A stretch of 63,969 bases of DNA, the filler included, from Chrysochromulina tobinii (lineage: Eukaryota), in the NCBI GenBank assembly GCA_001275005.1. It is 8 parts of 8 records of this genome, joined end to end, with 100 filler letters (N's around TTAATTAATTAA, not from the genome) between each part and the next. Parts side by side here need not be neighbours in the genome. Positions count along the whole stretch, not along the records: positions 38,816 to 50,870 come from JWZX01000448.1; 7 more parts are not named here. One strand, written 5' to 3'. Both the position numbers and the translations under genes were made by a program. The notes beneath the pieces were generated by a model, which made no database searches, had not been told where the DNA came from, and saw only the letters and a list, made by a program, of their open reading frames with translations. Shown in pieces: positions 1-63,969 of the stretch (positions are counted from its first letter, which is position 1; each line of letters starts with the position of its first letter).

Positions 1-1151
1 TGGAGGCAGCGGCGGAGGCAAAGGCGCGGGCGGCGGCGCAGCTCACGAGCGATGCAAAGGCGGAGGCTGCGCAGCAGCAAGCACAGGCGCAGGCCAGGCG
101 CAAGGAGCTCGAAGCTGAGGAGAAGCGAGTGGCGCTCGAGTGTGCGCGGAGAAAGGCCGAGGCGGAGAGCGCCGAGGCCAAGGCCACCAAGGAGCGTGAT
201 GAGCTTCGCATCGAGCGCAAAAAGGCCCGCGCCATGCCCGACTACTGGGAGACGCGCATGGCGACCAGTTCGCCGGATGGCTTCGCCGCGATTGCCCTCG
301 ATCACACTGGCCGCGACCGTAGCACGTGGGCCGCACTCGAGCGGCTGCTGCAGACCGACCCAGTGAAGCTGAAACAGAGCGGTGCCGATCGGAGGGGCAC
401 CACGCACGACCGGCTGAAGCTCGCGTGCGCGTGGCGCCTGGAGAACCCGGCGCTGTGGGACAAGTACATGAGCGGCGTGCAGGGTGTGATGAACGACATG
501 AAGCGCATCCGGCAGGGGCGAGTGGCATCCGCGGGCGGCGCGCCGCCTCTTACATGCCGCGTAGCGGACGCCCTACCCGGCGACCTGCGCGTGGACGTCA
601 ATGAGGCCTTCCTGATGCACGGCACGAACGCCGGCGTGCTCATCAACATCCTCTCCACGGGCATGAACGAGCGCTTCGCCGGCACAGCCGCCGGAGCCGC
701 GTACGGCGAGGGCTCCTACCTGGCCGAGGACGCCGGCAAGAATGACCAGTACACCAAGGTGGACCCGCAGTACGATGGGAGCTCGGAGCTGCACAAGCGG
801 CTGTACGCGCACGGCGCGCGCCACCACCCAGGCAAGGTCTTCTACATCCTCGTGTGCCGCGTGGCGCTCGGTCATCACGTGCGAACGCAGCAGAGGATTA
901 CAAAGAAGATGAGAGAGAATAATGAGTCACCCACAATCACCAATACGGGTCGGCCCGTGTTCCCCATCGTTTACCGCGAGCTCGACACGGTGGCCGGCAT
1001 CTCTCCGCCCGTGCTTCACCACTCGCTGCTTGCCGACGTCTCACCACCCGCCCGCTACCGCGAGTTCATCGTCTTCCACTCGGAGTACATCTACCCCGAG
1101 TACCTGCTGGCCTACCAGCGGTACGAGGGCGGCCGTGGGCCGATGGCGTGA
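1..1151 (+). CDS. PARP/ADP-ribosyltransferase catalytic-domain protein with N-terminal coiled coil, 5'-partial
   Basis: FLMHGT, YGEGSYLAE and YREFIVF..IYPEYLLAY motifs (H-Y-E triad); Ala/Glu/Lys-rich helix upstream, apparently running to the window edge. Confidence 0.88.
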   Translation, partial: EAAAEAKARAAAQLTSDAKAEAAQQQAQAQARRKELEAEEKRVALECARRKAEAESAEAKATKERDELRIERKKARAMPDYWETRMATSSPDGFAAIALDHTGRDRSTWAALERLLQTDPVKLKQSGADRRGTTHDRLKLACAWRLENPALWDKYMSGVQGVMNDMKRIRQGRVASAGGAPPLTCRVADALPGDLRVDVNEAFLMHGTNAGVLINILSTGMNERFAGTAAGAAYGEGSYLAEDAGKNDQYTKVDPQYDGSSELHKRLYAHGARHHPGKVFYILVCRVALGHHVRTQQRITKKMRENNESPTITNTGRPVFPIVYRELDTVAGISPPVLHHSLLADVSPPARYREFIVFHSEYIYPEYLLAYQRYEGGRGPMA

Positions 1152-1904
1152 GTGTGCCGATGGCGTGAGTGTGCCGAGTGAGTGTGGGCGCGCTAAAGTG
1201 TGCAGTATCTGGAACTGATCATGAACGCGCGGTGGTATGTGAGAGTTCTTCGAACCCGCGGCCCGATCGCATGAGTCTTTGCGAGCGTGTGTGCGGGATC
1301 CCGGCCGGATGCGGAGTGTGCGGAGTGTGAGACTGAGGCGGTGTGATACTGAGGCGATGTGATATACTGAGGCGGGGCGCGGAGACTGAGGTGGCGGCGG
1401 CCCGGCGCCGTTCTCAGTCCGGGGCTCGGGGTGCCTTCCGAACTGGGTAGTCTGCTGAGTACATGCAACGATGACGTTGGTCGACGGTGTGGAGAAGATC
1501 TTCATGGGGGTCGGGTTGTCGTGTCGTCGCGTCGTTCAATAAAATGTCGAACGTATGTGCGCCCAGCGCCGCCCGCGGTCGGTGATGGCCGTCATGTGTC
1601 GCGTTTCGGGTCGCGTTTGCCACACAGTGACTGCACAGTGATTGGCTAACTTATCTTCGGCTCAGCTATCCAGCTGCTCGGCTGGGACCATCCGCCGCTT
1701 CCGCCCCTCACCCCTTCATTGAGGGGCACACGGGACGGAAACGGGACGGTTCCAACTTCCATGGCGATCACATGGCGACAGGCCGGTATGGTTTTAATGT
1801 CAAGTTGTCAAGACATCCAACTGAACCAACGCACCAAGTCATAAAGGAGCCTCGCGGAAGAACATGTGATTACGATGAAAATCGGATGATCGACACCGCC
1901 GTGT

Positions 1905-3035
1905 TTGTTTCACATCGCACAGGTCTTGAAGCCCTACAAAGGTTCAATGACGATACCGATGCAGACAACGCAGTCCGCCCCTTGCTCAAGACTTAACGTG
2001 GCTCGGCATGGAGGATTGCTTGGACTCATGTTGACATCGAGCTCAGAATGGGTAATCCGCCCATGGCTGTACCGGCACATAGCAATCTTTGACCGTCTCG
2101 CCATCTGGGATGGAAGTAAAGCGGGATCGCCTGCGGCTGCTTGGACTGCTGCGCAGTGCAAGCTGTATGCGAACTGTGTATATGCAAACGAGGCCGATGT
2201 ATTCAACTGGCGAATCCAGGGCTGGAAGACAGACCAGACGATACGGGCTGCAGCAACGCAAGTACTGCTTTGTGGTGCTAAGTCCCAAGTGTTGGAGGGG
2301 CGATGGATCTACATTGCGCACCCGGACGAATTTTTGGTGCAGGATCTGAGGATACTCGTCTCCCACGTGGAACGTCTCAGCCCATTAGCAAATGCCATCG
2401 AATTCAAGATGCTCTACGCCCTTCCCAGCTCCGGCGAGCGCTCAGGAATTCGTGAGTTCCAAGCCGCATCGAACGGCTACCAGAGCTTTGAGCCGATCGT
2501 ATCATTGGCATCTTGCGACGCAGGATACATCTGGCACGAGGCCCGGCTCTTCCGCTGGGAGGCCGGCGTGGAATGGGGCCAATCTCGAAGCAAGACCGGC
2601 ATCATTCCCGAAAAGGGCTCAAGTAATGGATGGAAGTACTGGCCGACTGCTGCACATTTTGATCGCACAACACGACACAGTCTTGCCCCACACATCGTGC
2701 ACTTCAAGGTGCATGACTTTGCTCCCGGCGCATTTAAGGTGGAGAAATCAAAAAATAAAGGCAGGCCATGGATTTCCTTTACCAGGAGCGGTCTACACAC
2801 TGGCATGGGCACTCATAGGACTCAAAAGTTCATTATTGATTGGAATCAGTCGGCGGAGGACCAGATATTTGGGTACTATAATCGAACTGGACATCGAGCT
2901 ACACCTGTGGCAACTGAGCTGCAAGCTCGCTGCAATGCCACGGGGCTCGAGCCACGATGCAGCGTCGAATGGCAGCCACAGGCACGGTTCTCTCCTAGTT
3001 CACCGACGAAGAAAGTTGCTGGGGACACATTTTAG
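1905..3035 (+). CDS. Putative GT-A fold (GT2-like) glycosyltransferase; start uncertain
   Basis: WLYRH..FD.LAIWDGS and WIYIAHPDEF (DxD-like) motifs; 376-codon ORF, more AT-rich than its neighbours. Confidence 0.55.
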   Translation: MFHIAQVLKPYKGSMTIPMQTTQSAPCSRLNVARHGGLLGLMLTSSSEWVIRPWLYRHIAIFDRLAIWDGSKAGSPAAAWTAAQCKLYANCVYANEADVFNWRIQGWKTDQTIRAAATQVLLCGAKSQVLEGRWIYIAHPDEFLVQDLRILVSHVERLSPLANAIEFKMLYALPSSGERSGIREFQAASNGYQSFEPIVSLASCDAGYIWHEARLFRWEAGVEWGQSRSKTGIIPEKGSSNGWKYWPTAAHFDRTTRHSLAPHIVHFKVHDFAPGAFKVEKSKNKGRPWISFTRSGLHTGMGTHRTQKFIIDWNQSAEDQIFGYYNRTGHRATPVATELQARCNATGLEPRCSVEWQPQARFSPSSPTKKVAGDTF

Positions 3036-3339
3036 ACCCCGGTCACGTTCTTCAGTTTTGCTCACCGGGACGGTGTGGATGATGTTGTGCACGAAGCGCG
3101 CGCGCGCTCCCGCGTACGGCGATCGAACGTTTCGGCCCCGCCGCCAGCAGTCCACCCCCCCTCCACCCACTCACCTGTCTCCTCGTCGCCCGCCTCCCGC
3201 CCTCCGGAAACCGACGTTACAAGTGAACCGTGCACGTCACGCCATCCTTCGTGCTCGCCTTCGTGCTTCGATCCAGAAGCCCCCGGGCATATCATAACAT
3301 AAGCGTATTTTTTGTACGAGTAGACAATATGTTTCGAGA

Positions 3340-4656
3340 CTATCTCTTCGGCTTCTTCGGCGCCACCGCCGCCGGCGCCGGCGCTGGTGCGAACGCCGCA
3401 TGCGCCGCTCTGAGCTCCGCGGCGGCGGCGGCGGCCGCAGCGGCCGCTGCCTCGGCAATTTCCCTCTGGCGTTCACGCTCGCGTGCGTGCTCGCGGCTGG
3501 CAGAGATGGCGCGCAGCCGCTGTACGCGCTTCGCTTCCTGCGAGCTCTCCACATCGAGATCGTGAATCACAGTCTCCGCGTGCGAGAGCTCCATATCGCA
3601 TGAGTACCAGTCATGCTCGGCGGTATGCACAAGCTCCTCGAGGTCCGTGCTCATGCGCACGAAGCTGCTGCTGAGCTCGGGCGGCGAGATCTCATGGATG
3701 CTAAAGTCGGAGGGCACAAGCAGGTTGACCATCTCGTGGCTGAACGCGCGCTCCGGGGACCAGGTTTCCCCCTTGCCCTTGCGCAACGAGTTCTCGATGT
3801 TCATCGAGGCGCGCAGCATCTCCATCTTCGCCCTTTCGAGGCGCAGCAGCTCCTCCGTCTCGTGCAGCACGTCCTCGGCCTCGGCGCACGCGCGCATCTG
3901 ATCCTCGAGTCGTCGACGGCACGCGTGACGTATCCGATCCGCTTGCTCGGCCTCGCGCTGCCGATGCACCTTGTCGTTGAGATCGATCTGCGCGAGGGCG
4001 TCGAGCCCGACGTCCTCGGCCTGCTGCCAGAGTTGCGTGAGCAGGCGGCGCGTTCGCAGCGGGATGACGGGCGTCGTGGCGAGCACCTTTGCCATGCACT
4101 CGCCGAGCACCTGCAGCCGTCGCCGCCTCGCCTCGAGCTGCCGCGCCAGCTTCTGCTCGGAGAGTGCGCCGCTCGGGACCTCGCGCCGTGCGCGCGCTCG
4201 CAGCTCGTGCAGCTGGCGCAGGATGCGCTTGCGCTGCGGCAGATCGACGACGCCGAGCACGCGCAGGTCGAGCTCGTCTAGCGTGGTGAGCTCTACGCCG
4301 CTGATGCCCTGCGCCCGCAGCGCCTCCACCTGCTCCGCGTCAAAGCGCACCGTCGTGCGCAGCCACTCGGACACGTCGTCCACCGACCAGCTCGCGAGAT
4401 CCACGGATGCCCCGGTTTGCGGGGCCTTGGTGGCATCCTGCAGAACCTTCTCGTCGAGGGCCTGCTGTGCGAGCCGGCGGGCCACCCAATTGCCGACCGC
4501 CGCGCTGTCGTCGGAGCGTCCGCCTGCGCTTGACTCGAGAAGCGCTGGCGACGATGGCACGCCGTGCAGCGCAGACGTCGAGGCCATCGCCTCCGCTTTG
4601 TCGAGGGCTGCGCGGAGCGCGCGCATGAGAGGGGCTTTTGCAAGTGGCCGGATCAC
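3340..4656 (-). CDS. SAM-domain coiled-coil protein
   Basis: WSVDDVSEWL...GISGVELTTLDELDLRVLGV..LPQRKRIL is a canonical SAM domain. Confidence 0.8.
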   Translation of the reverse strand: MIRPLAKAPLMRALRAALDKAEAMASTSALHGVPSSPALLESSAGGRSDDSAAVGNWVARRLAQQALDEKVLQDATKAPQTGASVDLASWSVDDVSEWLRTTVRFDAEQVEALRAQGISGVELTTLDELDLRVLGVVDLPQRKRILRQLHELRARARREVPSGALSEQKLARQLEARRRRLQVLGECMAKVLATTPVIPLRTRRLLTQLWQQAEDVGLDALAQIDLNDKVHRQREAEQADRIRHACRRRLEDQMRACAEAEDVLHETEELLRLERAKMEMLRASMNIENSLRKGKGETWSPERAFSHEMVNLLVPSDFSIHEISPPELSSSFVRMSTDLEELVHTAEHDWYSCDMELSHAETVIHDLDVESSQEAKRVQRLRAISASREHARERERQREIAEAAAAAAAAAAAELRAAHAAFAPAPAPAAVAPKKPKR

Positions 4657-4862
4657 GCTTCAACCGTTACGGATTTCGCGTCGTCATGAGCGTTCACATG
4701 AATCGCTGCCCAATGGCGAGAGTGCAATCGCCATATCGCAATTAGCCGGCTTGCGCGCTGCGTACCGCCAGAACGAAAAGAGCGTTGAGACTGAGCACAC
4801 AACTGTATCAAGAACAAGCCAAGGACCAACAAGATTTCCCCTGGCTGGCTCTGCGCGGGTTC

Positions 4863-6080
4863 TCACTCAGGCTTCACGATACCGAGCATGCATGCGGGCG
4901 CGGGCTCCTCCGCGGTCGGGTCCCACGGCACGAGGACCGAGAGCGCGGACGATTCATGGCCGGTCTCCACGTGGTGCCAGTGGTAGGGCGGCGTGTACAG
5001 CACATCGCCCGGCCGCACCTCCGCGTGCCACGCGGCCGCCTCCGCCGCCGACATGATAGTCTCCGGCATGGTAGTCTCCGCGCCCACGACGGCGCTCGCA
5101 AGTCCTCCCTCGCCCACTACGGCGCTCGCAAGTCCTCCCTCGCCCACGACGGCGCTCGCAAGTCCTCCCTCGCCCACGACGGCGCTCGCAAGTCCTCCCT
5201 CGCCCACGACGGCGCTCGCGAGTCCTCCCTCGCCCACGACGGCGCTCGCAAGTCCTCCCTCGCCCGCCTCCGCCGCGCCGAGCGCGCGCTGCCGCTTGGC
5301 GTCGCGCCACGTGTCGATCTGCTCGGAGAGCTGTGCCGCCTGCTCAATGTCTTGCAGGAGGGCCTCACCGAGCTCCATTCCGTGGGAGGCGTCGCGAGGG
5401 AAAAGGCATCGAAAGGTCTCCGGCGGGTAGTAGGTGAAGTGCTTCGTGCCAAGGACGCCGACGAGGAAGCCGTGGCACAGGTCGTAGTGAAGCGGCGTGA
5501 CGCACCCAGTACTCCCGAGCCACACGCCACACTTGGCCACGTTGAAGCTGTGCGCGCCGGGCGCGCCGCCCACGAGCAACTCGAGCGCCTCGAGCGCGAC
5601 CTCCTCACGCAACCCATCCTCGAGCCGCGCGCGCGCGTAGAGCCGCTCACCGGGCGGCAGGCCGCCCGGCGTGAAGAGCCGCTCGGCCACGTGGCCAAAC
5701 GGGCCCCAATAGTGCTCGCATGTCCTCTTCAGAAAGTGCCTGCCGTCGGGCGATCGAAGCACAAGGATGTCCTTGTCATGCAGCGAGCTGAGATGCTCAA
5801 CATTGCCCCAGCGGGCGAGCGCCGCCCAGTCGTTGGCGAGGCCGCGAAGAATCACTGGACGCTTGTGCTTGTAGCGCTCCACAAACTCGCTGTGCGTAAG
5901 GTCGGCCCTGACATCCACATGCTGCCGCTGCCGGATTGGTGGCAGCTGCGGCGGTGAAGCAGAGGCGGCTGCGGCGAAACACGCCTTGCAGCGCCCGAGT
6001 CCAGGGCCTTTCTTCCACTGAGCCGTGTTGTACCCGCTCTTCGGCTGGTCGCCGCCGCAGGCGAGGCACTGGTGGCCCAT
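4863..6080 (-). CDS. JmjC/cupin-8 2-oxoglutarate-Fe(II) oxygenase with N-terminal Cys4 (Stc1-like) zinc finger
   Basis: RPVILRG..WAALARW, TPLHYD, GTKHF, PGDVLYTPPYHWHHVET; N-terminal CxxC...QW...RCxxC. Confidence 0.88.
   Translation of the reverse strand: MGHQCLACGGDQPKSGYNTAQWKKGPGLGRCKACFAAAASASPPQLPPIRQRQHVDVRADLTHSEFVERYKHKRPVILRGLANDWAALARWGNVEHLSSLHDKDILVLRSPDGRHFLKRTCEHYWGPFGHVAERLFTPGGLPPGERLYARARLEDGLREEVALEALELLVGGAPGAHSFNVAKCGVWLGSTGCVTPLHYDLCHGFLVGVLGTKHFTYYPPETFRCLFPRDASHGMELGEALLQDIEQAAQLSEQIDTWRDAKRQRALGAAEAGEGGLASAVVGEGGLASAVVGEGGLASAVVGEGGLASAVVGEGGLASAVVGEGGLASAVVGAETTMPETIMSAAEAAAWHAEVRPGDVLYTPPYHWHHVETGHESSALSVLVPWDPTAEEPAPACMLGIVKPE
5081..5265. repeat. Coding 30-nt tandem repeat x6 (GEGGLASAVV)
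   Basis: cgcccacgacggcgctcgcaagtcctccct units start at 5081, 5111, 5141, 5171, 5201 and 5231. Confidence 0.95.
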
Positions 6081-6268
6081 TGTCTCGGACCGCCGAACCG
6101 GCCCTTCATGGCCTCTTTCTCAGCTGGTCTGTTTATTTATAGCTCACAGTACGAAAGTTGAACAAAAGCGAGCAACGTGGTCCGTGGCCGTTCGGCGTGT
6201 TCCTTCGCGTGTTCAGGTTCCTATGGTATTATAAATGAAGCTGACGCGACGGCGGCATGGGTTGGAAG

Positions 6269-8813
6269 TCAAAAGATGGAATAAAAGTCGCTCCCGTCGA
6301 AGTCGAGCGGGCGTTGCACCGTGACGCACTTGGCCGCATGGTAGCGCAGGTGGGCTCCGTGCGCGGCGCGCGCGCACGTGGCGCTGCAATAGCACGCGAG
6401 ACGGCAGTAGCGGCAACGACGTAGCTGGGCGCCGCCACTGGGCGTGCCACTGGGAGGGCCGGCGCGAGCGCCGCCACCGGCCGAGGGCGCGAGGGCGGCG
6501 GCCGCTCCGCAGTGATCGCACGAGAGTATCGGATGGAGCGTGGGCGCCGTCGCGAGCGGTGTCGCGCGCCGGTGCCAAACGGTCAGATCTTCCATGGTGT
6601 CTCCCCAGCACGGGAGCGGCAGACGCATGCGAAGCTCCCATCCCGTCGCCAAGCTCGCCTCGAAGGTCGCATCACCAGTGTCGCCGCGCCACTCACCCAC
6701 ATGGACGAGGGTACTGCCCCCGAAGTGCTCAAGGCACTCGCGTGCCATCGGCCGGCCGTTGGGCGGGTAGCACAGGAAGAGGGTGTGTTGGCGCCAGCGT
6801 GTCTCCGCAAGCAGCTTGGGGCTGCCGGGCAGCACCGTGGTGAACGCGGGGCAGCCTCCATGGAAGGTGTTCTGGGAGGGAGCCTCGCCGCCGCCGCCGC
6901 CGCCCTTGCTGCCGCTGCTGCCGCCGCCCTTGCCGCCGCTCTTGCCGCCGCTCTTGCCGCCATTTTTGCTGCCACAAGCGCCGGTGCCGTCGCCGTCGCC
7001 GCCACTGCCACTCCCGCTCCCGCTCCCTGCGAGCAGCGGCGGCCGCGCGTCGAACGCGCAAGCATCGACGCCGCGCGCTTGGAGCAAGTGCACCCAGTAG
7101 CCGGTGCCTGCCCCCATCTCGATGATGGGCGCATGCTGCGCGAGGAGCGATAGCGCACCCTCGGAGGGCACCGCGAACGCCATCGACCAGCATGGCCATT
7201 GGCGATCCATCTGGCGCCAGCGCTTGACTAGGGGCGGTGCTGGTGGCTCCTTGTCTGCGGCGGACGGTGCCAAAGGCGGGAGCGCGCTGTCGTAAGCGGC
7301 GGGCGCGGCGACGCCGCCTGCATGCATCAGGTCAATGGCTTCGAGGGTACGCTCACGCCACACGCGAAGGAGCGTGTTTGGCGGCGTGCCGGAGGCAGCG
7401 GCAGCGGCAGCGGCAGCGGTGCGGGGGGTAGCCGAGGCGGACGCGGCGGCGGCGGGCGCGGCGGCGGGCGCGGCGTCGGCAGCGGCTGGTGGACTAGGTT
7501 GCTGCAACTCTCTGGCGATGGCAGCCGCCGCGATCGCACACCATCCCTTTCGCACGCGCGCGAGCGCCGCCGCCTCGGCTGCAACCGTCGCCACCGCGCC
7601 CGCCTCTGGCGTCGCCACCGCCCCCGGCACTGTGCCATCGCCGAGGAGTTTGGTAGCTCGCTCCAATTGCTCCGCTTGCCACGTGGCCGTGTGAGAGCGA
7701 GCGAAGAAGGCGGCGGGAGATCGAGTGAGCTCCGCGGGAGATCGAGTGAGCTCGGCGGGAGATCGAGTGAGCTCCGCCATTCCTACAGAAGGGGCCGACG
7801 GCGCTCGAGACGGCGCGGCCGCTGCCGGCGGCTTCTTGGGCGGCGCCGCTGCCGGCGGCTCTGAGCCCATCGGCTGTGAAAGGAGAGCGACGGGCTGTGA
7901 AAGGAGAGGCGCCGCCTCGGGCGCCTCGGTCAGGCCAGTGTACATGATCTCAAAGTAGAGAGCGTCGAGCGCGAGCAGCACGCGGGCCACGTCATGGGCG
8001 CTCGGTACGGCGCGCCGCTCCGCCAACGGCCCGAGCTCGGCGAGGAGTGCTCGACTCGGCGCCTGCAGGTTGCGTGCGACAGCATCGAGGGTGCGTGCGT
8101 CCATGCCCTCCCGGCAAGTGCTCACGAGAGCGTCCAGTGCATGCGTGTACGCCCCGATCGCCTCCGCGCACCCGAGGGGCTCGCGCGCACACAGCAGCAG
8201 CCGACGCGCAGTCAGCAGGGGCAGGCAGAGCTTCTCGAGCCTTCTCTGCAGAGGCGACGGACGCACCGGCGCGCCGTCGCCAGGCACGCCGGCGTTCCCG
8301 CATGCCGCGATCGCGCCATCCTCTGACGCAACGGCCGCTCGATGCCCCGCCTTGCCGGTAGACGCGCCGTAATGGGCACCCGTGCCCTTGGCGGCCGTTC
8401 CGTTGCTCGCGGCGCCGTCGTGAGCGGCCGTTGGTGTTGGCGGCTGTGTGGGACGTTTGGTGGCGCTCGAGACGGCGCTCGAGACTCCGCCGCTGCGGCC
8501 TGCCTTGCCAGCTGCATCGTCGTCGTCGTCGTCGTCGTCGTCATCCTCGTCGTCGTCGTCGTCGTCGACCTCCTCCTCCTCCTCCTCCTCTTCGCCCTCC
8601 TCTTCCTCGCCCTCCTCCTCCTCCTCCTCCTCCAGCTGCTGCCGCGCCGCCTGTGCCGCCTGTGCGGGCGCCGGCGCCATCGGCAGCTGCTGCTTCCGCT
8701 GCTGCTCCTTGAGAATCAGCTCGGCGAGCTTCGAATACACGTCACTGAGCGCCGCACCCTTGGCGCCGGTCGGGCCGCCCTGTCGCATCATCTGCTCGAA
8801 CGCCTCCATCGAC

Positions 8814-8844
<31 letters not shown>

Positions 8845-9385
8845 AGTCCTCGTCGTCCTCGTCCGCCTCCGCCTCCTCGAGCCGTCGTTGCTCTTGGCGT
8901 GCCACCATCTCGTCGAGGGAGACGAGCGCGCGCTCGGGCGAGATGCCCATGCTCGGCCCACCTCGCTTGGGCACGTACTCGGCGACGAGCACCTCCGGGT
9001 TGAAGCGCAGGCGCGGCGTGCGCTTGCTCGCGCCACCCGTCGACCCGCCCGACGGCGGAGACGGCTGCGGCCGCTTGCGAGCCACACGGTCGCTGCCGCG
9101 TTCAGCGCTCACCGATGCGGCGGAGGCGTTGGCCGCGCGGCCGAGCAGATGCACGGCGGCACCGGTCGCACCCTCGCATCGCAGGATTGCCGTGCCTTGC
9201 TGCAGCAAGATGCACACGGCTTGCTGCGGCCGCTCCGCGTTCAGGCTGCAAAGCAGGTGACCATCGAGCAGGAGGCGCACGCTGCCCACAATCGGATCGC
9301 GCAACGCTGCGTGCGAGAGCGCGCAGTCGGCGAGCTCGCGCTCCTCGCCGGCCAAGATCTCGATCGTCGCGAGGCAATGCGCCAT
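6269..9385 (-). CDS. Multidomain protein: nucleoplasmin-like N-terminus, acidic tracts, class I SAM-methyltransferase-like domain, C-terminal MYND zinc finger
   Basis: LLCSL...Q...GAAVHLLG (nucleoplasmin-like); D/E runs; IIEMGAGTGYW, LFLCYPP, HVGEWRGDTG; CDHC...RCRYCRLACYCSATC...H...HAAKC. Confidence 0.72.
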
Positions 9386-9920
9386 TTGGCGACGTGCTTT
9401 TCTTATGAACACCACGTAAACTGTGAATAGGACACACATGGTCTCTTCACAGACTGTGCATAGGCGGTTTCACAGAGGGAGAGCCCCCCAAAAGTTGGCG
9501 GAAACTGTTCTAGTCTATTTAGAGACATACATGTACACCTCTAAATGTGCATCGAACTGCAGACGTGCATGTTCTGCTTCTTTGCTCTCACAGGTCTCAC
9601 TCTCGTAGGTTGCACTCGTTGTATTCCAAGGGGCTGGGAGCCCCTTGTGTATTCATTGAAAATACTCGTGGGCAAAGATGGGCAATCAGAGGCACCACAC
9701 TGAGGGGCACGCGGGACGGTTCGCGCGCACGTGGACGAGGGACAAGGCCCGACTCCCTTCATGGGCTCTTCACAGACTGAGGCTCCCTTTAGGCTGTTTC
9801 ACAGAGGGAGACCCCCCAAAAGTTTGCGGTAGTCAATGCCAAAGGTGGATTGCCCAATGCCCTCGTGGAGCCCGATGGCCTGCTTCGCACACGTTCGGCG
9901 CCTCGGGAGCCAGGCGTTGC

Positions 9921-9989
9921 GGGTGGTATGGGGTGGTATGGGGTGGTATGGGTGGTATGGGGTGGTATGGGGTGGTATGGGGTGGTATA
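9921..9989. repeat. 10-nt minisatellite (GGGGTGGTAT)n
   Basis: About 7 copies read directly from the sequence. Confidence 0.9.
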
Positions 9990-10152
9990 CCACGTCTGCC
10001 GCCGCCACCCGAGCTCAGAGGGCGAGCTGCATGCGCACCAGGACGGAGTGCGCGCTGCCGCCTCTCGAGCGTCACCGCGGAGCCATGCGTGTGCCCCCCC
10101 CGAATGCGCAGGTGTCCGAGCGGGCGAAGGCTTGTAGAGCGCGGCGGACGCG

Positions 10153-10895
10153 ATGAGCGACTCGATGGGCGAGGCCGTGTGGGAGGCCGCAAAGGACGGC
10201 AAGGAGGCGGAGCTCACGCGGCTGATCGGCCTTGGAGGGAACGTCAACTGGCACAATCCTGATTGGGTGCGCCGCCGCATGTGTCTCGCGTGGGCGCCCG
10301 CGTCCTCGCCGCCTCTGCTGCTTTCGCCGCCGCGCTCGCCCGAGACGGCGCCGTGTCCCCACAGCTCGCTGTACCGCGCGCGGCCGCGCTGGCTGCGCCG
10401 CCACCCCGCCGCCCCGCCGAGCTTGGCACACGCGTCCTCGTCGCATGGCGCGCGCCGCACCCCCGCGTGCTCGCCCACGCTCCTCGCGTGCTCTGTGGCA
10501 CTCGATGACGCCGCGTGTGCTTCATTTGCCACAGGACCGATACACAGTTCTCGTAGCGGCCTCAATCTGCGGGCAAGAAGGGTGCGTCCGCCTCCTCCTC
10601 GCGGCCGAGGCGATCGAGGTCAACGCCAAGGTAAGCCTCGAGCATGCCCTCCCCCAGCACATGCGATGGGTCCGCTTCCATGTAGTCATTCCGTTTGGCC
10701 TCTCGTTTGTCTTTAGGGCCGCTTCGATGATACAGCATTGCATTGGGCGGCACGCTACGGCCACCTCGCGATCGCCAAGCGCCTTCTCGAAGGGGGCGCC
10801 GATCCGACGCTTCGAAACAAGTTCGGCAAGACGGCCATCGACTACGCACGGGAGGAGGGCAAGAGCGAGGTCGTGGCGCTCCTCAGCGAGCCTCG
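10153..10895 (+). CDS. Ankyrin-repeat protein, spliced (exons 10153-10266, 10535-10630, 10717-10895), 3'-partial
   Basis: GT-AG introns join AVWEAAKDG / TVLVAASICG / TALHWAARYGH / TAIDYAREEG ankyrin repeats in frame. Confidence 0.85.
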
Positions 10896-10943
10896 GTACG
10901 CCGCGCGCATGCACACTGATTGCCCAGCGCTGCCGAGCGGATG

Positions 10944-11043
10944 NNNNNNNNNNNNNNNNNNNNNNNNNNNNNNNNNNNNNNNNNNNNTTAATTAATTAAN
11001 NNNNNNNNNNNNNNNNNNNNNNNNNNNNNNNNNNNNNNNNNNN
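10944..11043. other. Artificial contig-joining spacer (N run + TTAATTAATTAA + N run); repeated at 22524-22623, 30532-30631, 38716-38815, 50871-50970, 59635-59734 and 62022-62121
   Basis: Seven 100-nt spacers of the same design, each with a six-frame stop core. Confidence 0.98.
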
Positions 11044-12502
11044 GTGATGGGGGGGGTGGCGAAGGAGGCCTTGTGCAGTCGAGAATGCCCTGGGAGAGCC
11101 AGTGGGCCTTGAGCTGCTCGTCGTTGAGGCTCGTCGGCACTCTCAGCGCCAAGCGAATCGAGGACATCAGCTCGTCCGTGAGCTCGTCGCCGGCGTTCAG
11201 CGTCACTTGCGGTACAGCAACATCGTCAATGGGAGTGAGGCCACCGCCACTGTGCGTTTGGGGAGTGGTGGTCGCGGTCGGACCCCGTCTGCCGATCGTG
11301 AGGTTGGCGTACTGAATTGGGGGCATCGGAGACGGCGGTGGCGGTGAAGGTGGGGGGCTCGGCGGTGGCGACGGTGGCGGAGGCGATGGAGGTGGCGACG
11401 GCGGAGGAGGTGAAGGCGGCGGTGATGGCGGCGGCGGTGAGGGTGGGGGCGATGGCGGCGGCGGCGAGGGCGGTGGCGAGGGTGGCGGTGGCGAGGGTGG
11501 AGGCGAGGGTGGAGGCGGCGACGGCGGTGGCGACGGCGGAGGAGGCGTTGGGGGGGGCGAAGGCGGTGGAGGCGATGGAGGGGGCGAAGGCGGGGGCGGC
11601 GATGGAGGGGGTGATGGAGGGGGTGGTGAGGGAGGTGGCGACGGCGGTGGTGGCGAAGGGGGCGGCGGGGAGGGCGAGACGAAGGGCCCGTGCACGTACA
11701 CTTCGATGAGGTTGAGCACGCGATTCTCACCCGGCAGGACAATGGTGACATACCACCCTGGCAGGCTGCCGCAGTCAAAGGCGAAGGGGCCGCACCGGTC
11801 GATTGCTGGGTCGCGCAGGTTTGGGAGTCCAGTATCGTATTCAGTACGCTGGTGCGGCAGATAGGGATCCACGTGGTCGCACAACCTGGGATCCAAGCTG
11901 ATATTCATATTTGGGGCCCACCACGTATCTTGACCAGCCGCGCATTGCGCGGATGTCTCCGAGCGCCAATCCCCAGGCGACTGCCCAATCCAGATCTGAA
12001 AGGGTGACAGACGATCGTGAATCCACCAGTCTGTGTGCGGGCGATTGTAGACTTCAACCCACTGGACCAACGAGGGGGGGTTGAAATCGATGCCGTCAAT
12101 GGTGGGCTCGCCGCCTGGGATCTGGATGCTGATCCACGGATTGGTCGTGCCACACAGCGCATCAGGCTCGAGGTCACAAGGAACTTCAAGCGAGTGGCAC
12201 ATGGAGGTCTCGTTGAGACTATCGTCGATGCAATTCTCGGCTTTCCATGGTGGTTGCACGGAGCTCATGTTGACGCTCATCCGATGTAGACGCGTAGCCA
12301 AGGGTAAAGGGGCGCTGAAGGACTCGACATAGGTCACCCCAGGGGTCGGCGACGGTGGTGGCGGTGGCGGTCGAAAAGGAGGTGGTGGCGATGGCGATGG
12401 GGGTGGCGGCGACGGGGGCGGTGGCGGCGAACGGATAAATATCTGTGCGTCGGTGATGCTCAACGTCGTGAGGAAGAAGAGCACCCCGTGCATACGGGTC
12501 AT
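11044..12502 (-). CDS. Secreted proline-rich (SPPPP) glycoprotein with an F-type lectin/galactose-binding-like domain, 3'-partial
   Basis: Signal peptide; AENCID..CHS..NPWISI..VEVYNR...RL..F.IWIG...YVTIVLPG..RVLNL.EV.V; extensin-like SPPPP arrays. Confidence 0.78.
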
Positions 12503-12659
12503 GATGGCGAGGCCCGAAGCAGGAGGCGTGCAACGCGATCAAAGACCCACGCACGGGAATGCTGCAGGACGAACCGCGGGTACAGTACCGGTAAGCGCAC
12601 GCCTCGCGGCCAACCAACCTCCCGCCCGAAACCGCCGCGACGCCAACGGTTATTTTCTT

Positions 12660-15600
12660 TCGAGGTGACAGTCAGTCAGTCAGTGCGGCAGAGTCCGAAA
12701 CAGACAGACCACCCAATCTGTCACAGTCGACTGCAAAGTTTCAAGTACAAGTACAGTAATCAAGCTCACCGCAGGTGTGGTTGTGTTCAGTGTGGGTGTG
12801 AACGAGGGCTCCCCGCAGGCGAGCCGGCCAACCGGCCCGGCCGAGCATGCATGCATTGTGTTCCACATCCATATCGTATCCATATGCGGAAGGGGCGAGC
12901 ACCGGTACGTCGCCCCTTGTCCGCTTCGCAAGAGCGACGAGTCACCTCGTTCGCCATCGCGTGTTGTTGTTGTCGTGTCTAGCCGATGGACTTCGTCGCC
13001 GTTCCGGCTGGGACAGCGCCCGTGGCCGCTTTGGCCCTCCGCGGCGCTGATCCCCCACTTAGCTTCGCGACGGCAGATTCATTCAACACGACGCTGGGCG
13101 TCGCCCTCTGTGCTGTGCCTGGCGCAGCACCTGGGCGGATGGAGGCAGCGTACTCCAACGTGGCGGCCGAGCTGGTAGGCGCGCTGTTCACGAACGACGC
13201 GGCCGTGCTCGACTCCGCCACGATCCTCAGCGTCATCGATCCGACCAAGCTGCGCGCCGTCTGGCTGCGGCTTGTGTTTGACGGCCTGGATGATGCTGCC
13301 TCCCTTTCGGGCTCGCGCTTCAGATATGAGCGCGACAACGTTCTGGCGGGGCTGGACTATTCCGCGCTGGGGATGCCTGTGGGCTACCTGGTCACGGCAG
13401 CCGATCTCTTTCTGACGGAGGTGTCCGCCGGCGCGGTGGGCGGAGGTCCCACGCTGTGGGTCCGCTCCACTACGATCCGGGCGTTCGCATCGCCTGTGCG
13501 AGGCCATCCGGGGCTCTATAGCCTGGCTCCCCTTGCCGACCTGTATCGCTTCGCTCCGGGCATCTTTCACACGGCCGAGCGCGACCTGGTCGACTCTCCA
13601 TTTCGGCTCGTCCTGGAGGAGTCCCGGCGTCGTGCGCAGGACGCTCACATGCCGTATGCCGCTCTCGCCTCCGCGAGCCCGCTGAATACGGCGCGTGCGG
13701 CGGCGCAGGCCTTCATCGCGACCGCGCCCCCTGGGCGCAACTGGGAGCTGTATGGTCCAAATGGCACCCCTGGTGACCTCACTCGGCGGGCTCAGGACTG
13801 GTCGGATCGTTGCAGCCTTGCTGGGCCGATCGGAGCAGGCGGCGGCGGGCACGCGTTCCTCGAGGTCGTGTGCCGTCGCTTCGACGAGCTCGCGCTGGCG
13901 CTTCCATCGCTGCACACGGTGCTTGAGGGCCTGCTGTCCGTGCAGGCCATCACTGCCGAGCTGGCCTCGCTCGCGGCTGGCTGCTTCAAGCCGGCGCGCG
14001 GGCTACCGGTCAACATCCAGATGCTGCTGGCGATCGAGGCGGCTTGCCTCGAGCTCCTCTCGCCCATGGAAGAGCACAACCTCCTCACGGCGCGGCAGCG
14101 CGTCGAGTGGATCTGCACCATGCAGCAAGACACGCACGCGCGTGGCGGCGGCGGCGGCGGCGGCGGTGCGTCGGCAGACTCCTCGGAGTCCGTCGACCAC
14201 AGCATCCTTCAGAGGGTGAAGGCGGCCCTTTCGACGCCGGTGGCCCGCATCTACTTCGCCGAGCTCCGGGCTCTCCTAGACGCGGTGCCGCCCAACTCTC
14301 TCACCATCTCCAAGAAGCTCACCAGCAGTCCGCTCGCCTTCGTTCGGCGTATGGGCACCGGCGTTGCCCCGCCCTCTTCGTGCACGTCCTCGCTCTGGCG
14401 CGACGAATTCGACCGGGCGTCGTTGCACGTGCTCAAGGACAAGTGGCGCTACAATCTTAGCATGCGTCTTGCCGCTGACAAGCAGGGCAAGGTCATGCAG
14501 ACGGCTGAGAAATATCGCATCTCGTCGATCGCGGCCGCGGCCATCGCCGAGTTCCGGTTCGACGAAATTGACTGGTTTGGATTGACCTACGAGGTACGCG
14601 GGGTGCAGGCCGACACGGATTTCATGCTCATGCCGATCGAGCTGCACTACTCCGAGACGGATCACTTTGTGAGCCTGGGCATGGTCGTGCAACGCGTCGA
14701 GTCGGCGCTGTCCCTCGACTCGCTGGCGACCAACTCGCTCACATCGGCCGTCGACCGTGCGAAGACATTCTTCCAGGACCACTGCACACCCGAGCTCACC
14801 CGTGCGGACGACATCGAGACCATCCAGACCTTCTTTAAGGAGATGTGGTCGTCGGTCCGTGAGGAGTGGTTCCCAGTCATCTCGGGGCGCGCGCCGCTGC
14901 AGGCATTTCCCGATGTGGTCGTCCCGCGCAGCTCATCGTGCTGGGGCGCTCTGGACGAGGCGGAGAAGGATGGCGTGGCGACCAAGGCGCTGCTTCGGAA
15001 CAAGGCACTGGCGCACAAGCTGGGGCTTGACACGACGCGCGTCTCGTACCCGGCGGGCATGGCTCGCCCGGGCGCGGCGGGCTCGTCGCGCGCCGGGCGC
15101 TCGCGCTCGCCGTCGCCTTCTGGTGGGCGTGCTAGCCCAAGCTCCCGCCGTGACGACGGCGGCGGCATCTCGCGCCGGCCGCCGACGCCGCCGGGGGAAG
15201 GCGGCCCTCCCATGGCGGTTTTCTGGAGGAACCAGACTGACTTCGCCTTCTCCTCGTCGGGCACGACGGTGGTCCCTCTGCAGGCGTCGATCGCCACCGG
15301 CGTCAGCCAGACCAAGTTCTGCTGGCCGGTGGTGGCATCGCTCAAGGAGACCGCTGCCCTTCGCCGCAGGTACTGCCAGACGCCCGGCCACGCTCGCTGC
15401 ATCTCGGGTGCCGCGCACGAGCAGTCGGACCGCATGCGGGTCTACTTCACCAAGCTCTTCAGCGGGAAGAGGAAGCAGCAGGATTTTGAGCGCGGTCGGG
15501 ACCTGGACGGACCCGACCGTGACTATACGTCCACGGCTAAGGCGGCGAAGCTCGCCAGTGACCTCGAGGCCGACATGCTGGCGACGCCCGCGGGGTGGCC

Positions 15601-18600
15601 GCCCGGCACGGGTCCGCCGGCGCTCAAGCTGGGCGGGCTGGGTGAGCGGATGGCTTTTGGCCATCCCGCGATAGTGCCGGGCTACCGCTCTGTCGAGCCT
15701 GGTGAGGAGGTAGAGGAGGAGGAGGTCGACTGGTCGGGCATGGCGGAGGCGTGGGCTCACGACGACGCGGCGGCGGCGTCGGGCAGCGAGCGCAGCGCGG
15801 CGGCGTCCGCGGCGGCGGCCAAAGGCGGTGGCACGCCTCGGGGGGGTGGAAAGGGTCGTGGCAAAGGTCGCGGCGCCAAGGGGGGAGGCAAGGCGAAGGG
15901 CGGCGGCGCCAAGGGTGGCGAGAAGGGTGGCGCCAAGGGGGGCGGCGGCGCCAAGGGTGGCGAGAAGGGTGGCGCCAAGGGGGGCGGCGGCGCCAAGGGT
16001 GGCGAGAAGGGTGGCGCGGCGGCTGGTGAGAAGGGCGGCAAGGGTGCCGCTGGGGGAGGCGGAGCCAAGGGGCGAGGCAGAGGCGGAGGCAAGGGCGGAG
16101 GCAAGGGCGGCGGGCGCGGGCGCGGCCGCGGCGGAGCGGTGGTCTCCTTTGCCTCGGGGGCGGCTGGCGCTGCGTGGTCGGAGGTGGCCACGGCGGCAGC
16201 CAGGGCAGCCAGGGCGACGGCCAGGGCGGCAGTACCCGTTCTGCTCGCGCCACTGGCGATGTCGTCCAAGATTATCCTCTACATGCTCGCGATCTCGGCC
16301 ACGTCCGCGCCCGCCCTGCTGCTGCCGGCTGGCGGCGGCGTCTGGGGGCGTGAGGCGCCTCGCACGTTCCTCGGTGCGGCGGCGATGAAGGGGGCTTCAT
16401 CCGCGGCGTCGCGCTGGGCGCCAGCTCTTCTCGAGGACCAGCCGCGGGGGCTCACGGCGCATTACGTGGCGGCGCAGCGGCTCGCTTCAGGCGACTCGCT
16501 CTGCTGCACTAACTGGGTTGCAGTGTGCCTGGTGGCGCCAGGGCTCGTGGGCGCGCCCGGCACCGTCTGGCGAGATCTCAGCGAGCTCGAAGGGACGCCT
16601 GAGCACGCGATCGCGGCGGTCGCCGCCTATCGTGGGCACAGCCTCTTCTACGATCTTCCTGCTCTCGCGAGCCTGGAACCGATCTTCACGGGCGCCGAGC
16701 GCGACGTGGTCGACAGGGCCCTCGGCGTGGGTGGTGGCTTCGAGGTGGGCAAGCGTGCCGCCATGCCACCACTGCCAGGGCCGTCGCAAGGCTTTGAGAG
16801 AGAGACGCGCAGCTTTGACGAGATGTGGGCGGTTCACCGCTCCGAGGTGGCGGAGCTGAGGGGCGTCTTCTCAGAGCCGGGGCCCGCGCTCACGGCGCTC
16901 GAGGCGGGTCGCCTCGCGTGCCCCCTCGCGGCGGGCTACGGCACCACAGGATCCGAGTGCGTGAGCGAGCTTGCGGCGTCCTTCGACAAAATCTGGGCGG
17001 CCGACTGCCCGGCGTGGCGCGAGCGGATCGCCGAGGCGGACCCGGCTCAGATTCCCCTGTCCCTCAGAGAGACGGGTGCGCTGGCGTCGTTCAAGGACGA
17101 GGCGCTGGCCCTCACGCCCTTCGCATCGAGGTGCCGGCCGCCGTGGACGGCCAAGCGGCCTCCACCCGCGCCGCAGCTGCCCGGCCCGCCGGGCCCAAGA
17201 GACTTCGAGGGGTTCTACCCGCCAGGGCACTTTCGCGCAAAGGCGGACCCATGGCTGTTCGCCCAGCGAGCGTATCTGCTTGACGCGCTCGAGCACGGCG
17301 AGGCATGCACCGCCAAGCCGCCTGAGGTGCTCATCTTCTCGGATCACGAGCGGCTGCCCGAGTACCGTGGGCGGCTGTACGAGTACGACGCCGCACACGG
17401 CGAGTACACGCTCACGGACACGGCGGCGCCGGCGACCACGCACCTCAATCTGCCCTTCGCGGTCCACTTCTCGGAGGGCTACCCGGATCAGGAGATCTTT
17501 AGCACCCTCGAGTTTGGGGTGGACTTCGACGCGGACAACTTGGAGATGCAGGTGGTGCTGCCCCGGCACTTGCAGTCGCTGGCCGGCGGTCTTGCCAAGA
17601 TCCAGACCGACATCGCCATGAGGGCTGGCCGCGGATGGTACGAGCTCTTCGACCGCATGCCGCGCAACCCGTGGAGGCCTCAGCAGGTGGGAACTCGGCC
17701 GAAGCCTAACGGCAAGCGCCGGGTGATCATCAACGCATCATTCCCTCATGGCGAGCTAGCCGACGACTACGGCGTCCGTGTCCACGCCCTCAACGCGCTG
17801 TCGAAGCGCAGCTACGACTCCGTCAGAGGATCTGACGGCAAGCGCATGTGCCGGCTGCTCGACAAGGTCCGGGTCACGGCGCGCTCAGCGCCACCACAGG
17901 CTGATGATGGGGCGGTCAAGCCGCTGGCAGAGGCCGCTCAGTTCTCGGCGCGACTCGGCAAGGTGCGCGTCGAGCGAGCGGACGCGTCGGCAACGCATCC
18001 CTGGAGCGTGCAGGGTGGGCTGGGGTCGATACTCGGTACTCCCTTTCTGGCCCGTGGGGCCGACCAGCAGGAGGCGGCTTGCGACGCCTACGATCTCCTG
18101 CATGCCAACCCGAACCGCTCGGCGTTCACCGTCGCGGCCGAGTTCGGGCTCAAGTGCAGCGCGTCGCAGGCCCGAGTGTCTGCACGGGCGCGTGCATCAT
18201 ACGAGTCGGTGCTGGCCGCCGGCGTCGCACGCGGGCGCAGCCTTCAGCTTGTTGATCGCGGCCGTCCTGGTCGGAGCCACCTCGACGCGGTGGCCGTGCG
18301 GGTCGTCGCCAAGGCGCGCCTGCTCAATGACGCTCAGCGTGTTGCACAGGCGGCCGTTGGCACGGCGTCAAAACTCGTGCTGCACCTGTTTGCGAGCTCG
18401 GGCGAGCTGGCGGACGAGCTTAAGCTCCACGGCGTCGGGTGCACCACCGCCGGCATCCACCGTAATGCGGATCTCTGCGAGGACGCGACGTACCAGCGTC
18501 TCATGGCTCAGGCTTGCGCGGGGGTGTACGTTATGGTGGTGGCTGCCGTCTGGTCTATGTCGGGCAGCGACGAAGTAACGCGGCGCGTCGTGGCGGTCAT

Positions 18601-21600
18601 CACGGCGGCCTGCCGGCGTGGGGCGTCATACGTCCTTGAGAGCCCAGCCGAACAGGTGGGCGTCGTCCCTGACCTCGAGCTCGAGCTCCGGCGCCAGACA
18701 GACTCGAGAAAGGCATGCTTTGCCCGGTGCCGCCTTGGGTCAGAGAGCCAGCAGGCAACCACGATGATTTACTCGGCGGGGCTTGCTCGGCTTGACGCTC
18801 TGGCAGGCCTGCACTGCCGGTGCCATGGTCTCCACGCTGCACGAGCGGCCTCGAGAAATTCACGACCATACGAGCTCACCGCGCTCATCGCGGCCGCGGC
18901 GGCAGACTGGGTACACCGTGCGCAGGCGGGGGCGACGTGGACCGTAGGGCTCGCACTCCGCCCGTGCGAGCGCGTGCTCGCCCTGAGCGACGACGGCGCC
19001 AAGCGCCCGCCAGAGCTCAAATGGTACATATCGGAATACATGAGCGACGACGCCGTGCTGAAGCACGTCTCCATCATCGTAGGGACCTTCGTGGTGACGC
19101 TCAGCGACGACTTCAATGACTGGTTCTACCAACTTAAGCTCATGGCAGGCTGTTACTGGATGGTTGGCTACATCTTGCTCGAGCTCGAGAAGCTGGCCTC
19201 CGAAGCGCCCGAGCTGCGCTACATCGTCGAAAAGGTCCTCGGCCAAGGCACGGTCCCGGGCTCCAATTGGGGTCAGCGGCTCTGCGAGTTAGTCCTTCAC
19301 ATGTGGGACACGGTCTTCGAGGTCCTCGATGGCTCGCACACGGCGGCGCAGCGGCTCGACTCGCCCGAGCTCGACGGCTGGTTCGCCCGGCGCGAGGCCG
19401 CGGGACTGGCTGGCCGCCTCCACGCCAGAGGCGGCTACACTGATGACACCAAATTCCGGTTCGTTGGGCCAGAGCGCGCGCGACGCGGGGCCAAGGCTTG
19501 GTGTTTCGTCACCAAGGGCTTCCGGACCATCATGGCTGACGCGTCCAAACGTATGCTCGGAGTACACGACGTCTCCCTCGGCACGTGTTTCAACTACTCG
19601 CTAGGAATCGCGTTCATCGGCGAGGATAAGCTGCAGCGCGCGCTCGCGCAGCTCCACAGCCTTGCGCGGGGCGAGCTCGCGGCGAGCATCTACAGGTCGC
19701 TCGTTGGGCTGTTGCTCCACCTGGCCTTCCTCGCGGGCATGCGCCCCTCTGCGACGCACGGCATGTTCACGCCCATGATGGAAGGAGGAGCGCTAGCGCA
19801 AGGGCCAGACACGCTCGTCGCCGGACGGCACCTGACGCCGGCCATTGTGGCGAGAGCGGGCGAGTGGACGGAGCGCTTGTCGCGCTCATCAGGCGCGCCC
19901 TTCACGAGCGCGGTCGCATCGATGGCGCGCGTCGCGCAGGCAGGGCCTGGAGCGGCGCGCCACTTCTGGCGGAGCGACGCGTGTAAAGAGGGCACCACTC
20001 ACCCCGGGATCGCGGGGATCTGCACGGGACGTGGAAGCCCACGCGTGTGGGTACGCCGCCTGACGGGCGACGAGCTGCTGCTACCGGTGCCGGTGACGGA
20101 GTTTGCTGGCTTCTTTGGCAACTGCAGCCTCTGGGGCGCCTCCGTCCCAGCTGACGAGCTCGTTGTGTCCGAGGTTGACGCGCTCGTGCCAGCGTTCGTG
20201 CTCACTCGAGAAGCGTCGGCGTCACCGCTGATGCAGCACGTGCTCGCAGCCGTCAATGCGCTCGAGTGCATGGCGCGCCTTCGGGAGCACATGACGATCG
20301 GCCACATCAGCAGCGAGGTGAACGTCACGGCTGACCTTCCCAGCCGAGGCCGCATCTCCGAGCTCCTGCTGATCGCTGAGCATGCGGGGGCGAACCTCAC
20401 CATCGAGCCGCACCCGGGCGCGCTCGACTTGCTGCTCAGCGAGCTCGTGCAGCTCGAGCTCGACCGGCGCCCAGCCACCGCTCTGGGCTCTCACAATATA
20501 TGTATGGATGGACGACCTCTGGCCCACGTGGAGAGGGTCCCCGCGTGCGCCGACGTGACGATCTCTCTCTCGGCGCCTGGGCCGCAGCGCCACGTTGCGT
20601 CGGCCAACCGCCCTTTGCCGTACGCACGTCCCAGGGTGGAGCGCCACGTTCCCGCTGCGGCGGTTGCCGCCGTCGGTCACCACCACGCTGCGGTGGCGAT
20701 CGACCTGCCGGAGCGCACCGTGACGACGACGCAGCTTGAGGCACCGCACGACTTCACAGTGCAGCGCCGTGCGGCCGTAGTCGAGCGTGAGTCCGATGTG
20801 CTCGATCTCATGCTGCCCGAGCGTACTGCGCTAAAGCGGCTGCTCGGCGACACAACCTGCTACGCGCTCAAGCCGGCGGCCGCCTCACGGCTTGCTCAGA
20901 TGTGCGGTGCGGTCCACGACGCCACATGGGACAACGCCGGCTCGAAGGCCAAGCTCGACAGCAACATGAAGCTCTGGCGCGGCTACTGCGACGGCCTGAA
21001 CACGCCCTGCTGGCGGCCATGCGAGGCGGGTCTCACGATGCAGGAGAAGGAGCGAGAGGCGATTCTCGCAGCCAACTTCCTGCCGTACGCCCTCACGGTC
21101 ATGCGCGGGCGGCGAGGCTGCGCGCAGGCCAAACCCGCGAGCGCGTACAAGGCATACCTCGGCGTGCGCAAGGCGCACAGCAAGCGCACCGTCGAGCTGC
21201 CCTCGACTAAGCTCGTCTGGCAAATGTGCAAAAGGCTGAATGCGAAGCACCTGAACGAGTTTGGCGCCCAGTCGCTCATCGTGAGGCGCAAGCAGCCCTT
21301 CACCAAGGAGATCCTCCACGAGCTCCTGATCTCGACCGACAAGGGCGCACTCGACCTGACGGTGCCCGCCGTAGGAGCGGCCTTCCGCGCCTTTGTCGCG
21401 ACATTGCGCCAGACGGGCATGCGCAAGAGCGAGCTCGCGCTCAGCGCCGGCGCTACCTTCACGCCCGCGCTGGCGACTCGCTCGCACTTGCAGTGGTGCC
21501 TTCGAGGTGTCATCTATGCTGACCCGCCGGCGGATCTCCTCCGGCACCCCCGAAATGGTGACTATGCGATCCTCATCCCGCCGCCCAGCAAGGCGGACCC

Positions 21601-22523
21601 GTACGGCGAAGTGTGGGGTGCGCTTCCAATCTACCTCCACCACTCGCCAACGGATCCGGACTCCGCCTTTAACCATCTCGCCACCCTCGAGCTCACCGTG
21701 CCCGCCGTGGGGCAGCAGCGCCGAGTCGTGCCGCTAATCTCGGCAGACAACAAGCGGCCGCTCGCCGCCGGCCAGCTCGACAGCATGCTTCAGCTCATCC
21801 TTCGCCGCCTGATTGGCAAGGTGAACGCCAGCAAGTACAGCTGGCACTCGGCACGGATCTATCTAGCGTGCTCGCTCCTGGCGGCTGGCGCCTCCCACGC
21901 CCAAATTCAGGCCCTGTGCCGCTGGCAGACGGAAGACTCGCTCCGGGTCTATGCCCGCCTCAACCCGAGCAGCTACAAGGAGCTGCTCTCGCGCGCTGCC
22001 AGCGCGCAGGTTGACTCCGTCTCCGTGGGGTCCCTTCCCCCGCTCTCGAGCGAGCTCGCCATCCGGCAGCTCCTCGGTCTCTCACTGGTCGACGCCCTTG
22101 CGGCGGGAGCCTAAGCGGTACACCCGCGCGTGCGAGCCCTCTGCACTGCAAGGCCTCTCGTCGCGGGCTCCGATAACGACGAACCACTCGTTTGCCGCGT
22201 TCTCAGAATCCGCCGCGTCACCGCGTTCTCAGGATCCGCCGTGAGCATCAACGAGTGCAGTCGGATTTTCCGAAGCTACCCTCTACTGGGTCTGCTACGA
22301 TACCAAAGCCCCTTCCTTAACCGGGTTGTAATCATACCGGGCCTCGGACGAGAAACTCGTCCGGGATACAGGACACTGGCGAGAGCTCCGCCGCGTTACC
22401 GCGTTCTCAGGACCTCGCTGAGTGACTCAGGGACTGCCTCAGGGCAATACCCCCGATGCGCCGCATCGCGGCGGCGACAACAAGCGGTGCCCTCCTAAGG
22501 GACAAAGGGCACCGCTCCTGATT
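12660..22523 (+). mobile_element. DIRS-superfamily (YR) retrotransposon; ORF intact; termini unresolved and contig ends in the 3' region
   Basis: RT + RNase H + YR domain order; intronless 9.1-kb ORF; hairpin- and repeat-rich flanks; 5' boundary is an estimate. Confidence 0.82.
12986..22114 (+). CDS. 3042-aa polyprotein of a tyrosine-recombinase retrotransposon: gag-like region, RT, RNase H, tyrosine recombinase
   Basis: RT: PKPNGKRRVI (~17700), SDDFNDWFYQL (19103), LGQG..PGSNWGQR, YTDD (19436-19447). RNase H: SDACKEG (~19976)...E...D...NVTADLPSRG (~20321). YR: GMRKSE (~21422), SKAD, HSAR (21845), RW...Y (21920-21952). Confidence 0.92.
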   Translation: MDFVAVPAGTAPVAALALRGADPPLSFATADSFNTTLGVALCAVPGAAPGRMEAAYSNVAAELVGALFTNDAAVLDSATILSVIDPTKLRAVWLRLVFDGLDDAASLSGSRFRYERDNVLAGLDYSALGMPVGYLVTAADLFLTEVSAGAVGGGPTLWVRSTTIRAFASPVRGHPGLYSLAPLADLYRFAPGIFHTAERDLVDSPFRLVLEESRRRAQDAHMPYAALASASPLNTARAAAQAFIATAPPGRNWELYGPNGTPGDLTRRAQDWSDRCSLAGPIGAGGGGHAFLEVVCRRFDELALALPSLHTVLEGLLSVQAITAELASLAAGCFKPARGLPVNIQMLLAIEAACLELLSPMEEHNLLTARQRVEWICTMQQDTHARGGGGGGGGASADSSESVDHSILQRVKAALSTPVARIYFAELRALLDAVPPNSLTISKKLTSSPLAFVRRMGTGVAPPSSCTSSLWRDEFDRASLHVLKDKWRYNLSMRLAADKQGKVMQTAEKYRISSIAAAAIAEFRFDEIDWFGLTYEVRGVQADTDFMLMPIELHYSETDHFVSLGMVVQRVESALSLDSLATNSLTSAVDRAKTFFQDHCTPELTRADDIETIQTFFKEMWSSVREEWFPVISGRAPLQAFPDVVVPRSSSCWGALDEAEKDGVATKALLRNKALAHKLGLDTTRVSYPAGMARPGAAGSSRAGRSRSPSPSGGRASPSSRRDDGGGISRRPPTPPGEGGPPMAVFWRNQTDFAFSSSGTTVVPLQASIATGVSQTKFCWPVVASLKETAALRRRYCQTPGHARCISGAAHEQSDRMRVYFTKLFSGKRKQQDFERGRDLDGPDRDYTSTAKAAKLASDLEADMLATPAGWPPGTGPPALKLGGLGERMAFGHPAIVPGYRSVEPGEEVEEEEVDWSGMAEAWAHDDAAAASGSERSAAASAAAAKGGGTPRGGGKGRGKGRGAKGGGKAKGGGAKGGEKGGAKGGGGAKGGEKGGAKGGGGAKGGEKGGAAAGEKGGKGAAGGGGAKGRGRGGGKGGGKGGGRGRGRGGAVVSFASGAAGAAWSEVATAAARAARATARAAVPVLLAPLAMSSKIILYMLAISATSAPALLLPAGGGVWGREAPRTFLGAAAMKGASSAASRWAPALLEDQPRGLTAHYVAAQRLASGDSLCCTNWVAVCLVAPGLVGAPGTVWRDLSELEGTPEHAIAAVAAYRGHSLFYDLPALASLEPIFTGAERDVVDRALGVGGGFEVGKRAAMPPLPGPSQGFERETRSFDEMWAVHRSEVAELRGVFSEPGPALTALEAGRLACPLAAGYGTTGSECVSELAASFDKIWAADCPAWRERIAEADPAQIPLSLRETGALASFKDEALALTPFASRCRPPWTAKRPPPAPQLPGPPGPRDFEGFYPPGHFRAKADPWLFAQRAYLLDALEHGEACTAKPPEVLIFSDHERLPEYRGRLYEYDAAHGEYTLTDTAAPATTHLNLPFAVHFSEGYPDQEIFSTLEFGVDFDADNLEMQVVLPRHLQSLAGGLAKIQTDIAMRAGRGWYELFDRMPRNPWRPQQVGTRPKPNGKRRVIINASFPHGELADDYGVRVHALNALSKRSYDSVRGSDGKRMCRLLDKVRVTARSAPPQADDGAVKPLAEAAQFSARLGKVRVERADASATHPWSVQGGLGSILGTPFLARGADQQEAACDAYDLLHANPNRSAFTVAAEFGLKCSASQARVSARARASYESVLAAGVARGRSLQLVDRGRPGRSHLDAVAVRVVAKARLLNDAQRVAQAAVGTASKLVLHLFASSGELADELKLHGVGCTTAGIHRNADLCEDATYQRLMAQACAGVYVMVVAAVWSMSGSDEVTRRVVAVITAACRRGASYVLESPAEQVGVVPDLELELRRQTDSRKACFARCRLGSESQQATTMIYSAGLARLDALAGLHCRCHGLHAARAASRNSRPYELTALIAAAAADWVHRAQAGATWTVGLALRPCERVLALSDDGAKRPPELKWYISEYMSDDAVLKHVSIIVGTFVVTLSDDFNDWFYQLKLMAGCYWMVGYILLELEKLASEAPELRYIVEKVLGQGTVPGSNWGQRLCELVLHMWDTVFEVLDGSHTAAQRLDSPELDGWFARREAAGLAGRLHARGGYTDDTKFRFVGPERARRGAKAWCFVTKGFRTIMADASKRMLGVHDVSLGTCFNYSLGIAFIGEDKLQRALAQLHSLARGELAASIYRSLVGLLLHLAFLAGMRPSATHGMFTPMMEGGALAQGPDTLVAGRHLTPAIVARAGEWTERLSRSSGAPFTSAVASMARVAQAGPGAARHFWRSDACKEGTTHPGIAGICTGRGSPRVWVRRLTGDELLLPVPVTEFAGFFGNCSLWGASVPADELVVSEVDALVPAFVLTREASASPLMQHVLAAVNALECMARLREHMTIGHISSEVNVTADLPSRGRISELLLIAEHAGANLTIEPHPGALDLLLSELVQLELDRRPATALGSHNICMDGRPLAHVERVPACADVTISLSAPGPQRHVASANRPLPYARPRVERHVPAAAVAAVGHHHAAVAIDLPERTVTTTQLEAPHDFTVQRRAAVVERESDVLDLMLPERTALKRLLGDTTCYALKPAAASRLAQMCGAVHDATWDNAGSKAKLDSNMKLWRGYCDGLNTPCWRPCEAGLTMQEKEREAILAANFLPYALTVMRGRRGCAQAKPASAYKAYLGVRKAHSKRTVELPSTKLVWQMCKRLNAKHLNEFGAQSLIVRRKQPFTKEILHELLISTDKGALDLTVPAVGAAFRAFVATLRQTGMRKSELALSAGATFTPALATRSHLQWCLRGVIYADPPADLLRHPRNGDYAILIPPPSKADPYGEVWGALPIYLHHSPTDPDSAFNHLATLELTVPAVGQQRRVVPLISADNKRPLAAGQLDSMLQLILRRLIGKVNASKYSWHSARIYLACSLLAAGASHAQIQALCRWQTEDSLRVYARLNPSSYKELLSRAASAQVDSVSVGSLPPLSSELAIRQLLGLSLVDALAAGA

Positions 22524-22623
22524 NNNNNNNNNNNNNNNNNNNNNNNNNNNNNNNNNNNNNNNNNNNNTTAATTAATTAANNNNNNNNNNNNNNNNNNNNN
22601 NNNNNNNNNNNNNNNNNNNNNNN

Positions 22624-22699
22624 CAACCCGGACTTAGCTCAACCCGGACTTGTTAAGTCCGGGTTGAGCATACCGTCACGAAATAAGTCCGGGTTGAGC
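22624..22699. repeat. Cluster of direct and inverted copies of GCTCAACCCGGACTT at the contig start (transposon/MITE end-like)
   Basis: Forward 22624-22635 (partial) and 22637-22651; inverted 22655-22669 and 22685-22699. Confidence 0.85.
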
Positions 22700-22789
22700 A
22701 ACAACCTCGTTTTTTCCTCAGTTCGCCTAGCGAGGCCTCTCCCACGCCCACCCGCTTGCTGGACTTGCAGTCGAGGCCGCTCGACGCAA

Positions 22790-23500
22790 ATGAGCCGTCC
22801 CGGGGCTCACTACAGCGGGGCTCACCACAGCCCGATTGGGCTATATAACAATGGCACCTACGTCAATGGAGCCGCTGGGGCGCCGTCAATCTTCACGCAC
22901 GGGCAGGCACAGGTGCTGCAGCTGCCGAGCCACGGCACTAACACGCCCCAGCTGGCGCTGCAGCCGCCGGCGCCACGTGCTTCGGCCCCGAGGACGACTG
23001 TCGCCGATCTGACGGCGCAAGAGAGGATTTTTGGAGGCAAGGCAGAGCGCACCTGGTCGGAGACGACGGCACACGAGTCGGCACGCCTTGAGATCTTGAC
23101 CATGCGTCAGCTGCAGCGTGCACTGCAGCGAAAGATTGCCGAGTCAACCAAAAGCGGCCCTGCCGGTTTGTGGCAGGCCTTTCACAAGCTCGACCGGCGA
23201 AGCGTGCAGCACCTCAACCTCGACGACCTCGTGGCCGGCGTCCGCGGCTTCAATCTCATCTGTGCGCCGGAGCTCGTCAAGCAGCTGCTGCACGCGCTCG
23301 ACTCGGACCACGATGGGGTTCTGGGCATGTCCGAGTTTGTCGCGGGGTTCCAAGATGGTGGCTCCAAAACGATGCAGCCCGAGCCCTCCTACAACATCTC
23401 GAGCCGGCGCCACTTCCGCTCGATCAAGTTCCACCACCCGATTCATACCTTCGCGCACCTGAGCGCTTTCCATTCCTTCGAAGAGAACCCGCAGCAGTGA
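22790..23500 (+). CDS. EF-hand calcium-binding protein
   Basis: AFHKLDRRSVQHLNLDDL (degenerate) and LDSDHDGVLGMSEF (canonical) EF-hands. Confidence 0.8.
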   Translation: MSRPGAHYSGAHHSPIGLYNNGTYVNGAAGAPSIFTHGQAQVLQLPSHGTNTPQLALQPPAPRASAPRTTVADLTAQERIFGGKAERTWSETTAHESARLEILTMRQLQRALQRKIAESTKSGPAGLWQAFHKLDRRSVQHLNLDDLVAGVRGFNLICAPELVKQLLHALDSDHDGVLGMSEFVAGFQDGGSKTMQPEPSYNISSRRHFRSIKFHHPIHTFAHLSAFHSFEENPQQ

Positions 23501-23910
23501 GCAGCCAACGCTAAAGTGGCGCGTGAAGTTCCTTTCGTGTTGTCAAGTCGTTGTTGTGTTCACTTACCGGAGAGCACGTAAAAACACACCAAATGCCGAT
23601 TCGAGTAGAAGTACAGCACTGGCAGAATATTCGTCGTGTTGAGCAGCACGATTCAGTATGATTCCGCAAGCGTGTGTTGAGACACACGTTGCCAACATCT
23701 CCACCTGACGCCCAAACCATCCTCCAAGCCATCCTCAACGCCGCCAGCGCGCGCATGCTCCGCGTCTCATATGGGGTCATGTAAGGTGTGTATTCTGAGC
23801 GGGCAGTAACAGTGCCGTAGCACCGGTTGTCGGTGTTAACGTTCACACATTCACGTTCACGTTCACGTCAAATTGCCATCTCGGCACAAGAAACAAGTGC
23901 TCTTCCTTCC

Positions 23911-25668
23911 ATGGGCCGCCGCCAGCGTCCCATTCTGTCCGTGTGGGACGTGGATGCGGTCACTTCCGCATTCGCGGAGGCGAATCTCAAGGTGACCCAT
24001 CTGAAACCACTGTACGGCTGGCTGCTTCGCCACCCAGAGGTGCAAGCGTGGGAGGACATCAATGGCAGGTGGGCCTCAGAGGCGCAGCTGCGCAACATCC
24101 CGTCGGGTGCACGTGAGCTTCTTGCTGCGAACTTCGCCATCTTCTCATCGCGCATCGAGGCCCGAGATGAGTCGGCCGACGGCGCAACCACCAAGCTCGC
24201 TGTGGCACTCTCCGACAACCTCCGAGTTGAGACGGTATTGATGCGCCATGGGAATCGCACGACTGTGTGCGTTTCGTCGCAGGTGGGCTGCGCAATGGGG
24301 TGTTCTTTTTGTGCAACGGGCACAATGGGCATCGTTGGCGACCTTTCGGCGGGCGAGATTGTCGAGCAGCTGCTGCATAGCCGTCGGCTCGAGCGTGCGG
24401 ATCGACATTCAGTGGCGGCAGGGGCGACAGAGGAGAAGGTCGAGGCAGACGCGACTGTCGCGACGGCTGCCGGCGCCTCCATGGGGCCCACCGCATCCAC
24501 AGCCGACGCGTCCATCGAGGCCGCCACCGAAGCCGCCACCACCTCGCTCACCACTGCTACCGCTGCCGCCATCGCCGCTTCGCCGGCGGTATTGGCCTCG
24601 GTGCGGCGTGGCGGCGGCGGCGGCGGCAGCGCGAGCGGGGTGCGCAACGTAGTGTTCATGGGAATGGGCGAGCCACTGAACAACTACCGCGCCGTCTGCG
24701 CCGCCGTGCGCGTGCTCATCGATCCAAGCCTCTTTGGGATTCGTCCGAGCTGCGTGACCGTCTCGACGGTGGGCATCGTACCGCGGATGGCGCGCTTTGC
24801 CATCGATCTGCCAGGCGTCTCGCTCGCACTCTCGCTGCATGCGCCCACACAGCCGCAGCGCGAGGCCATCATGCCTGCCGCGCGCGCCTACCCGCTCCCT
24901 CGCTTAATGGGAGCTCTGGAAGCGCATATGGCTGCGGCACGCCCCCACACACCCACGAGCAAGGTGGCGATGGTCGAGTACATTTTGCTGCGTGGGATCA
25001 ATGACAGGCCCGAGGACGCGGCGGCGCTCGCGGCGCTGCTGAGCCCGCATTCAGATCGCTTGATGGTCAACTTAATTCCATACAATCCAACCGACGCTAC
25101 TCCGGAGTACCGACGGTCGACCTCGGCCGCCACCGCCACCTTCATGACGACGATGCGGTCGGCGAGGGTGCTCACGATGGTGCGACGTACGATGGGCAGT
25201 GACATTGCGGGAGCGTGTGGACAGCTCGTGCGTCAGCAAGAGCGCCACTACGCCGCCCAGCGCGCTGCTGCCGCACCCGCCACCGCTGCCGCTACCCACG
25301 CCGCCGCCGCTGACATTGAGGATCTGCCTTGGGACCATCTCGGGGCTTCGGTGCCCGTGGAACGCTCGCGCGCGCCCTCCCACGCAGCCGCCGCAATCAG
25401 GCGCCGCGCCGTCGCGCCTCTCCCTGCTTCTCGTACCTCCCCCGAGAAGCCTCGATCCACGCCGCCGACGCCCATAACGATGCCCATGACGACGCTCAGC
25501 CGAGCCCAGGCCGAAGCCACCCACGGCCGAGCACCTTTGTCAGACCGAGCACGATCTCTCGCATTCGTGGCGAGCGTCACGCTCGCAGCGGCCGTCGCTA
25601 TATGCAGTGGCTATTGTGTGCTGGCCTCCATTGCATCGCTCATTATCGAGCACGGCACCCTGATTTGA
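23911..25668 (+). CDS. rlmN: RlmN/Cfr-family radical SAM RNA methyltransferase with Ala-rich insert and C-terminal hydrophobic segment
   Basis: VETVLM, VCVSSQVGCAMGCSFCATG, NVVFMGMGEPL, SLHA, NLIPYN, DIAGACGQL. Confidence 0.92.
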   Translation: MGRRQRPILSVWDVDAVTSAFAEANLKVTHLKPLYGWLLRHPEVQAWEDINGRWASEAQLRNIPSGARELLAANFAIFSSRIEARDESADGATTKLAVALSDNLRVETVLMRHGNRTTVCVSSQVGCAMGCSFCATGTMGIVGDLSAGEIVEQLLHSRRLERADRHSVAAGATEEKVEADATVATAAGASMGPTASTADASIEAATEAATTSLTTATAAAIAASPAVLASVRRGGGGGGSASGVRNVVFMGMGEPLNNYRAVCAAVRVLIDPSLFGIRPSCVTVSTVGIVPRMARFAIDLPGVSLALSLHAPTQPQREAIMPAARAYPLPRLMGALEAHMAAARPHTPTSKVAMVEYILLRGINDRPEDAAALAALLSPHSDRLMVNLIPYNPTDATPEYRRSTSAATATFMTTMRSARVLTMVRRTMGSDIAGACGQLVRQQERHYAAQRAAAAPATAAATHAAAADIEDLPWDHLGASVPVERSRAPSHAAAAIRRRAVAPLPASRTSPEKPRSTPPTPITMPMTTLSRAQAEATHGRAPLSDRARSLAFVASVTLAAAVAICSGYCVLASIASLIIEHGTLI

Positions 25669-25939
25669 TTAGCATGGTGCAATTTGGCGACCTCGAGATT
25701 AGAGGGGCGGTTGTGGTCGTTCCAGTCCATCTCAGTACGCGCGGGTCGTACGGGGCGCTTTAAGAAAAGTTCGTCTTGAGTCGTAGGGCTTTACGTTAGG
25801 GACTCAAAATCATCGTCGCCCTACGATACCGCCGCTAGGCCTAGGGCTTACAGGGCCTACAGTACACCACAGCCAACCTAACGTAACAGTACGCGCGGCT
25901 AAATTTAACGCCACCGCGTACCGCGGTGAAGATGTCGCC

Positions 25940-27376
25940 CTAGGACCTCCTCGACTGCGTAATGCCACGAGCACAGCAATGCACGTGCAGGCTCGTCGTG
26001 TCGTCCCAACTCATCCGTATGCGCACCGTGTGTATGAAGCGAAGCCGGCAACGAGCGGCACGAGCCGTAGCAGCGGACGTAGCAGAGGACGTGGCAGCGG
26101 ACGAGGGCGAGGTGACTTCGCCAGACACGGCGGTGCCTGCTAGAGCACCCGTTTCGTCGCCGCTCTCCGGGGGTGGTTCGAGCAGCTGTCGCAGCGAACC
26201 CACACAGCGCAGGCGGGGCAGCCGGCCGAGTGCCGCGACGAGCGCCGTATTGAGCGCATCCGAGAAGCACAGGTTGGACAGATAGGCAAAGGTGGCATTG
26301 GCAGGGAGCATGCCCGGGCGTGTCGCGTCGCCTTCACGCAGCTCCACCCGCGCCGCCTCCGCATCGCTCAGTACGCCCGCTGCTCTTGCAGCTGTGAGTG
26401 CGCTCTGGGCGGCCGCTGCCCGCGTCGGGACCACCTCCACTCCCACAGCATAGGCTGGGGAGAGGAGGGCGACAGAGGCGACCACCTTTCCCACACCACT
26501 CCCTATGTCGACGAAGGTGTCTGACGACGTGAGCCATGGGCCCAGATGGTAGCTAGGTCGCTTGGGTGGCGCTTCGGCCGCAATGTCCGCTTGGTGCAGC
26601 GCGCTGAGCAGTCCAATCACGCCATCCACAGTGATCTCTCCATATGTCAGAGGGGAATAGCGGGCCGCGCCTCCAGCGCTAGACGTCGCGCCGCCACCGT
26701 CCTCAGCGTGCGCCACCACGGAGCCCTCCTCGACCAGCGGCGCATGTGGCGCGTACCCGCTGTGGCTGGATGCCGCCCACGCGTGCCGGAGCAGCCGCTC
26801 GAGACGGCGCGGTCGCGGGTCGTTGAACGGGGCCTTGGAACAAAGGGCGGGCGTGTCGAAGAGGCCGTCGACCTGGCAGCGAAGCGGCGCGACCGCCTCG
26901 CCGTACCGCACGACCGACGCCTGCCGCGGGAGCCAAGAGGGCCGGGCGAAACGCGGCGCGCTCTCGAGGCGCACGAGGCGCGCATGCGAAGCCTCCGGGT
27001 CGCTGCAGTAATGAAAGATTCGGAGCACATATGGAGCCCTGCCACCGCACGCATTCCAGCTGCGGCTCACATAGTGCATGGGCTGTGCGACGAGACGGAC
27101 GCTCTCGAGCCCGACCGCCATCCAAGTGGGAGTGTCGTCGTCGGCCGCGCCCAGCAGGGCGTCGAGTTCGGTGCTGTGCCGAGCGTGGGGATCCTCTGCG
27201 GCCTCATCGGGGATCCACAACGCTGAGCCATTGTGAGGGCACACGGTGAAGCGCCCATAAGAGTCGCACGGAGTTTGAGCCGCTGCGGCATACGCGGTTC
27301 GTTGCCAGTTCGCAGCCACGTTGATGCCGCGCCGGAACTGCGAGAGTGCCGAGCTCACGTCGGGCGTGAATTCCAT
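25940..27376 (-). CDS. DOT1-like class I SAM-dependent methyltransferase
   Basis: TYGEIT, FVDIGSGVGKVV, GVEVVPTR, GDAT, YLSNLCF. Confidence 0.8.
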   Translation of the reverse strand: MEFTPDVSSALSQFRRGINVAANWQRTAYAAAAQTPCDSYGRFTVCPHNGSALWIPDEAAEDPHARHSTELDALLGAADDDTPTWMAVGLESVRLVAQPMHYVSRSWNACGGRAPYVLRIFHYCSDPEASHARLVRLESAPRFARPSWLPRQASVVRYGEAVAPLRCQVDGLFDTPALCSKAPFNDPRPRRLERLLRHAWAASSHSGYAPHAPLVEEGSVVAHAEDGGGATSSAGGAARYSPLTYGEITVDGVIGLLSALHQADIAAEAPPKRPSYHLGPWLTSSDTFVDIGSGVGKVVASVALLSPAYAVGVEVVPTRAAAAQSALTAARAAGVLSDAEAARVELREGDATRPGMLPANATFAYLSNLCFSDALNTALVAALGRLPRLRCVGSLRQLLEPPPESGDETGALAGTAVSGEVTSPSSAATSSATSAATARAARCRLRFIHTVRIRMSWDDTTSLHVHCCARGITQSRRS

Positions 27377-28038
27377 GGAGCATCAGCATGTTTCGCACAC
27401 GTACCTCCCGAGACTCTAGGATTAGGCGTGAACACCAGCTGTGAACAGTTGTCCCGGTGTCCTTAAGCAATCCGCACAATGAGTTTCACACGACACACAA
27501 AAAGTGCACGCATCCGGCCAATAGCCGAGAAATACGCCGCAGCACGCGACGGCACACACCATGCGGCACACCTCCAATACGTTCGTCGTCGAGACGGTCC
27601 GCCGACGCTCTCTTTCGGCAGTCCCGACCCGTCAGTCCTCGCCTCACCGGACCCAGACCCCGCACACACATCCTGTTCAGCTGTGCACAGTGGAACCACC
27701 ACCGCGCACACACCCAGCCTCTTCTTTTGCACATTCATGTGTTTGCCCTTCGTCTGCAGCCCCACCATGTCACCACTCACCAGCCATCCGCTCATACGTG
27801 ACACACGCGCAATGGTGGCACCTTGCCCACCTGCCAAGGTCACTGCCATGGTAGAGGATTCTGCCGCCACATCAGACCTCGATGGAACCCCTGACGTGCC
27901 TACGGTCACGGCAGTGCCTGCCTACGGGCACGCTCTGGACCTCTGAGATGACCACTCATCCCTGCACTCATCGCACATTGCAGGCCGCAACCTCGTCGCT
28001 GCTCAGTTAACAACTTCGGCGGCAGGAGAGGGCCCTGC

Positions 28039-30472
28039 TTAAAAGAGCAGCTGGCGCGCCTTGTCCTTGTCGGAGGAGAACGTCAGGTGGTCGATGACGC
28101 ACTGCTTGTTGCCGACCACTTTATATCTCATCGCCTCGATGATACGCATCTTGTCCGACGAGTGCGGCGTGCAGTTGAGCACCTCGACCAAGGCCTCGGC
28201 TGGCAAGTTGCCCTGGCAGTGGCGCCCGAAGAGCTCAGCAGCCGACACGATGTCCGATGAGAATGTGAGGCCTTTGAAGACGAGGTGGATGTTGCGGAAG
28301 TCGGTGATGTGAGGGCACATGCACTCGATCATCCCCATCTTGGTCGACGAGTGGGGAGACGCCTCCATAGCGCCTGCCAGAGCCGCGCAGTGGTTGTGGC
28401 GCATGTTCCGTGACATAATCTCGGCGGCCCTTCTCATGTCACTGTCGTGAGTCAGTGCCTTAAAGACTGCAACGAACTCCCGGTCGTCGAGGTGCCAGCT
28501 GCCAGTGAAAAACTCTTCGATGAGCTTGATCTTGTCCGACGAGTGCGGCGTGGCGTTCATGCGCATGATCAAATCCTTGCCACCGCGCGGCTGGTGGCCT
28601 ACAGGGGAACCGCCAGCCACGCCGTGCTGCGCCATTGCCTGCTGCGCCATCGCCTGCTGCGCCATCGCCTGCTGCGTCGCCGAGTCAGCGGAGTTAGCCG
28701 CCATCCCCGCCACCGCCACCATCCCCAGCGCCGCTGCCATCGCCACCGCCGCGACCACCCCCGATCCCGTCATCGCTCCCATCGCAGGGATCCCCATCGG
28801 GGGGCTCAGGTGGTGGCTTGGCAAGCAGCTCGGCTGTTGCTCCTCTGCGATGAGAAGACCCGCGCGAAGCGAGATGTGCGCATGCCACGCGAGTACCGTC
28901 AGCCGCACAAGGCGGGCCCTCACCTCTGTCGGAAGGCGCAGGTGTGCTTGGCGCGTCGAGTCATTTGGGTTCAGGCCCGTGGCGAGGCCTGCGCTCACTT
29001 CCCGCCACGCCACGCCGTTGTCCGAGACTTCGACGCGCAGCATCTGCACAAGCTGATCGGTGCAAGAGTGGCCACGTGTCATGACGACGATGCCGATGAG
29101 GCGCACCACATTGCCTGCATCGATGACCATCCATTCGCCGACGCGGCTCTGCCCCGCGCTCCAAGCCTGCTGTGAGTCGAGCATCGAGCGGGCGTGGCCT
29201 TGACCTCTTGCATCGCCATCCCACACCGATGAGTACTGCCGCGCCTCCTCTGGCGGGTTGAGGACGCGCTCGATGCTTGGCAGCTGGCTCGGCGGATGGC
29301 TCGGATAGACGCCGCCGCCCGTGGGCTGAAGCAGGACCTCGTGCGGCGCGAATCGTGCAACGGGCATCCGTTGATTCGCGCCGCTCTGGTCGTACGAGAT
29401 GTAGACGTACTTCTGACCCGTCTTCGAGCCGTCGTGCTCCATCTCGTGCGTGACGGACTCGACTTTCGCGAACTTCCCCTCGTCAAACTTGACGATGCAC
29501 GGACCGACGCCTTCAGGTGTGACCACCTTGGAGGCGTCGTCGCACGAGAGCCCGAAGAAGTTGCCCTCGTATCCGTGCTCGATGTGGTGTGGGTGGAAGG
29601 CTGTGACAACCAGCTCGACGGGCGCAAGCGGCACGAGTACGTCCGCCGTGGGGGTCCATGGCGGAAGCCCCGCTGGCGGAAGCCTTGCTGGCGGAAGCCC
29701 CACGGAGATGGGCGCTGAACCGAGCGCATCGGCTCGTGGCGCTGAGGTGGGGGCGGCAGCTGAGGACGCGCCTTCACTCCCCAAGCTAGAGTCATACGGC
29801 CCCCGACTCTCCCAGCTGAGGTCATATGCCCCCCCCGGAGCCATATATGGCACAAGTTTCAGCGTCGGCACAGGTGGCTTGCCGTGGCCGTTTCGGACGA
29901 CCCAACCCGACTCGGGCGGGAAGGGTGAGTCACCGCGCGCCATGTACCGATGATGGCCGGCGTACCCGATTCCCCAGCAGCCGATGCCCGCGCGGTACCC
30001 ATGGCGGCGCGTCCAGTCTGAGTCTTGCCAGCCAATTGTGGTGCCGTGCTGGTTGCGGAAGAAGGGCTTGCCGTTGGCTTGATGGTCGTTCGGCGCGGGG
30101 TGATAGATGCCATTGCACACGCCCAAGCCAGCACCCTCCACGACGACGGTGCTGAGGTCTGCGCCGTCGTCGTGTGCAGCTGCGAGCGACAAGCCTTTCA
30201 CTGCCTCTGCTAGCGCCGCAGTCTGCGCTGCAGTCTGCGCACGAGTCTGCGCAGCCTCGTCGGCGACCCTCTGCATTTGGCGGCTGGACTTCATCTGGCG
30301 CCAGCGGTCGAGCGGAGAGGAGTTGATCCCGGGCATCACGCGCGCCTCGACGCGCCCGTTACGAATGACCGCGTCGACCACCTGACCGAACACGTGGACC
30401 GGATCATCGTCCTCGTCGTCCTCCCGCAGCTCGCGCGCTGTGCCATCCTCCTTGCCCGAGGGGACGAGGTAC
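28039..30472 (-). CDS. Terminal exon of a protein with an F5/8 type C (discoidin) domain and C-terminal DUF4476-like helical repeats, 5'-partial
   Basis: YSSVW..HARSMLDSQQAWSA...EWMVID...ARLVRL.VLAWH.HISLRAGL; repeated (H/F)SSDK motifs; family-B acceptor at 30473. Confidence 0.78.
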
Positions 30473-30631
30473 CTGATGAGGGAGACCATCAAGAGGTCAT
30501 CAGAGGTAATCTGCGGCAAACACAGAGGCGANNNNNNNNNNNNNNNNNNNNNNNNNNNNNNNNNNNNNNNNNNNNTTAATTAATTAANNNNNNNNNNNNN
30601 NNNNNNNNNNNNNNNNNNNNNNNNNNNNNNN

Positions 30632-33430
30632 GGCCGATGTGGCGGCCAATGGCCCGGCGTCCGCCGCGCCTACATCCCGTCCCGATGGTATCGATCCGCA
30701 ACCGGTCGTTGGCGCACCGCCGGTGGCATTGCCGGCCGCCGCCGCGTCTGCCTCGTCCCTCAGTGCTGCCTCTTGCAGCGCCTCGTTCCAAAAGGAGGAT
30801 GCGCTGACGAACCCGACGAACCCGACGACCGCGGAGGCTCTGTTGGCTGACGTCGAGGCGTTCTTGCAAGAGGGCACCTCGAGTGCGCTCAGAACGGCGC
30901 CCGTGTGCACGAGCCCAGCGGCTCCAGCGGCTCCAGCGGCGGCTCCAGCGGCTCGGGGATGGAGCCGTCCGCTAGCGGCGGCTCCGTCAGGGACAACACC
31001 GCAGCCACAGCCGTCACGGCTCGCGCCGCGCAACCTGTCCGCCATCCTCGGACTTGCTCCCGAGGAGGCGGCGGCCATCGCCAGCGCGCCAGGAGCAAGT
31101 GCTCACTACAGCGCGCCGTCCCGTCCGCAAGTGATCCACTCGCCACCGCGCTGTAGTGAGCACTCGCCTCCGCGCTGTAGTGAGCACGTGCCCCATCCGC
31201 AAGTGATCCCGTCGTCGCCGCCTCGCGCCGCCGCTGCGCCCGCCTCGGCGGCCTCTCGTGGGCGCGTGGTGGCGGGCGCGTGGGAGCGGCGGCGGCAGGA
31301 GCTCGAGGAGCTGGGGCGCCTACAAGGAGCGTCCCTCGAGCGACAGCCGCACGACCTTCACTTTGAGCACCAGCCGCCGCCGCACCAGCCGCAGCCGCAG
31401 CAGCTCGAGGAGCAGCTGCTGGGACTGCACCAGCAGCAGCAGCTGGAGCTAGAGCTCCAACAGCAGCAGCAGCGCCAGCAGCTCCAGCAGCAGCAGCTGC
31501 AGCAGCTGCTCCAGCTCCAGCAGCAGCCCCAGAAGATCCAGCAGCGCGAGCAGCTCGCCCTCCAGCAGCTCCAGCAACGGCAACGGCAGCAGCTGGAGCA
31601 GCAGCAGCAGCGCCAGAGGCAGCAGCTGCAGCAGCAGCAGCAGCAGCAGATACAGCAGTTGCAGGCCGAGTTCCAGCAGCTGCAGCAGATCCAGATGCCG
31701 ACGTCGCTGCTCGGACCCTCGCTCGTCACTTCGAGCAGGTGGAGCGCCCGTCCCGGCGCTCCGTGGGGGAATTCCGTCCGCGACCCTCCCTTTCCGACGA
31801 CAGCCTATGACAGGCCCCGCGACGCCGGCATGGGCTCGACGGTCGGTGCCCACCACGGCGCCTCGATGGGCTCGACGACCGGTGCCCACCACGGCGCGAT
31901 GGGCAGCGGCAGCTCGTCGGCGATGGATCGACGCGATCTCGGCGATCTGCCCAGGGCCGTGACGGGGCCGTTACTCTCTCCTCGTCGCCAGATGGAGGCG
32001 CAATGGGAGCCCTCGACAGCCGAGGTTGCGTCGTCGTGGAGCAAGGGGCTGCGTCCCGCCATCTCGCATCCGGGGCAGACGGCGTTCACCGCCGCTGCAC
32101 GGCCGACGGACTCTCCCTCTCGTTCGCGCGCCATCACCAAGTCGCTGGACGCCTCGCTCGCCACCTCCCTCAACGCCTCTCTCAACCCGTCCCTGCACGC
32201 TTCCCTCTTCCCCTCCATCAAACCTTTGCTCAACGCCTCCCTGGACGCCTCGCTCGCCGCCGCTTCCCTCGTCGCCTCAGTCGACCCCTCGTTCCATCAA
32301 ACCTCACTCAACGCCTCCCTCAACGGTGATCTCAACGGCTCCCTCGCCGCCTCCCACGGCACCGGCTCTTCTCTCGAGGCGTCGGCTGTGAACGTGAACG
32401 AGGCGTCGCCGTGGGCGTCCCCTCGCACCTCGCATCCATCGGAGCCGTCGGCTGTGAACGTGAACGTGGCGTCGCCGTGGGCATCCCCTCGCACCGCGCA
32501 TCCATCGGAGCCATCCAAAGACAAAGGACCGTGGCCGTGGACTGCGAGTCGGGGTCCCGACCCGCGCTCGCCTCTCCCCCCGAGCGGCCTCACACCCCAC
32601 CCCGCCCCCACACAAGCTCTCCCCTCCGCGAGCCAACTGCTCGCGCTCCATGCCGCCCAGTACAGTGCTATTTCGCCACCCTCTCTATTCGATCCCATCC
32701 CCCCTGTCATGCATCCGCGCGCGCCGCCACCGGCGGCACCGCCGGCGCCGTCAGCACACCCGCCGCACTACCTTGCCTCAACGGTCGTCGCTGTGGGCGC
32801 CGCAGCCGCCCCTGCCACCCTGCCGCCGTCACTCCCGCCGGCGAGCGCCGTGCCGAGCGCCGCGCCGAGCGCCGGCGACGTGTCGGAGCGCAGCCAGCTT
32901 GCGGCCGCCTTCCTCTCGATGCCGCATCGCTGCATGCTGCACCTCGCGCCCGAGACGGCGCCCATCCCCATCACTGTCGCTCTCGTCACCGTAGCCGGCG
33001 GCGGAAGTGCCGGCGCTGCGGGGCATGCTGCTCCCCCGGCCGCCGCCACGCCTGCCACATCGTGCAGTGCCATGCGAAAGGGCGGCGGCGGCGGCGCGGC
33101 GGTATTGGGGCATGGGGGTGGCCTGCCTCGTGGGCTTCGCTTGGCCAGCGCATCGGCGGTAGGCTCGCCGCCTCGCTCGCCACCGCCGCCGCTGCCGCCG
33201 CCGCCACCTCCGCCACCACCTCCTCCACCACCCCCTGCAGCACTCGCGCTCATGTGGACACGGCGCGCCGCGGATGCCCAAGACGACGCGACGAGCCTCG
33301 CGACGAGGTTGGGCATGAGCACAGGCACGATCGAGCTCTCGAGCATCGCGGGGCTGTGGCCCGAGGGGAGCCGCGTGCACTTGCTCGTGCGAGAGGCGGC
33401 GTCGCTCGTGCCGCAGCAGCAGCCGCAGCC

Positions 33431-33471
<41 letters not shown>

Positions 33472-34184
33472 TGATTCTCGACATGGGCGAAAGGGCCACG
33501 TGCGAGCTCTATTGCCGCTGCCTCGCGCTCGCGCATGCGCAGCCGAGCGGATGCCTCACTGCGCTCCTGCGGCTCGGCGACGATGCACGGGCAGGCAAGG
33601 AGCGCAACGCCCTATCGGCGCAGCAGCTAAGCAGCGCCGTCGTGAACCGCGCCGTCGTGAGCAGCGCCGTCGTGAGCAGCGCCGCCGTGAGCGCCAAGGA
33701 CACCTCAGCGTCGCCGACACGCCGAGCGCAGATGGTCGCGGCGGCATTTCGGCGCATCGACACCAACGGCGACGGACATCTCTCGCGGGCTGAGGTCATC
33801 ATCGCCTGTCGCACCGACGCCGAGGTGCGCGCATTGCTCCTCGGACGACTCGCGGCTGCATGCAAGTGCTCACCACGGCGCCCTCCCCTCTCCCCACAGG
33901 TGCGCGCACTGCTCGGGCTTCCACAGCACATTCGGCAGGAGGACGGCACAAGAGAAGCGTTCGAGAGGGTCTTCCAGCGCTTTGATGTCGACGACTCGAA
34001 GGGGATTGAGATGGATGAGTTCATGCGCGTCTTTGCGGATGAGGGACGCATCAAGAGCCTCGAGGCGCTCGATGCGATGCTCGCACAGCCCGAGCTGACC
34101 TCGGCATCCTCGACCTCCTCCGCCCGTGCCCCATCCGTCGTGCGCCCAAGGGACCCTCCATCCATCGGCTGCAGCCAGCAGTAA
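30632..34184 (+). CDS. Large low-complexity polyQ/Pro protein with C-terminal EF-hand pair; probable intron 33825-33899; 5' end uncertain
   Basis: FRRIDTNGDGHLSRAE and FDVDDSKGIEMDEF EF-hands; polyQ tracts; removing the 75-nt intron removes a duplicated VRALL. Confidence 0.75.
33825..33899 (+). mobile_element. Family-A introner-like intron; other members at 39913-40001 and 42851-42923
   Basis: Shared 3' cassette TGCATGCA[A/T]GTGCTCACCAC[G/A]GCGCCC...pyrimidines...CAG in three introns on two contigs. Confidence 0.8.
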
Positions 34185-34548
34185 TAACGATCGTCTTCGC
34201 AGTGCACTAAGCTCCCCTCAGCGTTCAGAACGGACTACCTTCCAAGTTCAGCACCCGACGTCTCCAATGCTACGCAAATCAATACCAACCGCCGTAATCC
34301 GAATGTCTGTGGTGGTTGCTGCTGCTGGGTGTCCGTGTGGCGCGTGTGTAGCTCTGTAGACCGTCGGGTTTGTTGGCACGAGCCACCGAGACGCGAGAGC
34401 CGCACGCAGCGGGCGCGTGACCCGGGCCTGACCCCGTGTGTCGTGTCGCGTAGTTTGCGAAACGTTACCGCCGCGTGATCGTACGCTTCCGTGATATATC
34501 ATCATTTCATACAACTTACTCGTCCGTCCGCAGCACGCCTTGAAAGCT

Positions 34549-34962
34549 TCATAGCTTCATGCCTCGCCCGTCGCCACCAGCGCACTTCGGGCTCGCAGGC
34601 ACGGCGTTGCTATCTTGCCATTCTTGTGGCGTCTTGGCGGTCGCCACGGAGAGCGAGTGAAAGGGCAGCACCCCTTGCGGGTCGCAGAGTGCAGCGTTCA
34701 CCGCGCGATGGCGCGCGAGCAGCCGTTGGCCAGCAAAACGCTCCGACACGACCACCACTTTGAAGTGCGACTCGTCCTCCTTGCGGCCGTGTGACTCGTT
34801 GATCACCTCGAGATACGTCGGCTCGAAGACGGACTGCAGCCGCTGCTCTATGGCGTGCTGCCGTGGGCCAGCAAAGGCGGCGAGCGCGCGGTTTCTTTGA
34901 TGGGCCGGAGAGAAGAAAATGATGGGCCGGAGGCCCGAGGCGAGCGCTCGATGTAGCAGCAT
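34549..34962 (-). CDS. bolA: BolA-family protein with probable organellar targeting peptide
   Basis: LEVINESHG..ESHFKVVVVSERFAG.RLLARHRAVN...HSLS..AKTP.EW...SPKCAGG. Confidence 0.92.
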   Translation of the reverse strand: MLLHRALASGLRPIIFFSPAHQRNRALAAFAGPRQHAIEQRLQSVFEPTYLEVINESHGRKEDESHFKVVVVSERFAGQRLLARHRAVNAALCDPQGVLPFHSLSVATAKTPQEWQDSNAVPASPKCAGGDGRGMKL

Positions 34963-35256
34963 GCTGAGCTGCGAGGCGACAAATCGAGGGGTGTTGTGAA
35001 TGATCAGCTGGAAGACGCGATTTCGGTTGCGGAATCGATCCTCGAAACTACCAGAATCTGTGGAACTCTCGTGAAGATCACCTCGTGTGACTTTCTGCCA
35101 CACGACTCTTCGTGTGAACTTGAATGTGAACTTCTCTTCACTGTGTCCTGTTTCACTGTTAACAAGAAAGCCCACTTTATCGCGCGACTCTCGAGGCGGC
35201 CGACTCCTCGCGGCAACGCGGTGTCCGCCGGTGTGGTCTCTTTGTGCGACCACACA

Positions 35257-36030
35257 ATGAAGTTGCGCAGTCTCCCAGAGCAAACATACCTCACAAGTCC
35301 CGTCGTTGCAGTTGTGGTCTTCGCAGGCGTCGCAGCCATCGGTGTCGTTCTATATGGGCTGTACTTGCTGTTTTGTGATGGACGAGTGCGAAGGCGTGCC
35401 ACCAAGCGAGAGCCGCTCATCGTCCTCAGCTGGCCTCAGTTTGATGTACCTGCCGCGGCTGCGGCCGCGGCCGTATTTGAGCGTGCAGGCATGGGCTTCA
35501 GGCTCACTACGTTCGAGGGCGGGCGCACCGATCCTGATGGCGAGTCCCTCCAGAGTAAAGTCGCCCAGGCAGCGGCGAAGCGGATGGACCCGACGTGGAT
35601 GAAAGTGATCAATGCGGCCATTACGACGGCATCGTTGCCGAGCTGCTTCACGAAGCCGGAGTATCTGCCCAAGGTGATCTTTATCCCGGGCGGTGCACAT
35701 GCACTCAAGCAGCTGCGCGAGGTTGACCTGAAGGGCCCGTCGCCCTCCCGATTTTGCCGGGAGCTGCATGCGCTTTGTCTGGCGGTGCTCGACTCCGGCG
35801 GCGCCATCGGCGCGACGGGTCACGGCGCGCACGGCCTACCGCCCATCAACGAAGACTCGTCCGCACACAGCCGTAGGATCGTGGGCGAGCTCGATTCTTC
35901 GGCCGAGTGCACCGCGCACAAGCTCCTCGACGTTCTCGGCATTCCAGCAGAGGCGCCCTCGCAGGCGGCGGGGTCATCAGGGCAGCTCAAGAAGGGTGCC
36001 AGCACGTCTGCCAAGACTAAGGGAGCGTGA
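35257..36030 (+). CDS. Membrane-anchored DJ-1/PfpI (class I GATase-like) protein lacking the catalytic Cys
   Basis: N-terminal TM helix; IFIPGGAHA and AIGATGHGAHGL (consensus A(I/V)CHG). Confidence 0.65.
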   Translation: MKLRSLPEQTYLTSPVVAVVVFAGVAAIGVVLYGLYLLFCDGRVRRRATKREPLIVLSWPQFDVPAAAAAAAVFERAGMGFRLTTFEGGRTDPDGESLQSKVAQAAAKRMDPTWMKVINAAITTASLPSCFTKPEYLPKVIFIPGGAHALKQLREVDLKGPSPSRFCRELHALCLAVLDSGGAIGATGHGAHGLPPINEDSSAHSRRIVGELDSSAECTAHKLLDVLGIPAEAPSQAAGSSGQLKKGASTSAKTKGA

Positions 36031-36216
36031 TCGATAGGGTTGATCGTTCGACATCCCTCATCCGGCTCTTAGAGCTTTATGGGGTTAGGTATTTCGAGTA
36101 TGATAGACGGTCTGACAGCCGTTGTTCGCTTGAGCTTCCAAAAACTTCACAGAAGCATCCACAGCAGCATCCACAGCAGCATCCACACATGCTCTCAGTG
36201 CTCGAACAATCATTTT

Positions 36217-38280
36217 CTACAGCTCCAACACAAATCCACTCCGGTCCTTCACCGCGTCTCGCACTGCTTGTATCCCTGCATCTCCCATGATATTGCCACC
36301 AAGCCACAGCTTGGTCAGGACCGCGTTGACCTTCAGCGCCTCCGCGATCGCCTTGGCACCCTCATCCCCGATGGTGTTGTTCCGGAGGGAGAGGGTGGTC
36401 ACCACCGCGTTGACCTTCAGCGCCTCCGCGATCGCGATGGCTCCCTCTGGACCGATTCTGTTGGAGCTCAAGCCCAGGGTGGTCACCACCGCGTTGACCT
36501 TCAGCGCCTCTGCGATCGCACTTGCACCCTCTTCCCCGATGTCGTTGTGATCGAGGCGCAGCTCGGCCAGGGCCGCGTTGACCTTCAGCGCCTCCGCGAT
36601 CGCCTTGGCACCGTCAACGCTGATCTGGTTGTTGACCAAGTCCAGGATGGTCAGAGCCGCGTTGACCTTCAGTGCCTCCGCGATCGCCTTGGCACCGTCG
36701 CCGCCGATACTGTTGCGGTCCAAGTCCAAGAAGGTCAAGACCGCGTTGACCTTCAGCGCCTCCGCGATCGCGATGGCTCCCTCCGCACCGATCTTGTTCC
36801 CGCACAACTCCAGGACGGTCACCACCGCCATCAACTTCAGGTCCGACCCGATCAGGATTGTGTCGGCGGGTCGGAGGTTCCCGTTCGAGAAGTCGGCCTC
36901 CGTCTGGTCGCGCGTCATGCCCGAGAGCATGATACCCTTCTCCGCGCCGATCTTGGCAAGCATCGTGGCCGACTCAATGTTGAGCCCCTTCTTGATCACA
37001 TAGTCCAGTGCGCTCACCCCACGATCATCCCGGCAGGTAACGTCCGCCCCGCGCTCGAGGAGCATTGTGACGACTGCAGCGTGCCCTCCGTGCGCCGCGG
37101 CCATGAGCGCAGTCATGCCGCGGTCGTTGGCCTGGTCGATAAGCTCCGGCGTGTTGTCGAGGAGCGCCCGCGCCACCTCCAGCTTGTTCTCCCTGATCGC
37201 ATAGTCCAGAGCGCTCACCCCACGATCGTCCCGGCAGGTAACGTCCGCCCCGCGCTCGAGGAGCATTGTGACGACTGCAGCGTGCCCTCCGTGCGCCGCG
37301 GCCATGAGCGCAGTCATGCCGCGGTCGTTGGCCTGGTCGATAAGCTCCGGCATATTGTCGAGGAGCGCTCGAAGCTCGTCGATCCGCCCAAACTGCGCCG
37401 CTTGCACGTGCGGTACAACTTCGAGCATGCCTCCCACTGACGGCTCCACGGTCGGGAAGGGCCACAGCCGAATCTCGCTGTCGGCGAGATTCCCCGCACA
37501 GAGGCGCAAGGCCTCCTCCCGCCAGGCCTCCTTTCGCTTTGAAGCGATCACCACCGCGAGCTTCGGCGCCGGGCGCTCCCCAAACGCGCGCTGCACTACC
37601 CTGTCGACCTGGCGCCATCGGAGCCGCCGATGCCATTGGTTCACGACGGTTCTCGGCGGAAAGAATCCACCGTGCACCTCGCGGCAGTGAGGGTGCGCAT
37701 CGCGGCCACAGAGCTGAAAGCACAGCCAGCAGAACGCCACGTCGCAGCTGCTGCATTTCATCGCGATGCATCCGTCTGGATCCGGGTCGCAGAACACCTC
37801 GCAAGATGGGCAGCCGAGGTTCAGGGCCTCGTGGAGCTCTGGCTGTATCGACTCGGGGGTGCACTGCACTTCTCCCTCGCCCGGCGTCTCCGTCGTCTCC
37901 GGCGTCTCCATCGCCTCGAGGTAGAGCCGCAGCGCATCTCCAAAGAGGAGGGGCTCGACCATGCTGCGGCCAAAGGAGAACGCCTGCTGGTGGGCGCCGA
38001 GGCAGTCGAGGGCGCCATTCGAGCTGCGCAACTTTGCCGAGCCAGCGAGGCTGCAGATGTACCTTTGAAGGCATGCCGAGCAGATTAGGTGGCCCTCGGG
38101 GCAGGCGAGCCCGCGGAGCGTGCTGACCTCCTCGAGGCAGATGAGGCACAGTGCTCGCGTGGCGGCCGCTCCTTCGTGAGACAGCGTGACCTCCTCTCCG
38201 TCTCGCGCTCGCACGCGTATTTGCTCAATGTGTTTGGCCTTCTTCGCCCAGAACACGATTGTCGTGCTCGACAGGCTCAT
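36217..38280 (-). CDS. RING/RBR-like E3 ligase domains + ankyrin repeats + 28-aa ribonuclease-inhibitor-type LRRs
   Basis: CLIC..CPEGHLICSAC; CPSC...DGCIAMKC..C...FCWLC...H; GMTALMAAAHGGH x2; AIAEALKVNAVLT repeats. Confidence 0.87.
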   Translation of the reverse strand: MSLSSTTIVFWAKKAKHIEQIRVRARDGEEVTLSHEGAAATRALCLICLEEVSTLRGLACPEGHLICSACLQRYICSLAGSAKLRSSNGALDCLGAHQQAFSFGRSMVEPLLFGDALRLYLEAMETPETTETPGEGEVQCTPESIQPELHEALNLGCPSCEVFCDPDPDGCIAMKCSSCDVAFCWLCFQLCGRDAHPHCREVHGGFFPPRTVVNQWHRRLRWRQVDRVVQRAFGERPAPKLAVVIASKRKEAWREEALRLCAGNLADSEIRLWPFPTVEPSVGGMLEVVPHVQAAQFGRIDELRALLDNMPELIDQANDRGMTALMAAAHGGHAAVVTMLLERGADVTCRDDRGVSALDYAIRENKLEVARALLDNTPELIDQANDRGMTALMAAAHGGHAAVVTMLLERGADVTCRDDRGVSALDYVIKKGLNIESATMLAKIGAEKGIMLSGMTRDQTEADFSNGNLRPADTILIGSDLKLMAVVTVLELCGNKIGAEGAIAIAEALKVNAVLTFLDLDRNSIGGDGAKAIAEALKVNAALTILDLVNNQISVDGAKAIAEALKVNAALAELRLDHNDIGEEGASAIAEALKVNAVVTTLGLSSNRIGPEGAIAIAEALKVNAVVTTLSLRNNTIGDEGAKAIAEALKVNAVLTKLWLGGNIMGDAGIQAVRDAVKDRSGFVLEL

Positions 38281-38815
38281 GATGTGCTTTGCGAGCGCGC
38301 GAGCGCATAAAGTCGTGCTTGTTTTTCGCCTTTTCCCACTGTGTTCAGTTCAGTTCAGTTCAGTTCAGTATGCTTCTGTTAGGTTGTCTGTTAACTGAAC
38401 TCCCACTGCAGTGGACTGAGCAGTGGACCTTCAAAAGGCGAGCTTGGCGTTCAAGACGAGCACAACTTTGGCGCGAGGTTAATGATATCTGCTTTTTCGC
38501 CCCTGAAAAAAACAAGTACAAAAACAGACGACGCTCATACAGCAATACTGACCCGCCCGGCGGGCGTCGCGGGCGTCGCGGACGCGTCGTCGTGGCTCCC
38601 GGCGGGGCGACCGGCCGTCCCTAAGCCCTAAGCCGTCCCGCGACGACGACCGTGCGCCGCCGTTGGGCGTTGGCGTACGTTGGCGCGGCCCGGGCGGCCG
38701 CGGCGCGCGCGCGCCNNNNNNNNNNNNNNNNNNNNNNNNNNNNNNNNNNNNNNNNNNNNTTAATTAATTAANNNNNNNNNNNNNNNNNNNNNNNNNNNNN
38801 NNNNNNNNNNNNNNN

Positions 38816-41800
38816 CGGCGGCGGCGCACGCGCGGGTGTCGGACGCGCCACCCACGACGGCGCGAGCGCGCCCGACAATACGTGGTTGCTCAACACGGCC
38901 TTCGACGGCGACGACTCGTCGCTGCAAGTGCATGCGAATCCAAAGGCGGAGACGGGCTGTCAGGGGATCTTTTACCACCCGGCGATTGCGCACTATGGCG
39001 TGGTGGCCCCCGGGCAGGCCGACCTTGGCTACTACAAGGAGGTCAAACAGGCCGCCCTGGTCTTCTCGCGGTACGTGGCGGGGGTCGCAGCCGAGCTGGG
39101 CAAAAAGTACTCGTCGCGCCCGTGGCCTCGGGCCGAGAAGGACGATCGACGGTTCCATCGCATCTCCCTCGGCTCGTGCAAGGTCGACTCGACGCGCAAG
39201 GACTATGACAAGCGGATGGGCGCGGCGGTCGAGGTGGCCGAGTGGCTGTATGAGCTTATCGGGCACGTGGAGTCGTTCACCAAAACGGCGCTCGAGGACG
39301 GCAGCGCGACGACGACGGCCGTCACATCCACCACCGAGCCGGCAGAATTGTCGTCGGCAACGGCGCTCGTGCCCGCGGGCTCGCTCGACGTGGCCGACAC
39401 GGTGCCCGTCGCGCACATCGAGTCCATTGGCGACCTCAAGCAGGCGCAGGTGGTCGTGGCGGTGGCCGAGCTTCGGACCGGATACGAGGAGGTGAAGAAG
39501 AAAGGCAAGCTCAAGGATGACAAGGAGAAGAAGGAGAAGAAGATGAAGCCGGTGGTGCTCAACGACTATTGCGATCCGATCCTGAAGCTCGTCCCAGGCG
39601 AGCTCGTCGAGGTTCGTCAAAAGGACAATACCGGCTTCGATGGCGCGTGGTACATGGCCACGATCAAGGAAGTGCTCCCCAAGGGCACCGTGCGCGTGCA
39701 GTACACGAGCGAGCGTGTGGGCGCCCAGCCGGGCGCACGTGCGCCGGCGGCCGCCGCGTCGTCGTCGTCGGCGCCGATGGAGGTCGAGGGCGGCGAGGAA
39801 GATGTGAAGCGGCTGTGGAAAGGGACCGAAGAGGACGTCAAGATCTCCAACATACGTCCCGTGCCACCCGTGCTGACCGGAGAGAACGGGGCACCTCTCG
39901 AGCTCATCCCAGGTACGTTAATTGACGTTGATTGCCACTGTGGACCTGCCTTGCATGCAAGTGCTCACCACAGCGCCCTCGCCCCTCTCGGCTCCTCGCA
40001 GAGCATGCGAGCTCATTAGGGAACTGCGAGGCGGGTGACACCCTCGAGATGCACTACCTGGGCGGCTGGTGGCAGGTCGTCATGATTGTCAACCCGGTGC
40101 TGCAGGAGAAGCCCGCAGCTGCGTCCGCGGGCGCTCAGGACGGCGCGTCCGCGGGCGATGCCGAGGGCGCGCTCAGTACGGCGGCGGATGGCGCAGTCTT
40201 GGCGGCCGAAGGCGCGGCGGGCGGCGCGGAGGGCAAGCCTGGCGACAGGCGCAAGTCACTCTCGAAGGAGGAGAGGTATGAACGTCCGATGCCGCCGCTC
40301 GAGCTGCTCCGGAATGCAAAGTTCGCCGTCAAGGCGCTCAAATTCGTCAATGAGCACGACGAGGTGCCTGCCGCGGCGCTGCGTCCTCTCTGGGTGTGGA
40401 AGCGCAAGGGTGGCAACCAGCTGACGAAGCAGGGCAAGAAGAAGCAGTCCATGGGAGGCGCTCAGGACGGCGCTCATGAGGGCGCTCACGAGGACGGCGG
40501 CGCTCCGGGCGCGCAGGACGGCGCGCACGACGGCGCTCAGGACGGCGCGCAGGACGGCGCGCACGATGGCGCTCACGACGGCGCGGCCGAGGGCAGCGGC
40601 GACCTGAAAGAGGGTGACGTGCTCGTTGGCATGTGGGGCAAGTCGCGCGGGCGTGAGGGCAAGAACTTTTTCAAGGGCGGCGTGCCGGCCTTTGTGCCTA
40701 CGCTGCGCATGGGCGAGGCGAAGGCGGTGACGCTCACCCTCAAAGAGGCGATGCTGCTGCAGGAGCAGGCGCTGATGGCGGCGCAGCAGGAGGCGCTCGC
40801 TCAGCTCGGCGCCGCCGGCTATCGCGAGTCGGTGGTCCAGGGGGAGATGGTCGAGGTGCGCGCCGGCCTCGAGTTCGGCGAAGAGTTCGAGTCCTCCCGC
40901 TGGCTGGTCAAGATTCTGCAGTGCGACCCCATCAACCGACGGTGCGAGATCGAGTACGTGGACTTTGATGACGAGGAGACTCCCGGCAAGAAGCTCACCG
41001 ATTGGGTCGATTATTGGGCGGTGCGCCCGATACCCCCGAAGGGCGTGCAATTCGGTCTGAAGACGGCCTGGCTTCGCAAGCTCACGCCGGGCTCTTGCGT
41101 CGAGGTGCTCTACGCTCTCGAAGACCCTGATGAGCCAAAGGCCGAGAGTGCGGACGACCAGGGGGGCAAGGGCTGGTGGGACGCGGACTTGATCGGCATC
41201 TATTCCGAAGAGGTGATGACCACTGATGACCAATGACTTGATCGGCATCTATTCCGAAGAGGTGATGACCACTGATGACCAATGATGACCACTGATGACC
41301 ACTGATGACCACTGATGACCACTGATGACCACTGATGGCCACTGATGACCACTGATGGCCACTGATGGTCACTGATGACCACTGATTGTGCGGGCGCTCG
41401 CTCGAGTACTGCAGGGCAATGAGGAGCCACCCGACGCGCCACCGGGCCAGTTTGCTCCGGGCACCAAGCGGCAAGGCGGCGACGGTCGCACATGGGTCGT
41501 CAAGGAGAAGGGGCAGGCGACGATCTGGTACCCCGAAGGCGTTAAGGATTGGAAGCCTAAAAAGGCAGGTGACGATGGGGTCGTGTACCGGCTCAAGATC
41601 GTGCCGCATGGCACGCTGCTCACAGTGAGCGCGGCCGAATGCATGGCCAAGATGCGGCCGTGGTGGCTCTTTGACCGTTTCGGGTACGCGTTTGGGGCCA
41701 ACGGCTGGGAGCCCACCTTCTCTCGCAAGCAGGCGAATGCGCACAACCGGGACGCTGAGAGTGAGGAGAAGCGCCTCGCGTTCAAGATTGGCGAGATTCG

Positions 41801-44260
41801 AGCCCAGGCGAGCGCGGGTCCGCCGCTCAAGGAGCTGATCGTCGAGGGGATGGCCGTCGAGGCGACGCAGTTTGAGGAGGGGCTGCTTGGCTCGTGGTTC
41901 TCGGGAGAGGTGGCTCAGGTGCGAGCTCTGATGACCTCTGATTGCCTACTTGGCTCGTGGTTCTCGGCTCCAAGGCGCTCATCAAACTGATGACCTTTGA
42001 TCAGCTCTGATGACCTCTGATTGCCTCCCTCATCAGGTGCGCCACCACGCCAAGCATGGCTCCAAGGCGCAAATCAAGTACCACGATCTGGCGGAGGAGG
42101 GCGGCAAAGGATCGCTCACCGAGTGGGTGCAACTTACCCAACTGCGCCCGCTGCCGCCGCCGCCGCCGCCGCCACGCGAGGGCCATGCGTCGTGGTTGGA
42201 TGAGTACTCAGCCGAGGATGAGTTTGCGAACACTCTCGAGCTACGGCACGGCGACGGCTGGTGGACGGTGACGCTCCGGAGCAAGGAGGTGCTCAAGGGC
42301 ACCACGTACTATCACGTGCGCTACCTGGGCGGCGGGCAGGACCACCGGGTGCTCGAGACGGCGCTCCGCCCGTTTTGGACATGGTGTCATCGCTTTCCCG
42401 GTGGCTGGCTCCGCGGCGCGCCCGCGCTCGATTCGGAGGAGGCGAAGGCGGCGCAGGTCATCCCGCTGCAGCCGGGCCAACCGCCCTATGCGGCGTCGCT
42501 GTTTGAGATTGGGTATGCGCGCATCGGGCTGACGAACCACAATGGCCTCTTGATGGCCTCTGAGTGCCTCTTGAGTGCCTCTTGATTGATGGCCTCTTGA
42601 TGGCCTCCCTCATTAGGTATGCGCGCATCGGACGCGACTCGACGCCGTACGAGGTGAAGCTCGGCGAGTGGGGGGGGCTTCTGTGGCAGCCAGCGGCCAT
42701 CATGGCGCCCAAGAGCCTCGCGTCCAAGAAGCCCAAGTCGGGCGCGGAGCTCGAAGGAGGGTACATTGAGGTGCACTGGCCGCTCGACAACGCGTGGTAC
42801 ATGGCGAGCGTGATCATGTACATGCCCGACGTGCAGAAGCACAAGATTCGGTATGCTGATGGACGGCGACCGGCCAGGTGCATGCATGTGCTCACCACGG
42901 CGCCCCCTCGCGTTTCCCCACAGGTACGTGGTGGACGGCGTGATCGAGATGCTTGATCTCGAGGTTGAGGAGTGGCGCGGTCCGGTCGCCGGCCCGAATG
43001 GCGAGCCTCCGCTCGCCGTGCCCGTCCACCACGTCTCTACCGCCGCCGTCGACTTGCCTAAAAAGGAGCGCAAGTCGGGTGGCGCACCCAAAAAGGAAGT
43101 CCTCGATGGCGCCGGCTACAGCGGCTTCAAGCTGCGCATGCGCCTCGACCATCGGCATAAGGAGGCCTTGCTCTACGATGCGGACGGCAATCTCGTCGTG
43201 CCGCCCGAGTACGAGCAGGGCAGCGCACCGGCCGCGGGCGGCGGCGCGCGCGCCTCGCTGGAGCCTCAGCTGACGCGCGAGCCCCCCGGCGTGTGGCCCG
43301 AGGTGATGACCTCTTGATGCCCTCTTGATGGCCTCTGATCACCTCTTGATCACCTCTATCACCTCCGATCACCTCTGATCACCTCTGATGACCTCCGATC
43401 ACCTCTGATGGAGCCATTGATTGCCTCCCTCATCAGGTGGTCCAGGATCAGCTGATCGAATACTCGCCCCTCGAACCGAGCGGTGCTGGCTCGTGGCGGC
43501 TGGGCATCGTGACCGGTTTCAAGAAGAAGAAGGGCAAGAGGAAGAGCGAGGTGGACGGATGGAAGGATCAGCTCGTGCGCATCTCGCCGCTGCCCCTGAT
43601 GGCCTCTTGCTGGCCTCTTGATGATCACTGAGGACGTCTGATGGCCTCCCTCATCATCAGGTGCGCATCTTGCCGCTGCCCGAACCGTTACGGGTGCCGC
43701 AGCTCGCGGCTGAGCTCGCGTCTGTTCGGGGTACTCCAAATGAGGACGCGTACGAGGTGGTGGTGCCACCTGGCTTTGTACGTGCCGTGCCGCCCGCGCC
43801 GCCGATCGGGTGGCTGGATGCCTTGCCTGAAGGGGCGACGCTCGAAGTGCGACATGCGGGTGGCTGGTTTGGAGCGGTGGCGCTCTCGCGGCGTGGAGTA
43901 GCGAGCGCGCGACGCTCGACAGTCAAGTTTGTCCTCGAGCCGAGCCCCGGCTCCGCGTTGCCGCTGCTCGGGGGAGGGCAGATTGAACGCACTGCCGGCG
44001 TGGACGACTTACGACCGTTTTGGTTGCACCAGGGCAAGCGGGATGGGTACCGGATGGGGCACGACACGTCGATTGACATCGACCAAGCGGTCCCCACAGA
44101 GGAGGTGATCTCGGCGCTCGAGATCAAGGCCGCCCTCGACAATGCCATCAACGCTGCCGCCTCTACAGAGTACATGGCCGCCACCGCTGCAGCTGCCGCC
44201 GCCGGGGCTTCCGAACCTGGTGGCGCCGACACGGCGCGTGGCGCCGGTAGTAGCAGTAGC

Positions 44261-44291
<31 letters not shown>

Positions 44292-44401
44292 GCGGCGGCG
44301 GCGGCGGCAGCGCAGCAGCTACGGCGACTGCTGAGGCGGCGGGCGCTGTGGCGGGCGCTGGCCGACGTCGCGGAATAGGCGACGTCGATGTGGAGGCAAA
44401 C
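38816..44401 (+). CDS. Multi-exon Agenet/Tudor-repeat protein, partial (exons to 39912, 40002-41212, 41415-41918, 42037-42512, 42617-42850, 42924-43302, 43437-43574, 43661-44401)
   Basis: Repeated G..VEV...GF.GAWY.A.I...V.Y......IRP.PP Agenet motifs and IEVHWPLDNAWY Tudor motif; all seven GT-AG introns keep the frame when spliced. Confidence 0.85.
41213..41414 (+). repeat. Intron filled with (TGATGACCAC)n, family B variant
   Basis: GT at 41213, CAG ending 41414, more than 10 copies of the 10-mer. Confidence 0.9.
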
Positions 44402-44607
44402 GTGAGGACCATGATAGCCTCTTGATGGCCTCTGATGGCCTCTGATGACCTCTGATGACCTCTGATGACCTCTGATGACCTCTGATGACCTCTGATGACC
44501 TCTGATGACGCCCTTGATTGCTTCCCTCATCAGGCGAGCTGCACAGGAGGCGGCCACTGATGACCTCTGATGACCTCTGATGACCTCTTGATTGCTCCCC
44601 TCATCAG
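41919..44607 (+). mobile_element. Family-B introner-like introns: 41919-42036, 42513-42616, 43303-43436, 43575-43660, 44402-44533 and an acceptor at 44607; also 45659-45742 (-) and 30473-30531 (-, truncated)
   Basis: Shared (CTGATG[A/G]CCT)n body and conserved 3' end TGAT[T/G]GCCTCCCTCATCAG across unrelated genes and contigs. Confidence 0.8.
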
Positions 44608-45159
44608 GCGAAGCGCGACGAGGAGGTGGGCCGGCTGCGCACGCAGCTGAAGCAGATCCGCGACATGCTCAAGGAGAGCCATAAGGTCCTCAAGCACCTG
44701 ATGAGCCAGGAGACGCAGCTCAAAGCGGAGCTCAAGGAGGCGCGGCGCTCGACACAGCGCGCCGACGGGCTCAACCTCGAGTACCTCAAGAACGTCGTGC
44801 TCGCGTTCTTGCTCAAGGTATACGGCGACGCGGACAACGAGGAGCACATCAAGCTCGCGCACGTGCTCGAGACGATCCTGCACTTCTCGCCTGAGGAGAA
44901 GGCGCAGGTGCGCGACAAGATCACGTACTACGAGTCCTCATGGTGGCATAGCACAGCCAATCTGCTCAAAGCGCAGACGGCCGCCGACGTGAGCGAGCGC
45001 GTCGTCGCGAGCGCACCGTCGACCGCCCCCCCTGCCGCCGAGTCGCGCGCGAGCGGTGCGAGCGCCTCCGGCACGGCTACCGGCGCCTTGCCCGCCGCCG
45101 CAGCTCCCGCAGCGTCGAGTGGGGTCTTTGGCAGCCTGTGGGGAACTCTCTTCGGCTGA
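44608..45159 (+). CDS. Terminal exon encoding coiled coil + GRIP domain (golgin-like)
   Basis: NLEYLKNVVLAFL...KLAHVLETILHFSPEEKAQV is the GRIP consensus. Confidence 0.85.
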   Translation, partial: AKRDEEVGRLRTQLKQIRDMLKESHKVLKHLMSQETQLKAELKEARRSTQRADGLNLEYLKNVVLAFLLKVYGDADNEEHIKLAHVLETILHFSPEEKAQVRDKITYYESSWWHSTANLLKAQTAADVSERVVASAPSTAPPAAESRASGASASGTATGALPAAAAPAASSGVFGSLWGTLFG

Positions 45160-45526
45160 ACGCGCATCGAGCGCCGCGGCAATGTGCCGCAAAACGCACA
45201 TACATCGCATGGTCATGGAAATCCTGCGCATACGTTTACGTAGACCCTGTCTGAGTACGTCTACTTTCGCGCGTATCGGTCGCTTGTGAGATACCGTACA
45301 TTCATAAAAATAAATGAAACTTAAATGAAAACATATATACGGTCGCGTCTGGCGGCGGACCGACCTTGACCGACCTTCTTGACGAGCCTCGAGCGCTGCC
45401 CAGGGACGCTGACCACACATACGCGACCCGACTCGGTCTCGCCTCTCGCTCGTGACCCTTACTACCTCGAGGCTCTCTGCACGTCTCCGATGACTGAATC
45501 GTCGCACGAACGGCTCTGGAGTCCTC

Positions 45527-46611
45527 CTACGATCCAATCTTGCCAAATTTGGTCTCATACTCGTCCACGCGCGCCTTGGCCTCCGCCAACTGCAGACGCA
45601 GCTCGATGAGCCCGCCAAGGTCGTTGTCGTACTTGCGCTGTAGCGCCTCGAACTTGACCTGACGAGGGAAGCCATCAGCGAGGCCATCAGCGAGGCCATC
45701 AGGGAGGATCAACCAAAACGGGAGATCTTAGGGAGATCTCACCTCCAGTTTCGTCGCGTGCTGCCCGAGCTTGCGCGTCCCGCCCCCTACCCTAGAGAGC
45801 TCCTCGCGCAGCCGCTTCGCGTCCGCGCGCGCCTCGTCCCTCTCGAAGGCGTTCTGCGCCTCGGCCATCTTCGCCTCGATCAGCTTCGTCGACAACTGCT
45901 CGAGCTCGGCGCTCGAGGCGGCGCCGCCCGGACTGGCGCCGCCTCGGCCGCCGCCGCCGCCTCGAGCCTGCTCTGCCCGCTCCGCGCGGCCGATGGCGTC
46001 CTCGAGCGAGGCGCGCAGCTGCTCGATCTCCTCCTCGTACTCCGCTGCACGCTCCTCCGCCGCTGCCGTCAAGTTCTGTGCACGCTCCTCCGCTTGGGAA
46101 GCCTGGCGCGCCGTACGAGCCGCCTCGGCGCGCAGCAGCGTCAGCTCCTCCTGTGCAGAGGCTGTAGCAGCGGGCGGCGGCGGCCTGGGCGGCCACGTTG
46201 ATGGGCGGACGTGCCTCCGGCGGCACCCACCTTGCTCGCCGCCTTCTCCAAGAGCTTGCGCACCTCTCGCGCCTCGGTCTGCGCCGACGCCTTGCCCGCC
46301 TCCGCCGCGGCCAGGTTGGCCTGCATCTTGGCGAGCGCCACCGCGTGCTCGCTCTCGAGCCCCTTGAGCTGCGCGCGCAGCTTCTGGGACTCCGCGAGCT
46401 CGGCGGCCAGCTTCGTCTTGCGCTCGGCTGCGAGCTCCTTGGCGGCACGTGCCTCGTCCCCCGATCTCCTCGCCTCCTCGCGCGCATCGTCCGCGTCGGC
46501 GCTCGCTCGGCGCGCTGCCTCCCGAGCACGTGAGAGCTCCTCCGCATCGGCAGTCGCGCGCCCACCGCCACCACGCCCGGCCTCCTCCCGTGCTGTTGAG
46601 AGCTCCGCGCC

Positions 46612-46649
<38 letters not shown>

Positions 46650-47769
46650 TCTTGGCTGCCGCCGCCGGCGCCATGGCGCTCGAAGCTGTCTTCCCGAAGG
46701 GGTTAACGCTCGAGGACAGGAACTCGTCGGCGGGCGGCGGCGCGGCCTTTTCGAGGCCCTTGCGTGCGAATGGGTTGGGTTTCGCCGCCGCTGTCGCTGC
46801 CGCCGAGGAGGCGCCGCCCGACGAAACCGACGGACGCGCCGAGGAGGCGGCCGCCGAGGAGGCGGCCGCCGAAGCTGGCACGGTGGACGGCTTGGCTGGC
46901 GGCGGCGTGGGTGCGGCAAGGGCGGCGCGCCCTCCTCCGCGCACGACGCCGGCGCCGTCATCCTCCTCCTCGTCGTCGTCGTCACCAAAGTTGTGGCGCG
47001 CCGTGCGGGAGCGACCCGCAGCGCCGACGCTCATCTGCCCCGCTCCCGCGTCGTCTTCCTCCTCATCCACAGGGTCAGGCGCCGTCGGGGGCGGCGGGCG
47101 CGCCGTCTTCCGGAACCCGGACTGGGCCTGCACCAAGACTTCCGAGAAGCCCTCGAGGTCTTGCTCGAGGGCGTGCGGCTCGCCGCTTGGCGTCTCGGAG
47201 CCCTCGGGCGGCAGGCCCGAGAGGCCGGTGAGGGCGGACGAGATGGACTGGTCGTCGTCGTCGTCGTCGCCCACGCCCGGCTTTGCCGGGCGCGCCACCA
47301 TCGACAGGTGCAGCACCACCGGGTTGCCGTCATTCGCGCGCCGTTCGAGCTGGAGCGTGAGCGGTTGCGGCTGCTCGGTCGCCACGTAATCCGCAATGTT
47401 GAGCTCGAACGAGGCGATCTCCTTGAGCTGCGTCTTGGACGTGCCGAACATGGGCTTGACGGCCAGCACGGCCACCTTGTACCGCTTGTCCGAGAAGCCC
47501 GATTTCTTGCCCGTCTTGCTCGCGAACAGCGTCGCCATGAAGGAAACCTTTTGCGCGCCCCACGAGACGTCGCCGCCCACCTCCTTCATCTCGTCCGTTA
47601 GGTCGACCGCCTTTGTCGACGCCATCTTGGGCCCTCGGCTGCACTGCACCACCAGCCCGGTCGCCGACATGTTGGGCGGAAGGCCGCTCTCGACGCACAG
47701 GTCCGAGAACTCAAAGGTGAAGCGCGACGTGGCGCGGCCCGCATGCTTGGCTTTGCCGAACAAGGGCAT
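45527..47769 (-). CDS. NT-type C2 (EEIG1/EHBP1-like) domain + coiled-coil protein (exons 47769-46231, 46150-45743, 45658-45527)
   Basis: VVQCSRGPKMAST...VSW...ATLF...K.YK...LNIADY (NT-C2); NPF motifs; GT-AG introns 46151-46230 and 45659-45742 keep the frame. Confidence 0.85.
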
Positions 47770-47990
47770 CGGGGTGCGGCGCGGCGCCGGGCCGATTGCG
47801 CGGAGGGTGCGGAGCGAACCGAGCAGCAGCTTTCTGTGCCTGTGAACCACTTCTTCGAACCTTGCTGTGGGAAAAAAGTCGAACCTTTGCTGTGGGAAAA
47901 AAGTCTAGGAGAGGGGGGCTTCTATCAATCAGCAGTCAGAATTCAGTAGCGAGTAGGGTCTAGGGACCTATACGAGTACGTCCGCTCGTC

Positions 47991-48992
47991 TCATCCGTAG
48001 TAATGATCAGTCTTGCCGGTGAACTCGGAGCGGCCGAGCCAAGGCGTTTTAGGGTGGCAATAGCATCCCTCGAGTCCGGGCTTGTCGAGCATCGCAATGG
48101 CCGCGAGGTCGTCCGCGTCCAGCGTGAGGGCGAGAACGGCCTCGAGGTTGGCGGCGATGCGGGCGGGCGTAATGGACTTGGGGATGATCGCCGTCGGTCG
48201 GGTGAGCGCCCACGCGAGGAGCACCGCCTGCGCCGTCGTGTCGTGCTTGCTCGCGATCTGCCGAATCGTCGCGTCCTGCGCCAGAGGCGGTGAGGCGTGG
48301 AAGGCTGACATCGCATTCGCCGCGCCGCCCATCGACGAATGTGCAGTCACAACGATGCCGTGCTCGGTGCAGTAGTCGAGCAACGGCTGACGCTGGTAGT
48401 ATGGGTGCGTCTCGAATTGGTTGCATGCGATGGGCTTCGTCGCCACGGCCTGCACCACCTTCAGGTCCTCGATCTCAAAGTTGGAGACGCCGATGTTCTT
48501 GACGAGACCCTCATCGACGAGCTTCTCCATCGCTGTCCACGTGGCACCAAGCGGCACGTCATCGACTTGATCCGCGGAGCTCGCCTCAACGGTGCCCGGC
48601 GTGAATGCCACAGGAAAGTGGCACAGGTACATATCGAGGTACTCCACGCCCAGCGCTTGGATAGACTCGAGCACGCCCTGCCGAACCAGCTCCGGCCGGT
48701 GAAAATTGTTCCAAAGCTTCGAGGTGAGAAAGAGCTCCTCGCGCGAGGCGAGCGTGCCATCCGCAAGGGATTCTGAGATGGCTTTGCCCACTTCAGCCTC
48801 GTTCATGTAGACCCACGCCTCATCAATGTGCTTGTATCCAGTTGCCAGCGCAGCCTTGGTGCCCTCGTACACCTCTCCTTTTTTGGAAAGCCACGTGCCA
48901 TACCCGATGGCAGGCATCGCGTCGCCAGTGCCCGGTAGCTTGAGCGTTGGCGTCGTCAGCGCGGCCGTGGCCGTTGCAAGGCAGAGGAGCAT
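47991..48992 (-). CDS. Aldo-keto reductase with N-terminal signal/targeting peptide
   Basis: MPAIGYGTW, HIDEAWVY, FLTSKLW, YLCHFP (D-Y-K-H tetrad), IGVSNF, IIPKS. Confidence 0.95.
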   Translation of the reverse strand: MLLCLATATAALTTPTLKLPGTGDAMPAIGYGTWLSKKGEVYEGTKAALATGYKHIDEAWVYMNEAEVGKAISESLADGTLASREELFLTSKLWNNFHRPELVRQGVLESIQALGVEYLDMYLCHFPVAFTPGTVEASSADQVDDVPLGATWTAMEKLVDEGLVKNIGVSNFEIEDLKVVQAVATKPIACNQFETHPYYQRQPLLDYCTEHGIVVTAHSSMGGAANAMSAFHASPPLAQDATIRQIASKHDTTAQAVLLAWALTRPTAIIPKSITPARIAANLEAVLALTLDADDLAAIAMLDKPGLEGCYCHPKTPWLGRSEFTGKTDHYYG

Positions 48993-49299
48993 CGCGGCCG
49001 AATCGGGGGGACCCATGAGAGTCTCGTGCGCGTGATCTTTCTTATGCCCAAGACGGCGCTGAAGATTGCGCATGCAAGCGACGGGGAAGGGGGGGAGGGG
49101 GGGGAGGGGATTTTGTGGAAAGGTGAGTCGTGGAAAGCAGGGCTGCTGAGGAGCATGCTGAAGCGATTCTAATGCTTCAAGATCCAGGTGTCGCCACGCT
49201 CGAGGAGGGAGGAGCTCATTGACGCCATCAATTGGGACGGCCGGCTCCTCCAGCGTGTGCAAGCAGGCGGCTTCTTCCTCGCGAGCTCGTAGATGCACA

Positions 49300-50520
49300 T
49301 GCCGCTCAGCAGCCAGAACGCGGCCGGCTCAGGTGCGTCCCAGGCTCAAGGCCTCGTGGTGTGGTTGTAAAGGCAACGTGACTCCCCACACTGAAATCTG
49401 CGTCGTCGTGAGGGTGCGAGCGGTACTCCTTGCCTTTAAAGGAGTGCTTGATGTAGTTCATCCACGCGTCAGCCCCTGGGCCCGCAGTGGGCAGGGTGGG
49501 GAATATGCGTGCGACCTCGAATGCCCAGAAAGGGACCAAGAGAACTTGCGGACTTGCGCGAGGGAGAAGTACGAGAAGGAGGGCCGGCATTCTCGTAGAC
49601 GAGGGAGTCGAGAACCTCGAGAACACATCTGTTCTCGAGTATTGGCCACCCATGGCCGTCTTGGGCGCGCTCGTCACCACGCTCTGCATCCGCCGCAGAG
49701 GATGAACCACACACGGCAGCTCCTTGCTGGGCCTGTGAAGGGCCTGCCTCGTCGACCTGGATGTCCTGGACCTCCTCGTCATCAAATTCGTCATCGTCAA
49801 GGTGTCACCACCCGCCTGGCGCTTGGCACCCCAGCCACCATCAATACTGGCAAGGAACCCTGAGTGGGGCATCGAATACACCCAGTACCCAGGGTGGACA
49901 ATGTGGATGGCGTCCATCATTGTGTCCCCCTGCCGGGTAAAGTATCCGCCAAATTTGAGAAAGAGTTTGGCGGTGCCGTAGCGGTGCCGTGCCAGGGCGG
50001 AGGAGGCGGTGGTGGTTGAAGTGGTAGGAGTGGCTGCTGCGGGGGCAACAGTGCATTAGCAGCCGCTTGCACAGCGGCGGCGGCATTGGCGGCGGCGGCG
50101 GCGGCGGCGGCACCTGCGGCTCCAGCGGCGGCCATCGCGGCATCTGCACCACCTGCAGCGGCGGCGTCGGCAGGGGCAGCAACGATGGCGGCGAGGGCAG
50201 CGGCCATCGCTGCAGCTGCAACGTTCGCAGCGGCAACAGAGGCCGCTTGGAGCTGCTGGGCGTTGGCCTGGAGGGCCTGCAGCGCGGAGCTGGAGGTGGC
50301 AACGGTGCTGGAGGTGGCAGTGGCGGCGGGGGAGGAGATGGCGACGGTGGTGCTGAGGGAGGAGGCGGTGGTGATGGTGCCGGCGAATACAGAACGTCCT
50401 CTAACTCATAGTCTGAGTGGTGTCGCCAACAATTTATAGTCGCCACACACCTGCGCCACACCTGGCCTGGTGCTCGACGAGGTGCTTGATTCCGCCGATC
50501 GCAACCGTGGGCTTGTACCA
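49300..50520 (-). pseudogene. Frameshifted, degenerate coding-like remnant, possibly from a transposable element
   Basis: Ala/Pro-rich and acidic (DDDEFDDEEVQD) coding-like segments switch frames; no recognisable domain. Confidence 0.3.
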
Positions 50521-50970
50521 TTCATAGAAGTGCATCATGATCTCGCCGCGGGCCGAGCTCACTGGCGAATGTCCACACGCCCTTCAGCGCATTTATGTAA
50601 TGAAGTTCATTTTGGACCACATAACGGGACTGTGAAACTACTTCTCGCGCTTCTATCACCGAGTGGGTGTGCATGACCCCTAGAAAAGTTTTTCTTTTGT
50701 CTCACCGGACCGTACCTAACGAGGCGGGCGACCATCGGGCGGCTAGCGAACTCCCCCTTGGCAGAGGGCGGTTCGCTTGGCACCCCCCTACGAGAAGCCC
50801 CCACAAGTATAACGGCCTATACGGTCCGGGGTTCATCAGTGTGATGACACCCGGTGACCCCTTACCCCCCNNNNNNNNNNNNNNNNNNNNNNNNNNNNNN
50901 NNNNNNNNNNNNNNTTAATTAATTAANNNNNNNNNNNNNNNNNNNNNNNNNNNNNNNNNNNNNNNNNNNN

Positions 50971-51395
50971 AGCACTCACGCACACCTGAAAGCCGGTGGA
51001 GACCACGCTGACGTCTGTGGACCAGGTGATTGCTCCCGAGCCCAACACCACGTTGCTAGGCCCGTTAGTCCCTTGGTACTGCACACCATTGACTGTCAGC
51101 CTGTCGCAACAACTCTCTGTTTGAAAGGAGAAGGTGTTGAGGACCATTCCAACAGTGGTCGAAAAGGGGGTGAATGAGCACTGCTCGTTGTCGTTGTAGT
51201 TGCCCGGAAAGTTGTACGAGTATAAGCAGGGGCCGCTCACGGTGCAAGGGCCGCTCACCGAGAAAAACTGTGCTTCAGCGAAGCCCACCATCGTGACCAG
51301 AAAGATGATGCGGGCAAGTAGCAGTCGAGGCGCGGGCCCGAGGCGCCTGTTCACCCCACGAACTGAGCCCTGTGCGAGGTGGGCGATGCCCATCA
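50971..51395 (-). CDS. Secreted CUB-like domain protein, 3'-partial; start uncertain
   Basis: Hydrophobic leader then GPC...CLYSYNFPGNYNDNEQC...FQTESCCDRL.V...WSTDVSV..TGF.VC. Confidence 0.78.
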
Positions 51396-51797
51396 TGGCG
51401 AGGAAGAGAAGGCGCAAGTGCCAAGGCACGGATCCGACGCCGCAGCGCCACGCGTGCACGCCGCGTCCAGACTGTTTCGTTAAAAATGTGCATGCTTTCA
51501 TTTTTCCGTACCCCGTTACAACAGCTGTACCGTTCATGTTACCTTCACCGCGTTCACGCGACAGTAAATAACTCTAAACATGTGCGTGTAAGACTAAGTT
51601 AAGACGAGAGTACGTGCGAAGCGGGATCCGTTGTATGTGAAACGGGCGTTACGGCGCCTCATGGTATTGATATGCTCTCTGTCACTTCCCGTTGGTGGCT
51701 CGCCTCTACTCTCACTCCCTGCACCCTGGTCCCCTGGCTCTTCGACGCTCCCTCTGCCGCTGGTGAGCCACGTTTTGGATGCGCCTCCTCCACGCTC

Positions 51798-54700
51798 TCA
51801 GATCACCTTGAGATGGTACAGCTCCCCCGACTGCGCGCCGGCTGCAACCCTCGGCCAACTCACTGCTATGCACAGTATCGGGCTCGGCGCATAGAACGCT
51901 CCGCCTCCGTCCTTTATGCGAACCGTCGCACCATCGCGCACAACGCCCAGCACAACGCCCAGGGCCTCTGTGCTCAAGGCCGTGACGTCGCGGGGACGTG
52001 ATTCAATGAGGTCGAACGAATCTGCATCCCAGACAATCGTCCTGTCAGACGATCCAGACACGATTTTCCTTCCATCTGGCGAAAATTTCACTGACAAGAT
52101 TCTGTTGCTGTGCCCGTTCAATTTCTCGGCCTTGAGATCCAGCGTGGCAGCGTCCCAGACTCTGATCGTGCCGCCATAGCAGGCGGACACGATCAAAGTC
52201 CCATCGTGGTTGAAGTCGACAGACGAGATGGCGCGATTGTGAGCGTTAACTTTCTCTCTCTTTAGCTGGTCCAGCGTGGCTGCATCGAAGACTTTGATCG
52301 TGTTGGTGCCGCTGCCATAGATGGCGCCAGATGCGCTCACAATCTTGCTACCATTTTCCGAAAAGCCGACAGACGACACGGGGCAATCGTGTGCGTTGTC
52401 CTTCTCGCTCTTCAGCTCCAGTGTAGCGGCATTCCAGAGTCTGATTGTGCCGGCGTCACCTCCAGACACAATCTTGGTCCCGTCCGGCGAGAACTGCACC
52501 GACCTGACAGCGTATGGGTCTGCCCCGCTCTTTTCAGCCTGGAGATCGAGCGTGACTGCGTCCCAGACTCGGATCGTGCCTGGAGTGATCATGTTGCCAG
52601 ACGCAGAGCAAATCTTCGTTCCGTCGGGGGAAAAGGCTACAGAGTTGATGTTCGAGTTGTGGGCATTCTTCATCTGCTCCTCGAGTTCGAGCGTATCTGC
52701 ATCCCAGAGACGGATCGCCTTGTCGTTCGATCCTGAGACAATCTTGGTGCCATCGGGCGAAAAGGCAACCGATCTGATCCAACTGCTGTGCGCGTCCATC
52801 TTCTCAATCTTTAGGCCGAGCGTAGCCGAATCCCACACCCTGATCCTCTTGTCGCGCGACCCGGATACGATCTTGGTCCCGTCGAGCGAAAAGACAACCG
52901 ATTCGACAGCATCGCTGTGGGCCTTGGTCTTCTCAGTCTTGAGATCGAGCGTGGCCGAATCCCAGACGCTGATCGTGCCGTTTTCGAATCCGGCGGCGAT
53001 CCATCCCAATTTGTCGCCTTCGAAAACGGCCACGCTGTGGACGCCGCTTGTACACTCGAGCCACTTCAGGAGCTCCTCTGTGTCCGCGTCGTACACGTAC
53101 ACCACTTTCCCGGCGCCGCCCACAATGCGTGTGGTAGAGACGCCGACCGATTTCACCACGCCCTCATGCGCAAAGGTGGCGATACACGGGTCATCGACCT
53201 GCGGTTTGTTGAGCCATACAATGAGGCGCTGCAGGGGCACGCTCTTGAGCGCGTCGAGGACGACGCTTGTCTGCGGCTGCTGCAGCGCGAGCTGCGCCAC
53301 TGCCTTGCCCCCCTCGCGCTGCAGGACATCGCGGTTGCGCCCGACAAACCGCTTGAGTTTCGCATACTCTGCGGGTGCACTGGCGGCTTCTGCGACGATA
53401 GGCAGCCACGCACCGGGGAGCCCCGCGTGCGCGAGCGCGGTCACAAGGCGCGCGCGCCACCCCTCGCTCGCCGCGCCTCCGAGGCCCGCCGCCTCCACGA
53501 AGCGCTCGCCAAAGGCGTCGCCCTCCTGCACACCCATGAGCACAGCGTTCGTCCACCACGGGTCGCCCACGCGAAAGTCGGGGAGGGCGCGCGCGCCGCC
53601 CTCCGCCAGCGCACGCATCGCGTAGTACTCCTGGAAGGAGAGGTGGAAGGCCTGCATCTGCAACGGCTCCGCTTCGAGTAGGCGCACGAGCGGCAGCTGG
53701 TCTCGCGCCACCAGGGCGCGCAACTCGTCGGCCGCGCGCTGGGCGGCGGCCATGCCGATGCGCATGCCAATGCGCGCGGCGGCAGCGGCGAGGTGCGCCT
53801 CGGTGATGATGCGCTGCTGGGCCGCGTGCGCCTCGAAGAAGGTGGCCTGCAGCAGCGCCACGTCCTCATCAGGCAGCTCGCCGCCACGTGCCAGCATCGT
53901 GCGCGCGGCTACCTCGTACAGCTCAGAGGTCTTCGTCGGCATCGCGATGCCCGCGCGCAACTCGGCGATGGACGCGATCATCGAGAGCATGAGCGGATTT
54001 GACGTCGCGCGGCGGCGCGTCTCGGCGTCGACAGGCGACTTGTTGTGCAGGTAGGGCAGGAGCGCGTCGGCGCGCGTCGGCGTCAGGCGCGTCGCCAGGA
54101 AGGCCGCCTGCTGCTTGTCGCTCAGAGGCGCCAACTTGAGCCTGTGGAAGCCGTGGAAGAGCGCCTCGTCGAGGCCAGCTGGGCGCGAGGTGCACAGCAG
54201 CGCGAGTCGTTGTGGCGCCAGCACCTTGGCAACGTGCGCCTCGATGCGCGCACGCTCCTGCCCGGCCTCGTCGAGGCCGTCGAGGAGGAGGAGGGCGCGC
54301 CGCGCGTCCATCGCGCCGCGCAGCATGCGGTAGTGCGCCGGGGCGCAAGTGAGGCGCAGGTAGGCATCGACCCAATCGGGTGCCGCGGCGAACGTGGCTG
54401 CGTGCTCCCTGAGCGCCTTCTGCAGGCACTGCACCTCGACAAGGATAGGCAGCATGTTGCCGTCGATCGAGTGCATGATCAGCTGCGACATGAGCCACGT
54501 CTTGCCCGCCGCCGGGCCTGCAGTGAGCAGCATGCACGGTCGCGCGCTCGCGTGTATGCCGTTCAGCCACGCACACAGTGAGCGTGCGTCGCGCACGGCG
54601 AGCGGCCGGCCATTGGCATCGTACCCTTCCACGCCGATGGGCACGCACTCCGTGAGCGTGTTGAGCAGGCGGCCGGAGAGGGCGTCAGGGATGTGCGCGT

Positions 54701-57266
54701 GATGCGCGCGCAGACAGTCGAGGTGCCACGCATGAATGGACGCGACGTCTTCCTCGTCGACTGCGCTTGTCGGGACCTCCCACTGTGTCTCGCCCGCCGG
54801 TAGGAAATAGTAGGTATTGCCGCTCGCTGGATCCTTGGCCGAGCCCCAGCCCCGCGGAAGCTGCCCAGCAGCGGTCTCGACCGTGGGCTCAACCGCCGTG
54901 GAGCATTCCTCCCCAGCCGCGGCGGGCATCGGTGGCAGCGCAACCTGCGAACCGACGGTCACCTCGGATGCGAGCGCAAGCACGGATTGCACCACGCCGA
55001 CGATGCGCGCGACGTAGTCGCGATAGAGGGCAGGTACGGTCTCGCTGTCGCTGTTACCGGTGAACGTGGCTTTGGCGATGCGGGCGATAACCTGATCGAC
55101 GCGGTCGGCCAGCTCGCCGGCGGGCGCGTCGCCCCTCTGTGTGGGGAGACCGCTTTGCAGCACGAGCACCTTGGACGGAAGTGCGTCGAGCACCGCCCGC
55201 ACGCGGGGCACGGCGCCCAGCCGTGCGAGCAGCTCGTAGCTCACGGCATTCTCAAAGACGCACCAGCCGCGCTCATCGTACGGGCGCTCGTTGTACAGCG
55301 TGTCGACGCCGTCGCACAGCTCGGCCCACGGCCCCGCGCGCTTGGCAGCGAGCGCCGCCTCGTGCGACGCGAAGCGCACGACGGGCGGGTTGCGCATAAG
55401 CTCCAACGCGACGATGGTCCCGAAGCCGCCGAAAGCCTCGTGGACAGCGGCCTCCCTCGCCATTGGCTTCAGCCCAAACAGGCACAGCGCACCGTGGAAG
55501 GACTCCGGCCGGGGTGGGATCTCGCGCGACTGCAGCACGGTGGTGCCAACGGCTGAGGCGTACACGTCGGCCATGACCATGATCGCACGCCCGAAGGCGG
55601 CCCTCTCGACGGGCGTGCGCTCGCGGTCAGGCAGGTTCTGGAAGAGCGAGGCGTAGTCCCAGAAGAGGCCCTCAATGTGAGGGTGCTGCGCGAGGGCGGC
55701 GCGCACCACGTCTATACGCACGCCGTCCGGGTCGCAGTCTCCGGGCGAAAGCCAGCCTTGTGTGAGCGCGCCCACGCCGCGGTTGCCGCGCCGGAGCAGC
55801 GCGACGGCCTCCTCAGCCGAGAGAAAGGGCGACTCGTCGGCCATCGCCTCGAGCTCCTGCCGCGGTTTCAAGCGCCACCTCTCAGGCTGGCGCAACAGCC
55901 ACGAGACCCGCAGCAGCTTGATGTCACAACCGAGGAGTGCCTCGTCGAGCCGGTCGTCGAGTCCCGAGAGGACGCGAATCAGCACATCGGACGGCGTGCG
56001 GGGCAGCATGGATGGCGTGCGGGGCAGCATGGGGTAGAGGCCCAGCATTGGCTGGCTGTGAATAGGCTGTGAATCGTCTACCCAGAATGGCCGACTCTCG
56101 CCGGGCTTGCCGCCGTGCTGGCTGCTCCTTATCCGACAACCGCCGGCGTCGAAGCGAAACACCTTTGCCGACTCAGACTCCGCCTCCGCCTCCGCCTCGG
56201 TTGCCTGTGCCGCTTGCGCCGCCTGCGCCGCCACTGCAACGGCGTCGTCGTCGTCGATGTCGTCGAGGTTGGTGTCGTCCCCGTCGTCGCAGGCCTTCGG
56301 CCGCGCGGGGTCAAGAGCGTGGCGGCACGGCGGCGGCGGCGCTGCCTCCGCCTCGCGTTGTCTTTTGGCCTCGCGGGCTTCCTTCCTCGCGCCCATGGCG
56401 GAAACAGTGAGCGCCGCCTCGGACGCCTCGTGGGCCGCCGCCGACGCCGCCGACGCGTGGACGCAATGCTCGTCCAAATTCACAGCACACTGCTCGTCCG
56501 TCGCTTGCACCGCCTGCACCGCCTCCAAGCTCAAGGAGCCTCTCGTGCTCACCTTGCTCTCGTCCTCGCTCTCGTCGTCGCGCTCGCTCGGCTCGCCGCC
56601 GCAGCAGTGCGTCGCCGATCGCTTGCGCGGCGTTGGTATGGGCGGCACGGGCCCCGCCGCGGGTGCACCCTCCTCGCCGCCGTTATCCTTCATTCCACCC
56701 ATGTCACCGCCCATACCACCGCGAATCTGCCAAGTCGACCTGCCCCTCCCGGCCGCGTCATAGGCGCTGGCGGCGTGCTGATGGGCGTCCACGGACCACT
56801 CCATCTCTCCTTCGCCCTGGACCGCACCGGCTGGCACATGCGGCACTGCAAACGTTCCCGGAGGCGCCAGGGTGGCGGACGGCGCTAGGGCGGCGGACGG
56901 CGCTAGGGTGGCGGACGGCACCCGCGTGATCGGCGCCAGCCACTTACAGACGAAGTCACCACCACTAGACAGGCGAGTCACAAAGATGACGCTGCCGTCG
57001 TCGAGCTGAGCTTTACGATTGAGGCGGTCGTGGTCTTTCCCGCAGAACCGTCGCATGTATTCCTGATCTTTTTCCGACACGCCCCGAAGGAGAAACTCGA
57101 AAGTGACGGGTGGGATGATATCTTTTCGAGCGTCGTTGAAGCATAGCTCAGCCGGCAACCGTGATATCGTTGCACGATGACCAATGGCGGTGGCAGTGGC
57201 GACCTTCTGTAACTTCCCCTTGGACAAATCTCTGATGATGACAGTCTCATTGGCGACCCCTGCCAT
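51798..57266 (-). CDS. NLR-type STAND ATPase: HET-like domain (with RRM-like insert), WW domain, NACHT, WD40 repeats; start uncertain (ORF open to 57464)
   Basis: ALTQGWL...DPDG...FWDYASLFQ...MADVYA...YDERGWCVFE; LPRGW..D..SG..YY....TQWE.P; GPAAGKT; LLLLDGLDE; SNPLML; multiple AH..V.SV.FSPDG.KIVSGS.D..IRVWD repeats. Confidence 0.88.
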   Translation of the reverse strand: MAGVANETVIIRDLSKGKLQKVATATAIGHRATISRLPAELCFNDARKDIIPPVTFEFLLRGVSEKDQEYMRRFCGKDHDRLNRKAQLDDGSVIFVTRLSSGGDFVCKWLAPITRVPSATLAPSAALAPSATLAPPGTFAVPHVPAGAVQGEGEMEWSVDAHQHAASAYDAAGRGRSTWQIRGGMGGDMGGMKDNGGEEGAPAAGPVPPIPTPRKRSATHCCGGEPSERDDESEDESKVSTRGSLSLEAVQAVQATDEQCAVNLDEHCVHASAASAAAHEASEAALTVSAMGARKEAREAKRQREAEAAPPPPCRHALDPARPKACDDGDDTNLDDIDDDDAVAVAAQAAQAAQATEAEAEAESESAKVFRFDAGGCRIRSSQHGGKPGESRPFWVDDSQPIHSQPMLGLYPMLPRTPSMLPRTPSDVLIRVLSGLDDRLDEALLGCDIKLLRVSWLLRQPERWRLKPRQELEAMADESPFLSAEEAVALLRRGNRGVGALTQGWLSPGDCDPDGVRIDVVRAALAQHPHIEGLFWDYASLFQNLPDRERTPVERAAFGRAIMVMADVYASAVGTTVLQSREIPPRPESFHGALCLFGLKPMAREAAVHEAFGGFGTIVALELMRNPPVVRFASHEAALAAKRAGPWAELCDGVDTLYNERPYDERGWCVFENAVSYELLARLGAVPRVRAVLDALPSKVLVLQSGLPTQRGDAPAGELADRVDQVIARIAKATFTGNSDSETVPALYRDYVARIVGVVQSVLALASEVTVGSQVALPPMPAAAGEECSTAVEPTVETAAGQLPRGWGSAKDPASGNTYYFLPAGETQWEVPTSAVDEEDVASIHAWHLDCLRAHHAHIPDALSGRLLNTLTECVPIGVEGYDANGRPLAVRDARSLCAWLNGIHASARPCMLLTAGPAAGKTWLMSQLIMHSIDGNMLPILVEVQCLQKALREHAATFAAAPDWVDAYLRLTCAPAHYRMLRGAMDARRALLLLDGLDEAGQERARIEAHVAKVLAPQRLALLCTSRPAGLDEALFHGFHRLKLAPLSDKQQAAFLATRLTPTRADALLPYLHNKSPVDAETRRRATSNPLMLSMIASIAELRAGIAMPTKTSELYEVAARTMLARGGELPDEDVALLQATFFEAHAAQQRIITEAHLAAAAARIGMRIGMAAAQRAADELRALVARDQLPLVRLLEAEPLQMQAFHLSFQEYYAMRALAEGGARALPDFRVGDPWWTNAVLMGVQEGDAFGERFVEAAGLGGAASEGWRARLVTALAHAGLPGAWLPIVAEAASAPAEYAKLKRFVGRNRDVLQREGGKAVAQLALQQPQTSVVLDALKSVPLQRLIVWLNKPQVDDPCIATFAHEGVVKSVGVSTTRIVGGAGKVVYVYDADTEELLKWLECTSGVHSVAVFEGDKLGWIAAGFENGTISVWDSATLDLKTEKTKAHSDAVESVVFSLDGTKIVSGSRDKRIRVWDSATLGLKIEKMDAHSSWIRSVAFSPDGTKIVSGSNDKAIRLWDADTLELEEQMKNAHNSNINSVAFSPDGTKICSASGNMITPGTIRVWDAVTLDLQAEKSGADPYAVRSVQFSPDGTKIVSGGDAGTIRLWNAATLELKSEKDNAHDCPVSSVGFSENGSKIVSASGAIYGSGTNTIKVFDAATLDQLKREKVNAHNRAISSVDFNHDGTLIVSACYGGTIRVWDAATLDLKAEKLNGHSNRILSVKFSPDGRKIVSGSSDRTIVWDADSFDLIESRPRDVTALSTEALGVVLGVVRDGATVRIKDGGGAFYAPSPILCIAVSWPRVAAGAQSGELYHLKVI

Positions 57267-58287
57267 AACGCCCGGCCGTTGCCCCTCGTCGTGCTGACGC
57301 CAACGCGAGCAGTTCGAGCGAGAGATACACGGAAAAACACAACAAAGCGAGGGGCCTTGTCTTTCCGGTGCAGCACATGCGCGGCGGCTTCGCGAGTTGC
57401 TGCGGGCTCCAGGCACGACCTTTTCAACTGTGATGTTGCTGCTGTGAAACACAAACGCGCACACTCTCCGGACCCCCCAAGCACGGGGTCCTCTATCGCA
57501 ATGGACGGAGGTGTGACTGTGCGAGAAGGCTCCACAGTCACACCTTCAATTAACGTGAACGAAACGTTTCGAGAAGGCTCCACAGGTCCCGTGGAGGCAC
57601 AGCGTGGAGGGCGCTTCTCGGAAACCGCAAGCCCGGCTCACAGCCGTTTCACACAGAGCTGCGCGGCTTCAGTGAGCGTCAACCTGGTGTTTCTTTCACA
57701 GGAGGGAGACGGGACAACACGAGACAGACGTACACGGTTCACATAACGAACCTCAAAGAACCGAACCGACTCACCGTGCATGCATGTATGCGAGTTGCAT
57801 GCTTGTTGCATGCATGGTAGTTTCACCCGCCCACCGGCGCTCCGGGCTCGACAGTACGGGTCGAGGTGCTGCCCCTGCCCCCCCTTAACGTTGTTCGCTG
57901 TGGAAGACAACCAATCTAGCGCTTCCTAGGCCGCTAGCGCTAGAACCCACCATCTAACTCATGCAATCAATTCGTCGATCCATTCGTGGAGTGAGTTGTC
58001 TCTCTCGTAAATGTCACATGCGGATAGTAGCCTGAGCAACCCCGCTGGCCCTCCTGCTTACGCTCCACTTCTCTCGCAATGCATACCTCACAAATGGTCT
58101 TCCTTTCTTTTCAGGCTCCGAGCTTGACGTGCGGCGCGTCCCCGCGCACAGCGATGGAAGTCTTTATCGAGGCTCTTGGTAGGGCACATAGTCGGTAGAG
58201 GCGGGGTAGAAGCTGGGGGAGGACCTGGGGGCATACCTGGCTGAAGCTCGCCTGGGCGCTTGTCAAGGGATATGGCGGCACTGAAGA

Positions 58288-59634
58288 TTAAGGAACCGAT
58301 TTGGGCAGCCGGCGGAGCTGCGAAGCGCGCGCCCGAGATAGCCTCTCGTGTACGGATTCAAAACGGTGCACGAGAGTTGGCACTATCCGCTCGTCTACCG
58401 CTTTGTTACGATCTGGATGCTGCTCTGGCCAGTCGATGCTCATCCCATATTCGTCATTCTCATCCTCATCAGTGTCAAACATCAACACGGTCCTGTTCAT
58501 GCTCTCAATCAGCCACCGCATCCCGGGACGCATCTCCACACTCGATGTGGCAACCTCCGGGTCTGAGTGTATCGACACGTCTGCTGCCACTCCAACCGAA
58601 CCCTTTGCACGGCTGCGCACTTGACCTTGTGGGTGCGTGGTATTCTGACTCAAACCTTCGAAGGAGCTGATTGAGTCCCGGCTAGCGTCCCAGTCGCTGA
58701 CAACGCTGCCGCCGAGCAAAGCGGCTGAATCGGCAACAGCAGCGGCTTTCGGATCTGCCACAAACGCCAAGAATGCGAGGTCGCCCCTTGTGGCCGCCTC
58801 CCTCGCGTCTCCCTGCCTAGCCTCCGCCCTCGCGGCCTCAAGCTTCTCGAGGGCGGCAGCCGCTTCCTCTTCCAAGCTTTTCAGCCTTTCGCTCTCAACG
58901 AACTTTTGCCGCTTAAGGGTGGCGGCCTCCGTGTTCTGGCGCTCAAGGTGCTCCTGTGCGACCGCCACCTCCATCTCCGACGCGCCGCCGTTTCCGCCCC
59001 AGGCGAGCAAAGCGGCAGCAGCAGCGGCTTTCGGATCCGCCACAAACGCCAAGAAAGCGAGGTCGCCCCTCGCGGCCGCCTCCCTCGCGGCCGCCTCCCT
59101 TGCGGCCTCGACAGCGGGTGGCGCGGAGGAGGGTTCGGTTGCGGCTGCAAACGGCTCCACCGCCGCTGCCGACGTTGCCACCTTTGCCACGGGCTCAAGC
59201 ACAAGCTCCACCACCGCCGTCTCTGCCGCTGCTGGCTTCGTTGCCGCGTGCACGTCTGTGAGCAGTGATCGAGCTTGTGGTTGTTTGGAGTTCGAACTCG
59301 AAGCTTTAAAGAAGCCGAAGGAGCTGAGAGAGCCCCATGCTTTTTCTCGTTGTTTGGAGTTCGGACTCGAAGCTTCAAAGAAGCCGAAGGAGCTGAAAGA
59401 GCCCCATGCTTTTTCTCCAGCCATCCTTCTCTTCGCCTGACGTCCACGTCTGGTTGTGCCGACACGTAGCTTTTCTGTGGAGGCCGAATCTGATTCTGTA
59501 GAAAATGAACCAGTAGCTTTCAAGACTGGACCTGCTGCCTGACCGCCTCCAACTGAGCTCAAGAATCCCGAGCGAACTTGTTCAAAGTACTGCTCGTCCA
59601 CCTTGATGAAGCTGTCAATCCGGAGGAGCACCTC
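58288..59634 (-). CDS. Hypothetical Ala-rich coiled-coil protein with internal duplications, 5'-partial
   Basis: 447-codon ORF; 69-nt tandem duplication at 59280-59417; RGDLAFLAFVADPKAAA occurs twice. Confidence 0.5.
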   Translation of the reverse strand, partial: EVLLRIDSFIKVDEQYFEQVRSGFLSSVGGGQAAGPVLKATGSFSTESDSASTEKLRVGTTRRGRQAKRRMAGEKAWGSFSSFGFFEASSPNSKQREKAWGSLSSFGFFKASSSNSKQPQARSLLTDVHAATKPAAAETAVVELVLEPVAKVATSAAAVEPFAAATEPSSAPPAVEAAREAAAREAAARGDLAFLAFVADPKAAAAAALLAWGGNGGASEMEVAVAQEHLERQNTEAATLKRQKFVESERLKSLEEEAAAALEKLEAARAEARQGDAREAATRGDLAFLAFVADPKAAAVADSAALLGGSVVSDWDASRDSISSFEGLSQNTTHPQGQVRSRAKGSVGVAADVSIHSDPEVATSSVEMRPGMRWLIESMNRTVLMFDTDEDENDEYGMSIDWPEQHPDRNKAVDERIVPTLVHRFESVHERLSRARASQLRRLPKSVP

Positions 59635-59824
59635 NNNNNNNNNNNNNNNNNNNNNNNNNNNNNNNNNNNNNNNNNNNNTTAATTAATTAANNNNNNNNNN
59701 NNNNNNNNNNNNNNNNNNNNNNNNNNNNNNNNNNCTTACGGAAGTAAGGAAGCATGGATGCTCACGGGAGAGGACGTTAGGGTTAGGGGTCAAAAGAGGA
59801 GAATGAGAGAAGAAATGACCCTGA

Positions 59825-59882
59825 CCCTAACCCTAACCCTAACCCTAACCCTAACCCTAACCCTAACCCTAACCCTAACCCT
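59825..59882. repeat. Telomere-type (CCCTAA)9 array, interstitial or subtelomeric
   Basis: Perfect CCCTAA repeats, with degenerate CCCTCA/CCCTAA variants downstream. Confidence 0.92.
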
Positions 59883-60473
59883 TTGTGATGATCACCCTCA
59901 CCCTCAACCTCACCCTCATCGTAACCCAAACCCTTCGTGGATCGGACTGAATCTGTATAACACGAAACAAGTGAACCGCACTTCGTGGACATTTGTGATG
60001 ATCACCCTCACCCTCAACCTCACCCTCATCGTAACCCAAACCCTTAGTAAAAGCTCTGTTATACAAATACCGACACCCGTGCCACTATACAAAGACCGGC
60101 CCTAACCTAGACAACCCTAAAGGGCCTTGAGGACTTTGCACATCCACCCATCCCGTGCCTAACCCTAACCCGTGCCAAAGAGGACTGTTACACTCGAGCT
60201 CCCTGACCCCCTAACCCATAATCAGCGATGGCTGGTGCCGGTGCCAAGCAAGAACTTGGCACTCGAGCTCCCTGGCCAAGCACTCGATGCTGGATAGCCG
60301 CACTCAATCTCCCTGACCCCTACCCCCATATCGTTTGGCCGGTGCCGGTGTCAAGCAAGAACTTGGCACTCGAGCTCCCTGGCCGAGCACACTGCTGAGA
60401 TTGCCAAGTATTCTGCGATAGCCAAGTACTCTGCAATAGCCAAGTACACGGCTGAGACCCCGTCGGCATGCCC

Positions 60474-62021
60474 TTACATGCCATCTGGGAGCAAGCGACG
60501 AGGCGGCCGGAAGCCGCCACCACGTCCACCACCAAGACCACCACGCCCACCACCTCGTGCCACAGGTGGCCCAAAGCTCATACCACCATTCGCTTGGGCC
60601 TGGGCCTGGGCCTGGGCCTCGGTTGCTGCCCTGGCTGCTTCGAGCTGCTGTGCATGTGAACGGCGTGAAGCTCGGAGGATAAGTACTTCGACCATCGGGA
60701 GGGTGAGCAACAGACGACGAAGGGCATACATGAATCGTGCCAGAGGCGCCTCTGTGCCAGGCTCTAACCCATCCAAGAGCGAGGGCCCCTCATCATCTGC
60801 AGTGCGATCATGCTGCACACTTATCGTTCGGAAGCCCTGTCTTTGGAGCCCAGCCCGGTCGTTTTGCCGCCCGACAGGGTTTCTCTCATTGTCAGCATAA
60901 GCCTCGGCGAGAAGCGTGCCCAGCTCAGCTGCACTAGGTCCCAGCACACGAACCGTTTGTTGTCTCTGGCGAGGGTTGAACACAAGTTGGAACCGCACCC
61001 AGTGAGGCTCAAGGAGGAGATGCCTCTGGCACTGTCTCCCCTGGGATGTCCAAAGATATGATGGATGCGCCTGGACAAAGTCACTCAAAGTTCGAAGGCA
61101 TTGATCCCAATACCTCTGCTGATCGAGAGGCCCAATCCTCAGGGTGCACATGTATCCAAGATCCTTCATCAGACCCTCCAGATCGTCAGAACCGATGGGC
61201 TGACCAGGAGGGGGCAAAGCCTCTGACAAAGCCGGAGCCAGCACCCCAAAATCTCGAAGGCTCAGCAGACCAACTGCAACGTCTCTGGGGTTGCTCGAAC
61301 AAATTTGTTGTCTTGCTCGGGCGATGCGCATGTAAGCCTGCCGATCTTCAAGGGGAAGCTCTGAGTCAGGATCCAAGCATGGAGGCTCCTCGATGACGCC
61401 TTCCCCACACGGCCAAGCACTGGGACCAGCTGCAAAGGCCGTGTCGAGTTGGTGCTGAATTTGAGCAAGCTGAACGTCGAGGCCCCACGAGTCCATCACC
61501 TGTTCTTGCTCAAAGTCCTCGAGGTACGTTGGAAGCACACCGCCGTGCTGAGCGAGAAGGGCCTGCACTTGGTAAGGTTCCACTGTCGCGACCAACGCTT
61601 GAAAGGCTTCCCAAATCTGATGCTGGCCGTGGGAATCCAGATACGCCTCAACCCCAGGCAGGATTTGTGCAATCGGGGCATAGCCCATCACCGTTTCCGG
61701 TGTTGGAAGGCCATGCTGCATGAGTGCCCATTGAATCACCATATTGTGAGTGAATGAATATGTAGTCGTTGGAAAGGAAGTAGCTTCCACCCGACGGTGG
61801 CCGTGAATGAAGAAGATATACGGGTGAGCTGGAGGGGGCGGAAGAACACCCTGCCCAAAGCTCAAGCCAGGCATCAGCCTTTCGGCCTCTTCATCAGCCT
61901 CGGACCGGCCAGCACGGGCGGGGGCAAGAGCGACGACGGGGATGAGCTGGGAGGCAGGGGGGGCGGCGAAGGTACCACCGGAGACAGCACCGTGAGAACC
62001 AGCACCGTGAGAACCAGCACC
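60474..62021 (-). CDS. Hypothetical protein with C-terminal RGG tail, probably 5'-partial
   Basis: 466-codon ORF whose frame stays open upstream towards the contig end; no recognised domain. Confidence 0.5.
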   Translation of the reverse strand, partial: GAGSHGAGSHGAVSGGTFAAPPASQLIPVVALAPARAGRSEADEEAERLMPGLSFGQGVLPPPPAHPYIFFIHGHRRVEATSFPTTTYSFTHNMVIQWALMQHGLPTPETVMGYAPIAQILPGVEAYLDSHGQHQIWEAFQALVATVEPYQVQALLAQHGGVLPTYLEDFEQEQVMDSWGLDVQLAQIQHQLDTAFAAGPSAWPCGEGVIEEPPCLDPDSELPLEDRQAYMRIARARQQICSSNPRDVAVGLLSLRDFGVLAPALSEALPPPGQPIGSDDLEGLMKDLGYMCTLRIGPLDQQRYWDQCLRTLSDFVQAHPSYLWTSQGRQCQRHLLLEPHWVRFQLVFNPRQRQQTVRVLGPSAAELGTLLAEAYADNERNPVGRQNDRAGLQRQGFRTISVQHDRTADDEGPSLLDGLEPGTEAPLARFMYALRRLLLTLPMVEVLILRASRRSHAQQLEAARAATEAQAQAQAQANGGMSFGPPVARGGGRGGLGGGRGGGFRPPRRLLPDGM

Positions 62022-62121
62022 NNNNNNNNNNNNNNNNNNNNNNNNNNNNNNNNNNNNNNNNNNNNTTAATTAATTAANNNNNNNNNNNNNNNNNNNNNNN
62101 NNNNNNNNNNNNNNNNNNNNN

Positions 62122-63969
62122 ACGCCTGCCCAGTCCCGCTTCCAGGACTACCTCAACGTGCGCAACTGGCGCTCGGGCGAGTTGAACCCTGCCACCGGCG
62201 CTCTGGCGAAGTCTGACGATGTCAATGTTAAGGGCACGGAGGTCACCTACAACCTCAACGACGGCCCCGAGTCCCTCGTCTTCGTCTCGGCCGCCGACTC
62301 GCCTCTCGGCCGTGAGATGCTCCTGGCGGCCACGCCGCTCGCGGGCCGCCTCACGGCGTACATCATCGAGCGCGGACTGCTGCGCGGCAACGACGGCTCG
62401 TGCCCGAACACGGCGTCGTGCCCGTACCTGTCCACCACGGTCGGCGGCACTGGCCTCTACCGCAACGCGGCCGGCAAGTCCACGATCGACCCGTGCGGCA
62501 TCTGCATCGGCGCTGCATGCGCGCGCGTCGGCTGCGCCGCCCCGCCGGCCCCGCCGTCATCACCGCCACCACCGCCGCCGCCTTCACCACCGCGTGGTGT
62601 GGCATCGCCACCGCCTCCTCCTTCGCCTCTCCCCTCGCCGCCTTCTCTGCCGCCGGCGCCGCCCGTCTACCGGCTCACATGGGTCGGCGACTACCAGACC
62701 GGAGCCTGGGACACGGATGCGGCCGAGAACATCGCCTTCGATCCCGTGCGTGCGCGTGCATTCATCGCGTCCGCCGAGAGTGGCACCGTTCAGGTTGTCA
62801 GTGTGGCCAATCCGACGGACATGACTGGTGCGCGGGCGCCGTTGACGGGAACAGATTCGCACGCGAGCGCGCGCACGCGCCTCTGCACAGAGCACACACG
62901 CACCCGAGAACCTCGGACCCCTGACCCTCAACGCTGACAGCCCCACGCGTTCTTTTGTCCCGTGTCTCGCAGAGATTGGCACGCTGAACGTCGGCGCCAA
63001 CCTCAACACGTACTGCCAGGTGACGACCTGCATCTACCAGAACATGGACTATGGCGGCTGGGCCAGCCCGTGCGGCTACGCACCCATGCTCCGCATCACC
63101 ATGAACGGCGCCGTCGTCACCTCCGCGGGGGTCCAGACGTCGCTCCTCCCCTTGACACTTGCTCTCACCACTCGTGCGAACGGCCTGACGTTCTCCGCTG
63201 TTCTGAGCAACCCGTACTACGCCGCACCCTTCACCATGCCCGGGATTGTCACCGACGGCGGCTCGGCGTACTCGTACCAAGTCGACAACACCCTCGACTC
63301 GCCCGCCAAATGCCAGGCGCTCTGCCGCAACTTGTTTGGCTGCGCCTACTTTTCGTACGAGTTCGAGTACCAGCCGGCCATGAAGGGCTGGGTGTACGAG
63401 TGCTTCCAAAAGTCCGAATACATCGCGTCGCAGATCCCCGCCGGGTTTACGCTCGAGAGCTGCCACCACTACACCATGTGGGAGAGCGGGCCCGAGTGGG
63501 ACATGCACTTCGCAGACCAGTACTGGGTGGGCGCTGGCGGCCCCGCCAACTGCGGCACCTTCCGCGCGGACTCGGTGCAGTCGGTGGCCGTCGTCAACGT
63601 GCCGGGCTTCGCGAATGCGATCGTCGTCGCCGCGTCGCCCTCGGAGTACCACTTCGCCCCGGGCGCCCTGTCCTTTTACAATGCGGAGACCTTCACCTAC
63701 ATGGGCTGCGCGGCCACGGGCGTCAAGCCCGAGGGCATCGCCAGCTTGGGCTCCTCGGTCGCCTGCATCGACGAGGGCTCTCACGAGATCGAGCTGTGCG
63801 GCCCTGGCCAGATCGCGCAGGGCCGGTGCACGTCCGCCTACCTGGACAAGCCCCTCCTGAGCTTCAACCGGCACATGGCGCTCGACCAGCGGGGCTCGAT
63901 GACCATGTGCCAGCTGACCCCGGCGGGCGGCTCGGTCGCCATCGGCTGCACGGTGTACCAAGTCAACTC
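62122..63969 (+). CDS. Partial multidomain protein with tandem choice-of-anchor-I/alkaline-phosphatase-like beta-propellers, Pro linker and PAN/apple insert; intron 62828-62972
   Basis: GPESLVFVSAADSP.G..LL (C-terminal motif); AAENIAFDP...AFIASA; GVKPEGIA...DEG; CQALC....C.YFSY....C; GT-AG intron restores the frame. Confidence 0.65.

What the first reader, a model, noticed from the sequence alone, without database searches (positions are those of the whole stretch)
17820..19005. RT domain of the DIRS element split by a ~400-aa DUF4326-like + dead C5-methyltransferase-like insert
Seen: the early RT motifs (PKPNGKRRVIINAS...LNALS, ~17700-17810) lie ~1.2 kb in frame before motif A (SDDFNDWFYQL, 19103); normally they are a few dozen residues apart. 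Insert part 1 (~17957-18304: GSILGTPF...EAACDAY...GRSLQLVDRGRPGRSHLDAV) follows the DUF4326 pattern (S..GNPF...L.CxCxPxxCHxD) with the cysteines lost. Part 2 (~18371-18892) follows C5-MTase motif order: VLHLFASSG (motif I, FxGxG), YVLESP (VI, ENP/V), CRLGSESQQAT (VIII-like) and RPYELTALIA (X-like). The catalytic PC position reads AAVWS. Established: DNMT-bearing retrotransposons, including DIRS, are known from dinoflagellates. Inference: a captured module embedded inside the RT fingers, catalytically dead but kept in frame, perhaps as a nucleic-acid-binding or anti-silencing domain.
Basis: partly seen in the sequence, partly recalled or inferred. Interest (0 to 1): 0.85.

Follow-up and report, generated by a model that had tools for sequence, protein, structure and literature searches.

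The report
Retrotransposon RT split by dead methyltransferase module
An algal DIRS-type retrotransposon carries, inside its reverse transcriptase, a 394-residue two-domain insert (a DUF4326-like domain and a cytosine-methyltransferase fold) that has lost its catalytic motifs yet is still under purifying selection, so it likely serves as a non-catalytic part of the enzyme.

Summary
Window 12983-22114 (+) is one 3043-aa ORF of a DIRS-type element with an A-coding-B-A-B repeat layout and a tyrosine recombinase.

**The insert.** RT finger motifs (aa 1573-1612) and palm motif A (aa 2041) lie 434 residues apart. In 54 of 70 usable RT relatives that distance is 100 aa or less. The extra 394 aa (nt 17819-19000) is therefore an insertion.

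**Part 1 (aa 1667-1779).** It is homologous to Pfam-validated DUF4326 domains at the same site in relatives (E 3e-24). The three signature cysteines are replaced.

**Part 2 (aa 1795-1983).** It folds as a C5-cytosine methyltransferase catalytic domain (M.HhaI Z 11.7; all 50 listed rows are C5-MTases). Intact relatives keep FSGxxG, PC, ENP and a GxPxQK block. The window copy has FA--SSG, WS followed by a ~44-aa deletion, and ESP.

**Selection.** dN/dS is 0.29 for the insert (0.10 for the DUF-like part, 0.36 for the MTase-like part) against 0.11 for the RT.

**Transcripts.** RNA-library contigs cover parts of the insert, and no splice joint was seen.

**Verdict.** This is a new variant of the known DNMT-bearing DIRS elements. 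It differs by being nested in the RT, by carrying DUF4326, and by having lost its catalytic motifs. The module's function is inferred, not tested.

The parts
12760..12984 (+). Repeat A1 of the split direct repeats (A-coding-B-A-B). B1, A2 and B2 lie beyond the end of this contig segment.
   Evidence: on L002, a 100 % identical copy with window = L002 + 9896. A is at 2864-3088 and 12914-13138 (99 %). B is at 12828-12913 and 13151-13236 (100 %).
12983..22114 (+). Single 3043-aa ORF of the element: N-terminal part, RT with insert, RNase H-like part and tyrosine recombinase.
   Evidence: Full-length relatives P0004 (3118 aa), P0007 (3175 aa) and L012 (3048 aa).
17480..17818 (+). RT finger part (aa 1500-1612) with motifs 1-2: PKPNGKRRVIINAS ... 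LNALSKRSYD.
   Evidence: Homologous to the segment that directly precedes the palm in 54 of 70 relatives.
17819..19000 (+). The insert (aa 1613-2006, 394 aa) between RT motif 2 and the pre-motif-A block.
   Evidence: AF2 model of aa 1612-2012: mean pLDDT 75.7, pTM 0.61.
17981..18319 (+). DUF4326-like domain (aa 1667-1779). The signature VCHCAPRRCHLD of relatives reads VDRGRPGRSHLD here.
   Evidence: HMM of Pfam-validated relatives hits at E 3.1e-24. Pfam itself gives no hit on the window. In the model, the 10-residue blocks that cover this domain have mean pLDDT 79-96. dN/dS for aa 1703-1779 is 0.10.
18365..18931 (+). C5-cytosine-methyltransferase-fold domain (aa 1795-1983) without catalytic motifs: LHLFA--SSG, VVAAVWS followed by a ~44-aa deletion, and YVLESP.
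   Evidence: VIA-align: M.HhaI Z 11.7, rmsd 3.3, 160 residues aligned, model 184-374. Foldseek top hits are DNMT2, DNMT1, DNMT3B and M.HhaI. Alignments. dN/dS 0.36.
18812..18835 (+). Cys/His cluster HCRCHGLH between the motif VIII-like and X-like blocks, kept in the window copy.
   Evidence: Read from the alignment: most rows with an intact module show CxC...H here. Position. A role in metal binding is inference.
19001..19963 (+). RT palm and thumb (aa 2007-2327): KRPPELKW, motif A SDDFNDWFYQL, motif B-like GQGTVPGSNWGQRL, motif C GGYTDDT.
   Evidence: 417 library proteins match aa 1540-2400 at E of 1e-3 or less, and most of the distant ones match from about aa 2004 onward.
19964..20350 (+). 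RNase H-like part (aa 2328-2456): FWRSDACKEG ... NVTADLPSRG.
   Evidence: A profile of 24 RT relatives matches the Ty3 Gag-Pol RNase H region at E 0.0096. Motif positions. The assignment is weak.
21788..21967 (+). Tyrosine recombinase catalytic region (aa 2936-2995).
   Evidence: Pfam Phage_integrase E 0.022, 15 bits, below the cut-off of 27.1. Relative P0022 scores 29.9 bits, above the cut-off.

Best explanation
The window holds a DIRS-type retrotransposon whose reverse transcriptase is interrupted, between finger motif 2 and palm motif A, by a 394-aa module made of a DUF4326-like domain and a C5-cytosine-methyltransferase fold. Both parts have lost their signature catalytic residues, and the module is likely kept as a non-catalytic structural or nucleic-acid-binding part of the RT.

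**Shown:**
- the insertion and its boundaries;
- the homology of both parts to intact versions at the same site in relatives;
- the methyltransferase fold;
- the loss of the glycine loop, of the PC cysteine with its loop, and of the three DUF4326 cysteines;
- purifying selection on the insert;
- a clade of RTs that shares the insert.

**Inferred:**
- In ancestors and intact relatives the module would modify the template or the cDNA next to the RT. That means C5 methylation, as proposed in print for SymbioDIRS-Dnmt3, and ribose-phosphate processing by DUF4326, as proposed in print for viral DUF4326.
- In this lineage catalysis was lost. The module stayed because it must fold for the split RT to assemble, and it may still hold nucleic acid or a partner.
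For: **Insertion.** The LN-to-motif-A distance is 434 aa here and 100 aa or less in 54 of 70 usable relatives.

**DUF4326.** Pfam PF14216 scores above its cut-off at the same site in P0007 (26.7 bits), L008 (26.4), L009 (36.8) and P0009 (40.4). An HMM of these domains hits window aa 1667-1779 at E 3.1e-24.

**Methyltransferase.**
- Intact relatives carry LHLF[SG]GxxG, AG[IV]PCxTxSxAR, [IV]ENP and FG[AS]xxQKxTT in C5-MTase order.
- The window model gives M.HhaI Z 11.7 and DNMT3A Z 11.2, and all 50 listed rows are C5-MTases.
- In an unbiased search of 48,161 chains with the intact L009 module, the top 17 are all C5-MTases (Z 11.7-9.3), ahead of generic Rossmann folds at Z 9.2 or less.
- P0072 has a near-threshold Pfam DNA_methylase hit (21.6 bits against a cut-off of 22) that a local DNMT HMM confirms at E 2.9e-43. 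It lies in the same RT site.

**Loss of catalysis.** Seen in the alignments.

**Constraint.** NG86 dN/dS with 1000 bootstraps:

| Region | dN/dS | 95 % range |
|---|---|---|
| Whole insert | 0.29 | 0.21-0.38 |
| DUF-like part | 0.10 | 0.04-0.18 |
| MTase-like part | 0.36 | 0.26-0.52 |
| RT | 0.11 | 0.08-0.14 |

dS is similar everywhere (0.9-1.05).

**Fold.** AF2 gives a folded two-domain model, pLDDT 75.7.

**Recent activity.** The A and B repeats are 99-100 % identical. Intact ORFs of 1686-3118 aa exist at 87-94 % identity.

**Transcripts.** RNA-library contigs cover 17589-17939, 18200-18377 and 18869-19044, with no joints.

**One origin.** 12 of the 13 insert-bearing RTs in the tree form one clade, SH-aLRT 98.
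Against: - No assay and no structure of the whole RT was made, so where the module sits relative to the template is not known.
- Pfam DNA_methylase does not hit the window or its intact close relatives.
- A profile-profile comparison of the intact module with true DNMT domains is weak: hhalign probability 23 %, E 8.7e-4, 71 columns.
- PDB sequence searches found nothing.
- The MTase-like part evolves about three times faster than the RT, has lost segments, and could be on its way out.
- dS is near saturation.
- The DNA partners used for dN/dS are rearranged, probably dead copies of a sister subfamily, so the omega values are rough.
- The frame must stay open anyway, because the RT palm, RNase H and recombinase lie downstream.
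- The catalytic residues of DUF4326 are not known from experiment, so 'dead' is an inference for that part.
Confidence: 0.6

Rival explanations
1. The module is a functionless remnant in slow decay. It is kept in frame only because the RT palm, RNase H and recombinase downstream must be translated, and it is tolerated because the site accepts insertions.
For: Catalytic motifs are lost and two internal deletions are present. The MTase-like part has dN/dS 0.36 against 0.11 for the RT. Insert lengths at this site vary from 214 to 592 aa among relatives.
Against: dN/dS of the insert is well below 1 (0.29, bootstrap 0.21-0.38). The DUF-like half is as constrained as the RT (0.10). AF2 gives a confident fold. 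The insert has not been deleted in any of the 13 insert-bearing rows of the tree.
Confidence: 0.25
2. The dead methyltransferase fold works like DNMT3L: a non-catalytic paralogue that binds and steers an active methyltransferase (from the host, or from sister elements with intact modules) or a chromatin factor towards or away from new copies.
For: The fold is kept without catalysis. DNMT3A and DNMT3B are among the best structural matches. Sister subfamilies occur in assemblies that appear to be of the same mixed culture. The DNMT3L precedent is recalled, not taken from a call.
Against: No interaction was tested. The interface residues were not examined. Being embedded inside the RT makes free pairing less obvious.
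Confidence: 0.08
3. The module is still an enzyme that uses non-canonical residues.
For: The E of ENP is kept (ESP), as are H and D of the DUF4326 signature (SHLD). The DUF-like part is strongly constrained.
Against: The PC cysteine and about 44 residues of the catalytic loop are absent. The SAM-binding glycine loop is cut from FSGxxG to FA. All three DUF4326 cysteines are replaced.
Confidence: 0.04
4. The segment is not part of the mature protein. Either it is spliced out, or the upstream 'finger' motifs are a chance resemblance and the module simply lies N-terminal to the RT.
For: None found. RNA evidence is limited to short contigs.
Against: The finger segment is homologous to the one that directly adjoins the palm in 54 of 70 relatives. 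No joints were seen in 4 RNA libraries, and one contig crosses 17589-17939. The codon-level constraint on the insert shows that it is translated.
Confidence: 0.03

Closest known systems
SymbioDIRS-Dnmt3 elements of Symbiodinium (de Mendoza et al. 2018, PMC5890265; read: passages and section 6)
   Same: Both are DIRS-type elements with A-coding-B-A-B repeats, a divergent RT that Pfam misses, and a C5-methyltransferase domain inside the Pol polyprotein. 16 of the distant RT relatives found here carry a true DNMT upstream of the RT, an arrangement like the one that paper describes.
   Different: Here the methyltransferase fold sits inside the RT domain, between motif 2 and motif A, and is joined to a DUF4326 domain. 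It is not recognised by Pfam DNA_methylase and has no long target-recognition part. In this copy it lacks the catalytic motifs. The recombinase is in the same ORF, whereas that paper describes a separate ORF. The likely host is haptophyte-like; a term search of that paper found no mention of haptophytes.
RT2a insertion of non-LTR and group II intron RTs (Lentzsch et al. 2021, PMC8363836; read: one passage)
   Same: Both are extra sequence between conserved blocks of the fingers and palm. In that paper these insertions (RT2a and RT3a) add contacts to the RNA template. That RT2a lies between RT2 and RT3 (motif A), the same place as here, is recalled, not read.
   Different: RT2a is short (recalled) and not an independent enzyme domain. 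Here about 400 aa of two globular domains are inserted. The RT lineage also differs: DIRS/LTR-like, not non-LTR.
DUF4326 (PF14216) of phages and giant viruses (Iyer et al. 2022, PMC9503650; read: one passage)
   Same: The relatives' domains at this site pass the Pfam cut-off. That paper places DUF4326 in the rhodanese-phosphatase superfamily and proposes that it processes terminal phosphates on ribose in ADP-ribose products. It often occurs with NADAR, and NADAR is present in distant RT relatives here (P0035, P0129).
   Different: The domain sits in a retrotransposon and is nested inside an RT. The window copy fails Pfam and has lost the three cysteines.
DNMT3L (catalytically inactive DNMT3 paralogue; recalled, no call)
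   Same: A C5-methyltransferase fold is retained without catalytic motifs.
   Different: DNMT3L is a free-standing host protein that partners with DNMT3A/B. Here the fold is embedded in a retrotransposon RT, and no partner is known.

Membership tests
DIRS-order (tyrosine-recombinase) retrotransposons | Split direct repeats A-coding-B-A-B (or inverted repeats with an internal complementary region) | tested here: met
   on L002, a 100 % identical copy. A is at 2864-3088 and 12914-13138 (99 %). B is at 12828-12913 and 13151-13236 (100 %). Only A1 lies inside the window's contig segment.
DIRS-order (tyrosine-recombinase) retrotransposons | Tyrosine recombinase instead of a DDE integrase | tested here: inconclusive
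   Pfam Phage_integrase gives 15 bits and E 0.022 on the window, below the cut-off of 27.1. The same region scores 14-18 bits in close relatives. Distant relative P0022 scores 29.9 bits, above the cut-off.
DIRS-order (tyrosine-recombinase) retrotransposons | Reverse transcriptase followed by RNase H | tested here: inconclusive
   Motifs A, B-like and C are present. No Pfam RVT hit. A profile of 24 relatives matches the Ty3 Gag-Pol RNase H region at E 0.0096, with sub-threshold alignments of motifs A and C. No structure of the RT part was predicted.
DUF4326 (PF14216) | Match to the Pfam model above its cut-off | tested here: not met
   No Pfam hit on window aa 1540-2106 even at E 10. Met in relatives at the homologous site: P0007 26.7, L008 26.4, L009 36.8 and P0009 40.4 bits, against a cut-off of 25.
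DUF4326 (PF14216) | Homology to validated members | tested here: met
   An HMM of five Pfam-validated domains, built without the window, hits aa 1667-1779 at E 3.1e-24.
DUF4326 (PF14216) | Conserved CxCxPxxCHxD signature | tested here: not met
   The window reads DRGRPGRSHLD where relatives read CHCAPRRCHLD. Only H and D remain.
C5 cytosine methyltransferases (PF00145) | Match to the Pfam model | tested here: not met
   No hit on the window or on its intact close relatives. hhalign of the intact module against a true DNMT profile gives probability 23 % and E 8.7e-4 over motifs I-IV.
C5 cytosine methyltransferases (PF00145) | Catalytic-domain fold | tested here: met
   Window model: M.HhaI Z 11.7, rmsd 3.3, 160 residues; DNMT3A Z 11.2; all 50 listed rows are C5-MTases. 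Foldseek best hit is DNMT2 at E 7.2e-4. Intact L009 module: the top 17 of 48,161 chains are C5-MTases.
C5 cytosine methyltransferases (PF00145) | Motif I FxGxG (SAM binding) | tested here: not met
   The window has LHLFA--SSG, a gap of 4-5 residues against LHLFSGPAG of P0007.
C5 cytosine methyltransferases (PF00145) | Motif IV Pro-Cys with the catalytic cysteine | tested here: not met
   The window has VVAAVWS where relatives have VVAGIPC, and the following ~44 residues are deleted.
C5 cytosine methyltransferases (PF00145) | Motif VI ENV/ENP | tested here: not met
   The window has LESP. Relatives have VENP, IENP or LEHP.
SymbioDIRS-Dnmt3 | The DNMT belongs to the Dnmt3 clade and lies beside, not inside, the RT | tested here: not met
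   The module lies inside the RT. A local DNMT HMM from the upstream-type DNMTs does not hit the window family. The clade of the module was not resolved.

The most novel reading that the evidence does not exclude
One clade of DIRS-type retrotransposons in haptophyte-like algae has turned the finger-palm junction of its RT into a docking site for whole enzyme domains. The domains are a DUF4326 ribose-phosphate-processing domain and a methyltransferase without a target-recognition domain. They would act on the template or cDNA as it is made, which would be a co-synthetic modification machine.

The site was used at least twice independently: P0072 carries a different DNMT there. After the first DUF4326 lost its cysteines, a sister lineage nested a fresh DUF4326 inside the dead methyltransferase. 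The window's lineage converted the module into a non-catalytic RT subdomain that is as constrained as the RT itself in its DUF-like half.
Probability: 0.3. Interest if true: 0.8.

Novelty: new variant of a known kind. Interest (0 to 1): 0.62.

Why it matters
DNMT-carrying retrotransposons are known, but a methyltransferase fold nested inside the RT domain itself, paired with DUF4326, did not turn up in my literature searches.

- DUF4326: 9 papers, none listed as being about retrotransposons.
- DIRS with DNMT.
- Haptophyte with DIRS.
- Domain insertion in RT fingers.

If the module acts at the RT, it would place a DNA-modifying enzyme at the point where cDNA is made. That is a direct way for an element to mark or protect its new copy.

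The decay series gives a natural experiment on how an embedded enzyme becomes a structural subdomain. It runs from intact relatives, through an intermediate form (P0006), to the window copy.

The link to DUF4326 and NADAR hints that ADP-ribose-based defence and counter-defence reach eukaryotic retroelements.

Tried and rejected
**Searches that found nothing or little**
- Pfam on the whole ORF and on aa 1540-2106: only a weak recombinase hit, nothing for the insert.
- PDB sequence searches with the region and with a profile of 8 family proteins: nothing relevant.
- hhalign of the intact module against a true DNMT profile: weak, probability 23 %. Methyltransferase membership therefore rests on fold and motifs, not on a sequence profile.
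- A local DNMT HMM did not reach the window family.
- The search of earlier findings near the locus: nothing.

**Steps that could not be done**
- Own-genome search: no genome is held for this window.
- The search for related loci did not return the DNA of the intact close copies P0002-P0004. dN/dS therefore had to use rearranged copies of a sister subfamily.
The whole RT with and without the insert was not folded.

**Limits of the results**
- RNA: only short Logan contigs from 4 metatranscriptome libraries could be laid. Parts of the insert have no cover (17940-18167, 18624-18851), which proves nothing. No contig bridges 19045-19122. DNA carry-over in these libraries cannot be excluded.
- The careful tree did not finish in 300 s. 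The quick tree (SH-aLRT only) is reported.
- The wide structural search rows all span the methyltransferase part of the L009 model, so the fold of the DUF4326 part was barely tested.
- Supplements of PMC5890265, which may show domain orders of SymbioDIRS-Dnmt3 in detail, were not read.

Full report
**What the window is.** The 63,969-base window is a chain of eight contigs joined by N44-TTAATTAATTAA-N44 linkers. The finding lies on segment 11044-22523. That segment holds one uninterrupted frame, 12983-22114 (+), of 3043 aa (P0001), in DNA of about 65 % G+C. tblastn finds only this one copy in the window. No whole genome is held for the window.

**The observation.**
- Finger motifs: PKPNGKRRVIINAS at aa 1573 and LNALS at aa 1603.
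- RT motif A: SDDFNDWFYQL at aa 2041.
- RT motif C: GGYTDD at aa 2150.

Pfam sees only a weak Phage_integrase match near the C-terminus (15 bits, E 0.022) and nothing in aa 1540-2106. PDB sequence searches give nothing.

**Relatives.** A word-indexed search with aa 1540-2400 found seven proteins.
- P0002, P0003 and P0004 are 94-87 % identical. P0004 is 3118 aa long.
- P0005 is 77 % identical and is named Chrysochromulina tobinii Ctob_015819.
- P0006 is 55 %, P0007 is 41 % (3175 aa) and P0008 is 35 % identical.

An exhaustive HMMER search of 1.84 billion representatives found 417 proteins at E of 1e-3 or less, 242 at 1e-10 or less and 33 at 1e-30 or less. A metagenome scan gave 12 loci. L001 and L002 are 100 % identical copies on longer contigs. 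L007, L008, L009 and L012 are 51-38 % relatives.

**It is a DIRS-type element.** On L002 (window = L002 + 9896) the repeats are A 2864-3088, B 12828-12913, A 12914-13138 (99 %) and B 13151-13236 (100 %). This is A-coding-B-A-B, the layout that de Mendoza et al. 2018 call typical of DIRS (PMC5890265, figure legend read). The element is about 10.4 kb. Only A1 (window 12760-12984) lies in the window's contig. The near-identical repeats and several intact ORFs suggest recent activity (inference).

**The RT is split by an insertion.** I ran phmmer with the finger part (aa 1500-1625), the insert (aa 1626-1999) and the palm part (aa 2000-2400) against the fetched proteins plus four locus translations. 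70 proteins gave usable hits to both fingers and palm. The distance from the LN of motif 2 to the D of motif A falls as follows:

| Distance | Proteins (of 70) |
|---|---|
| 60 aa or less | 25 |
| 61-100 aa | 29 |
| 109 aa | 1 |
| more than 200 aa | 15 |

The window has 434. Printed segments show the same flanks everywhere..D..G..V.xLN.. and ..(W/L)PKE.K...DD..DFFnQL. In the window the flanks are LNALSKRSYD (to aa 1612) and KRPPELKW (from aa 2007). The insert is therefore aa 1613-2006 = nt 17819-19000. The finger segment is part of the RT, so the rival reading 'module upstream of the RT' fails.

In a quick ML tree of fingers plus palm (61 rows), 12 of 13 insert-bearing RTs form one clade (SH-aLRT 98). 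P0072 lies elsewhere among RTs without an insert (quick tree only, the careful search did not finish).

**Part 1 is a DUF4326 derivative.** Pfam PF14216 passes its cut-off (25 bits) at the homologous place in P0007 (26.7), L008 (26.4), L009 (36.8) and P0009 (40.4). An HMM of five such domains, built without the window, hits window aa 1667-1779 at E 3.1e-24. Where relatives read VCHCAPRRCHLD, the window reads VDRGRPGRSHLD. All three cysteines are gone, and H and D stay.

Iyer et al. 2022 (PMC9503650, one passage read) place DUF4326 in the rhodanese-phosphatase superfamily. They propose that it processes terminal phosphates on ribose of ADP-ribose products. No experiment defines its catalytic residues, so 'dead' is an inference.

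**Part 2 is a C5-methyltransferase fold.** Intact relatives (P0007, P0009, L008, L009, P0008, P0017, P0020) carry four blocks in the order of C5-MTase motifs I, IV, VI and VIII:
- LHLF[SG]GxxG
- AG[IV]PCxTxSxAR
- [IV]ENP (EHP in P0008)
- FG[AS]xxQKxTT

An HMM of these, built without the window, hits window aa 1857-1982 at E 1.9e-14.

The AF2 model of window aa 1612-2012 has mean pLDDT 75.7 and pTM 0.61. It is low only at residues 1-42, 181-183 and 373-401. The L009 module model has pLDDT 81.6 and pTM 0.72.
- Foldseek against the PDB puts C5-MTases on top for both models. For the window model the best hit is DNMT2 9hgm_B at E 7.2e-4, and 1 hit reaches E of 1e-3 or less. For L009, 19 hits reach E of 1e-3 or less, all DNMT1, DNMT2 or ZMET2.
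- VIA-align on the window model gives M.HhaI 1svu_B at Z 11.7, rmsd 3.3 and 160 residues, with model 184-374 against chain 10-327. DNMT3A 9prw_D gives Z 11.2. All 50 listed rows are C5-MTases.
- The Foldseek-independent search of 48,161 chains with the L009 model ranks 17 C5-MTases first (Z 11.7-9.3). Generic Rossmann dehydrogenases follow at Z 9.2 or less. The margin is modest, so the fold evidence is good but not overwhelming. It gains weight from the motif order.

Against membership: Pfam DNA_methylase hits neither the window nor these close relatives. hhalign against a profile of true DNMT domains is weak (probability 23 %, E 8.7e-4, 71 columns), although it aligns motif I with motif I and PC with PC.

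**Decay in the window copy**:
- Motif I is cut to LHLFA--SSG.
- VVAGIPC reads VVAAVWS (PC to WS).
- The ~44 residues after it are deleted.
- ENP reads ESP.
- A further stretch after it is missing.

P0006 is intermediate: VAC at the PC place, the loop kept, and LILSP. A Cys/His cluster (HCRCHGLH, aa 1944-1951) is kept.

**Other uses of the site.**

| Protein | What lies between fingers and palm |
|---|---|
| P0072 | Near-threshold Pfam DNA_methylase hit at 826-1153 (21.6 bits, cut-off 22), confirmed by a local DNMT HMM at E 2.9e-43; fingers at 585-688, palm from 1215 |
| P0030 | Only a weak DUF4326 hit, 19.3 bits |
| P0008, L012, P0017 | The methyltransferase-like part without DUF4326 |
| P0005 and L004-type copies | A second, intact DUF4326 (Pfam E 8.8e-11) nested at the ENP position of the dead fold |

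Sixteen distant RT relatives carry a true DNMT upstream of the RT. That arrangement is like the one described for SymbioDIRS-Dnmt3. P0035 and P0129 also carry NADAR, and P0129 carries an MBD.

**Selection.** The DNA partners were L003, L004, L005 and L011. These are copies of the P0005-like sister subfamily, and they carry an inversion. NG86 values with 1000 codon bootstraps:

| Region | Codons | dN/dS | 95 % range |
|---|---|---|---|
| Insert, aa 1703-2012 | 303 | 0.29 | 0.21-0.38 |
| DUF-like, aa 1703-1779 | 77 | 0.10 | 0.04-0.18 |
| MTase-like, aa 1795-1983 | 182 | 0.36 | 0.26-0.52 |
| RT, aa 1500-1611 and 2015-2450 | 548 | 0.11 | 0.08-0.14 |

The RT partition started at aa 2015, while the insert ends at aa 2006. 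A few codons are therefore assigned loosely. dS is 0.90-1.05 in all parts, which argues against a chimera but is close to saturation. Segment-wise values agree. So the insert is translated and constrained. The DUF-like half is constrained as strongly as the RT, and the MTase-like half about three times less.

**RNA.** Twelve DNA runs of a mixed-culture metagenome hold the stretch fully. Four metatranscriptome runs hold small shares. Their contigs cover the following:
- 17589-17939, which crosses from the finger motifs into the insert (19 differences);
- 18200-18377;
- 18869-19044 (2 differences);
- 18883-19027 (0 differences).

No joints were found. These are contigs from RNA libraries, which may hold DNA. 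This is weak support for an unspliced transcript and no proof.

**How it most likely works.** The anatomy above is shown. The rest is inferred.

In intact relatives a methyltransferase and a DUF4326 enzyme sit at the finger-palm junction. In non-LTR and group II intron RTs, extra sequence between conserved blocks of the fingers and palm (RT2a and RT3a) adds template contacts (PMC8363836, one passage read). That RT2a lies between RT2 and motif A, at this same place, is recalled. The module would therefore act on the template or the nascent cDNA. De Mendoza et al. propose cDNA methylation for SymbioDIRS-Dnmt3.

In the window's lineage catalysis was lost, but the module must still fold for the two RT halves to meet. 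It may also keep binding nucleic acid or a partner. I put 0.6 on 'non-catalytic but functional subdomain', 0.25 on 'tolerated remnant', and small odds on a DNMT3L-like partner role, on residual enzymology, and on removal by splicing.

**Novelty.** DNMT-bearing DIRS elements are in print (PMC5890265; also noted in PMC12344493, passages read). NADAR in retrotransposons is in print (PMC12477816, passages read). A 2026 preprint on adenine methyltransferases in retrotransposons does not mention haptophytes, fingers or 'inserted' (term search).

My searches found no paper on DUF4326 in retrotransposons (9 papers, listing only, plus one passage), and none on a domain inserted in RT fingers of a retrotransposon with a methyltransferase. 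One search listed nine papers with haptophyte, DIRS and retrotransposon, and no title or abstract start in the listing concerns DNMT-bearing DIRS elements. The library lacks most subscription journals, and I did not read supplements. I rate this a new variant of a known kind.

Noticed in passing
window 10944-11043, 22524-22623, 30532-30631, 38716-38815, 50871-50970, 59635-59734, 62022-62121: The window is eight contigs joined by N44-TTAATTAATTAA-N44 linkers, so neighbours across a linker are not genomic neighbours.
   Followed up: yes
L003 2563-3108, L004 2114-2659, L010 515-1060, L011 2353-2898: In a sister subfamily, a segment lies on the opposite strand in contigs of four assemblies. It runs from inside the nested second DUF4326 to just after RT motif A. 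L005 and L006 show another inverted arrangement. This could be a real inversion in a dead copy or a repeatable assembly error.
   Followed up: partly
P0005 aa 647-762; L004 about 1900-2190 (+) and 2660-2970 (-): A second, intact DUF4326 (Pfam E 8.8e-11) is nested at the ENP position of the dead methyltransferase fold. That is a domain inside a domain inside the RT.
   Followed up: partly
P0072 aa 690-1249: A Pfam-type C5 DNA methylase (826-1153) sits in the same RT site in an RT that the quick tree places outside the insert-bearing clade. This suggests a second, independent insertion.
   Followed up: partly
P0035, P0129 (distant RT relatives): NADAR plus DNA_methylase (P0035) and NADAR plus a methyl-CpG-binding domain (P0129) occur in the same polyproteins as the RT. 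These are ADP-ribose-related and methylation-related domains together in one element.
   Followed up: no
L002 13189-18213 (+), just after the element's B2 repeat: Another open-ended ORF of 1675 aa with only a weak Chromo hit (E 0.13). It may be a second element next door.
   Followed up: no
window 11318-11674 and L002 858-1811; window 15872-16017: G-rich tandem repeats of 9-15 nt lie upstream of the element. Gly/Lys-rich repeats (GGAKGGEKGG) lie inside the ORF's N-terminal part.
   Followed up: no
window 18812-18835 (aa 1944-1951): A CxC...H cluster (HCRCHGLH) between the motif VIII-like and X-like blocks is kept in the window copy although the catalytic motifs are lost. It may be a metal site replacing a target-recognition domain.
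   Followed up: no

Follow-up and report, generated by a model that had tools for sequence, protein, structure and literature searches.

A multi-copy family of spliced introns in Chrysochromulina tobinii, probably made by insertion

Where new introns come from has been asked for a long time. Most known introners are DNA transposons whose duplications are short and of fixed length, and transposases generate target duplications of fixed length. Non-LTR retroposons and SINEs, which insert by target-primed reverse transcription, leave duplications of variable length, an intact 3′ end, a variable or truncated 5′ end and filler. Introner-like elements of classes 4 and 5 in Symbiodinium and Polarella glacialis, described in a preprint (bioRxiv 10.1101/2020.10.14.339549), are multi-copy, have a terminal 3′ splice site and inverted termini, and recruit the 5′ splice site from the target duplication. 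Their duplication is fixed at four bases (GHNN) and their inverted repeats are clear, which points to a DNA transposon. The surveys by Gozashti et al. (PMC9860276, PMC12130899) report introners in Emiliania huxleyi, Pavlovales sp. and marine Chrysochromulina and Prymnesium MAGs, and give 0 introner families for Chrysochromulina tobinii in the 2025 data set. In the same surveys, E. huxleyi fam24 is entered as 'Unknown, 10bp terminal direct repeats, co-opt 5' carry 3'', the family of the Chrysochromulina sp. MAG has 4-bp duplications and carries the 5′ site, and introners derived from non-LTR elements are reported (PMC12130899). New introns of Daphnia pulex, ascribed to repair of staggered double-strand breaks (PMC4202315), have exon-derived direct repeats of 4–12 bp and unrelated inserts.

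Here we describe an intron family of C. tobinii that resembles the Symbiodinium/Polarella elements and E. huxleyi fam24 in its splice-site logic, but differs from the former in a duplication of 3–59 bases, inverted ends of 5–7 bases, a body made of an array of 10-base units and a haptophyte host. In contrast to Daphnia, the repeats reach 59 bases and the inserts form one sequence family with a fixed 3′ cassette. Unlike non-LTR retroposons and SINEs, the family has no A-rich tail, internal promoter or partner element in view. The surveyed Chrysochromulina sp. MAG family differs from it by description, and one of the surveyed haptophyte families may yet be identical with it in sequence. A full-text literature search turned up no account of Chrysochromulina introns built from repeats. 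For E. huxleyi, the genome paper is said to mention 10- to 11-base repeats in introns. The family likely represents inserted, self-copying introns of a kind that the published surveys did not list for C. tobinii.

Cassette introns of the window and their splicing

The window, the whole stretch of 63,969 nucleotides analysed here, is composed of eight contigs with N/TTAATTAATTAA spacers between them. It was searched with the 19-base cassette query TGATTGCCTCCCTCATCAG, up to three mismatches being tolerated, and the count was compared with 100 shuffles. Eight matches were obtained, while 0.01 were expected and the count of eight was reached in 0 of the 100 shuffles. They are located at 42018, 42598, 43418, 43639, 44515 and 44589 on the + strand and at 30473 and 45659 on the − strand, and Tandem Repeats Finder (TRF) placed arrays of period 10–12 directly 5′ of the cassettes. 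Together with one copy that lacks the cassette, nine family copies were counted in at least three genes. The features are as follows, with the intron ends at 42036 and 43436 corrected.

41213..41414, + strand: family intron of 202 nt, starting with GTGATGACC and holding 12.4 units of TGATGACCAC (TRF array 41263-41386, 12.4 copies)
41186..41285, + strand: exact 49-base tandem duplication over the exon-intron border (TRF period 49, 2.0 copies, 100% match)
41919..42036, + strand: family intron of 118 nt with the exact cassette at its end; GTGCG in common with the exon start; TRF array 41987-42021
42513..42616, + strand: family intron of 104 nt; cassette variant with a TTAG end; TRF array 42542-42607
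42851..42923, + strand: intron of a second family (…GCTCACCACGGCGCC…CCCCACAG), for context only; RNA joint 42849 to 42923; motif census
43303..43436, + strand: family intron of 134 nt with 10.4 units (TRF array 43304-43409, 10.4 copies), the exact cassette and a 3-base duplication (GTG)
43575..43660, + strand: family intron of 86 nt with a 21-base duplication, GTGCGCATCT(C/T)GCCGCTGCCC, at 43575 and 43661
44402..44607, + strand: donor at 44402, TRF array 44418-44509 (9.1 copies), two cassettes with acceptors at 44533 and 44607; further TRF array 44557-44588
45659..45742, − strand: family intron of 84 nt in a neighbouring gene; 3 units of 12 bases (TRF array 45671-45707, period 12); cassette with 3 mismatches
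30473..30531, − strand: 3′ part of a family intron with a cassette match, truncated at the contig end

The copy at 41213 has a different 3′ end, with the terminal letters ...GAGTACTGCAG, and the absence of the cassette there had been recognized by the sequence-only reading of this DNA. The 49-base duplication at its border consists of 27 exon and 22 intron bases, and the RNA joint places the donor in use at the first GT. Two internal repeats (D2 and D3) in the intron at 41919..42036 reproduce 22 bases of its upstream exon and 20 bases of its downstream exon. The intron at 42513..42616 has a 15-base duplication, GTATGCGCGCATCGG, at 42513-42527 that is repeated at 42617-42631. The acceptor of the truncated copy at 30473..30531 opens into the frame of an F5/8 type C domain on the − strand (Pfam hit 28042-30531). 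Tandem repeats of many kinds are abundant in the window (143 TRF rows), and a period-12 array at 32149-32355, which contains GCCTCCCTCA, was set aside as a coding repeat outside the cassette intron family.

RNA contigs joined five family introns exactly at the predicted GT and the cassette AG or intron end. The joints run from 41210 to 41413 for the intron 41213-41414 (X13 record 15), from 42511 to 42616 for 42513-42616 (X12, X13 and X17), from 43300 to 43435 for 43303-43436 (GT..AG, three of four runs), from 43574 to 43661 for 43575-43660 (all four runs) and from 45656 to 45741 for the − strand intron 45659-45742 (CT..AC on the + strand, three of four runs). The intron at 42851-42923, which is outside the family and has no cassette, was removed as well. 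At 41919-42036, RNA contigs stop at 41914 and begin at 42033, with TCAG common to both sides; a bridging RNA contig for this intron or for 44402-44607 was absent from the listed tables. Once six introns are taken out, 1251 codons are open between 39932 and 44401, and retention of any one of them brings in a stop. Stops in all three frames were present in all eight family intervals of the window, as the sequence-only reading had claimed. It had also proposed that introns with a repeat body and a fixed 3′ cassette exist here and that the cassette AG is the acceptor; the eight matches behind arrays of 10- to 12-base period and the RNA joints bear out both points. These sequences are real, spliced introns of the genome of the haptophyte Chrysochromulina. 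Unspliced contigs of the RNA library X13 (43345-43574 and 45378-45700) may represent pre-mRNA or carried-over DNA. In the DNA run, summed depth across the arrays was very high and is not usable as a copy number.

The stretch 44402-44607 behaved differently from a single intron. RNA contigs had loose ends at 44404, 44531 and 44605; those from 44404 run on for 254 bases or more of sequence that the window lacks, and the acceptors at 44533 and 44607 are each preceded in RNA by 23 bases that it lacks as well. The assembler has probably collapsed two introns here and lost the exon between them.

A multi-copy family with duplicated exon starts

A metagenome scan yielded at least 231 cassette copies, at least 212 of them distinct, at no fewer than 145 loci from several assemblies and lakes. 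The loci were chosen by the exact cassette, so the set is tilted to young copies, and some of them are one organism assembled repeatedly. A protein piece encoded at one locus is identical to a C. tobinii protein, and no overlap of 250 bases or more was detected between the window and these loci (at least 145). The flanks are unrelated. The many similar introns by which introners are recognized are present here as at least 212 distinct copies, in keeping with the earlier proposal of one multi-copy family in unrelated genes. No cassette match was obtained in viral contigs, and a viral origin of the family was dropped.

The copies keep to the coding strand of genes, as had been suggested. In the window, all nine listed copies are in the sense direction, six with RNA support and the rest with an open frame on the same strand. 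Outside the window, a classifier that was correct for 44 of 47 held-out pieces assigned coding flanks in the sense direction to 91 of 104 copies among the matches listed, with strong calls of 82 sense against 5. A plain minisatellite should show no preference for genes or strand, and this was not the behaviour of these 104 copies. The copies are also clustered: eight of the nine in the window lie inside 4.6 kb, and in all ten contigs of at least 30 kb with two or more loci among the matches listed, all loci lie within 7 kb.

The start of the downstream exon, 3 to 59 bases of it, is present a second time at the 5′ border of the intron, where it provides the GT donor. Among the matches listed, an exon-start repeat of at least 10 bases was detected in 98 of 208 copies versus 13 of 200 controls, for which a decoy 100 bases downstream was used; this is the insertion footprint looked for in introners. 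The sequence-only reading, which had missed this duplication, had proposed a mobile origin, and the duplication supports it. The remaining 110 of the 208 listed copies, including three window introns, have a repeat of fewer than 10 bases and may be old or formed in another way. In 42 independent simple introns among the matches listed, the duplication measured 8–59 bases (median 19), was perfect in 31, started with GT in 34 and with GC in four, and was preceded by AG in 25.

The layout can be written as exon, copied start of the downstream exon (3–59 bases, usually GT), sometimes a few unique bases, 0–11 units like CTGATKRCCT, the cassette CTGATTGCCTCCCTCATCAG and exon. The 3′ end always adjoins the duplication, whereas the 5′ side varies in the number of units (0–11 motifs) and in unique filler; the smallest inserts are 15–19 bases. 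Whole blocks of duplication plus insert were duplicated again in many loci. The cassette carries a branch-point-like CTGAT 16–17 bases 5′ of the AG, a pyrimidine run and the acceptor in actual use, and the duplicated exon start is the source of the donor. Microhomology at the junction of duplication and insert was not significant (3 of 42 versus 1.85% expected, P 0.04; all classes, P 0.37).

In sequence, the array units are variants of the cassette's first ten bases and contain the branch-point-like CTGAT. Arrays are uniform inside each intron, and their length differs between close relatives (L002 versus L004), with flanks that are 96–98% identical. From these properties the arrays may have come from the first half of the cassette by slipped copying, for which ordinary slippage in place would be enough. 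Reiterative copying of a short template, as had been suggested for the intron body, is not needed, and no template RNA or enzyme for it was found. CTGATGA, with which a unit can start, and TCATCAG, at the end of the cassette, are reverse complements and pair in predicted folds; the pair is present only in copies whose insert begins with a unit start (about 17 of 42 among the matches listed). Fold z-scores for five family introns were weak, from −0.75 to −2.28. A C/D snoRNA or a hammerhead, considered because the units contain CUGAUGA, was dropped: an Rfam search that allowed E values up to 1 returned only five hits, all below threshold and none of them a hammerhead, the best match being sR3 with 21.7 bits against a gathering score of 41, and the hits stem from the UGAUGA/CUGA letters of the units.

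Origin of the family

We favour, with somewhat better than even confidence, an introner-like family whose members were made by insertion; its putative mobility is read from footprints. The insert would supply the branch point, the pyrimidine tract and the AG, and a target-site duplication at staggered nicks would supply the donor. Spread would be by copy and paste with the 3′ end fixed and the 5′ end variable, a pattern that is retroposition-like (target-primed), and transcripts of existing family introns are a possible template. Arrays and re-duplicated blocks would grow later via slippage between repeats. Insertions would survive only in the sense direction and where the duplication opens with GT or GC, since only those are spliced out, and the stops in all frames would, by way of NMD, keep unspliced copies from doing harm. 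Duplications of such length and variability speak against a transposase; they agree with staggered nicks and either retroposition-like or repair copying. The variable duplication, the intact 3′ end and the variable 5′ end are the traits of a non-LTR retroposon or SINE.

Several observations count against insertion, among them the short repeats of 110 of the 208 listed copies and the lack of significant microhomology at the junction. Among the loci, all of which had been chosen by the cassette, no empty site was seen, and relatives differed only in array length. The 3′ end of the family is CATCAG, without an A-rich or other usual retroposon tail, and the tandem units would count as such a tail only if the element were read on the other strand. 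That copies are nearly absent between genes and in antisense is difficult to attribute to selection alone. The copies of both flanking exons inside the intron at 41919 more closely resemble the outcome of template switching during repair. In the window, the metagenome loci collected and the viral contigs, neither a master copy nor a reverse transcriptase, nuclease or transposase came to light.

A parent-child search of filler 13-mers against the other loci and the window (a sample of about 0.2 Mb) returned only family motifs, orthologues and chance words. A lariat-tail rule, in which the insert starts after the branch A at a reverse transcriptase stop, was abandoned with junctions scattered and about 10 of 42 (among the matches listed) within 2 bases of the 'A' of TGAK.

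The strongest rival, to which we give perhaps one chance in a few, needs no dedicated element. A break in a transcribed exon would be repaired by a template-switching polymerase, which copies a stretch of the flank and then part of a nearby family intron before rejoining at CAG|GT. Repair is favoured by the intron 41919-42036, in which pieces of both its flanking exons (22 and 20 bases) stand next to each other, by the 49-base duplication that crosses the exon-intron border and by the re-duplicated blocks, and the strong clustering within single genes is expected if the template must be nearby. Daphnia offers a precedent for introns with exon-derived repeats, but its inserts form no sequence family. 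Moreover, the constant layout demands three ordered template switches, junction microhomology is not enriched, and the exact AG end and the sense direction are explained by repair only via selection.

Within the insertion reading, a more specific version appears rather unlikely: the mobile unit would be the intron itself, with RNA of a family intron, as transcript or excised, copied into transcribed genes at staggered nicks. If true, it would explain the exact 3′ end, the spread confined to genes and their sense strand, the clustering in genes and the tiny size.

It is improbable that these are old, ordinary introns in which nothing moves, the branch-point motif having become a minisatellite, the cassette being a strong 3′ splice consensus of the species and local slippage being the source of the copied exon sequence. 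The uniform arrays, their shifts in length between close relatives, CTGAT within the units and the many other tandem repeats of the window agree with this. However, the match of 16–19 of 19 bases in unrelated genes exceeds a splice consensus, and the intron next to them, 42851-42923, lacks the cassette and is spliced all the same. Array growth is not expected to give perfect exon duplications of up to 59 bases exactly at the acceptor, as found in 31 of 42 copies among the matches listed, and a plain minisatellite would not keep to the sense strand of genes. Very improbable is a MITE-like introner with short inverted ends (CTGATGA...TCATCAG) that a transposase encoded at another site would move, like the introners of dinoflagellates and Aureococcus: the paired ends and the splice-site arrangement of the Symbiodinium/Polarella elements (bioRxiv 10.1101/2020.10.14.339549) speak for it, but the duplications range from 3 to 59 bases instead of having the fixed length left by transposases, the inverted ends have just 5–7 bases, and only about 17 of 42 inserts among the matches listed start at or near a unit start, the others having 9–27 unique bases.

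The family shares a splice-site trick with other introners, an acceptor that is carried and a donor from the duplicated target, but its footprints differ from theirs and point to another mode of spread. The arrays break or collapse assemblies, as at the contig end at 30531 and in the collapse at 44402-44607, and such damage may be part of the reason that the surveys list the species without introners. The host is a culturable freshwater alga with a public genome. If the intron itself were the mobile unit, spliceosomal introns would multiply by retroposition without a transposon body.

Cassette introns and their splicing in the window

The window consists of eight contigs with N and TTAATTAATTAA spacers between them, and its G+C content is about 0.65. 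The family introns are located in the piece 38816-50870, and one further copy lies at the end of the piece 22624-30531. The 19-base cassette, which forms the fixed 3' end of these introns, was matched eight times in the window with up to three mismatches, against 0.01 expected, and arrays with a period of 10-12 bases were found directly upstream of the cassettes. These results confirmed what the sequence-only reading had described, including the intron at 41213, which has the repeat units without the usual 3' end. The cassette supplies the acceptor in use; within it, a pyrimidine run follows a CTGAT that lies 16-17 bases upstream of the AG. Of the 30 copies of TGATGACC in the window, 25 fall within 41214-44578, and these are on the + strand without exception. 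The most frequent 10-mers among the units were CTGATTGCCT (112), CTGATGGCCT (77), CTGATGACCT (69) and CTGATTGCAT (50), and each of these is a variant form of the cassette's opening ten bases. Weak, sub-threshold matches to Rfam C/D box snoRNA models at 41259-41370 and 44438-44487 are explained by the letters UGAUGA and CUGA in the units.

The splicing was examined using RNA-library contigs of coded sequencing runs. On the + strand, joints were found at 41210->41413, 42511->42616 and 42849->42923, and, at 99% likeness, at 43300->43435 (three of four runs) and 43574->43661 (four of four). The joint 45656->45741 was found on the opposite strand, also at 99% likeness, in three of four runs. The exact intron borders were set by adding the shared bases at each RNA joint.

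Introns supported by an RNA joint
41213-41414, + strand, GT..AG intron
42513-42616, + strand, GT..AG intron
42851-42923, + strand, GT..AG intron
43303-43436, + strand, GT..AG intron
43575-43660, + strand, GT..AG intron
45659-45742, - strand, GT..AG intron

For 41919-42036, no joint was listed, and the RNA contigs end at 41914 and resume at 42033; these ends fit splicing, because TCAG is common to both sides. With the six + strand introns removed, the frame stayed open for 1251 codons, and retention of any one of them placed a stop in frame. Unspliced contigs were also present in run X13, and may represent pre-mRNA or DNA.

The interval 44402-44607 had been drawn as one intron. Its donor and both of its acceptors are real, but together they do not make up a single intron, and the RNA holds bases that the window lacks: from 44404 the RNA contigs continue into missing sequence of at least 254 bases, and an identical stretch of 23 bases, likewise missing, precedes both acceptors, 44533 and 44607, in RNA. 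In the simplest reading, the assembler probably collapsed two family introns via their shared array, and the intervening exon was lost.

The intron-dense host gene (39932-44401) encodes a protein with Agenet domains. It contrasts with 12983-22111 (+), an intronless open frame of 3043 codons with neither a Pfam match nor a family intron. An aldo/keto reductase of the window falls in the same 90% cluster as a C. parva protein. Near a contig end, close to the start of the piece 59735-62021, a telomere-type array, (ACCCTA) x10.8, occupies 59818-59882, and TCACCC repeats follow it at 59892 and 60002.

A second intron-linked motif, GCTCACCACGGCGCC, had 13 window matches with up to two mismatches, against 0.91 expected. 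It has the form …CCCCACAG at the intron end, lies in 42851-42923 and also at 33868, 39963, 31848 and other window sites, and is present exactly in 12 of the 145 cassette-bearing metagenome loci listed (L001, L010, L035, L142 and others). The motif probably represents another intron family of the genome.

Exon-start duplication and direction relative to genes

At its 5' end the intron carries a second copy of the first bases of the downstream exon, and the donor comes from this duplication. In the window it measures 15 bases at 42513, 21 at 43575, 5 at 41919 and 3 at 43303. A scan of metagenome contigs for the exact cassette yielded at least 145 loci, 80 of them with 600-base flanks, and at least 231 cassette copies (at least 212 distinct). 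Among the matches listed, 98 of 208 evaluable copies had an upstream repeat of the downstream sequence of 10 bases or more, and a decoy placed 100 bases further downstream gave such a repeat in 13 of 200. The order was constant at these loci: exon, exon-start copy, optional unique bases, units, cassette and exon.

After exclusion of copies inside re-duplicated blocks and of same-site duplicates (44 introns remained before the latter step), 42 independent simple introns of 37-296 bases were obtained. Their duplications were 8-59 bases long (median 19), were perfect in 31, began with GT (34 introns) or GC (4 introns), and were preceded by AG in 25. Stops in all three frames were found in 28 of the 42, as compared with 200 of 840 shuffles, and in all eight window intervals. 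Multiples of three were not depleted among the simple-intron lengths (11, 11 and 20), and no significant enrichment of junction microhomology was detected in the same 42 introns.

The direction of the introns was assessed from codon usage, by a classifier whose training set was three long window frames and which was correct for 44 of 47 held-out coding pieces. As previously proposed, all nine listed window copies follow the sense of their own gene; elsewhere, 91 of 104 clean downstream flanks were called sense, with strong calls of 82 sense against 5. Most of the 13 antisense calls were near zero on inspection, and only L048 appeared truly antisense. The L118 call comes from unrelated, AT-richer DNA that matched by chance.

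Array growth, block repeats and clustering

Within one intron the array is uniform, and loci L002 and L004, with flanks 96-98% identical, have arrays whose lengths are about 79 bases apart. Slippage in place therefore suffices to make the arrays, and a dedicated template is unneeded. The exon-start duplications support the proposal of a mobile family, whereas the "reiterative copying of a short template" attached to it was not shown.

At many loci, blocks of duplication plus insert stand in tandem, in as many as five or six copies, as expected of a segment with flanking direct repeats. Two to six whole introns follow one another head to tail at L006, L014, L022, L058, L084 and L128; L128 has three blocks, and the related L094 has one. 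The exon beside the L006 intron encodes 199 residues, 100% identical to 'bifunctional aminoacyl-tRNA synthetase [Chrysochromulina tobinii]' (NCBI). Since each repeated block begins with GT and finishes with CAG, removal would need either splicing in steps or the pairing of the first donor with the last acceptor. At 41186-41285, an exact 49-base tandem duplication crosses the exon-intron border; the RNA uses the first GT, so that the exon end in the second copy has become part of the intron.

Origin of the family and comparison with known introns

We rate the repeat-built introns as an introner-type family. Staggered nicks followed by insertion would generate the exon-start duplication, and target-primed retroposition would leave what is seen here, a 3' end that stays constant, a 5' end that varies, and filler. 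The main rival is that new copies originate by template-switching repair. It is favored by the clustering of copies, with loci spanning 7 kb or less in all ten contigs of at least 30 kb that hold two or more loci among the matches listed, and by the flanking-exon copies inside the intron 41919-42036, in which the two copies adjoin at 41946-41985, one of 22 bases from the upstream exon (95% identical) and one of 20 bases from the downstream exon (90% identical). A transposase is disfavored, because the duplication length varies from 3 to 59 bases. No source element for the proposed insertion was found in the window or the cassette-bearing metagenome loci, and no empty site was seen among the loci, all of which were chosen by their cassette.

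The introner-like elements of dinoflagellates carry the 3' site and take the 5' site from the duplication (bioRxiv 10.1101/2020.10.14.339549), the same splice-site logic as in Chrysochromulina, but their duplications are fixed at 4 bases, in contrast to 3-59 bases here, and they possess inverted repeats. New introns of Daphnia have exon-derived repeats of 4-12 bp (PMC4202315), and their inserts are mutually unrelated, whereas those of Chrysochromulina form one sequence family. Haptophyte families are present in the introner surveys (PMC9860276, PMC12130899), which list an E. huxleyi family with '10bp terminal direct repeats, co-opt 5' carry 3'' and 0 families for C. tobinii, and which describe a family from a marine Chrysochromulina MAG with 4-bp duplications and a carried 5' site; judged by these descriptions, the repeat-built family may differ from the published haptophyte ones. 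The genome paper of C. tobinii, in its available text, gives an average of one intron per gene and nothing further on introns. The repeat-built family would be a variant within the introner type, with a wide spread of duplication lengths and an insert built from units and a cassette.

Follow-up and report, generated by a model that had tools for sequence, protein, structure and literature searches.

An intron of Chrysochromulina tobinii with fused copies of both flanking exons, and a repeat family in which exon copies are frequent

We analysed a stretch of 63,969 nucleotides of the Chrysochromulina tobinii genome (hereafter the window) and found that one of its introns carries copies of both of its flanking exons, fused at a shared GG dinucleotide. 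The two copies match their sources at 19/19 and 13/13 positions, which agrees with the first-pass annotation of this DNA. The copies were probably left not by the birth of the intron but by two or three local copying events, guided by microhomology, that followed one another in an intron already present. The intron is one well-preserved example of a habit seen throughout its repeat family, and the exon copies in its relatives are likely traces of the duplication-prone process by which introns of this kind form and grow.

The window is GC-rich (about 0.55-0.70) and eukaryotic. The gene that hosts the focal intron lies on the plus strand and codes for repeated Agenet-like modules. The Pfam Agenet model matches the first part of exon 2 (E 4.6e-8), with model positions 27-61 starting at residue 7 of that exon, and there is a weaker match upstream. 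A protein search with exon 1 found no relatives within the length range searched. Elsewhere in the window lies an aldo/keto reductase, whose best named matches come from stramenopile transcriptomes at about 57-61% identity. Several further duplications are present within the host gene. Intron 42513-42616 holds an exact 15-nt copy of the exon that follows it (42513-42527 and 42617-42631), intron 43575-43660 starts with a 21-nt copy that is identical at 20/21 positions (43575-43595 and 43661-43681), and an exact 49-nt tandem duplication crosses an exon/intron border at 41186-41283. Across three introns of this gene, the duplication lengths are 5, 15 and 21 nt.

Coordinates for the focal intron and its surroundings are given in Table 1. 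Both exon matches extend beyond their exact cores, to 21/22 identical positions for the upstream exon and to 18/20 for the downstream exon, and the GG common to the two copies is at 41966-41967. The chimera of exon copies is flanked on either side by exact 24-nt element blocks (41924-41947 and 42003-42026). The short direct repeat at the intron ends grows to 9 nt when the preceding TCAG is included (TCAGGTGCG, at 41915-41923 and 42033-42041). Between the two copied pieces, 37 nt of the pre-insertion sequence are missing (41905-41918 plus 42037-42059). The 3' module contains a branch-site-like CTGAT, a pyrimidine run and AG, with CTGAT as the candidate branch site. An 8-nt inverted repeat, 41868-41875 and 41982-41989, flanks the focal region.

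Table 1. Features of the focal intron and of the adjoining exon ends
Feature	Position	Strand	Remarks
Source of upstream-exon piece, exon 1	41883..41904	+	Codes part of Agenet-like module; exact core 41886-41904
Final 14 nt of exon 1, GAGAGGTGGCTCAG	41905..41918	+	Not in the internal copy
Intron, 118 nt, GT..AG, member of the 10-mer repeat family	41919..42036	+	RNA joint 41914/42033
GTGCG, 5' splice site and first short direct repeat	41919..41923	+	Second copy 42037-42041
Block 1, exact 24-nt copy of 42003-42026	41924..41947	+	Ends within CTGATTGCCT motif; without 3' splice module
Upstream-exon copy	41946..41967	+	Exact over 41949-41967
Downstream-exon copy	41966..41985	+	Exact over 41966-41978 (source 42058-42070); adjoins repeat array directly
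Degenerate 10-mer array, ACTGATGACCTTTGATC	41986..42002	+	From sequence
Block 2 and fixed 3' module of the family	42003..42036	+	Module CTGATTGCCTCCCTCATCAG = 42017-42036
Exon 2 start	42037..42077	+	Second GTGCG and source of downstream-exon piece (42058-42077)

The inserted pieces bear several marks of local copying. All three have templates less than about 100 nt away and in direct orientation, and their mismatches are few and adjoin the joins. Two joins show 2 nt of microhomology, GG where the two exon copies meet and CT where block 1 meets the upstream-exon copy, whereas the remaining two, GTGCG to AGCTC and downstream-exon copy to array, show 0-1 nt. The intron had been described earlier as locally templated and joined by microhomology, and this holds. 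For block 1, a local template seems modestly favoured, because its 24-mer occurs in 0 of the 140 other family loci among the matches listed, and its 22-nt core in only 9.

Splicing of the introns in the window was assessed with RNA contigs of public runs. Contigs from three runs (X12, X14 and X16) join position 41914 to 42033 and thereby skip 118 nt with GT..AG borders. Nine letters are ambiguous at this joint, which makes it equivalent to the intron given in Table 1. A contig from another RNA run, X13, ends at 41914 without a bridge, and RNA contigs ending at this position cover the source of the upstream-exon piece. The reading frame is open for 339 aa when the intron is spliced, and there is a stop inside the intron when it is not. 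RNA contigs also skip the neighbouring stretches 42512-42615, 42850-42922 and 43575-43660.

We compared eight public runs (DNA and RNA) in the form of independent Logan contigs assembled from short reads. An assembly artefact had been raised as a possibility at first pass; the contigs of four DNA runs have the same order of pieces as the window. In each of these runs, a single 705-nt contig extends from exon 1 across block 1 and the two exon copies into block 2, most of which it includes. In runs X1 and X7 it covers 41328-42032 with 3 letters that differ from the window, and in X3 and X11 all letters agree with the window over 41650-42032; these DNA runs are short-read contigs and may include the sample behind the window assembly. 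A second contig spans 42015-42138. An artefact would consist of reads mis-joined at short repeats, and the setting invites one, as the intron lies among very high-copy repeats and every DNA run has contigs that break off at 42015-42040. Summed contig depth over 41995-42040 is very high, so many other copies exist, and depth over the 3' motif is thousands of times that over the exons. The 705-nt contig nevertheless runs through the chimera in all four runs, the 24-nt repeats are shorter than the 31-letter words of those assemblies, and no alternative joint or indel inside the focal intron is listed in the DNA contigs examined. A mis-assembly specific to the window is very unlikely, and we consider an artefact of any such kind highly improbable.

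The family to which the focal intron belongs occupies well over one hundred loci among related metagenome contigs. The exact 19-nt 3' motif occurs in at least 140 stretches of these contigs, and the window itself holds 8 matches at up to 3 mismatches. A typical member consists of a copy of the opening 12-51 nt of the downstream exon (starting with GT or GC), an array with a variable number of CTGATGACCT-like 10-mers, and a fixed 3' module that ends in CATCAG and is followed by the exon. The 5' ends of the relatives are variable. The inserted part can be as little as about 15 nt, when nothing but the 3' module is present (L006), and can exceed 150 nt. Units of exon copy plus element are often found in tandem (L006, L011, L017, L056 and L057), and some target copies contain internal replacements or indels (L037, L005 and L071).

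Copies of the downstream exon are far more frequent in the family than in cross-locus controls. These counts rest on the listed metagenome loci among the at least 140 matches, with redundancy removed by shared 24-mers or exact flanks, and orthologous loci of related strains may be among those counted. Within 400 nt upstream, 76/175 non-redundant 3' ends have a copy of at least 10 nt, compared with 34/875 controls, and a copy of at least 15 nt at 64/175 compared with 5/875. The sequence downstream of these ends begins with GT in 101/175 and with GC in 36/175. We also scanned the family introns for exon matches of at least 12 nt, the length named in the first-pass annotation. Of the terminal ends, defined as those with no further family end within the next 150 nt, 34/119 had at least 12 nt of the exon start copied exactly, against 5/595 cross-locus controls. 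A further 21 ends have offset matches, most of which are this kind of copy altered by a mismatch or a small indel close to the splice site. When mismatches are tolerated, copies of at least 12 nt are present at 46/118 terminal ends, counted after clustering by shared 24-mers, and have a median length of 23 nt (range 12-51).

Joins between target copy and element also carry excess microhomology. Each join was compared with the donor contexts of other family members, and 18/45 had 4 nt or more in common with one of them, compared with 10.8% of 900 control draws. Target copies did not tend to end in TGAT-type 4-mers, TGAT itself being found in 1/46. A second recognisable intron family, with the 3' part ...GCTCACCACGGCGC...CCCCACAG, is likewise rich in exon-derived copies; copies of at least 10 nt occur in 6/10 of its members versus 2/100 controls, one of the six being a wrong pairing by the script. 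Examples of this second family in the window are 33825-33899 and 42851-42923.

Chance resemblance would be a trivial explanation of the exon matches, and a selected functional element, for instance a splicing regulator, a less trivial one. When the intron was dinucleotide-shuffled 2000 times, its longest match to the 150-nt flanks was 12 nt upstream and 13 nt downstream. A 13-mer alone is thus rare, and the 19-mer, which was never reached in the shuffles, is beyond chance. With up to 3 mismatches allowed, the window holds a single occurrence of the fused 30-mer, against 0 expected in shuffles. Against a functional element, the copies are direct and not complementary, so they would not pair with the exons that they copy, and the relatives copy their own, unrelated exons, which points to a mutational process rather than a conserved signal. 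We give next to no credence to either explanation.

Copies of the upstream exon follow a recurrent layout as well. In it, the end of exon 1 with GT... is followed by a block that ends in or near GATTGC, then by a second exon-1 end with GT... and by the remainder of the intron. Among the listed loci, this layout of the focal intron recurs in L118, L018, L066, L106, L016, L025, L071 and others, and the second exon-1 end of these relatives usually carries a 5' splice site. An automated criterion for this layout flagged 23/118 loci, of which about 16 were judged genuine by eye and 7 were other things, so that the frequency of the layout is approximately 16/118. The criterion missed the focal intron itself owing to a chance GGATGGC within 40 nt upstream. 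Internal direct repeats of at least 14 nt outside the element were found in 35/118 loci and in 73/500 random windows, barely above background; this test is too weak, given how many coding and intron repeats the window contains.

These layouts suggest a stepwise origin for the focal intron, which we regard as the probable one. In a first step, the intron would have arisen with a 41-nt target duplication (GTGCG ... GGCTCCAAGGCGCAAATCAA) ahead of the array. The 41 nt at the start of exon 2 would be the original duplicated target, a length within the family norm, as copies range from 12 to 51 nt. Both ends of the duplication would survive, as 41919-41923 and 41966-41985, while the inner 16 nt of the target copy, CCACCACGCCAAGCAT, would later have been replaced. 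In a second step, of the kind that recurs in relatives, 24 nt of the intron's own block would have been copied to a place just behind the 5' splice site, and after them the end of exon 1. What replaced the 16 nt would then be 24 nt from that block, a single odd letter and 19-22 nt from the end of exon 1. In a third step, the 37 nt between two GG dinucleotides would have been lost, either by deletion or by a polymerase skipping forward, which would have joined the two exon copies to each other and eliminated the duplicate 5' splice site. The second and third steps may perhaps have been one multi-switch repair or replication event.

Each piece of the chimera can be assigned a place in this sequence of events. 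The downstream-exon piece appears to be a remnant of the original long target duplication, because it adjoins the array and its 18/20 homology runs up to it, as in 46/118 relatives. The upstream-exon piece and the 24-nt block would be a later local copy, and the GG join the result of a 37-nt microhomology deletion or of a template switch. Divergence weakly fits an older age for the downstream-exon copy, which differs more from its source (18/20) than do the upstream-exon copy (21/22) and the block (24/24). No intermediate allele, whether with a full 41-nt target copy or with an undeleted internal copy, was seen in the four DNA runs, which contain the present form only. Among the listed 140 family loci there is no orthologue of the focal locus.

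Several observations count against the stepwise path. It needs three events where one complex event suffices and would yield an identical sequence, mismatches beside the joins would also be expected from error-prone synthesis in one event, and the join between block 1 and GTGCG is without clear microhomology.

Two other routes were considered for the internal copy. Simple tandem duplication of the exon end together with the intron start was ranked lower, as two further deletions would be needed. An origin from a lariat junction was ruled out by the exon-1 piece that lies between the block end and GT.

The main alternative to successive copying is one complex break-repair event, through polymerase-theta-type end joining or replicative template switching, that took place at the birth of the intron or within a young intron. 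The polymerase would have copied 24 nt of repeat, then 19-22 nt of the upstream exon and then 13-20 nt of the downstream exon. The three direct templates within about 100 nt, the 2-nt microhomology at the GG and CT joins, the few mismatches beside joins and the exact 24-mer absent from the 140 other listed loci all suit such an event, as does the microhomology at element joins family-wide. Synthesis-dependent microhomology end joining with local templates is an established repair outcome in the accounts drawn on here (PMC2943611, PMC5728401). A single event is not required, however, for the downstream-exon piece, whose place and extended homology follow from the long target duplications of the family. 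Many relatives have the upstream-exon layout without the fusion, and the parts can hence arise separately; two of the four joins, moreover, have 0-1 nt of microhomology. A single event is possible, but we think it rather improbable. In its narrower form, as one polymerase-theta-type event at the birth of the intron, the proposal of the first-pass annotation is not supported as stated, and the relatives offer a simpler, stepwise origin.

The family shares some properties with introners, which are known from Micromonas, Aureococcus, Symbiodinium and others (PMC11282704, PMC9860276). As summarised in the surveys consulted, introners have target duplications of 3-9 bp (3 nt in Micromonas) and often inverted termini, and some take their 3' splice site from the element and their 5' site from the duplication (PMC11282704, PMC9860276, PMC12130899). 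Introner families of unknown mechanism are also noted (PMC12130899). As with introners so described, the focal family comprises many similar introns in unrelated genes, and splicing of the focal intron restores the frame. Unlike the fixed 3-9 bp of those accounts, its duplications vary from 5 to more than 50 nt. Its inserted 5' end is variable with only the 3' module constant, and tandem amplification and exon copies are frequent inside its introns, which further sets it apart from introners as portrayed there. Terminal inverted repeats, found in many but not all of the introner families covered by these surveys, were absent from the focal intron in a repeat search over 41700-42300.

Intron gain by break repair, with short direct repeats over the splice sites, has been described in Daphnia, Drosophila and Aspergillus, and the corresponding model holds that foreign DNA is captured at a staggered break and stabilised by microhomology (PMC3020277, in the portion used here). 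A direct repeat of this type is present in the focal intron, as GTGCG (or its 9-nt extension) at both intron ends, where it overlaps the 5' splice site and the start of the downstream exon, and long repeats are present in the relatives. Unlike the unique DNA and short repeats of that account, the same 3' part of the intron families recurs here, and the repeats are long. Polymerase-theta end joining, as outlined in the repair accounts cited above, is resembled by the short focal inserts copied from less than about 100 nt away, by microhomology at some of the joins and by an insertion that comes with loss of original sequence, here 16 nt of the presumed target copy. It differs in that duplication and deletion as distinct steps, both observed individually in relatives, would also produce the focal arrangement.

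Target-primed reverse transcription, the mechanism of LINE and SINE elements, leaves long variable target duplications, a constant 3' end, 5' truncation and 5' microhomology. The family has a variable duplication, a constant 3' end, a truncated 5' end and 5' microhomology, and in these respects is similar. It differs in having no poly(A) or known LINE tail, and its constant 3' end could be imposed by selection for exact splicing. Searches of an open-access library brought to light no published intron family whose target duplications are long and variable; the supplements of introner surveys (PMC9860276, PMC12130899) may list some.

Taken together, four features of the family, namely long variable duplications, a constant 3' end, variable 5' extent and 5' microhomology, do not appear to fit a transposase with a fixed cut. 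Three processes would be compatible with them: capture of DNA at staggered breaks, template switching during replication or, as in target-primed reverse transcription, priming on the 3' end of an intron RNA after excision. A bolder and more doubtful proposal, which we consider unlikely as it stands, is that the families multiply through a repair- or reverse-transcription-type process and not by a transposase, with the focal intron as a multi-switch product. A DNA end at an exon nick or break would be extended on the 3' end of an excised intron, either the RNA or a copy of it, with its start exactly at ...CAG. Synthesis would stop after a variable distance, and rejoining by microhomology would leave a long variable target duplication, the GT of which would become the new 5' splice site. 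The RNA version stays bold because selection for exact splicing alone could fix a constant 3' end. If this proposal is true, the family would be a natural record of spliceosomal introns being copied to new sites.

The family bears on the mass origin of new spliceosomal introns. Described intron-generating elements mostly resemble DNA transposons and have short target duplications of fixed length, and the family described here differs from them. Its duplications supply the 5' splice site, and secondary duplications often drag pieces of exon into the intron. The long variable duplications of the family are of more interest than the focal intron alone, and this habit marks it as a variant form among intron-generating repeats. 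In the annotation of such genomes, gene prediction can be misled by exon copies inside introns and by 5' splice sites in duplicate. The overall pattern suggests that the introns are copied through break repair, template switching or reverse transcription, and the family offers hundreds of natural junctions from which the mechanism may be read.

Two further introns of the gene that carries the focal intron (41919-42036, plus strand) belong to the same 10-mer-repeat family, open with a copy of the next exon and are spliced in the contigs assembled from public RNA runs. These introns are listed in the table below together with members of a second intron family, whose 3' part reads ...GCATGCA.G.GCTCACCACGGCGC...CCCCACAG and whose introns likewise open with a downstream-exon copy. 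Examples of this second family were taken from the window and from metagenome contigs, the latter including loci L072 and L032 in addition to the one tabulated.

Introns of the two families and the exon copies at their starts
Feature	Position or locus	Copy of downstream exon	RNA contigs
Family intron, focal gene	42513-42616	15 nt, exact	spliced
Family intron, focal gene	43575-43660	21 nt, 1 mismatch	spliced
Second-family intron	33825-33899	15 nt, at 33825	
Second-family intron	42851-42923	imperfect	
Second-family locus	L065	47 nt, tandem units	

Two other stretches of the window contain repeat arrays. The first begins with an exact tandem duplication of 49 nt (41186-41234 and 41235-41283), each unit of which is composed of 27 nt of exon end and 22 nt of intron start, and continues into an array of 12 TGATGACCAC units at 41263-41386. 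The RNA contigs end at 41210-41215 and restart at 41413, and the stretch 41186-41412 is therefore probably a single intron that encloses an exon copy. The second stretch, 44403-44607, contains two family 3' ends only 74 nt apart, at 44533 and 44607, and the first of these comes after a long CTGATGACCT array; the RNA contigs restart at 44605. A single long intron may occupy the stretch, or else a pair of introns separated by a tiny exon. Elsewhere (region about 38760-38810), the open frames read X near 38760-38800 because of a run of N, which marks an assembly gap close by; N positions in the window total 616.

An inverted repeat, perfect over 8 nt (82% over 17 nt), surrounds the fused exon copies inside the focal intron. 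One arm, 41868-41875, lies just upstream of the exon 1 sequence from which the upstream-exon piece derives, and the other, 41982-41989, just downstream of the fused copies. Chance would account for this arrangement with roughly even probability.

At metagenome loci L031, L105, L111, L122 and L123, the intron-side copy of the duplicated target often departs from its exon counterpart; the changes fall at positions 3-5 and lead towards GTAAG or GTACG, which gives the impression that the 5' splice site was bettered after target duplication. The sequence behind the intron, and hence the duplicated intron start, opens with GC instead of GT at 36 of the 175 family 3' ends among the matches listed, which suggests that GC-AG introns are frequent. 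Two metagenome contigs, L002 and L004, have the same downstream exon and 10-mer arrays that are unlike in both length and unit order; judged from this sequence comparison, the arrays alter fast between populations.
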